A DNA stretch of 63,151 bases, counting the filler, from Collodictyon triciliatum (lineage: Eukaryota), in NCBI GenBank assembly GCA_043381765.1. It is 7 parts of 7 records of this genome, joined end to end, with 100 filler letters (N's around TTAATTAATTAA, not from the genome) between each part and the next. Parts side by side here need not be neighbours in the genome. Positions count along the whole stretch, not along the records: positions 10,903 to 21,732 come from JBHJMP010002558.1; positions 21,833 to 32,630 come from JBHJMP010002559.1; 5 more parts are not named here. The stretch is one strand, 5' to 3'. Below, piece by piece: positions 1 through 63,151 of this stretch. Within the stretch, counting starts at the first letter, position 1. Each line of letters begins with the position of its first letter. A program made the translations under genes and the position numbers. A model generated the notes under the pieces. That model was not told the origin of the DNA. It did no database searches and worked only from the letters and a program-made list of their open reading frames with translations.

Positions 1-11
1 TGTGTGTGTGT

Positions 12-85
<74 letters not shown>
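1..85. repeat. (TG)n microsatellite
   Basis: Direct reading. Confidence 0.95.
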
Positions 86-86
<1 letters not shown>

Positions 87-1074
87 TTCCAAAGCTGAAA
101 AGGAAGAAGAGAGAAGCTAGAATACTTTTAAGTGTAAAAATCAAATGACGCACCTCTTTCATGGCCTCGTCTACTTGGACATAAGCTACAACGGTGCAAA
201 TGAACATGGTTGTCCTTGCGAGAAGCTTTCCAAAACCCATGATATCCAAGGCCTGTTCGTAATGTTTTGCTTGGAAACTTGTGCTGTCGCTGAAGAAAAG
301 GAGTAGAAAGATATCTGAAGAGATGGCCCGGTTATTTAGTCTTTTGTTTGGCTGACTAGGCGCAGTAGAAGGAGAGGCGGTGTTGTTGGGGCCTAGGACT
401 TGTGTCTTGCCTGGTACTGTGCAAGGTGGTGATGGAAGGGTGTGTTGGAACAGATCGCATCGGGGGGTGAGGTTGTTGATGTGACTGCGGATATTGTGTT
501 CAGATGCAAATATAATGCGAAGAAGCGTGGGGTTTGTTGCAGAAGAAGAATTGGTACTATATTAATGCCATATACTAATTAAGTTACAATATTGCTTGAC
601 TATATTCCATGTGCGCCATTCATTATGGAATAAAAGCTCATTTAATTTTAATTTCCATAATTAAGCAGACCTCAGTAACAGGAGAGACGTCACTTCTTCA
701 AAAATATGACGATTTTATCCACAAAAGGTAGAAGGACTCCAGATTAGAAGAATACACATCACCCACAGTGCATTACATAGAGCATGTGACCAATAAAAAC
801 ATATTGTGCACCACGTCGCCTTATATAATGCAGATATTCCCACAGGATTCTGTCACATGGGATTTAAGCCCGCTACCCCCAGAAAAGCCGCCATCCTCTC
901 CTCACGACAGCGATATCATCAGTGACTTTGGCCTCAACACCCCACCTTATAACTTGACAAGAGACATGCATACCACCGTGGAGGGCCCAAACAACACCCA
1001 AACAACACCCAGACTCACACCCGCACTTCCGCCACACGCTCCGACTCAAAACCCGCCTGTGTAGCAAAACACGA

Positions 1075-2762
1075 ATGCTGTCAACGACACGCACCCTGCC
1101 AAGCCTTGTAGGCACCCTTTCCCGCGCGCTGCCCACCGCATCGCTGCAACAGCGCCGCATCACCTCCGGTAAGACGAGCAACCCACACCACTTCCTCCGT
1201 TCCCTCCCTCCCTCCCGCCTTCTTTCAGACAGGACCCTCCGCATGACAGGAGGCAGCCACCATTCGGCACCAGGCTCGAGTCTCGACGCACGAAAAGGCG
1301 AGGGACTTGAGACCTCAGACTTTGAGAGCAACGACTAAACAAGTTGCGGGCCCACGGGCCGGGTTGTGGGCGCAGGCAGCCGAGAGGGACTGATCCCGCC
1401 GCACGGAGGCAAGGGGCTGGTGAAGCGGCTGCTGCAGGGGGCGGAGCTTGCGGAGGAGCGCAAGAAGGCGCAGTCGCTGCGGCGGGTGGACATCACGACG
1501 CGGGAGAACGGAGACCTGATCATGATGGGGATCGGCGGGTTCTCGCCGCTGAGCGGGTTCATGGGCAAGGGCGACTGGCAGCGGGTGTGCTCGGAGATGC
1601 TGCTGCAGGACGGGACGTTCTGGCCGATCCCGATCACGCTGTCGGTGGACGCGCAGGTGGCGGGGTCGCTGCGTGCGGACGAGGAGGTTGCGCTGTACTC
1701 GGAGGGCGAGCTGATGGCGACGCTGCAGGTGCAGGACGCGTATGCGCTGGGGGCGGCCGAGAAGCAGTTTGAGTGCCAGCACGTCTTTGCCACCACCGAC
1801 ACGGAGCACCCGGGCGTCAAGCTGGTCATGGAGCAGAAGCCCGTCAACCTGGGCGGCCCCGTCAAGGTCCTGAGCGAGGGCTACTTCCCCACGCGCTTTG
1901 CCGGCATCTACCAGCGCCCCGACGAGTCGCGCGCCCTCTTTGCCCAGCGCGGCTGGAAGACCATTGCCGCCCTGCAGCTGCGCAACCCCATGCATCGCTC
2001 CCACGAGTACCTCGCAAAGATCGCCATCGAGGTCTGCGACGGCGTCTTCATCCACTCCCTCGTCGGCAACCTCAAGGACGGCGACATCCCCGCCGACGTC
2101 CGCGTCCGCTGCATCGACGTCCTCGTCGACAAGTACTTTGTCAAGGACAAGGTCGTCCAGGGCGGATACCCCCTCGACATGCGCTACGCCGGCCCCCGCG
2201 AGGCCCTCCTCCACGCCCTCTTCCGCCAGAACTACGGCTGCACCCACATGATCATCGGCCGCGACCACGCCGGCGTCGGCGACTACTACGGTGGCCTTCC
2301 CCTCCCCTCCCCTCCGCATATTTGTTACCGTACTCATTCTCTCACACATCCGTACAAGCACGCGTGCCACACCTTCATTTCCTCCCCCCAGCCTTCCTAC
2401 TTCCTCCTTCCTCGCTCACCCGCTCTCCCTCCCGCCCTGCAGGCATGTTCGACGCGCAGCTCATCTTCGACAAGATCCCCAGACCTGCCGAAGAGGGCAA
2501 GCGCCTCCTCTGCGAGCCCCTCAAGATCGACTGGACCTTCTACTGCAAGAAGTGTGACGGCCCTGCCTCCCTCCGCACCTGCCCCCATGACAAGAAGGAC
2601 CGCGTCATTGTCAGCGGAACCATGCTGCGCAAGCTCCTCTCTGAGGGCGGAACCATCCCCGACCACTTTGGCCGCGACGAGGTCCTTGAGATCCTCCGTG
2701 AGTACTACTCCTCCCTCACAAAGAAGGTCGAGGTCAAGCTCCACAAGGCCGCCACTGGGTAA
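1075..2762 (+). CDS. sat: Sulfate adenylyltransferase (ATP sulfurylase) with N-terminal mitochondrial/MRO-type presequence; exons 1075-1168, 1376-2290, 2443-2762
   Basis: Motifs [47 protein letters not shown]. Two GT-AG introns (1169-1375, 2291-2442) restore one frame ending at TAA 2760-2762. Confidence 0.95.
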
Positions 2763-3388
2763 ACACCCTCCCCCATCGCACCCTGAATCTCACACCATGC
2801 ACCGCCTGTCCCCTCCCTTGCGCGCGCTCTTTCCTCAGGATTCTCATCCCGTTCCTTTCTCTTTCATTTTGAACCTCGCTTTTCTATTTTCTCTCTCTCT
2901 CCCTCCCTTTCCCTCAGCCCATGCGCACCCTAGCCACCACACACGCACTCACTCATACTCTTAGACTCACACTAGACGTCTCCCCTCTCGCCGTCTTTAT
3001 TTTTTCTCTCTTTTTTTTTCTATGGCTCGTTCCATAGTACTATTGTTGAAATTTGTTTTTCTTCTCAAAGTGTGTGGGTGTGTGTACATCTGAGTAGGCG
3101 ATGACTGGGTCAAATTACTCGCTGTGAGGGAATGAAGTCTTTCCTTTCCGTCTCCTTCATAACCCTTTTTTTTTTATCTTCCTGAACCATATGAATCCTG
3201 CCTGGTGGTGCCTAGAGACATCAGTATACTTTCCTTTAGAAAAAAAAGATAATAAAAATATCAATCTTTGTGCGCATCTCTAATCCGAACTAGAATGACC
3301 AGCGCAAAAGCAAACCTCGTTCTTTCCTTATGCTTTCCCTATGTCCTCCTCACTATCACTCCCTATTGACAAACAGACAAACCAACCA

Positions 3389-3414
3389 ACATTGAATTGA
3401 ATAAAGGAAAAAAA
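3389..3414 (+). mobile_element. Possible degenerate copy of the micro-insertion
   Basis: acattgaattgaataaagg+An flanked by aaaccaacca at 3379-3388 and 3415-3424. Confidence 0.45.
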
Positions 3415-4221
3415 AAACCAACCATCTGACATGCGAGGAGCTTGACATCTGGTCGTGAACACTGTCTTCTCAAACTACGCACCCATAATAACCCTGGCCT
3501 ATTGAACGCCGGAGGATCCAGGACAACCTGTTGGGTCACACCAGGAACCCACACCACCACCGGGCGGGACTTCGGGGAAGGGAAAGAGACGTTATATTTT
3601 CCACAAATAGGCTATCCATTCCTCCCACAAGTCTGTCCGAGCTGCTGTTTTGACATGTGATGTTTATTTCCCATATGTGACTTCGTTATTGATGACGGAG
3701 AGTAAATGACGTCATCGTACAAAGAATATACTTTTATTGACTCTTTTCTATGTTCCTTGCAGTTTCATCCAGTTTTAGTTCCATTTTTCTCTTTTTTTTT
3801 TTTTTTTGAAAGCCAAAGAACCTCATGTCAAATAGAAACGGCGCGTATATAGAGCAACTCAACGTACGTGCTGTCCAGACAAACAAACTGGCCAAGAAAC
3901 GAACAATTCTGCCCGCCCTACTCGGCAAAACTGCGCCACACTGAGTGCACAAACTCCAAATGAGAAGACCCAGGAGGCCTCTCTTTGGATTCTTTAGAGT
4001 GCGTGGGATCGTAAAAAAAAGAAAAAGAAAAAAGTGTAAAGATGATAAAAAAAAAGGAGTCCAAAGATAAGAAAACGATATCCATCATGTTCCCTTCGTA
4101 TCCCCCCCATTCCACCATGCATCACGAGCCTGTCAGGACAGGAATCGGGCAGCACACAACTCAGCAACAAAACAAAATGCAACGGCAGAGAAAGCAAGGC
4201 AGGATCAGAAGGGCCCCGGGG

Positions 4222-5655
4222 ATGGTGAGCAGGCGAGGACGAGCAGCGGCGGCGGTGGCGCTGTTGTGGGCGTGCGCTGCAGTGTGCGTGCCGCTGCGGC
4301 CGGAGGAGGGGCGGAAGACGGTTGTGGAGGAGGAGGTGTGGCGGGCGGTGGAGGACGGGGAGGGGCAGACGACGGTGATTGTGTACCTGCAGGAGGGGAG
4401 CGGGGAGACGTGGCCGGGGGTGTCGGGCAGCGGGACGGAGGCAGCGCGGCAGACGCGGGAGCGACTGATGGAGCGGGCCGGGCGTGCGCAGGGCGCGGTC
4501 GTGGACGCCGTGGCGGGGCTGCGCGCGGAGGGCCGGCCGGGGCTGCGTGCGGAGGCGCTGTGGATCGTCAACGCGGTGCTGGTCTTTGGGGCGGACGCGG
4601 CGGTGGTGCGGGCGCTGGATGCCCGGCACGCGGCGCTGGGGATTCGGCTGGTCACTGGGGACCGGGAGCACGCGCTGGTGCGGGACGCTGCGGACATGGA
4701 GATGGAGGTGGGAGGCGGGTCCGAGGCGGAGGCGGAGGCCAACATCCTGCACATCGGGGCGCCGGCGGCGTGGCAGGCGAACCAGACGGGCAGCGGCATC
4801 CGGATCGGGTCGCTGGACAGCGGGGTGCGGGGCTCGCACGAGGCGCTGCAGGGCGGGTTTGTGGGGCTGCCGCACGGGTGGTTCGACCCGCGCGGGGTGC
4901 ATCCGGGGCCGGTGGACAGCAGCGGGCAGGGCACGCACGGGATGGGCATTGCGGCGGGGCGCAGCAGCATCGGGGTTGCGCCCGGGGCGCAGTGGCTGGC
5001 GGCCATGGGGTGCGCGTCGTCCGCGTGCGCGTCGTCGGACCTGCTGCGGGGGGCGCAGTGGCTGCTGTGCCCCGACGCCCCGGCCTGCGCCCTGCGTCCG
5101 CACATCGTCCTCAACGGCTGGGGCGGCGGGCGCGGCGACGCGTGGTTTGAGGCGACCATTGCGGCGTGGCGCGCAGCCGGCATCCTGCCCGTCTTTGCCG
5201 TCGGCGCCGGCGGCCCGCAGTGCGCAAGCGTCGCGTCCCCGGCCGACAACCCCGGCACCCTCGCCGTGGGCGCCGTCGCCCTCACGGACACGCTCGCCGC
5301 CTCCTCCGCCCGCGGGCCGTCGCCCCTCGACACGGCCACCCCCGCCGGCCCCATCCGCCCACACCTCGCCGCCCCGGGCGTCTCCATCCGCTCCGCCTCC
5401 AACGCCGCAGACTCCGCATACGCCCTCCGCTCCGGCTCCGCCCCTGCCGCTGCACACGTCGCCGGCGCCGCCGCCCTCCTCTGGGGTGCAAACCCCGCCT
5501 GGTCCCCGGACCGCGTCGAGGCCGCCCTCTTTGCAAACGCCCTTGCCCGCGGCCTCCCGCTGCCCGACGGCGGCGTCTCCCTCTGCGGCGGCACCTCCTA
5601 CGACACCGTCCCAAACAACTTCTACGGCCACGGCAGCCTCCGTGTCGTCGTTTGA
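4222..5655 (+). CDS. Secreted S8 subtilisin homologue (bacillopeptidase F-like), probably catalytically inactive
   Basis: Hydrophobic signal-like segment, prodomain, LDSG, GVAPGA, PHLAAPG, HVAGAAAL, PNNFYGHG. Start at ATG 4222 chosen from the signal peptide; the ORF is open from 4042. Confidence 0.85.
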   Translation: MVSRRGRAAAAVALLWACAAVCVPLRPEEGRKTVVEEEVWRAVEDGEGQTTVIVYLQEGSGETWPGVSGSGTEAARQTRERLMERAGRAQGAVVDAVAGLRAEGRPGLRAEALWIVNAVLVFGADAAVVRALDARHAALGIRLVTGDREHALVRDAADMEMEVGGGSEAEAEANILHIGAPAAWQANQTGSGIRIGSLDSGVRGSHEALQGGFVGLPHGWFDPRGVHPGPVDSSGQGTHGMGIAAGRSSIGVAPGAQWLAAMGCASSACASSDLLRGAQWLLCPDAPACALRPHIVLNGWGGGRGDAWFEATIAAWRAAGILPVFAVGAGGPQCASVASPADNPGTLAVGAVALTDTLAASSARGPSPLDTATPAGPIRPHLAAPGVSIRSASNAADSAYALRSGSAPAAAHVAGAAALLWGANPAWSPDRVEAALFANALARGLPLPDGGVSLCGGTSYDTVPNNFYGHGSLRVVV

Positions 5656-6266
5656 GGCCCGTCCCGCCACATCCCTTTCCTTTTCCCTTTCCCTTTCCCT
5701 TTCCCTTTCCTTTCCCTTTCCTCTTGCCACAGTCGGCGGCACTGTCCACACGGCAGCCCCAGCGACGCCGCAGACCTCACAGTCGGTGGAGACTCGATGA
5801 TGAAACAAATGAAATCGATTCATGAGCGAGGAAAATGGCACTCGGCTTCGCAATGACTCTCAAAAATAAAGCAAAAATGGACAAGAATGGCATTCTACCC
5901 AGTTCGTTTTTTTTTCCCCCTCTTCTTCCTTGCCTTTCTTTTTTTATTTTTTTTTTATTCCATCTCGATATTAGAGCATATAGTTTTCTTCGCACTACGC
6001 CTTTCTTCATCTTTTTTTTTTTTTTAGATTGCTAGTTTGTTGCGTGTGTGCGCGTATGGGAAATCAAGGACAAGAGGAAAATAACAAAACAAAACAAAAC
6101 ATACGCAGTAGTAGTATAGGCGGTAATAACAATAAGAAAAAAAAAGGGGTGTGGTAGATTAAAAATGTGCAACTTATTCTTTTCATTTGAAGAATGATAA
6201 AAAAAAATAAAAAAAAAAATAAAGAGGTTTGATACGGTACGGGGTTACGAGGATATGATGCCCATC

Positions 6267-9200
6267 CTACTCTGCGGCAAAGGACACAACCACCACGCTC
6301 ACATTGTCGGCAGTCCCCAGGCGGAATGCAGAGTTACGAACAGCTTCAGAGGCTAGGTCTGGCCGCCGCTGGTAATTAGCAAACCGGGCAATCGTCGCGG
6401 CTTCGTAGTCACTCAAGACATCCCACACACCGTCGCATCCAAGAAGCAAGAATTCGTCTTCATACTCTCTTGCCCCACTTCCATCTTCATCTTGTTGCGT
6501 CCCGGCTCTGGCTGACTTGCTGCTCGGTAGATGTAACTCTGTCACTGATAGGAATGGCTCACTGCTCACCACTGGATGTAAAAACGAATCCCCAAGCGAG
6601 CGAGAGACTACACATTTGTTTTACCCTTACATAGCTCTTTTTTTTCTTCTTCTTCAAATCTCAAGATTACAATTGATATTTATGAATTTTTTCCCCCATT
6701 TTCTCTTTTCTCTTTTAAAATCATACAAATGAGAGTAAAGCATTTTGCATAGTAAAGGAAAACAAAATGTTTTTGTAAACAAGAAATTGAGATTCAAACA
6801 TGGCGAATGACAAAGAAACATACCAGAAAGCACGCCATTTACTCGACCATCCTTGACAAATCCTCCGACACTAGCAATCCTCAACTTCTCCTCTGTTGTG
6901 GTGGGTTTGTGGTCTCGACTTAGCCGAATAACCTCTCCTAATAATTATGGTGAATACCGAATGGATACAACATCACTAAAGTAACCTAATAAAAAAAAAA
7001 GAAGAAGAAGAAGAAGAAGAAGAAGAAGAAGAAGAAGAAGAAGAAGAAGAAGAAGAAGAAGAAGAAGAAGAAGAAGAAGAAGAAGAAGAAGAAGAAGAAG
7101 AAGAAGAAGAAGGAAGGCTAAAAACGATATCGAAGTGCGACAAACCCCCTCTTGAGATAATACCACGGGAATCGCCTGCACAGGCCATGTAAAGAGTATC
7201 ACCAACGAACAAAGCAATCAATACAGTGGTGCCACAAAACAAGAAACCAGCCATGGAATCATTTACATCCATAAATGCCTAAAAGTAAGTGATGTGAATA
7301 TATATTATAAAATAAAATGACTCATGCTGAAGTAGCAGTTTTTTTATTTTATTTTATTTTTTAAAAAAAGGAGGGATTCGGTAATACCAGCATCACATCA
7401 AGTAAATACCATCTTTGAAAAAAAAAAAGAAGGAAATTACACGATGAAGGACACTTCCAGGGTCAGCTTCAATGCCTTCCCGATTGTATAAAAGTTCAAT
7501 CATTAATGGGATTTGCTCTGACGCGTAAATTGCTGCATCAACACCACCATGTCCATCAAACAAACCAACCAAGCACCATCCTTCTTGCCCCATAAACTGA
7601 TCAATCACAACCTTTTTGATATATATATTTAAAAATTCACACACTATTGAGAAAGAATTCAAAAATTATGGGTAGATGAATGATTGCGATTGAGAAACCT
7701 AAAGAGTTCATATACCATAACATCGAAAAAGTTTTTTTTAGAAACAAACAAACAAACAAACAAACAAACAAACAAACAAACAAACAAACAAACAAACAAA
7801 CAAACAAACAAACGGTCAGATTTGTTATACTAAAAATAAAATAGAGAATCGAAAGGACGATATTATAAGTAATCACATTCGTACCACCCTATCCTCCATT
7901 TTCTGTCGCCTTCCTATAGTATCAGAGAAGCCAACCCGAAATCGTCCGGTTTTCAGTGCATTACTCTTTAGTGATATTTCACTCATCGCCGCAATAACCT
8001 CATTTGTGTATGATATATATCCTAGAGGTCTTGGGATAGCCTATTCAAATAAGAAAATCTATGAAAAGGTAACCTCAAATTCATCTTTAAATAAATCCAA
8101 TAACACTTGATCAAATGAGACATGATTTTTCTGGTATATTGGCTTCAGTTTTATGTATGTATGAATGTATGTATGCAATAAGTGGACTCACAGATTCAGC
8201 TACAAACATATCATCTAAGTTTGAAAACATCGGGCTCCGCTCCCACGTTATGTTTTGTATTATGGATATTCCTCGAGCAACAACACTTGAAATATGCGAC
8301 GGAACAGAAAGAGTTCCATCAGACAGGATTATTGTTCCGGTACTAACGCTATATCTATCAGGGTGACATTCCCATTCAAGTGTCGAGTTTTTTGGCTTTG
8401 ACGGAAAGTTTTTCGTAAGAATCGACTCGAGGCGTTTGTGAGTTTTGTCACAATAACCTGGTGAGCCTTCCAAATCAATAATGTATATGTTTTTACACTT
8501 TTCGACAGCATCAATAATTTTGTTCAAACCATCAGATGTAAAAAGATTTGATATTAGCCGAAATTCAAGTAGATTTGAAGACTGCTTCATGTAACCAATT
8601 ATATGAGGAACGCTACCATCTGTTGCTCCAACGTAAGACACATTCACAGAGGTAAGGGTGATAATATTACAAAAGAGGTCGAAAAATATTTTGAGCCCAT
8701 CATCTCCAAAATAATTACAACTCATATCAATCTTTTTTACATTTGAAAATAAACTAACACAATGGTATATACTCGGTAACGATTTGATCGTAATATTGTT
8801 GTTTCGAAGACAGAAACAACCAATAACTGAGCACAGCTCAGGTATGCACAAAGATTCCATAAACATGGTGCAAACCTGATTTTTATTCGGATATGATTTG
8901 ATAGAGGTTTATTCAAAAAAATTTAAATGACAATTTTAATAGGATCGAAAAAAATAATATCATGCTATTACTTTGTGTAATAAGGAGAATTGGGCAGAGA
9001 CATACCTTATCTCCAAGTCTGTCGTCGTAAATTGATATACCATGCCCATCTCCACACTGAAAAGGTTTTCGAATCTGTCCATTCAGTTCTCGCATAATAT
9101 ATTTTGGATATTCTGTATGTGAATACGAACCATCTTGCACAAGCCGATCCAGTAATTGGTTTGTTACCTGATCAGCAAAGTCTGCCTTATTGACTTTGTT

Positions 9201-9993
9201 TCGCATAGAAAATGAAAAACGATTACGAGAAGGTGAACTAGTCGGACTCATGAAGGCCAAAGAAGGAGAGCGTTTTGAGTTGGTCCGAGTATCTTCGGGC
9301 TCGTGACGAATGCTTCTTGGAAGAGATGTGTCTGATAGAGCGACAGAGGCCTTTTTTGGTGGCAGATCTGGTGATAGAAGCCCGGACTCTATTAAGTGTG
9401 ATGGAACAAGGAATATTGAGATATAAAAAATAAATAAATATAATACAAAACAAAAAGCATAGACAAATAAACATAAGACGAGTGGGTTAAAGGATGTCTA
9501 TGAATCGAAAAAAAAAGGAAAGAAATCAAAAGTGTTGGAGAAAAACCGCATCGCATGATAGTTCATCAAATAAAAATAAAGTTGGTATTGATATCTTCTG
9601 GTTCTAGATGTAAAGAATAAAAAGATATCAGTTATGAGGGTTAAAAGAAAAAAGAAAATATAAAAAAAGGAAAACACAGCATAAGAAGACATAATAACTT
9701 GATCCTTGGGGTAGTGGCTCGCTTTGAGAGGCAGATGGAATACGATCCTTCCGTTCAGAGACTGGGCCGACCGAGGACTCGGTGAGACTGGAGGGGACGG
9801 GTGAGTTGGACACAAGAGAATAAGAGCGAATGGCTGGAGAGTCCTGTGAGGTGGAGTCCAACTCGGTGGAGTTGTTGGGATCCTTGCCACTGACAGAAAT
9901 AAGATGCGTCCCATTGGTTTCCACGGGCGGGCTTTCCTTCGCCTGGGGCACAACTTTGGAGGAGAAAAGCCTGGACGAGACAACTCCGCCCAT
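6267..9993 (-). CDS. PP2C (PPM) phosphatase with N-terminal LRR region, about 8 exons
   Basis: GRRQKMED, LFDGHGG, ACAGDSR, LLLGCDGVWDV and GTADNVSVVVV spread over GT-AG exons; RI-like LRRs at ~8400-8870; MGGVVS myristoylation-like start; TAG stop at 6267. Confidence 0.85.
6999..7112. repeat. Intronic (AAG)n microsatellite; similar tracts: (AAAC)n 7742-7813 and 29525-29630, (TTTA)n 12531-12639 and 40985-41064, (AAT)n 30278-30391 and 43429-43523, (TTTC)n 39915-40013, (TTG)n 59692-59790
   Basis: Direct reading; these explain the poly-L/S/I/N ORFs in the track. Confidence 0.95.
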
Positions 9994-10553
9994 TCTGAAT
10001 ACACCCGGTGCGGGCGGTTGGGTCGATCTAGTGCCGACTGTTTTGAGGAGGAAGTCGAATTATATCCCTGTTAATCACTATGCCACAGCATCAATTACAG
10101 CCGGCAGAGAAGATACCATCTGCCAAAATGCAGCTGACAAAAGTTATCGGGACACAGAGTGACTTGACACGCCTTAAGGTTCTTTTGGACCTCAAGATCT
10201 GAACGTGGAAAGACAAGGAGAGATGAAAGCCTGACACATAGCGCAACAAACGCAAAAAAGGGGAGGCCACCTTTGTTTCGCCCGTTCGCAACATACGAAG
10301 CTGACTCCTTTCAAAACAGCGTGATTGAGCTTGCGGCTCATGAGTTGTGCGGGCGGAAAATGAGCAGAGTGTTGTATTCGGGCGAGTGTGCGTGCCAACC
10401 AAAGGATGTACGAATTACAGTTTTGGCGCAACAAAATGGAATATAGCTCGTTTGCAAGAAAAAAAAAGGACAAAAAAAAAGTGAAGAACACACGACAACC
10501 CTTACCTGGAAGAGTGATTATGTAACGGAAACCAAGATAAGATGGAAGTGCTT

Positions 10554-10802
10554 TTATCCTTTTGCGGAACCAATGGGCACCGTTGGAATGGGCGGCAGCG
10601 CGTTTGGGTTTGGAGAGGAGGTTTCCAGGGCTTTGTGCTTGGTTGCGATAGGTGGAAGATGGCTCCTTCTCGGTGCAGGGACGTTAATAGGATCTTCCGG
10701 AAGTGCGGCTGGTTTTCTAATGGCGTCTGCTTCCTTCGTCCCCTCTCCGTTGTCAACCGGACTGTTTCCCTCACGGCTTACAGTGGCGATGACCTCGGTA
10801 AC
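10554..10802 (-). CDS. 3' end of an unidentified Pro-rich protein, cut by the spacer
   Basis: Open frame from the contig edge (VTEVIATVSREG...PIGSAKG*); no family recognised. Confidence 0.35.
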   Translation of the reverse strand, partial: VTEVIATVSREGNSPVDNGEGTKEADAIRKPAALPEDPINVPAPRRSHLPPIATKHKALETSSPNPNALPPIPTVPIGSAKG

Positions 10803-10902
10803 NNNNNNNNNNNNNNNNNNNNNNNNNNNNNNNNNNNNNNNNNNNNTTAATTAATTAANNNNNNNNNNNNNNNNNNNNNNNNNNNNNNNNNNNNNNNNNN
10901 NN
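10803..10902. other. Artificial contig spacer (also 21733-21832, 32631-32730, 43524-43623, 54414-54513, 61051-61150)
   Basis: Identical 44N-TTAATTAATTAA-44N block with stops in all six frames. Confidence 0.98.
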
Positions 10903-11085
10903 AAACAAAAAAACAAAAAACAAAAAACAAAAAACAAAAAACAAAAAACAAAAAACAAAAAACAAAAAACAAAAAACAAAAAACAAAAAAAAAACAAAAA
11001 AACAATACAAATACAAATACAAATACAAATACAAATACAAAAAACAAACGGGAGATAGTCGAGACGAAACCATGCAATGTGGTAA

Positions 11086-13070
<1,985 letters not shown>

Positions 13071-13357
13071 GATTGCGGCTGACTCTTGGACTCTTTTCCT
13101 TCTTGCTCTCTTGTGGGTTTCTCCTTCTAACCTTCCGCGATCCTGAACCGCTGAACCTGAGATTCGTTCCGATTCCGATGGATCTTGTTTGTTCTTGTGA
13201 CAACTTCCTGAAACCCACAAACTCGAAACACTTATTTCATTTCGCTTGGCTCCAAGGGACGTGCGAACCATTCCATTGAAAACAAATCACGCACGATATG
13301 AATAAAGAAAATATGCAAGATTCTACGCGCTGTAAGTTGTGGTTATGGTTAACATAG

Positions 13358-13771
13358 GAGGCATCAAGACAGCCTTCGTTACATGTCCAGAAAGGATACC
13401 CCAAAGAGAAGCCAACACAAGAACCAGCGCCCACCAAAGATAGTCCGTTTATCCTGCCCCAGCCCGTCGCACCGAGAACCAAGGAGCAAGAGCAAATGCC
13501 ACAAGTCGAATCCAAGCTTGGAACTCCACACACCAAAGACAGTCCGAGCAAGCAGGAGCGTATGTTTCTAAAACCACAAACGCATATTCATACTCCGGTT
13601 AAGCAAAGTCCACTGCCGGCTACGCATGGTTCCGAAACCAGGGGACGGTCAAGCGCCACTTCCGTGAATACCAGACAAACAACGACATATCGCTTTTTGT
13701 CTGAATCTCCCAGCAAGAAACGCAAGGAAAGTGACCCGTTGTCCCCTCAAAAGACTCATCCTGTGGAATGA
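13358..13771 (+). CDS. Hypothetical Pro/Ser/Lys-rich terminal exon
   Basis: Open frame after an AG acceptor (aacatag), ending TGA 13771; no family recognised. Confidence 0.35.
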   Translation, partial: EASRQPSLHVQKGYPKEKPTQEPAPTKDSPFILPQPVAPRTKEQEQMPQVESKLGTPHTKDSPSKQERMFLKPQTHIHTPVKQSPLPATHGSETRGRSSATSVNTRQTTTYRFLSESPSKKRKESDPLSPQKTHPVE

Positions 13772-13798
13772 AATAGGATGTAATACATTGTCTGAGAT

Positions 13799-13823
13799 TT
13801 TTTTTCCTTTATTCGATTCAAAG
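13799..13823 (-). mobile_element. 25-nt micro-insertion with a 17-nt target-site duplication
   Basis: CTTTGAATCGAATAAAGG+A7 (minus strand) between identical aatacattgtctgagat at 13782-13798 and 13824-13840. Confidence 0.85.
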
Positions 13824-14543
13824 AATACATTGTCTGAGATAGATGGTTGAAAGGGCTCGTCGAATCGATTTGAGAAGTAACTATCATGTGCGTACTTTCA
13901 TCGACCCGACAACTTTATTGGCTCTTTACAAGTGTCGAATACAACCAGAAATCACGTTGGAGCCGAACCACCTCGGGTAGAATAGACTGCATGTGAGAAC
14001 ACTTTCTCTCCTTTCCATTTTCTTTTTCTCTTTATCTTTCTTTTTCTTTCCACCCAAAACACAAAAACTTCAACCACACAATCCGAGTTTTCCACTGTCT
14101 TGTCCACAGCTCACTTTTGTCCTAGAGGTGAAGGCGGTGACCTCGGCTTTGATTTTCTTGAGATAAGCTTGAAGAGAAAAAATTATAGGAAAATCTTTTA
14201 ATATAAAGCCATTATATATTTCATACTGTAAGGCAGTTCAAGTATTGCAATATCCCCCAAAATACTGTTTAACGTCTTCCAGTTTATTCTTATAGTTTGA
14301 GTAAGAATTCAGCGTAGATGCCACGTGATTCTTTGTGTGTCACACAAAAGCAGATGCCACATAGTCTGGTTGAGCAGCTCCACACCTTTGAAGGCTTGGT
14401 TATGTAAGACGTATGTTTTCTTTTGAAGCGTGACAAAAGGAGTGAACTTCACGGAGGTGAAAGAAGAGAAGAGAAGTGGCGGAATCTTGTGAATTGTAAT
14501 ACAGACAGTATAGAACATATGTTACTGCCTTTGGATTCAGCTT

Positions 14544-16658
14544 CTAAGTATCCTTGGCCACCTTCACATGGCGCCAGATGTTCCTCGCCTGGAATTCAGT
14601 TAGGTTGAACGGGTCTGAATTCAGGTCTTCCACTTCTAACTCGACAAATTCCTTCCCGGTTACTCTGAGTTGTGACACGATATCTATAAACTTTTTGATT
14701 ATATTCTTTTCCTTCAAGTAGGCTACAAGCTCAGTATTGTTCATATCCTAGACCGACGCATTATTTTCACCTACCGGAGCTCCAGGGTTTCTCTGGATTT
14801 CAATGAGTCTAGGCTCCAAGTCGGCTGCAGAGGGGCGTTCTCGAGGTTCATATCTCCAGCACTCACTTAGCAGCCGAGCAAGCTTGGCAGAAGTTTCTGA
14901 AGGGATTTCAGGTAAAATTTTGTTTGTCTTCTGCATTATTATACTTACATGAGGAAGTCCGTCATAAGGCCTCTTCCCCGCCAACATCGCCCAAATCACG
15001 AGCCCAAGTGCATAAATATCACCCATCGCACCGAAACCTTCAATGATTTCGACGAAATCGGGTGCGATGTAATGATATGTGCCTTTGAATTCTATTGTGC
15101 TTGATACTGTATCATGAACGATTGAGTTGCCAAAGTCACATAACTTTGCCACGCTACCACAGAGCAATATGTTCTCGGGCTTTAAGTCACGGTGTTCTAC
15201 AGGGGGATTGCGGGTGTGAAGGTAATTTAATCCAGCGTTGATATGAATAGAATATTCCATACATCTGTCGAACTTAATTGGCCCATTTTTCAAAATATCA
15301 TCCCAAATACTTTGTCTGTCGGCATATTCCATGACGTAAAATACTTTCGTCTTGTTGCACCCGTAAGCATAGAGTCCGATAATGTTTGTATGTGTCAAAG
15401 TCTCCATTAACTTCGCTTCTGTGGTCAGCTCTTCGTATAATGCGGTGCCCGCCTTTGCTGTCTTTCTAAGAACTTTAACAGCAAAGATACCTTTTTGGAG
15501 TTGAACTTTATACACTGTGCCAAAACCTCCGTCTCCAAGAACCTCCTGCGAGGTGAGGTCGATGTTCATAATTTCACCATAGTCACCAGTCACCAATTCA
15601 CTCTCAGGAGCCGCTATTTAACAAAGAATTTAATCATCTAACTAATGCGTTTATTTTTATAGCTTTTTTTTTTACCTTCTTCTATGCGAATTTCTTCGGC
15701 TCTGTGAGTTTCTTCAGCTTTTCGGACTTCTTCCACTTTATGAGCTAACTTAGCTGGGTCAATCTTTGTTATTTCATAATATATTAGTAGCTGTCTATTT
15801 CTGCTCAAATAAATTTTTAAATCATTAAAATAAAATCTCAGATTAATATCAGGTATGAATTAAGAAAGTCTCGTGTTTAGAATATCCACATACATGGGCG
15901 GTCACGAGATCAGCACGAAACTCAGACAAGGTTATGCGCTCCTCTGGCGTTTGACGCAAAGCCCTCGCCACCAACTCTTTCATTTTTGGATCAGTAATTG
16001 TTTTTATATCAAAGCGACGGACTTTGGGAATCTTTTTGGAGAGAAGCATCCATAATATAAGCCCTATTGAGTAAACCTCGCTCTTCTCTTGGACATAAGA
16101 GCCACAACGGAACACTTCTGGCGGATATATTGCTATGTATTGGATTTTAGAACTTGAATCTCCACGTTGAAGACTATCACGTAGCTCGCACATCCCAAAA
16201 TCACACAGGGCAACAGTTCCGTTTTCCCTCAGAATGATTTTGTTCGGCCTGATGATGTGATTGAAGGTTCCATGAGAATGTAGAAATCCAACACTGTCAC
16301 AGATCTTTTGAGCTGTGTTTTTGATCATGTCTAAGTCGAAGTTATGCTTGGGAATTATTTTATCAAAGCTTTGTCCTTCGTAGAACTCGCGGACGATATG
16401 TAAAGCGCCCTCTGCAACATAGGCACCCAGATAGGACAAAACCCCGTCATTTTGAGGCAGTTCAACAAGCTCACTGACAGCCCTCATAATCGGCTCGATA
16501 TCTCCAGGTGTATAAAGCATGGATACTTTGTACTGTTTCACTGCGACGATCTGTCCTGTTCTTCTGTCTTTGGCCTGGAAGATGCAGTAATCATCTGCTA
16601 TGAAAATAGCGTTGCCCAAAATAAGGTCAGAGCTTTGTAGTTTGACAAACTGCGCCAT
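14544..16658 (-). CDS. Tandem pseudokinase + TKL-like kinase, followed in frame (across TAG 14748-14750) by a SAM-like domain
   Basis: Domain 1 has VAVK and DFG but HIIRPNKI in place of HRDLKPEN. Short linker exon ~15677-15763. Domain 2 has GDGGFG, AVK, HRDLKPEN, DFG. 14544-14744 reads ELVAYL...VTGKEFVELEVEDL. Confidence 0.8.
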
Positions 16659-16839
16659 CTGCTGTCTGCTCTAAGGTGTCGAGTTTTTGGCGTGTATGTT
16701 AGTACTTTTGCCATAGTTTCATCCCATATTATGTTCCTTTGTTCTGTTTTAATTTGGTTTGTTGCAGCCTGGCCTGGTGTTGTCTTATACAGGGTTAATC
16801 GAATATCAGACGAGGTTTCTCTGACCATATTGTGGTGAA

Positions 16840-19800
16840 TTTATTTTATTTTTTCTTCTAGAATATTCTAGAAGGGGCCTAAAAGGTTATGCGGTGCGAG
16901 GGGCGAGATAGATGCGGATGGTGGAGAGCAAACGCAAGTAGGAGAAGACGTTACTGTGAAGAGAGGCCAGCACTGGGAGGAAATCAGTGATAGCGAGTTG
17001 GTCAGGTGGGCGTCCCATCTGGTTGATTGGTTGCGTGGGTAGCAGGGGTTAGATATGCTGTGGGAGATATCTTACGACACATTCCCACATCTCTCTTCAC
17101 TTGCAGTCAAAGTAGTGAAGAATGCGAGCGTGTTTCAGCAGACTGTTCAGGAAGCTGTATTGCACGAGGCTTTCCAGCCTGGCTACATTGATTTCTCGTT
17201 CGGGTGAATCATTAGAGCGAGAGAATGCACGCACACTCCATAAGGCCCACAGCATATGTCCCCTTGTGACTGTCCAGAGTATTCTAGAGTCGTGGGTCAT
17301 TTGGTATTGTGAGCCAAACAGGATGTCAGACGCGTTGAGTCGGCTGGGAGCAAAATCAAGCTCAGAGAGCATCTTGTGGGTCGATTCTGTAACTTTTTGA
17401 GCAAGAGAGCACTTCACAAATGTGTGTTCGATAGAGTCATCTCCACTATGGCACATGGTGCATTCTGGGGAGGTCGTTGCTGCATGGAATACACGCGCAC
17501 CTATCCACAGCTCTCTGTTGGAGATATTGAGCAGTAGGGCGTGATGATTTCGGGAGTAGCTGAGGTATGCGGACTTGCTTCCAGCTTTTGACTATCGGCG
17601 GGTTTATAATGCCTATAGTTTCGGCCCATCGACTCATTTTCTCCGGTTTGTAGGGATTCGGACTGATGATTTTATATCGAAACAGCTTGGAGTACGCCAT
17701 GGCCATCGAGAATTGTGGAGAATCAGGCGTAATGGACCGCCTTTGGTTCTATAAGCGAAAGAAAAATGGCGACGGCGCTCCGTATGAGATGGGACGTCGT
17801 GAGCGCCATTCTCCTTTGTTGTTCAGGACGGCTGTGGTTGGGGTTGTATTCGTAGAGTGAAATATCGTTGCATTTTTCGGCGGTGCGAAGTTTCCATCCT
17901 TTTGGAAAGCGACTTGTTGCAGGATGAAGGAGCTGTTTCCTTCTCTCGACTTGACGATACAGAAGCCTTTTGCTCTATCCCGGCAAAGTTGGCACATAAC
18001 AGCATGTAGTTGGGTAGACTCGCAAATTTCACAGTTTTCATACAGAACCTTCCACCGCGCTAGTAGCGGCTCGGGCGTGTTTGGCGGAGGTGATGGCATT
18101 CTAATCTCACAGAGCTATGCCTTGAAGTTCGGGCATATGCGATGGATAAGATGCCACATTCCACGCTGCCAGAATCCTTTCGGATGGGTAAGCATATCTG
18201 TCCACCATCTCATCGTGAGTGATGTCCATGCAATGCCATGCTTTATGAGTCCCAGCCCTCCCTCCGTGGGTGGCTTAGAGAGCGTCTTGATTTTATATTT
18301 TTGATTATTCAAAGTGATGAAGTTGTGGCAGACGTCTTCCAGCTCCTTCAACCTCTGGAGATTCAGCAAAGTGCCTTTCATGTTGTAGATAAGGGTCGAC
18401 AACATCACTTGGTTCCACAACCTTACTTTCCCCACGTCCGAGAGATGAAAGTTGCTCCACACTGATATTTTCGACTTGATGTCCTCAACCAGGCTCGTCC
18501 ATTTGTTATCCGATTGTGGACCGAATATGATACCAAGATACTCCTTTGAATCGAATAAAGGAAAAAAAATGATACCAAGATACTTGAGTGGATGTGACGG
18601 TGGCTTCCACACAATATTTCCTGGAAACATAGGTCCATCTTGAAACCCAAAAAGAATTCCATCTGTCTTGTCTTAGTTGATTATCCCGCCGACAGCTCGT
18701 GTGTATTCTTGGATGCATTTGTTGGCGAGTGTGGCGCCTTTGGGAGACTGCAAGATGAATGCTGTGTCGTCTGCGTATTGAAGTAGCAGTTGGTTGCGTA
18801 CCTTGTTTTCGTTTCGGAAGTGGTTTGCAAGGCAGTCAGCGACAAATTTGAAGAGAAGTGGTGCAAATGGGCAGCCTTGATACACCCCGCTCTGTCTTTG
18901 GATTGCATCTGTAGGTCCGTGTGCCGTGAGTACCCTCGCTGTTGCATTGTCGTACATTTTCTTGATAAGACCGGTGAATCCGGTACAGAAGCCTCTTTTG
19001 TGTAGGATGATTTCCAGTGCTTCGTGGTTCACGTAGTCGTATGCTTTCTCCAGGTCGTAGAAAATCATAGCGCGGGGTATCCCGCTTACTTGATATTCCA
19101 TGTACTCTTTGTTGACAATCCAGATGTTTATATCGATGTTCCTTCCGTTCATGAAGCCAATCTGCTCTTTGGATATGAGTTTGTCAGCGATGGGTAATAT
19201 GCGATTTCTGAGTAGCGTCGTAAATATCTTATACTCGTTATTCAACAGCGATATTGGCCGCCAGTCTGCGAGATTGCTCGAGTTTCCTTTCTTTGGTATC
19301 AGCCGCACCGTGGCCTCTGTAAATCCTTGCGGTAGGTCGCCACCAGACATGATTCCATTCAGAAAAGTCACTAAGGATGCCTTGACCTCATTAAAGAAAG
19401 CAGAGTATATTCCGTTGGGCAGCCTATCTGGTCCTGGCGCCTTTCCGTTGTGCAGCGACTTGACCGCTTTCCACAATTCGCCTGCATCTATTGGTGCTAT
19501 CATGCTGGCTGCTTGCGAGGGTGAAGCCTTAGAGCAGTTTGTGGTGATAAGCTCGAGAGTAGCAGCATCATAGTCTCGTCTTGACCATATCTTTGAGAAG
19601 AAGTTGTGGGTATTCTTTTTGTTGTTGCGAGGTAATTAATGCTGCATGTCCTCATATGGTGTGCAGAACGGATACAATGTCTTTTCTTTTCCCTTTCCTA
19701 GTCCAAAGAACTATTTATCCATCTGTTCAAAGTCTCGCAAGTATCTCGCCTCCCATTTTTCACGGTATTTGTGAATATCCGATGTTAGCTGCTCCGCAAG

Positions 19801-21732
19801 TTTATCTTACAAGCTCGCCAGTTTTTCTTTTTGGGTGCGTTTCCACCCCGATGGTCTACCGGCTGCTCTCATCAGAGCCTCTTTTTCCATTCCAAGCTTC
19901 TTCCGCTCCTCTCCATCCTTATTTTTGAACCAGCTCGATTTTTGGATAAGAATAGAGAGCTGCTTTTTGAGTATTGGCCATTCCGCCTCGATGAGCGCAT
20001 CACCCGGGTATTGAAGTAAGCCCTGAGCTTGTTTTGTATATCTTCTATCGACTTGGAGTCATTGTATGCCCTCCAGTCTATATACATCGCCATTATTTTG
20101 AAAAATAGATCAGTAAACCCGCAAATAACAAAGGGCGGAAGGTAAAGAATAGACTGTTCTTAGTTTCTTGAACCACGCATGCAAGTCCCTTGAGCAGAGG
20201 AAGCGGTCGATTCTGCTCCACATGAAGCCGCTTTTTGTATGTCTTCTACACGTTGCTCCTAGGGAGTGAGGATTGAGCGTCTTCCAGGGTCTTGCAGCTT
20301 GTGCCTGATTGTCCAGTCGACGAAAGGTTTGTCATTGCGTGTCGAGGACTCAGACCACTCGGTGCTGGCATCAAGAAGAGCGTTGAAGTCTCCACAGATG
20401 ATGATATGTTTCGCAGACTCCATCTCCTTAGAGATAAGCTCATACTCGTGTATTCTAGTATTTGAACCTGCTGTTTGGAGCGACATGTATGTCGTCATTA
20501 TACGAGTGTCAGCTCCATCGATCTGAAGCGAGGATTGAGTTTGGCTATCCATTTCTTGCATAAAAACGCTACACCTGCATGTCTATTGATTATCGTAACA
20601 GGACCACATTTGTGGACCTTTCCATGTTTGATTTTGGTTAGATTGCCATGGCTGAGCCATGTTTCTTGGAGGCAGATGATATCTGCGTGAGAGAAAAGAG
20701 CAGTGTTTAGGGCCTCTTTTCTTTTTTGGGGGTCGTTAATCCCCTGAAGTTCCACGATAGAACGTTAAAACGCATGAGTAGTCTATTGGCTTTTGGAGGC
20801 CGTAGCCTCCGGTGATTGGCCCTCTCCGCTGGAGCTGGGTGTCTCAGAGTGGGATGGTTTACATGAGTTACCCTTATTTGGCCGGTGTTATGATTGCTCG
20901 CGGTTCGGCCAGGATTTGTCGGATGGTTTTGGACTTTGGGCTGCAACCCCCATTGTAGCTGGTGTCTTGGGAGATGCACTCTGTTGGTCATCAGCAATCA
21001 TGGATTCCGATTTTCCTCTACTATCCACGCGGTAGGCAGAGTCACCCATGTTTCCACTTTCATTCTGGCTTGCTTTCTGGCTCGCTATATTCGGTGGTGT
21101 GCTTGACTGATTCACTCCCTTTTCATCGGGCGAGGCTTTATCTTCGATTGTTTCGGTCTTTTTTGGTGCGCCAGTGATTGCAGGATGAGTAACCGGTGTT
21201 TTATATTCATCTACGGTTCTTTTTCTTGGATAGGATGGTGTTTCTTGCTGGGGAGTCGCAAGAGTTTCGACAGCAGGTCCGCTCCCATAAACAGTACTTG
21301 AGGAGTAATTCGTTGTTCCCGAAGCTTCAAGGTGCTCGCTGTCTTCTTCAGCAGAACCTTCTATGACGACGACAGGTTGTATGGACTGTTGTTAATCCAA
21401 TCCCGAGTCTGGGACGTCGCTTCTTATAGATTGTGCAGTACTTGCTGAAGAAAGAGTCTCTTGAGTGATTCCAGGAGTCATGACCTCTAAGGAGGTAGGC
21501 GGGTGTGGTTTGCTGGGTGCCATTATGCTGTTTCCCGATTCTGTTACCGAGTTGGCTTGGATTTCCCTTTCCTCGGCATCCTCTCCATGATTTGAAGGTG
21601 AGCTTGGTGAGATATCATCGGCTTGAGGAGGTTGGAAATCTTGGAGGCATGCGATGTTTCCTCCACTTTGAAGCCATTCCACGATTGATACTGCTTCCTC
21701 TGTGTTCATTGGTGAACTTGATGCACTTTCGG
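16840..21732 (-). mobile_element. Degenerate non-LTR retrotransposon (APE + RT, L1/Tx1-like), 5' end cut by the spacer
   Basis: APE motifs SWNFRG, ICLQET, ICGDFN, SRIDRF; RT motifs KAPGPD, WRPISLLN, DLEKAYD, GVYQGCPFAP, QYADD, KYLGI; C-terminal C-x2-C...H...C; several frameshifts and stops; A-rich 3' tail near 16840-16854. Confidence 0.93.
18543..18568 (+). mobile_element. 26-nt micro-insertion with a 16-nt target-site duplication, nested in LINE ORF2
   Basis: cctttgaatcgaataaagg+A7 between identical atgataccaagatact at 18527-18542 and 18569-18584; duplicates YLGII in the ORF2 translation. Confidence 0.88.
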
Positions 21733-22658
21733 NNNNNNNNNNNNNNNNNNNNNNNNNNNNNNNNNNNNNNNNNNNNTTAATTAATTAANNNNNNNNNNNN
21801 NNNNNNNNNNNNNNNNNNNNNNNNNNNNNNNNACAAAAACAAAAACAAAAACAAAAACAAAAACAAAAACAAAAACAAAAACAAAAACAAAAAACAAAAA
21901 CAAAAAACAAAAACAAAAACAAAAACAAAAAGAAATCTATTGTATATTCCGCGATAACCTATTTCTTAACTTTGCCTTGGTGCAGCGCCTTGGGCAGGCT
22001 AAAGTCCCGCAGCATCTCAGTTGGGTGCTGGGACCCAGGCCATTGCCGATCGTTGGCGACGCACGAGCGGCGGAATGATCACACCATATCAAAACAGGGC
22101 AATCCTTCCTTTCCGCACGAAAACGGTTTCCTTTTGAGATTATACTTATATGGAAATTATAATATATTGTATTTATTTATAATGATGAATCCTATTATTG
22201 AATAAAGTATCAATTTTTTTAGTAGTTATTACTATATATTAGTCACAAATATGAAATTCCATAAATATGCGCTGAGCAGATAAACGCTGAGCTGAAATGT
22301 GTGACAGAAGCAGCCGACACAGCTCGATAAACAAGCATCCGCTCCGCCAGTTCAGGTCGGCTGCGTTTCCAGGCTCAATGGACAATTCGCACTCAAGTAT
22401 TCTGTTCTCCCCTAAGTTGGTTTGATACTCCTGCAATCATGTTGCAAGACCCTTACCTATTCGTAGAAGGAGAGCCTTCTTGTTGCGGCAAAAAAAGAAA
22501 CAAAGAAACAAAGAAACAAAGAAACAAAGAAACAAAGAAACAAAGAAACAAAGAAACAAANNNNNNNAGAAACAAAGAAACAAAGAAACAAATCCTGTGG
22601 GGGTTTAAATGAATAGCTTGTACAATGGTGCAAAATGCCCTGTGATATTTGGTCAAAG

Positions 22659-22687
22659 TTTTTCCCCCTCTTTTATTCGATTCAAAG
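22659..22687 (-). mobile_element. 29-nt micro-insertion with a 15-nt target-site duplication
   Basis: CTTTGAATCGAATAAAAGAGGGGGAAAAA (minus strand) between identical gatatttggtcaaag at 22644-22658 and 22688-22702. Confidence 0.85.
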
Positions 22688-22853
22688 GATATTTGGTCAA
22701 AGCCAACTTTGTATTATTTTTGAGTTTTCTTGGGTGACCTCCTAGTTTTTTTTTTTTTAAAGGTACTATCAGCTTACAGGCTTTTATATAACTATCACAA
22801 GTCCTCTTAAAATCAAACTGAAAAGCAAGTGTTTTTTTTTTTCTTACAGAGAG

Positions 22854-25800
22854 ATGAACAAGTACGAAGTGTTGGGCGTCATTGGGGAAGGTATGCGAAG
22901 CAGATAAAACAATTCATTTATTATCATTTGTCTCTAATTTTTCTTTCAAGTTTGAGGTCGAACCTTTGGTTAACCGCGATAAAAATGAGAAAAATGAGAA
23001 AAAATGGTCGAAGAAAAAAATCTGACGGAATACTTAAATTACTCAAATATTCATAGGTGCCTACGGAATAGTATTAAAATGTAAAACTAAAGTAAGTCTT
23101 TCTACTTGTCATTTGTCCCTTTCATTTTCTCCTTCACTTGAAGTGTGAAGACAATGTTTTAATTTTTTTCAGCTGAATTATTCAAAAATATTAACATTTT
23201 AATAGGAAAACGGCAGACTGGTCGCAATAAAAAAATTCAAGGAGAGCGAGGGTTCTTTTTATTATTATTATTATTTTTGTTGTTGTTTGATTTACTTTTC
23301 TGTAAACCATCCACAACAGAGAATAATACTTAAAACATATACTTTCACAGATTATTTCAACATGTTTGACATATTTTTTTTTTCGTTGCACTCCTTTTAT
23401 TTTATGACAAAAATCAACCTGTAAACTTTCCAACATATCATACAATTTTCTTTTGAAACAATAGAGGATGAGTCGGTCAGGAAGACAACACTACGAGAGG
23501 TCAAAATATTACGCATGCTAAATCAGCAAAACATAATTGGATTAAAGGAAGCTTTTCGGCGAAAAGGGAAACTATATCTAGTGTTTGAAGTACCATTTTA
23601 ATGACAAAATGATAATTCGGGGCCCACTTCTATGTCTTCTCAATTCTCTTAGTGTTTATTCCGTTTATTCTCGTGGTCTATACATCACTATTATGTTTTT
23701 TTCCCTTCATCCGTTTCAAAGGTGGTATTCTTATCTCTATAAGAAATAAATAATAATACCACAATTAAAAAAAGAAATCTTCCTTGAAATTGAAAATAAT
23801 TATCTTCATTTTGAAAAACAACCACTGAAATCAGCACCATTCAACCTAACCTACTGGGAATATAAAACGAAGCTATGGATACATGATTTATTTATTTGCA
23901 GTACATGGAATATAATTTATTGGAAGTACTCCAGCAACATCCAGATGGATTAGATCCAGAGATTGTACGGTCATATATATACCAGCTTGTCAAAGCGACA
24001 GATTATTGCCACCAACATAGTATCATTCATAGAGGTACATAATATTTTCTCACAATACAGACAAAACAAACAAAATTTTGACATGGTGCGTTTAATATTT
24101 AATTTATTACTGATTGGACTTGCTCACAAATAAATGCATAAATGGTTAGACATAAAGCCTGAAAACCTTTTAGTGAACACAGATCAGATGTTAAAGCTAT
24201 GCGACTTTGGTACGAACATAGCCATATTAGTCTTTCATAATCGTTCGATAAGTGCTCACGCAGATAAATTATCTCATGTACAAATTGAAAAAGAGACTTT
24301 GTACCAAAATCGGGTGGTCAATCAATACATGAACAAATTAGCCAAACCCCAAACTTCTAGGATTCGCTCGAATATCATCCAAGCAAGGGAATGATTACAC
24401 AGACTATGTCGCTACTAGATGGTATCGGCCACCTGAGCTGCTTTTAGGGTATGCGATATATATTTTTTTTACATAATTTCCTATTTGATAATGAACCAGG
24501 CTCCGTTTTCATCTTCGAGCCATATCAACTTACATGTGCACTTTTTTTTTATCTTACAGATCCACAAATTATGATAAATCGGTCGACATATGGATGATTG
24601 GTTGTATCATGGCCGAACTTATCGAAGGGCAGGCACTTTTCCCAGGAGAGAGCGACCTCGACCAATTGTCAATTTTATTTTATTTTATGTTATTTTAGTT
24701 GAAGTATGTATATTTACATTTTTTTTTTAATATTTATAGCTATTCTTCATAAATAAATTCAGCTTGCATATTTAAAATCACATGAGAAGAAAAAGAAAAT
24801 AAATGAAAACTAATCATGTGTAAAATCGAGAGACTCGAGCTCAGAGGAGATACAGAAGAAACACTTATACTTCAACGTTTTTGATAGGTACATTATCCAG
24901 AAAACCTTGGGTCCTCTCATCCAAAGCCACTCGATTTTATTTTCCAAAAATCCTAGATTTGCTGGTTTCAAATTTCCTGACATGACAAAGCCAGACGGAC
25001 TAGAAAAGAGATTTTCGAAGCGGATTAACAAAAATGCGATGGGATTTATGAAGGTCATTTGCATAACCCTCAACTTTCCTGCGTTTATATAATGATTCCT
25101 TACCTGAATGGATTCTATATAATCTTGCACTTAGTAAGATAAATTATGAAATAATTAATAAAGGGGATACTACAAATGGACCCGAGCTCACGCTTCACAG
25201 GGCAGCAATGTCTAAACCACCCGTGCGTCAATAAATCATAATAATAAAAAAAATGATTTAAACAATAAAAAACAATAAAGAGTAAATAAATAACATACTT
25301 TATTTTAATCCGATCTTTTAATTGCCCATGCGCCACATATTTACTCTCCAGTATCTCAACATAACATAGTTTTTAAATATTTACGAATGACATTAAACTT
25401 TTTGTAACTGCTTTTTTTTGTTCAATCAAAATAATCTAAACAAATCTATCGCTATATTAACTTAAAAGGTACTTTGAAGGACTGGACGAACTAATGAAGA
25501 AAAATGAGTTAAACCAGAGAAAAGCAGAGTTATCTCGAAAGGATAATTCTACGCGCGAGGTATAAACCCCATACCACCACAATTTACAAACACTGAAAGA
25601 AAGAATGAAAAGAAAATAATACCGATGTATTAATATTCCAACAAGATATTTAGCTTACAAACTTTTTTCCGAAGCAATTAAATTTGTGATTTCCACCCAC
25701 CTTATCCTCAAATATAGCAGAGCCGAGCTGTTCCCGAGGAAAATAATGGCCTTTTGCGAGTGAGGTCATCTACCAATTTAAAACGAGTTTCAATCGAAAA

Positions 25801-27288
25801 TATCGCAGAGCTCGAACAATCAATTTCTTTAACAAACACACCAGTCAATCGGGCACAAAATGTGATAGCTCCATGTATACCTAACAGCAGTCAGTTGGCA
25901 GAGCGAGTTCCTATGCAAAAGTATGGAAAAGGATTGTTATTGGAAGAGTCATCAGATACTACAAGCCAGGCTCTGCGCCCACGGTTTCCCAGAGACATCA
26001 CAGATTTTAATGGAGATAATCGGATTAAGAGTGAATTATCGACAAACGAGAAACTTCGCAAAGGAGAGTATGAAAAATTCGAGTGCGAATCTTCAGAGCA
26101 CGAAATTCCTGAAGAACAAGCAAAGATTCGTGAGCTCATGGCGTTGCAAGAGCGAGGTGGCTCAAGATTGGGGGTTAGAGAGCCTATTCTTGGGCCAGTG
26201 AGTGGCCATCGGGCCACCCAAGCCCTGCAGGATGTAGTGCTTGGTGATTCGGTAAGTTGATAATTAGATTCCTCCGTAACTGCAAATGCACCAACCCCCT
26301 CGCAACACGAAGTCGATGTCCGAGGATTCCTAAAAACATTTACGGTATTCTCTAGGATAACAAAAGAGCCCTGAGTCGAGGGGAAGTACGAACACCGGTT
26401 CAATTGCGGGGCAAAAAGGCAGCAGCGGCAGCAGCACAAAGTTCAAGCCAACCAGACTCAGTCGCGCACACAGCAACGAGCATTTTTCATGGAGAAGCTC
26501 ACACCCAAATCGGCGTAGGGCGGCGGCCGCGAAAGGCGATGATTGACGACGAAACGCTCCACAGGAAAAAGGAGAAAGAGAGCGCCACACAGCCTCGCGC
26601 ACAAATGGCGCATGTAATCGGGCAGAACAGCAAGGAATCTGTTTTGCTGGAGGAGCTGTACTCCATTCACGACCGAAGACAGCCCCACGTCGCGGCCCTG
26701 GCGAATCCGAGGCAGCCAGGCGATCCGCAAAACACCATCACGCGAAGGCGAAGGGTTGCGTCTCATCACACACAGACACTCATCAACACATCTGTTCGAC
26801 ACGGCTCTCTCTGTCTCTCTAACCACCTTTTCCGACACACAGGGCCGTTCGGACGGGAGTCTGGAAAGTGTGTGCCACTCAAGACCTGCCACGAGAGGCG
26901 ATAACACAACAAACACCAACGAGTTCTACAACCCTGACAGGACCGTCTCCTCGAGAGCGCTCCAAGCGGGTCAAGTCGACGAAGAAGCAGCGCGGGAGTT
27001 TGCCAGTGGCCTCCAGGTAGACGCGCCGGGCGAGACCACTTCCAGACAAGTGACTCTTTCACAACTTTTTTCTTTTTTTTTCCTATTTGCCAGCGGCTGT
27101 CAACCATCCTTGACTCAGCATCAGGGTCTGTTGACAAGAAAAAAGAAAAAAAAAAGAAAAGAAAAAAGAAAAGAAAAAAGAAAAGAAAAAAGAAAAGAAA
27201 AAAAGAAATAAGAAAAAAGGAAAAGACTAACAGTCGTTCCTATCTATGCTCTCAGACTAGTAGGCTCAGCCCCGCCCCGCGCTGGTGA
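22854..27288 (+). CDS. CDKL5: Cyclin-dependent kinase-like (CDKL5/LF5-type) kinase with long C-terminal tail, about 15 exons
   Basis: [84 protein letters not shown]. Kinase introns are GT-AG with the frame intact; tail exons are less certain. Confidence 0.9.
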
Positions 27289-27594
27289 CCAAGGCGAAGT
27301 CGTGTGACATGAGGATTCAGGGTTTGGACTATGTCTGGGAGACTAAGATTCAAAACCTTGAGAGTCAGGGAATAAAGAGTACCAATAGAGCAGCTGGGTT
27401 CCTGAGAGGATAAAGCTGCAAACATATTTGATTGCACGCTACTGTGACATGATAGAGGAAAATGGGAGCATCAAGACAGTTGACTCTCATTTGCCGAGAA
27501 GGGCAAGACAGGCCGCAGCCTGACTTGGTGTCGGAAGGAAAATCACAAGGCCTCCGCAAGCGACACGGGGGATTCTGGTTTATGGGTCACAGGT

Positions 27595-28122
27595 TTAGTA
27601 GAAGAAACCAAGGATCTTGCCTCCGGTGTGGCGGCGGCGGGCCTCTTCGTGGTCCATGATACCGTACGAGGTGGTGAGGACGACAACACCGTACTGGCGA
27701 GAAGGAAGCAGGGTGGTGACCCACTTCTCAATGTCATCGAGGGTGACGTCGAAGCGAGGGCTGATCACACCGCACTTGGTCAGGCGGCCATTGAGCTCAA
27801 CGACGATCTTTCCAGAGCGATGGTTGTCGATGATTTCGAATTCACCGATGTAACCTACATGCAATCAATTTATCATGAATAGACAGATAACAGGACTAGA
27901 AACGATCATGCGTGACGATTGAATACAGAGGCGAGAGGTTTCATGGACACACTGGAGCTAAGGATGTTATAGGTGGGAGTGCATTGACTAACCGTGCTTC
28001 TGCATGACTTGGAGGAATTTGACGACGACCTTGGACTGGGGACCGACCAAGACCTGGCGCTTTCCAGAGCGCTCGGCGTTGACCAAGGCGCGGAGAACAT
28101 CGGCAAGAACACTGACTCTCAT
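27595..28122 (-). CDS. RPS15A: 40S ribosomal protein S15a (uS8), one coding intron and a 5'UTR intron (~28126-28535)
   Basis: [10 protein letters not shown]...GKRQVLV...[29 protein letters not shown]...[11 protein letters not shown]. Confidence 0.97.
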
Positions 28123-28821
28123 GTTCTAATAAGGGTCGTTGTGGGTCATAAGAAGCGGTCATTTACGGGGCCAACTGGATAAAGGGTGGAGAGGGCGTTT
28201 GGGAAACAAAAAGCAGCATCCTTTCTCCAGTTAGCACATAGGATTCGCGACTGCGATCAATTCTTCAAGATTTCGGGTTTGAACTGATGGGGTTCGCAAC
28301 GATCTGAATCAATCGATCGATTGTTCACGTTTTCAAGTGAGAGCCAAAGCTTGTAGGTAAAATGGGTCTCTTAGGTTGTGAGCTAACTGATGAAGAGACC
28401 ACAGGGAAGTGTAAAGTCCCGGCTTGATGTGCTGGGAAGCTAGCTCTGTACCAACAGAAATGCCCAACAGATAACCAGCCCTTACTGGGACAAAGACTTG
28501 ATGGGGAGGTTGCAAGAGGATGCGAGGGTACTTACAGAGGTTTTAGGGTGGGCACGATACTTTCCGTGGGTGCGGTGGACACGATACTTTCGCTTTGGGG
28601 CCGAAGAGAAGAGAAACTTTACTTCCGAAATCTGGCCATTGAGAAAAATTTTACATAGAGCAGAATGAAATTATTTCCCTTTTCTGGAAAAGGGAGGAAT
28701 CTGGGTGTTTTGCTGTATTACCGCCACGATTTTCGGAGCAAAGGCAACCAAAACCAAGCAAAAAATCTGACCTTGGCCGCTCTTGTGTGGGCGGAGTTTC
28801 CTTTATCTTGAGAGGTAGTTT

Positions 28822-28847
28822 CTTTGAATCGAACAAAGAAAAAAAAA
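28822..28847 (+). mobile_element. Older copy of the micro-insertion with a diverged target-site duplication
   Basis: ctttgaatcgaacaaag+A9 flanked by tcttgagaggtagttt (28806-28821) and tcttgaagggtagttt (28849-28864). Confidence 0.7.
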
Positions 28848-28862
28848 TTCTTGAAGGGTAGT

Positions 28863-31749
<2,887 letters not shown>

Positions 31750-32532
31750 ATCTTTCTGCAGTGCTTTTTTCTTTGTGTCTCGTGTGGCGATCTGTTAAGT
31801 GTAGCGGGTGAGAGAAGCGAAACAGCTGCAGTGACAGCCTATGTGGTTTGGAGGGTACTGGGCCTGTCAGTGTGGGGAGGGATCCAATTGCGTTGAATAT
31901 CCAAGGAAAGGGTTTGGGCTCATGTGACGCCACGCTTCCCTTGCTTGATTTTTTTTTTTTCTTAATTCAGACGTCATTACACACAAAAGGTTGCTTGACT
32001 GAAAAAAAATGAAAATGAAAATGAAAATGAAAATGCAAATGAAAAGAAAGAAGGAAAAAAGAAAAGGAAAAAAGAAAAGGAAAAAAGAAAAGGAAAAAAG
32101 AAAAAGGAAGAAAAAGGAAGAAAGAAAAAGAAAGGAGGAAAGAAAAAGAGAGGAAAGAAAAAGAAAAATGGAGCTGTATGAGAGATGAACTATGCAACTT
32201 GTTCTATTACTTGACGCCAACTCCTCTTTCTTTTTTCAAGTTCTAGTGCTTAATATTCACACCTGAAACACGGCATTGCCATCCTCTCTTCTATCCCAAG
32301 CGAACTTGGGTTAGACTTTGAGTCCATAAGTTACCTGCCTTTTTTTTATGTAAAAACTGATTCATTTCCTTTTTCTTTATTCCAACGCGATGCGGTCTGA
32401 CGCTTTTCTTGTGTTGACCATTCTAATCTACGTGGTAACTCTGATTCACCTTCTTGTGCAGGCACATCGACTAGTGGAATATCAGTGGGCTTTTTAACAC
32501 TCCTTAAATGATCTTTTCTTCTCCTTCCTAAT

Positions 32533-32630
<98 letters not shown>

Positions 32631-33310
32631 NNNNNNNNNNNNNNNNNNNNNNNNNNNNNNNNNNNNNNNNNNNNTTAATTAATTAANNNNNNNNNNNNNN
32701 NNNNNNNNNNNNNNNNNNNNNNNNNNNNNNTTTTTTTTTTATTTTTTTTTTTTTTTTCTTTTTTTTTTTTTTTCTTTTTTTATTTCTCTTTTTTTATTTC
32801 TCTTTTTTTATTTCTCTTTTTTTTTCTTCCTTTCAATTTGTGCACTTTTAATTCCTATTTACTTCAGTGTTTTTTTTAATTTGTTATAAAAGCGAAACTA
32901 GCTACTCAGTAGACTCGATCAGCTGCTCAGTCTCGCTGCGTGTGGAGGTTCTTTGTACCGTGGCAGCAGCATCTGGGGACGAATCCATCGGGCGGTGGTT
33001 TAGAGTTTCCTACCCTGGACACGATTCAGCAGTGAGATTTCCTTTCGCATTCGTTTTTCCTCCGTCAGAGCGCGGCTTCGCGGGTTCTGCGTGGTTCGTG
33101 GCGATCTGCTGCGAGCGGGTTTTGGGCTGTGTGGACTTTATCGGGCTCTATTCTCCATATGGAAACTGAGATTTCGACAGGAAAGGTGATTTATTTATTT
33201 GTGGAATATATGGTATATATTAAATTCAATTTACTTTATTTGGTTTAGATAGCCTAATTAATATAAATTTCATTTACATGATCGATAAATAATAGAATTA
33301 GTATTCATAG

Positions 33311-34779
33311 AACCAGAAGAAATCGTTGCGTTTAAGCGCTGCGTTTTGTCTGCAAAGGGAATCTGTATTAAACCTGCTTCCAATCGAAAATCGATCACGA
33401 AAGCAAGATCAGTGGCAACAAAACCAACACAAAAGCCAGGGATGAGTTCGAAGCCTGCCACAAACCCCAAAAAATCGCCGCTTGGGAAGGTACGTCACGC
33501 AGCAGTCCTCCACTTTCCCTTCCGCTTGTTGTTTTTCTTTTCTAAAACATTTTTTTTCAACTACCTACCAATGATTATACTTGCGCTCGCACGACCTTTC
33601 CGACAACAGCACGCTGCCGGTGTTACTACGAAACATGACAAACCAGTAGATCTGGCGAATGCACAACATGTGGGAAAGGTAAGAAGACACAAAGATGCTA
33701 TGCTACCCACAAATATTATCTTGCCGAGTTCTGCACATATGTTCGGAATTGCTTCGACGTATAAATCAATCGTTTAAACAATTCTTCTTTGATTGTTAAA
33801 ACATGATATGACATTGCAGGCAGGAAACTCCCCGTCAAAAAATTATGGTATTCCACCATCCGATTCATCTGTATCGATACCATACGAGGGCAAACCACCC
33901 CATCAACCTGATGAGTCCATGGTCGAAAAGACTCTTAAGAAATCTCCCTTGAAGCTTCATAACGCAGAGGAGGCGACCAAAGTCCACCCAACAGGGAAAA
34001 AATCTACGGGATCTGAGCAAAGACTTGTATCGCCTGAAGCAAACACAGGAAACAAGGCCAGCAAATCCAGAGAAGAAGCCCCACCAAAGCCCCACCAAAA
34101 AATTCATCAAGTCGCATCACCGCCTTCATCTAATCTGAACAATCAAGGAAAGAAAGAGCCTGCTACAAAACTCCATCAACCAACTGGAAAAAAGGCACCT
34201 GTTGTACCTACACTTACAAACAAGTCACCATGCCCAAAACCTGTATCAGATACAAAAGCTCTCCCCATCCATATTCAATCTATCGTAGATGAGCCTGAAA
34301 TAGAGGAGGATATCACAATCGATGAGAAATCATTTGTCCCTGTCTTGGACATCAGGCAGTTTCGAAAGTCAGAGTTTAAGGATGTGATGGAGCAACACAT
34401 AATCGAGGACCTTGCCGAGGAGAAATGTGAAGATTTGGAACTTTTGGCAGAGCAACGAGAGCGTCAGCTGAAGGCTGAAAAAGAAGCCCAACGACTACAC
34501 GAGCTGAAAAGACTGAGTGAAGAGCCTGCTAAAGAAGTTGAAGAGGATATAGATACTGCTGAGGAGGTGCGTAACGCTGTTGTACCGCGTATCCAGATGA
34601 TTAAGCAGGATGAAGTATTGGAACTTCCTGAGGAGAGAATCTCAGAAAGAGACTCCAGGTCGCATAGGAATATAACGGGGAGTACCGTATCAAATGATGT
34701 TCTTCAAAGTAACCGTTATTCGGAGCGAATGGAATATGCCGAAGACTTTGAAGAAGAAATAGAAACGGCAGATGGGTGA
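33311..34779 (+). CDS. Hypothetical protein, Lys/Pro-rich then Glu-rich; 5' end uncertain
   Basis: Open frame of >300 codons (33793-34779) plus small upstream GT-AG exons; no family recognised. Confidence 0.5.
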
Positions 34780-35220
34780 CATACTTCTCGGGGTTTTCTC
34801 GTCTTGAGTTGAATTTTTTTGTGATATAGCACTAGCTGAGCACTTACATTGTGCTTTAATATAAATTGATGAGACAATCTTCAAGTATTCACTCCTTTTC
34901 TTTAAACCTCATTTGAACCCTTACCCTTTTCCTCGGTGATTTATGGAAATTACTGATTTTCCCCCCAAAAAACTTGTATCAGGATATTTAGTCAGACTTT
35001 TTTTTTTTTGAAAGTCTGACTGATTATCCTTAACCCTTTAGAACATATATTTCTTTGTTTATATCCACTCCACTTATATTTGTGTAAAAAAAAGAAGGCG
35101 GGGAGGGGTTTAAAAAAAAATCACCTGTGTGCATGTTCGATATTCAGTCTCTTTTCAGGTCTTACTAACAGTGCTGTGAATTAATTTCATACAACTATTT
35201 ATATTATCGCAAAAAATTGC

Positions 35221-35277
<57 letters not shown>

Positions 35278-36826
35278 CTTCAAGTATGTGGTAAAAGTTT
35301 AGATGTTTGGTCACTGAATAACGAGGCAGAAGCAACCCACAGCAAAATACCTCTTAATTAGATACATGTTTACGATATTTTGACATCACAGCTTGCGAGT
35401 TGGAACGCAATAAGATTTTGTCATTAACCCCAAGCTTTTTCTCATGTTTGTGAATCCTCATACAGTCAGGGATGAGATGGTTGATTGGCTGGTGGTGTAT
35501 TTCTGAGGTAATGTATCATATAAGATGTATGAATTGCTTCCAGACCTCCTCATCCCACCTCTCTGAACAGTCCAGAAATGTGGCGCATGATAGGCACTTT
35601 TCAATTCCCTTACTTTTCGAGGCCAGTGGTACACATATATGTACGTGATGTAGGAAGAATATTTTACACCACTGCTTGGGGTCATATGCATGGTATAAGT
35701 CACCTGAAGTAAGTAAATGATAGTTATTTTCTGGAGGCTCGAGAGTTTTAAACCATCAGAATATTTATACTTCAAGGCCGACGAGAAAGGCCAAAATAAT
35801 GGTTTGGTATCGAGTTGTAAATGTTTGCAAGTGGGCGATATTAGATAGTGGCCTTCTCTATGAGATGGCAGAAAAAGCGCGAATATCCAACTACACGCAG
35901 TCTATGCAATTCCCTGCGGCCATGTGCTTCTCTAAATTATTTAGTACTAAATCCCACCAGCAACACCATACCACAAATCAGGCATGAATGGTGGGAAGAA
36001 TCACTGGACATCACACACCCCGCTCGCCAAAAGTTGAAGACGAACGCAAATGTCACAGCCCCTTCCAAATCACTGCCCTCTCGTCTTTCACATCACTGTT
36101 ATGGAGTTGTGCATAACTACACGATGGATACATTTAAAACAGATGAATGAGTCTTGTGCACGCCATTATAGAACACCAGCTTCATATTCATATGAACGCC
36201 CACGGGTATGACATAAGAATACTGGCTAAAAAAAAAGGTTTTTCCTCTGGCGACAGAAAACACAGCCACGCAGCAAATGAGTCTCGTCCCTCGAACACCG
36301 CCCACAACCAACACCAACCAGCCCAAAAAGGATGAATAGTTTCTCATACCATAAATAATTTTTGTTACTGGAAAATATAGTAAACTTTGTTTTCTTGTAA
36401 ATTTTGTGTTTTAAGAACCATAAATACTAAATCGTTCACATAGAATCATTAATTGCTTAGTTCAAGGCGCACGATTAGCCAGAAACCAGCATCGATGAAG
36501 GGGAACCATTCATGGTAACCCGATTCTGGTTCGGCCATTCCGTCACGATCCGTCAGATCGCGCTTCAGTCGCATAAGCCTTTTGCAATCAACGCGTTTCA
36601 ACACGCAGACTCAATAGAGGCAGCCTTCATTCGCAAGCACATAAGTACGAGACAGACGCGCTTGAATGAATGAATGAATATTTTTTTTTATTGACAATTA
36701 TTGATAGGCTGTCTTTTTGCTGTTTCGAAAGGAAAGAGCACAGTTTTTCACACTCGAATCCCGTCAACGTGTCCGATCACTGACAGATTCTGTGCGCAAT
36801 CTTGTCAGGACAGTTCCAAAGGCCGA

Positions 36827-39800
36827 ATGAGCGAAGCCCCGATCTTCCGACCGACTCCCGCAGAGTTCCAGAACTTCCAGGCCTTCATAGCGTCCATTGA
36901 GCCTGTTGTTGCAAAGGCAGGAATAGCAAAGGTGGTTACTTCGTTACTTTTTTTTTTTACCTGCCTTTTTTTCTCTGTGATTTGTTTGGGCCCCCTTTTT
37001 TATTTATTTATTTTAAATCCTGATTTGAGTTTACTATTCGAACTACCGATTTTGTTTGTTGGCTTGTTCATCATACTGGTGCATTATTTTTTTTTTAGTT
37101 AATTATTTCATGGATATGTGACTCTCTTTTTTTTCCCCATTCCTCCTTCTGCTCTTTACAAAACTCAGATAATACCGCCAGACGGTTGGAAGGCACGAGA
37201 AAATTATGACAATCTCGACTTCCTGGTGACGAAGCCTGGAAAGCAACATAGAACAGGATCAAAGGCATACGCACAAATATACTTCATAATATCATCGCAT
37301 GTCAGTGCGCCGTATTTTCGTGTATCTTCACGTATTTTAAAGCCTATGCGCTAAACTTTTTTCTATGATAACCAGGGTGTATTCGAACAAATCATGATAG
37401 AAGGTCGTAGTATGCCATTGCGGCAATTCAGAGAAAATGGTCTGGCGGACGACACCCGGGTTTTTAACTTCAATTGACACATTAACACAGCCCTATGGCC
37501 CTGAATGTGTATATTTATATTTTGGTCAAAATAAATAAACTTCTTTATTTACCATGGATGTTTTCCTCATCGGCAGTATGGCCACCTTGAGCCCATGGAG
37601 ATGGAGCGTCGCTTTTGGAAGAATGCAGGGATACTGAAGCCTGTTTACGGAGCTGACCTTCATATGACATTGTTCGACCCGTCAGTGAAAGACTGGAACT
37701 TGAATCATTTGCAAGACCCAATTATGAGACGCATCGAAGATGACATTCCTGGAGTTACATCACCATACATTTACATCGGAGCTCATTTGACCTCCTTCGC
37801 ATGGCATGTAGAGGACATGGATTTGTACTCTATAAATTATCTTCACCACGGATTGCCAAAGTTCTGGTATTCAATCAGCCCAGATTATGGAGCAGAATTC
37901 GAAGATTTAGTTCGTGTATGTCGACCGCATTTCAGTTTTATATTCTTTCGTCTTGAAAAAATGATTATTTAGGAAGAAAGAATCATAATACGAAATCAAC
38001 AATTTAAGCACACATTCTTATAAATTCTTTTAAAAGCCTTATAAAAATGTGAATCTAAATTACTGCTGAATTTCTATTTTGATGAATGTAAATTGTTGTC
38101 TAGAATGTGGTTCGAAAGTGACTGTACATATATTTCTTTTTAATCTTCTCCCTCATTTTTAAAAACGGTATAGTCACATTTCCCAGAGTTGGCCAGAGAT
38201 TGCAAGGCATTCTTACGTCACAAAACCATATTGCTATCGCCACGTGTGTTGGAGGCCCGCAGGATTCCATACAACATTGTCGTCCAGCGAGAAGGTGAAT
38301 TTGTAGTCACGATGCCGTATGCCTATCACGCAGGATTCAACTTCGGGTTCAACGTTGCTGAGGTAATCATATTAATTAAGAGTTTAAAGAAATTTGTTTA
38401 TAGGAAAAAAAAAGTTAAAGTAAGATATGGATTTGAACTCAGAGGAGAGAGATATGGCCATACATAGGATGTAATTGTGTCTATGTACGCGCATTTATGT
38501 ACTTTCTCTATGTTACGGCTCTCCTTTTAGGCTGTGAATTTTGCAACCGAAAGATGGGTTGCATACGGACGGAAATCTGTAAAATGTAATTGCCGCGACA
38601 TAAATGTATGGATTGATATGTCGCTATTCAATGACATCGAAGGTACTCTCTCGCATCCCTATGGTGCTGCTCGTTGTTGTAACTCCTGCTAGAAATTTTG
38701 CCCCACATACGCTTTTTTTATTTAGTGTTTTTTTTTTATTGTTATGATTAAATCTAGTATCATAATATTTATTTAAGAGTAACTTATGACGTATATAAAC
38801 CACAAGATTCTTTCCTTGGTTGCTCACCGACAAATGGTACTGTGAACGCATCCGAACAATTATCTGCAAAATGCGCTCGATGCAATAAGACTCGACAGGT
38901 TAAGACTCTCCCGCTCGAGAGAGAGTTTCGGTGCTCAGTAATCCCTGGAATGACATGCAGTCACCCACAAGCAGGGGTAGAGGCCCCTGTGAAACAAACA
39001 CATATGAAGCAAACCAAAGAAAAGAAGCAGGCTCAAAGAGATACGATACACTTAAACACAATCCCATTGATACCAATATCTTCATCGCCAGTGATGCCAT
39101 GCACGCGTGTTTTTTCTTCCTTGCTCTTTTCAACCGAGTTTGTTTTGTATACACTCTCATAACTCCAATTTAACAAACCCAGACCAGCCATCGCGTTGTT
39201 TTTTCTGATGTTATTTTATATGTCCTATTTTTGTTTCTATTCATTATCATTTTTTGTTCCTGTCAACAAAATGAATGGGATATACTACGTAATTATCTGG
39301 TCGAACATGTTTTTTTTATACTTTATATTGTAGTATAATAATCCTCGAATATATCAAATGCTTATACGACTTATTTATTCATCCAGATCGCTCACAGAAC
39401 CCTCCGTGAATGTTGTGACCGATGACGATTTATGCCAGTGGGTACAGTGTGACCTTTGCGACAAATGGCGCATTCTTTCGAGTGGATTGAGTGCAGACAA
39501 GTTTAAAGACTCGTTTCATTGTGACATGATACAAGGATGCGATTGCAACGTAATTCTATTTTCAATATTTCATACCAGTGTGTATTGGGTGCATATTGGT
39601 TTATTTGATTTTGTTTTGCTTTATTACCATGAACGTTTTTATATAAAATACGCAAATCGTATACCCTCAGATACCAGAGGATAGCATGGATGACCACGTA
39701 GATTTGACCCATGCTCTTGACTCGTTAAACACCCCTACTGTTAAGGACAGAAAGAGCCCACGAAAATCGCCACCTGGAAACAAGAAACGCAGAACGCCAA

Positions 39801-39913
39801 ACACCCCAAAATCTACTCCCTCGAAAGCAAGAAAACTCGTTCTCAAAACCAACAAATGTGAACAAAACACAGAGCCGGAGCTGATGCTCTCTTTACCAGC
39901 AGAGTCTGCATGA
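36827..39913 (+). CDS. KDM4/JMJD2-like JmjN-JmjC histone demethylase with C-terminal CW-type zinc finger(s)
   Basis: [10 protein letters not shown]...[75 protein letters not shown]...FHC...C. Confidence 0.9.
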
Positions 39914-39915
39914 GT

Positions 39916-40014
<99 letters not shown>

Positions 40015-40529
40015 GCATATCTGAACTGTTTACAATCATTTTTTATCATTTTTTTTATTTTATTTGGATAATAATATGTGGCTTCTTTCATTGGAACTAT
40101 GAACCCTTGCGAATAACATCTTTGTGTGCTGAGAGTACTTAACAAACAGTACCATTACTCAGTCGCATAGTTCGAAGCCTTTGTTTTCCTGGTTTTTTTT
40201 TTCTTTCACTTTGCGCGTGAGCGTTTTATACACCCCTATCTTTTCTGACCAGTTTTCAATTTTTCATTTACTTTTTCTCTTTCAAAGAACTGATTCGCCT
40301 GGCCTCATCAATTATCACAGTAATGACGAATTGGATGAGACCCAACGCCAAATTTACTTATCCCATCTTTCTTTCCGCCTTTGATAATCTTCATCACGAT
40401 TTATTTTTATTCTCTTTCTTTTGAGCCATAAAAGTCTACCTTCCGCAACGTTGCAACACTCTCGTCTTTGTTTTTATTCTTGTGTGACTTTGTATCATTT
40501 TTGTCCAGCATCGCGAGAAACTTGCATTC

Positions 40530-40980
40530 CTATGAAGAGCCTCCTTCCTCCAAAGCGGCAGAGGCAAAGTCGTTTATGCGGGGATACCTGGCTTTTTCAT
40601 CCAGCTGGCTTTGCGTCCATGAGAGAAGCTTCAAGAGATTAGGCAACTTCGGCTCTGATGCATTTTAGGAAAAGGGAAAAAAAGAAAAGAAAATAACTGA
40701 ATGCACTTTGATTATTGTTTCTCCTCTTTCTTCCTTTGGAGAACTAGGTCAGGTCTCTCATTGCCAGTGTGTCGATGAAAGCACAGTACCCTTCTCTTGG
40801 CCCTGGCTTGCGAGAATGGCAGCGTTGAGCTCGCTTGCAGTCTTTTGTCTTTGACTGTTTTCAAGCAAGTCGCTCACAGGGGACCTTATATGTTGATTGG
40901 ATAATTAATTATTTTCTTCTGAAAAAGAAGCCCCTAACCCTTAAAAGAAATATGTAAACCCATGAACTTCATTATATTCT

Positions 40981-41062
<82 letters not shown>

Positions 41063-42238
41063 ATGGATGCTCTTATATATGTACACAGTCTTTACGTAAT
41101 TAGAATCAAAACATCGAGCCTTTTCAATAGGTGAAATATATGATTGAATGATGCAAAATGAGATATTAAAAAAATATAAAGCCTTCGAGTTACGCACTCT
41201 GCAGGGTTATCGAACGCGAGCAATGCCATCGTCCTTTCAAGCTCCTGAAGTAGCTGAGGCTAAAATATGGATGATATAAACACTCAATCACATGAGACAG
41301 AAAGATTCATAACAAATGCAAGTGTAGTTTGAAATGTAGCGATGCTTATATTCGAAATATTGGGTATTATTTTTAATTTTAAACACGCGTTTACCAGTTT
41401 TAATAATAAATACAAAACATAAAATATAAAAGAGGGCTGGATAAAGTCAAATTTACGTTATCTTCTCCTCGGGGAGCCAACTCTTCCTGGGCAAAATCCA
41501 ACGCGGATTCCACATCACCACCACGTATTAGTTCGATCAATCGTTGTTGTTGAAGGTGGAAATATAACTCAGGATTTGTCTCTAGAATCTACCAAATAAT
41601 TAAAATTATGAACCGTCAAAGAACCCATGCTGTAGTTTACCAATATTTAATATTAAGCTGTATTTTAGTATTTTTGCACAATGTACACCGAAAAATGATC
41701 AACTCAAGAACCCATGAAAATATACAGTCGTTTTTTTTGTTTTGTTTTTTTCATTCATCCAACCAGTTATTGTTTTTACCTCTGGGTCTAAATCATTAAC
41801 CCGCACGATGGCATCACTCACATTCCCAGATTGAACAGCTGTGCGAATTGCCATTCTGTCCGAAATCGAGCTCAGATCAATCCCAGCTACCACAAATATA
41901 ATGACCGTGTTGTTTATAAAGAAATGTGATATCATGAACGTAAATATACACTAATCGAAGTTAATATAGTCCTATTTAAATGAATAAGAGAATCTTTACG
42001 TTCAGTCCCGGATTCTTGCTGGAACAGTTCAGCTGCCTCTTTATATCCCTCGATGACAAGATAATTCATCACCAACTGATTCAGATCACTGTGTATAATC
42101 GGAAAATATGATTAGGTGGGTATGTTGTAAGGAAAAATAAAAGCTAATTATTGAAGTACAAAAAAAAAAGCCGCAGAAAATAACTCATTACGCTTTCTCA
42201 ATTTTGACTTCATTCATTTTCTTCTCCCATTCCTCCAT
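40530..42238 (-). CDS. GID8: GID/CTLH complex subunit GID8/TWA1 (LisH-CTLH-CRA)
   Basis: [84 protein letters not shown]; start position uncertain. Confidence 0.92.
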
Positions 42239-43197
42239 CGAGAATGTTTTTTTCGTCTATGTTGATTTTAATTATCTAGGAATTAGTCTCAGTAATAGAA
42301 GGCAGACTCTGGTCCATTAATAATTATTCACCGTGTGGTTCGATTAAACAAAATAATCTCTTGGAAAACATAAACAAATAATAATTAACAAAATAAAACT
42401 CGAATAAAACATAAAAACAACAACACCAACAATAATAACAAAAATAATAATAAAACATATATTCAGTCAATGCCTGTGTCAGAGGATAATACTTACCGAA
42501 GACTGTGTTGGTTCACATGATCAGGCGCAGCGAAGTAATATGCGAGTAGAGTCGAGACGAAAGAGGTCAACCAGATAAGTTAAAAAAGAAAAGTAACCTT
42601 GAACATTCTAGTGAATAAAGTATAGAAGTCCTGCTGTTTGAACGAACCATCACGGATATCAGTTTTGGTTGTCTACGCTCTCAACCCTCGTTTTCTTCAC
42701 ACGTCCTTTGCCTCGCCCTGCAGCCAGCCTAAGAGTGGCTGAAGAGAAGAGTTGAGTTTAGAAGTAAGAAATAATGCAGCGTGCACTCGCCGAAACAAAG
42801 ACGAGATCCTTGAAGGGCAAACGCGCCACCAAGTGCTTTTCTTTTTTTGCTCTTCTTCTGGTGATTCTTGTCAACGCCGTGTAAAGAGCTGGTGTGTGAG
42901 TTCAATCATGGTAGAATAGGGCGCCGGCCAGCAAAGCTTCCTCGACTTGCAGGAAACAAGCTCGAGGGCGCACAATCCTCGATCACAGGAGCACGGTGAT
43001 TATATTTTCCACATTAACAATAAAGCCTTTTCCTTTTTTTTCCTGTTTTTTTCTTCTCTCTTTTCTTCTGTCTTTGTCTTTCGCGGTGCTTCGGAAAAAA
43101 CCTGAGAGAAGAGTTCGATGCGTGGGTAATCTGCTCCGCAGCTGAGTGCAGAAGTGGCAAAAGAAGCGGGCCTTTTTTTTTTTTTTTTGTAAGGAAC

Positions 43198-43378
43198 TTC
43201 ATAGCAAGCGGAGTCGTTTCTCATCTTTTTCGGAGGCCGTGAAATCGTGGCGTTTCAAGAGCTCTCCTTGGTTTTCTTTCTCGGCTCTGACTTTTGCCAG
43301 CACCTTATATATACTTTGCCGTCTCTGCAGTAGCTCGATTTCGTCTTTAAGTTCCAACTCTTGCAAACTCTTTGACTC
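43198..43378 (-). CDS. Terminal exon of an unidentified coiled-coil protein
   Basis: ESKSLQELELKDEIELLQRRQ...EKRLRLL* after an AG acceptor; upstream lost at the spacer. Confidence 0.4.
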
Positions 43379-43427
43379 TTGTGAAAAAGCACATCGTTTA
43401 ATAATGATAATGATAATAATAATGACG

Positions 43428-43523
<96 letters not shown>

Positions 43524-44380
43524 NNNNNNNNNNNNNNNNNNNNNNNNNNNNNNNNNNNNNNNNNNNNTTAATTAATTAANNNNNNNNNNNNNNNNNNNNN
43601 NNNNNNNNNNNNNNNNNNNNNNNAGAAAAGAAAAGAAAAGAAAAGAAAAGAAAAGAAAAGAAAAGAAAAGAAAAGAAAAGAAAAGAAAAGAAAAGAAAAG
43701 AAAAGAAAAGAAAAGAAAATAACAACGAAACAAAGAAACAAACAAAAAATCAAACTCTATAAATTTATAGTATAGATAGATATATACTGATTGAATAGTA
43801 GTCCATAGTTGTTCATTTTTTTTTGTGAACTCTATGTTGTTACTGTCCTTACTAATATACTTTTAAAATACATGTTGGTTTTTGTTTGGTTTGGATGATT
43901 GTCTCTGATGTTATAGAATCGGATTCTATAATTGCATTCATATCCTTCGTTCTCTTATAGTCGCATTTATTTTATTGGAAGATATAGTCGTAGACATAAA
44001 TAAGAGGACATGCAATCGCATTGTGATTAAATGATTTGTCGTTATTGTCTATTAAAATTTTATATATAAAACAATATTTCAGACACTTCCTCATCTACGA
44101 GTATTTTTACGTGATTGTGGTGGATTTTTATTGATCAAAAGACAAATTGGATGTTTATATGTAATAAACATGAGAAGCCAATCATTATGAATCAAAAAAC
44201 CGTGAAGGCGTGAAAACAAAAAAACAAAAAACAAAAAAAAAACAATTTAATGAAACTATGAGTTTGAATACTATGATATTATTAAAATGACAATATCATT
44301 AAAACTGTAAATATGTTTTTGATATCGCTATCAATTAATTAAAATCCAACGCAGCAGGAATAATCGTGCTTTGTACCGGA

Positions 44381-63151: not shown

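Follow-up and report, generated by a model that had tools for sequence, protein, structure and literature searches.

The 5'-truncated ("dead-on-arrival") copies left by L1-type LINEs are products of target-primed reverse transcription of the element's own RNA: they are co-linear with its 3' end, terminate in an A tail and are flanked by target-site duplications (TSDs) of variable length around 15 bp, and their source elements have an APE endonuclease, a reverse transcriptase (RT) and a zinc-binding C-terminus. The cause of the truncation is debated, with fall-off of the enzyme, damage to the RNA and host repair as the contenders. A second group of related systems comprises non-autonomous elements that share the tail of a partner LINE, such as eel UnaSINE1 (with UnaL2), the Drosophila suffix element and RIME/NARTc of trypanosomes. 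These are ~80-500 nt long, possess their own promoter or 5' module and form replicating lineages. Very short LINE 3' remnants with TSDs, which can be mistaken for SINEs, form a third point of comparison. Finally, in telomerase, with its template-boundary elements, and in the R2 protein bound to its 3' UTR, RNA-protein contacts set a boundary and the RT copies a short, defined stretch of RNA. In DT40 cells, L1 inserts have been described with TSDs of ~15 bp and mostly direct joins (Yamaguchi et al. 2014, PMC4245944).

The insertions described here share with the dead-on-arrival copies the co-linearity with a LINE 3' end, the A tail and the variable TSDs of around 15 bp, and they were probably made in the same way from a source element with an RT, a putative APE endonuclease and a putative zinc-binding C-terminus. 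Whereas L1 truncation points are scattered over the whole element, the short copies here have a single starting nucleotide, 16-18 nt ahead of the tail. Like the LINE-tail SINEs they carry the 3' end of a partner LINE and were probably inserted by its machinery, but they are 25-29 nt long and promoterless. They resemble the very short LINE remnants as well, differing from them in being of fixed length and far shorter. The direct-joining pathway of L1 offers a further parallel, with TSDs of ~15 bp and junctions that are free of microhomology, being either direct or extended by one nucleotide; the accessible part of that report (PMC4245944) concerns full-length or variably truncated copies of engineered L1 in cultured cells and describes no fixed 18-nt product. 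The likeness to the telomerase and R2 boundaries is a functional analogy and not one of homology, and the boundary element here is hypothetical. We found no account, in the open-access literature searched, of LINE-tail insertions with a constant length of ~25 nt. One protein that is 86% identical to a Diphylleia rotans transcript points to a diphyllatean (CRuMs) flagellate as the likely host, and a literature search on this group listed no paper on its mobile elements.

Structure and distribution of the short insertions

The window, that is the whole stretch of DNA analysed (63,151 nt, from Collodictyon triciliatum), consists of seven separate contigs joined by N linkers; the short copies are spread over three of these, and a fourth carries the LINE end. 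It contains four insertions of 25-29 nt with a common beginning, CTTTGAATCGAAYAAA, and a short A tail at the other end; unrelated direct repeats of 15-17 nt flank them (Table 1). A preceding sequence-only reading had described this pattern, with a common start within 1 nt, and our analysis confirms that it is real: it can be read directly from the DNA, where the duplication around insertion 4 is imperfect. The same reading had placed a possible fifth copy at 3389-3414. A copy of the motif does lie there, but it bears two substitutions in its core and its putative duplication is short and in low-complexity DNA, so that this candidate is weaker than insertions 1-4. Insertion 4 looks like an older copy; it and candidate 5, the apparently older copies, carry substitutions. 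Insertion 2 lies antisense within a LINE copy, in the region of the RT.

Table 1. Positions (along the window) of the short insertions, their target-site duplications and the associated repeats
Feature	Position	Strand	Description
Insertion 1	13799-13823	-	Terminal 18 nt of the LINE (CTTTGAATCGAATAAAGG) + A7
Insertion 1, TSD	13782-13798 and 13824-13840		Perfect, 17 nt, AATACATTGTCTGAGAT
Insertion 2	18543-18568	+	One extra C, then the 25 nt of insertion 1 (18 nt + A7)
Insertion 2, TSD	18527-18542 and 18569-18584		Perfect, 16 nt, ATGATACCAAGATACT
Insertion 3	22659-22687	-	CTTTGAATCGAATAAAAGAGGGGG + A5, made up of CTTTGAATCGAATAAA and the tail AGAGGGGG + A5
Insertion 3, TSD	22644-22658 and 22688-22702		Perfect, 15 nt, GATATTTGGTCAAAG
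Insertion 4	28822-28847	+	CTTTGAATCGAACAAAG + A9, then T at 28848
Insertion 4, TSD	28806-28821 and 28849-28864		14 of 16 positions match, two mismatches
Candidate 5	3390-3417	+	CATTGAATTGAATAAAGG + A10; two core substitutions, including a CG-to-TG change
Candidate 5, possible TSD	~3379-3389 and 3415-3425		~10-11 nt, AAACCAACCA(A/T), in low-complexity CCAA-rich DNA
Host repeat of insertion 1	13344-14113		Unclassified interspersed repeat; high summed depth in 4/4 runs, contigs 90-95% alike
A-type LINE, 3' UTR and end	54514-54748	+	5' side cut by the contig start; ends ...GCTGCA-CTTTGAATCGAATAAAAAG
B-type LINE copy	16835-21732	-	Degraded, L1-like; ORF1-like region, putative APE endonuclease, RT and putative zf-RVT; hosts insertion 2
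B-type terminal hairpin	16855-16874	-	Perfect 20-nt palindrome CTTCTAGAATATTCTAGAAG, then an A-rich tail; takes the place of the A-type motif in the alignment

The motif is over-represented in the window: TTTGAATCGAAYAAA has five exact matches and eight at up to two mismatches, against a mean of 1.13 in shuffled sequence at the latter threshold, where eight was reached in none of 100 shuffles. Every exact copy is either flanked by a TSD or situated at the LINE end, and none lies at a candidate gene. Fuzzy matches at 9499 and 12355 display no tail-plus-TSD structure and were treated as chance. Scans for direct repeats that were blind to the motif recover the same insertions. Among the 12 pairs listed by a scan for exact repeats of at least 11 nt no more than 120 nt apart, four are of at least 15 nt, and three of these four flank the insertion motif; among the eight pairs listed by a mismatch-tolerant scan, whose filter passes over insertion 4, the only three that enclose an A- or T-tailed insert are again these insertions.

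Outside the window, a metagenome scan with CTTTGAATCGAATAAARRRR returned 47 loci, none of which is a short insertion. One of them (contig L012) is a LINE 3' end, and the other 46, devoid of LINE sequence, tail or TSD, look like chance matches by their context. A 22-nt motif has no match in the genome-contig collection and none in the viral-contig collection.

Contigs, as distinct from raw reads, of four public runs (X1, X2, X3 and X6) were compared with the sites of insertions 1 and 2, parts of the compared stretch being devoid of cover in X2, X3 and X6; the small word shares of the metagenome runs were taken as evidence neither of habitat nor of absence. At the first site, paralogues of the host repeat skip from 13783 to 13830 (X2, X6) or from 13782 to 13830 (X1), which gives an empty-site joint in three of four runs, and X3 adds a loose end that fits it. 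At the second, a joint from 18526 to 18569 skips 42 nt, with 16 nt that fit either side, in all four runs; this indicates that other LINE copies lack insertion 2 and carry one copy of the 16-mer each. The search for paralogues free of the insert, which the earlier reading had proposed as a check, is thus positive at both sites compared, and in these paralogues the duplicated target is present only once.

The probable source LINE

The motif had been reported to end a LINE copy at 54730-54748, and it does close the fragment at 54514-54748. This fragment is 90% identical to 16961-17093 and 95% identical over 232 nt to L012, an independent metagenome contig that also ends in the motif. The last 26 nt of L012 match insertions 1 and 2 at 26/26 positions, while insertion 4 and candidate 5 are 92-93% identical to this end (candidate 5 at 93% over 29 nt). 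The proposal that the insertions originate from a LINE 3' end is borne out by these alignments, and by sequence comparison the motif is the genuine 3' terminus of one subfamily of L1-like LINEs, here called A-type. A contig of run X1 likewise fuses the motif to the LINE 3' UTR (joint 13823 to 16975, with 21 nt on the short side).

The coding potential of such elements can be gauged from a related copy with a different end, here called B-type, which is degraded by stops and frameshifts. Its RT is recognized by RVT_1 (E 3.1e-26), and its best solved relative is human L1 ORF2p (E 1.9e-32, versus 2.9e-19 for R2); its best database relatives, named LINE-1 or Tx1-like, are at most 35% identical. The accompanying domains appear in the expected order with E-values of 8e-06 to 3e-05, each just below its Pfam cut-off (Exo_endo_phos, 24.2 bits against 24.5; Exo_endo_phos_2, 26.1 against 27.4; zf-RVT, 26.4 against 27.5). 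By these matches the RT of the source element is of the non-LTR type and nearest to L1 ORF2p. A-rich tails are present on the LINE ends; on its 5' side, the only long copy extends past the edge of its contig.

The A- and B-type ends are 86-90% identical over ~190 nt upstream, and their tails diverge from ~7-9 nt upstream of the motif. In place of the motif the B-type copy has a palindrome for which an 8-bp stem is predicted; in a 126-nt context the fold has a z-score of -2.62, and none of 200 shuffles folds as well. Short insertions with a B-type tail were sought in the window, where the 20-nt palindrome is found once, at the LINE itself.

In the manner of SINEs, the insertions carry the 3' end of a partner LINE. 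They consist of this end and a tail only, with no Pol III promoter head of tRNA, 7SL or 5S type in the 25-29 nt, and no Rfam family matches anywhere in the window at the gathering threshold.

The 5' ends of the short copies

All five short copies start at the same C of the LINE, one of them with a single added C. This common start sets them apart from ordinary truncated insertions, in which scattered truncation points would be seen. Among the six A-type tails in the window, five belong to short copies and one to a copy of at least 235 nt; blastn with the whole LINE and L012 as queries detects no copy of 30-234 nt in the window. Assuming uniform truncation over 235 nt, the chance that four further copies begin at the same nucleotide is ~(1/235)^4. 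At the 5' junctions, three of five copies are joined directly, one has an untemplated C and one a 1-nt ambiguity, and none of the five shows microhomology to the upstream LINE bases (...GCTRCA). These data, from five short copies on three contigs of the window, suggest that LINE copying ends at a definite boundary rather than at random points. The boundary could be due to a cleaved RNA or to a block to the reverse transcriptase.

The fixed 5' end had been linked to the base of a CTTT/AAAG stem-loop, a link that we abandon. The predicted fold is marginal (-0.1 to -3.1 kcal/mol, with 13 to 167 of 200 shuffles folding at least as well), and the stem does not appear when the LINE 3' UTR context is folded to minimum energy. 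Furthermore, an RT moving 3' to 5' would already have passed the hairpin on reaching the boundary, which makes the hairpin no natural cause of a stop. A self-cleaving ribozyme of HDV-like, hammerhead or twister type in the LINE 3' UTR was considered and set aside: no Rfam family of this kind matches the window or L012, the four weak matches of L012 at E up to 10 (E 0.12-7.9) including no ribozyme among the described families. Neither a slicer-guide register nor cleavage after CA is supported by the sequence considered alone.

Possible origins of the boundary

The identity with the LINE end, the TSDs, the empty paralogous sites and the lack of intermediate lengths in the window together indicate that the insertions are, as judged from sequence, products of target-primed reverse transcription in which only the last 16-18 nt of the LINE, together with its tail, were copied. 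The signature of this process, which the sequence-only reading had recognized, is seen in the variable 15-17-nt TSDs, the A tail, the occurrence in either orientation and the empty sites of insertions 1 and 2. Less well supported is its further suggestion of a minimal non-autonomous element, if this is taken to mean a family that propagates itself: 25 nt leave no room for a promoter, so the short copies could not propagate alone, and they are better read as stereotyped by-products of the LINE.

In the mechanism that we propose, the LINE endonuclease would nick the target, and the LINE RT would prime on the A tail of the LINE RNA and copy only its last 16-18 nt; second-strand cleavage would follow at a distance of 15-17 bp, and the short cDNA would be joined to the target directly. 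The template would end at the boundary through endonucleolytic cleavage of the LINE RNA just upstream of CUUUGAAUCG, leaving a discrete 3'-terminal fragment that would stay attached to the LINE protein via its tail. The enzyme would then meet a real RNA 5' end and jump from it to the target DNA, just as with a full-length transcript, and every short copy would be made afresh from a LINE transcript.

We tentatively favor, with somewhat less than even confidence, the reading that the short copies are by-products of the A-type LINE whose boundary is the template end of a cleaved LINE RNA. It is suggested by the mostly direct junctions, the single untemplated C and the want of upstream microhomology. 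In the available portion of the DT40 study (PMC4245944) the authors tie direct joins and ~15-bp TSDs to an RT that reaches the end of the transcript, and non-LTR RTs that come to the end of a template can add untemplated nucleotides and jump to another template (compare PMC8857657). Against this, truncated inserts also join directly, so that the type of junction is no proof of an RNA end; a tight protein roadblock could equally give nucleotide exactness in five copies; and the LINE 3' UTR, in the window and in L012, contains no match to an Rfam ribozyme. In addition, LINE depth declines from 3' to 5' in all runs (in X1 steadily, from 1072 in the 3' UTR bin to 11-40 in the 5' bins, where depth is not copy number), and this gradient implies that ordinary graded truncation or 3' bias is also present in the family. 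A more specific proposal is that a single phosphodiester bond of the LINE RNA, 16-18 nt before the tail, is cut, either by the element itself or by a nuclease of the host's defence, and that the resulting tiny fragment with its tail remains a complete substrate for retrotransposition; we consider it rather unlikely.

A doubtful but serious alternative to RNA cleavage is that the LINE RNA is intact and that its conserved 3' UTR is held just upstream of the terminal module by the LINE protein, an RNA structure or a modification, so that the RT would often fail to pass, in the manner of a telomerase template boundary; the stalled cDNA of fixed length might then be captured by second-strand cleavage and joined. 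A fixed 5' end is equally expected from such abortive reverse transcription. The boundary sits where the A- and B-type terminal modules begin, downstream of the conserved ~190 nt, and the aligned B-type position coincides with the 5' base of the strong predicted hairpin. Polymerase stalls, on the other hand, usually scatter over a few nucleotides, whereas here four of five copies are exact and the fifth has one added C; the A-type hairpin is marginal and would already have been copied by then.

Random 5' truncation, in which the short copies would be the extreme end of a continuous range of lengths, is improbable as the source of the boundary. LINE copies are as a rule extremely truncated at the 5' end, the accessible part of one study (PMC2887409) describes truncated RTE copies that retain the 3' end alone, and the depth gradient agrees with it. 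A shared start would then have to come from small numbers, ascertainment through the motif or joining by microhomology, but the same starting C recurs in 5/5 short copies, the lengths between 29 and 235 nt are empty in the window, the junctions are free of microhomology and the TSD scans were blind to the motif.

We give as little credence to an independent template, either a small polyadenylated RNA or a mini-element transcribed by read-through, from which the A-type LINE gained its tail by template switching. The A- and B-type elements do resemble each other until ~7-9 nt ahead of the motif, where they part, as they would after a swap of tails, and the sequences that follow AATAAA vary (GG, AGAGGGGG, G and AAG). 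The subfamilies nevertheless begin to diverge upstream of the motif and not at its first base, the exact copies in the window are all TSD-flanked or at the LINE end with none at a candidate gene, 25 nt are too short for a promoter and no Rfam family matches. An artefact of assembly, amplification or library preparation is very improbable, for although the assembly is fragmented, with contigs ending in microsatellites, and the run evidence consists of contigs and not raw reads, differing 15-17-nt target duplications around a constant sequence are not expected from it, the motif stands at the LINE end in both an independent metagenome contig and a contig of X1, and the older copies (insertion 4 and candidate 5) have accumulated substitutions.

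Implications

If nearly all products of one LINE subfamily stop at a single nucleotide, they would provide a clean natural system in which the causes of truncation can be separated. Should the reading of the insertions be true, 16-18 nt and an A tail would be enough for integration by an L1-type machine. If, moreover, the RNA is cleaved as proposed, the fragment would be the smallest known retroposed unit and would define the minimal cis-requirement of L1-type target-primed reverse transcription; the process would also scatter AATAAA-bearing 25-mers in large numbers through the genome of a deep-branching protist. The LINE comes from a freshwater protist. Every short copy carries AATAAA followed by a run of A, and by their sequence the short copies could act as scattered polyadenylation signals.

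The short insertions

The 15-nt motif shared by the insertions occurs five times exactly in the window and eight times with up to two mismatches, as against a mean of 1.13 in shuffled sequences, none of 100 of which reaches eight. Four of the exact matches lie in short insertions (ins1 to ins4; see Table), two on each strand, all starting with CTTTGAATCGAAYAAA, with one extra C ahead of it in ins2. Each ends in a short A tail and is flanked by direct repeats that bear no relation to those of the others. A motif-blind scan for exact direct repeats at most 120 nt apart returned four of at least 15 nt, three of which flank the motif; a mismatch-tolerant scan, also motif-blind, returned eight pairs, only three with a tailed insert, all three being these insertions. 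As both scans pick out three of the four, no selection effect is involved. The class proposed by the sequence-only reading (shared start, A tail, unrelated target-site duplications) holds for all four. A fifth candidate, which carries two substitutions and whose duplication spans only about 10–11 nt of low-complexity DNA, is only a probable further member.

Features of the window
Feature	Position	Strand	Details
Candidate 5	3390-3417	+
ins1	13799-13823	-	25 nt; A7; 17-nt repeats, perfect
ins2	18543-18568	+	26 nt; A7; 16-nt repeats, perfect
ins3	22659-22687	-	29 nt; A5; 15-nt repeats, perfect
ins4	28822-28847	+	26 nt; A9; 16-nt repeats, 14/16
Degraded LINE copy	16835-21732	-	APE endonuclease, RT, zf-RVT signatures
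B-type tail: perfect 20-nt palindrome, then A-rich sequence	16855-16874	-
ATP sulfurylase, bacterial type	1339-2964	+	
3190-aa open frame, several WD40 propellers	44893-54465	+	reaches contig end
Linkers	10803-10902, 21733-21832, 32631-32730, 43524-43623, 54414-54513, 61051-61150

Origin from a LINE 3' end

As had been supposed, the inserted motif constitutes the 3' terminus of a LINE. It terminates the LINE fragment at 54514-54748 and is joined to the LINE 3' UTR in a contig of the public run X1. A metagenome search with the motif gave 47 matches, the single real one being an independent contig (L012) that comprises a 1.16-kb LINE 3' part ending ...GCTACA-CTTTGAATCGAATAAAGG-A10; ins1 and ins2 are identical to its last 26 nt. 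The degraded LINE copy scores just below the Pfam cut-offs for Exo_endo_phos, Exo_endo_phos_2 and zf-RVT; none of its nearest matches among database proteins exceeds 35% identity, and human L1 ORF2p is its nearest solved relative. The subfamily ending in the motif (A-type) and that with the palindrome tail (B-type) part 7–9 nt upstream of the motif, which aligns with the palindrome but barely folds. The two may differ in end recognition.

The insertions belong with the products of LINE target-primed reverse transcription, but lack the scattered truncation of ordinary dead-on-arrival copies; unlike SINEs, they have neither a promoter head nor SINE length. They are not a replicating family; each must come from a LINE transcript. 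The earlier view of them as a minimal non-autonomous element is not supported. In the open-access literature searched, no class of LINE-tail insertions fixed at about 25 nt is described.

Two of the copies lie downstream of genes: candidate 5 follows the ATP sulfurylase frame by about 425 nt, and ins1 follows the kinase gene by about 925 nt. As both are in sense orientation and contain AATAAA, they could conceivably serve as putative polyadenylation signals.

Empty sites

Contigs of four public runs (X1, X2, X3 and X6) were placed on 12700-21700, which covers ins1 and ins2. In all four runs LINE copies join 18526 to 18569, with 16 nt fitting either side, skipping exactly 42 nt, i.e. the 26-nt insert of ins2 plus one 16-nt repeat. 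At ins1, 13783 is joined to 13830 in X2 and X6 contigs and 13782 to 13830 in an X1 contig, and in every case 3–4 letters are substituted where the sides meet; X3 has a loose end that gives the same reading. These X1, X2 and X6 contigs represent paralogues of the host repeat in which the 17-mer is present once, slightly diverged. The empty sites, among them the other LINE copies without ins2, are paralogues, which the sequence-only reading had proposed to look for, and not alleles; even so, they establish that a target duplication accompanied the arrival of both insertions. The ins1 host is an unclassified interspersed repeat (13344-14113), whose summed depth is very high both in X1 and in three metagenome runs from freshwater or the subsurface.

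The fixed 5' boundary

A blastn search of the window with the whole LINE and L012 matched only the long copy, the five short copies and the 3' fragment at 54514-54748, which its contig start truncates. There are no LINE copies between 29 and 235 nt in the window, and therefore five of its six A-type tails, a small sample, start at one nucleotide, confirming the constant 5' end (ins2 adding its one C). Among the five short copies three 5' junctions are direct, one carries an untemplated C and one has a 1-nt ambiguity; none shows microhomology.

Where a template truly ends, non-LTR reverse transcriptases leave exact ends and direct joins and now and then add a nucleotide. The short copies fit this pattern, and we tentatively favor a template that ends at the fixed point: cleavage would yield a 3' fragment of the LINE RNA, still tailed and still bound by LINE protein. 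In a study on DT40 cells, L1 inserts with ~15-bp target-site duplications are mostly directly joined, which its authors tie to reverse transcription reaching the transcript end (PMC4245944).

The main rival, which we consider only somewhat less likely, would place the boundary on intact RNA, where it could be set by a structure, a modification or protein binding at the conserved 3' UTR. The hairpin earlier proposed as the cause has marginal energy and does not appear when the LINE context is folded to minimum energy; it is also a poor candidate for a stop, since the reverse transcriptase would have copied it already. No ribozyme or other Rfam family was matched at gathering threshold in the window; L012 gave four weak hits (E 0.12–7.9), none to a ribozyme. 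Ordinary truncation plus chance is improbable. Summed depth, which is not copy number, declines along the LINE in all four runs, from the 3' UTR towards the 5' region, and graded ordinary truncation probably occurs in the family as well; however, it is very improbable that it gave five of six tails one start, uniform truncation over only 235 nt giving, by our own arithmetic, ~(1/235)^4 for four further coincidences. An independent small RNA as template is similarly unlikely, and an artefact is hardly credible.

Composition of the window

The window (41% G+C) chains seven separate contigs, most with microsatellites at their ends, by N44-TTAATTAATTAA-N44 linkers, so that distances and 'copies per 63 kb' are not those of one chromosome stretch. 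The genes are eukaryotic, including the WD40 frame, protein kinases and the bacterial-type ATP sulfurylase. The latter is 99% identical to JGI proteins; its identity is 86% with a Diphylleia rotans transcript, 66% with a Mastigella transcript and 69–71% with Kapaibacteria and Bacteroidota proteins, and it may be an old horizontal transfer. This one protein provides the window's sole lead to a taxon, pointing to a diphyllatean (CRuMs) freshwater flagellate. Within the WD40 frame, 48819-50801 holds 13 tandem 135-nt units, 60–82% alike. At 3994-5859, probably compositionally biased DNA, five of six reading frames hold long open frames, the longest (621 aa) without a Pfam match.

X1 contigs cover the unique parts of the window at ~98–99% identity with spliced joints, so this run probably derives from RNA, with a close relative as its source. 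The contigs skip 62 nt at 15614-15675 (GT..AG, minus strand), between two kinase frames, and 146 nt at 12895-13040 (GC..AG; minus-strand genes), both of which look like introns. Repeats of the window are present in several freshwater and subsurface metagenomes.
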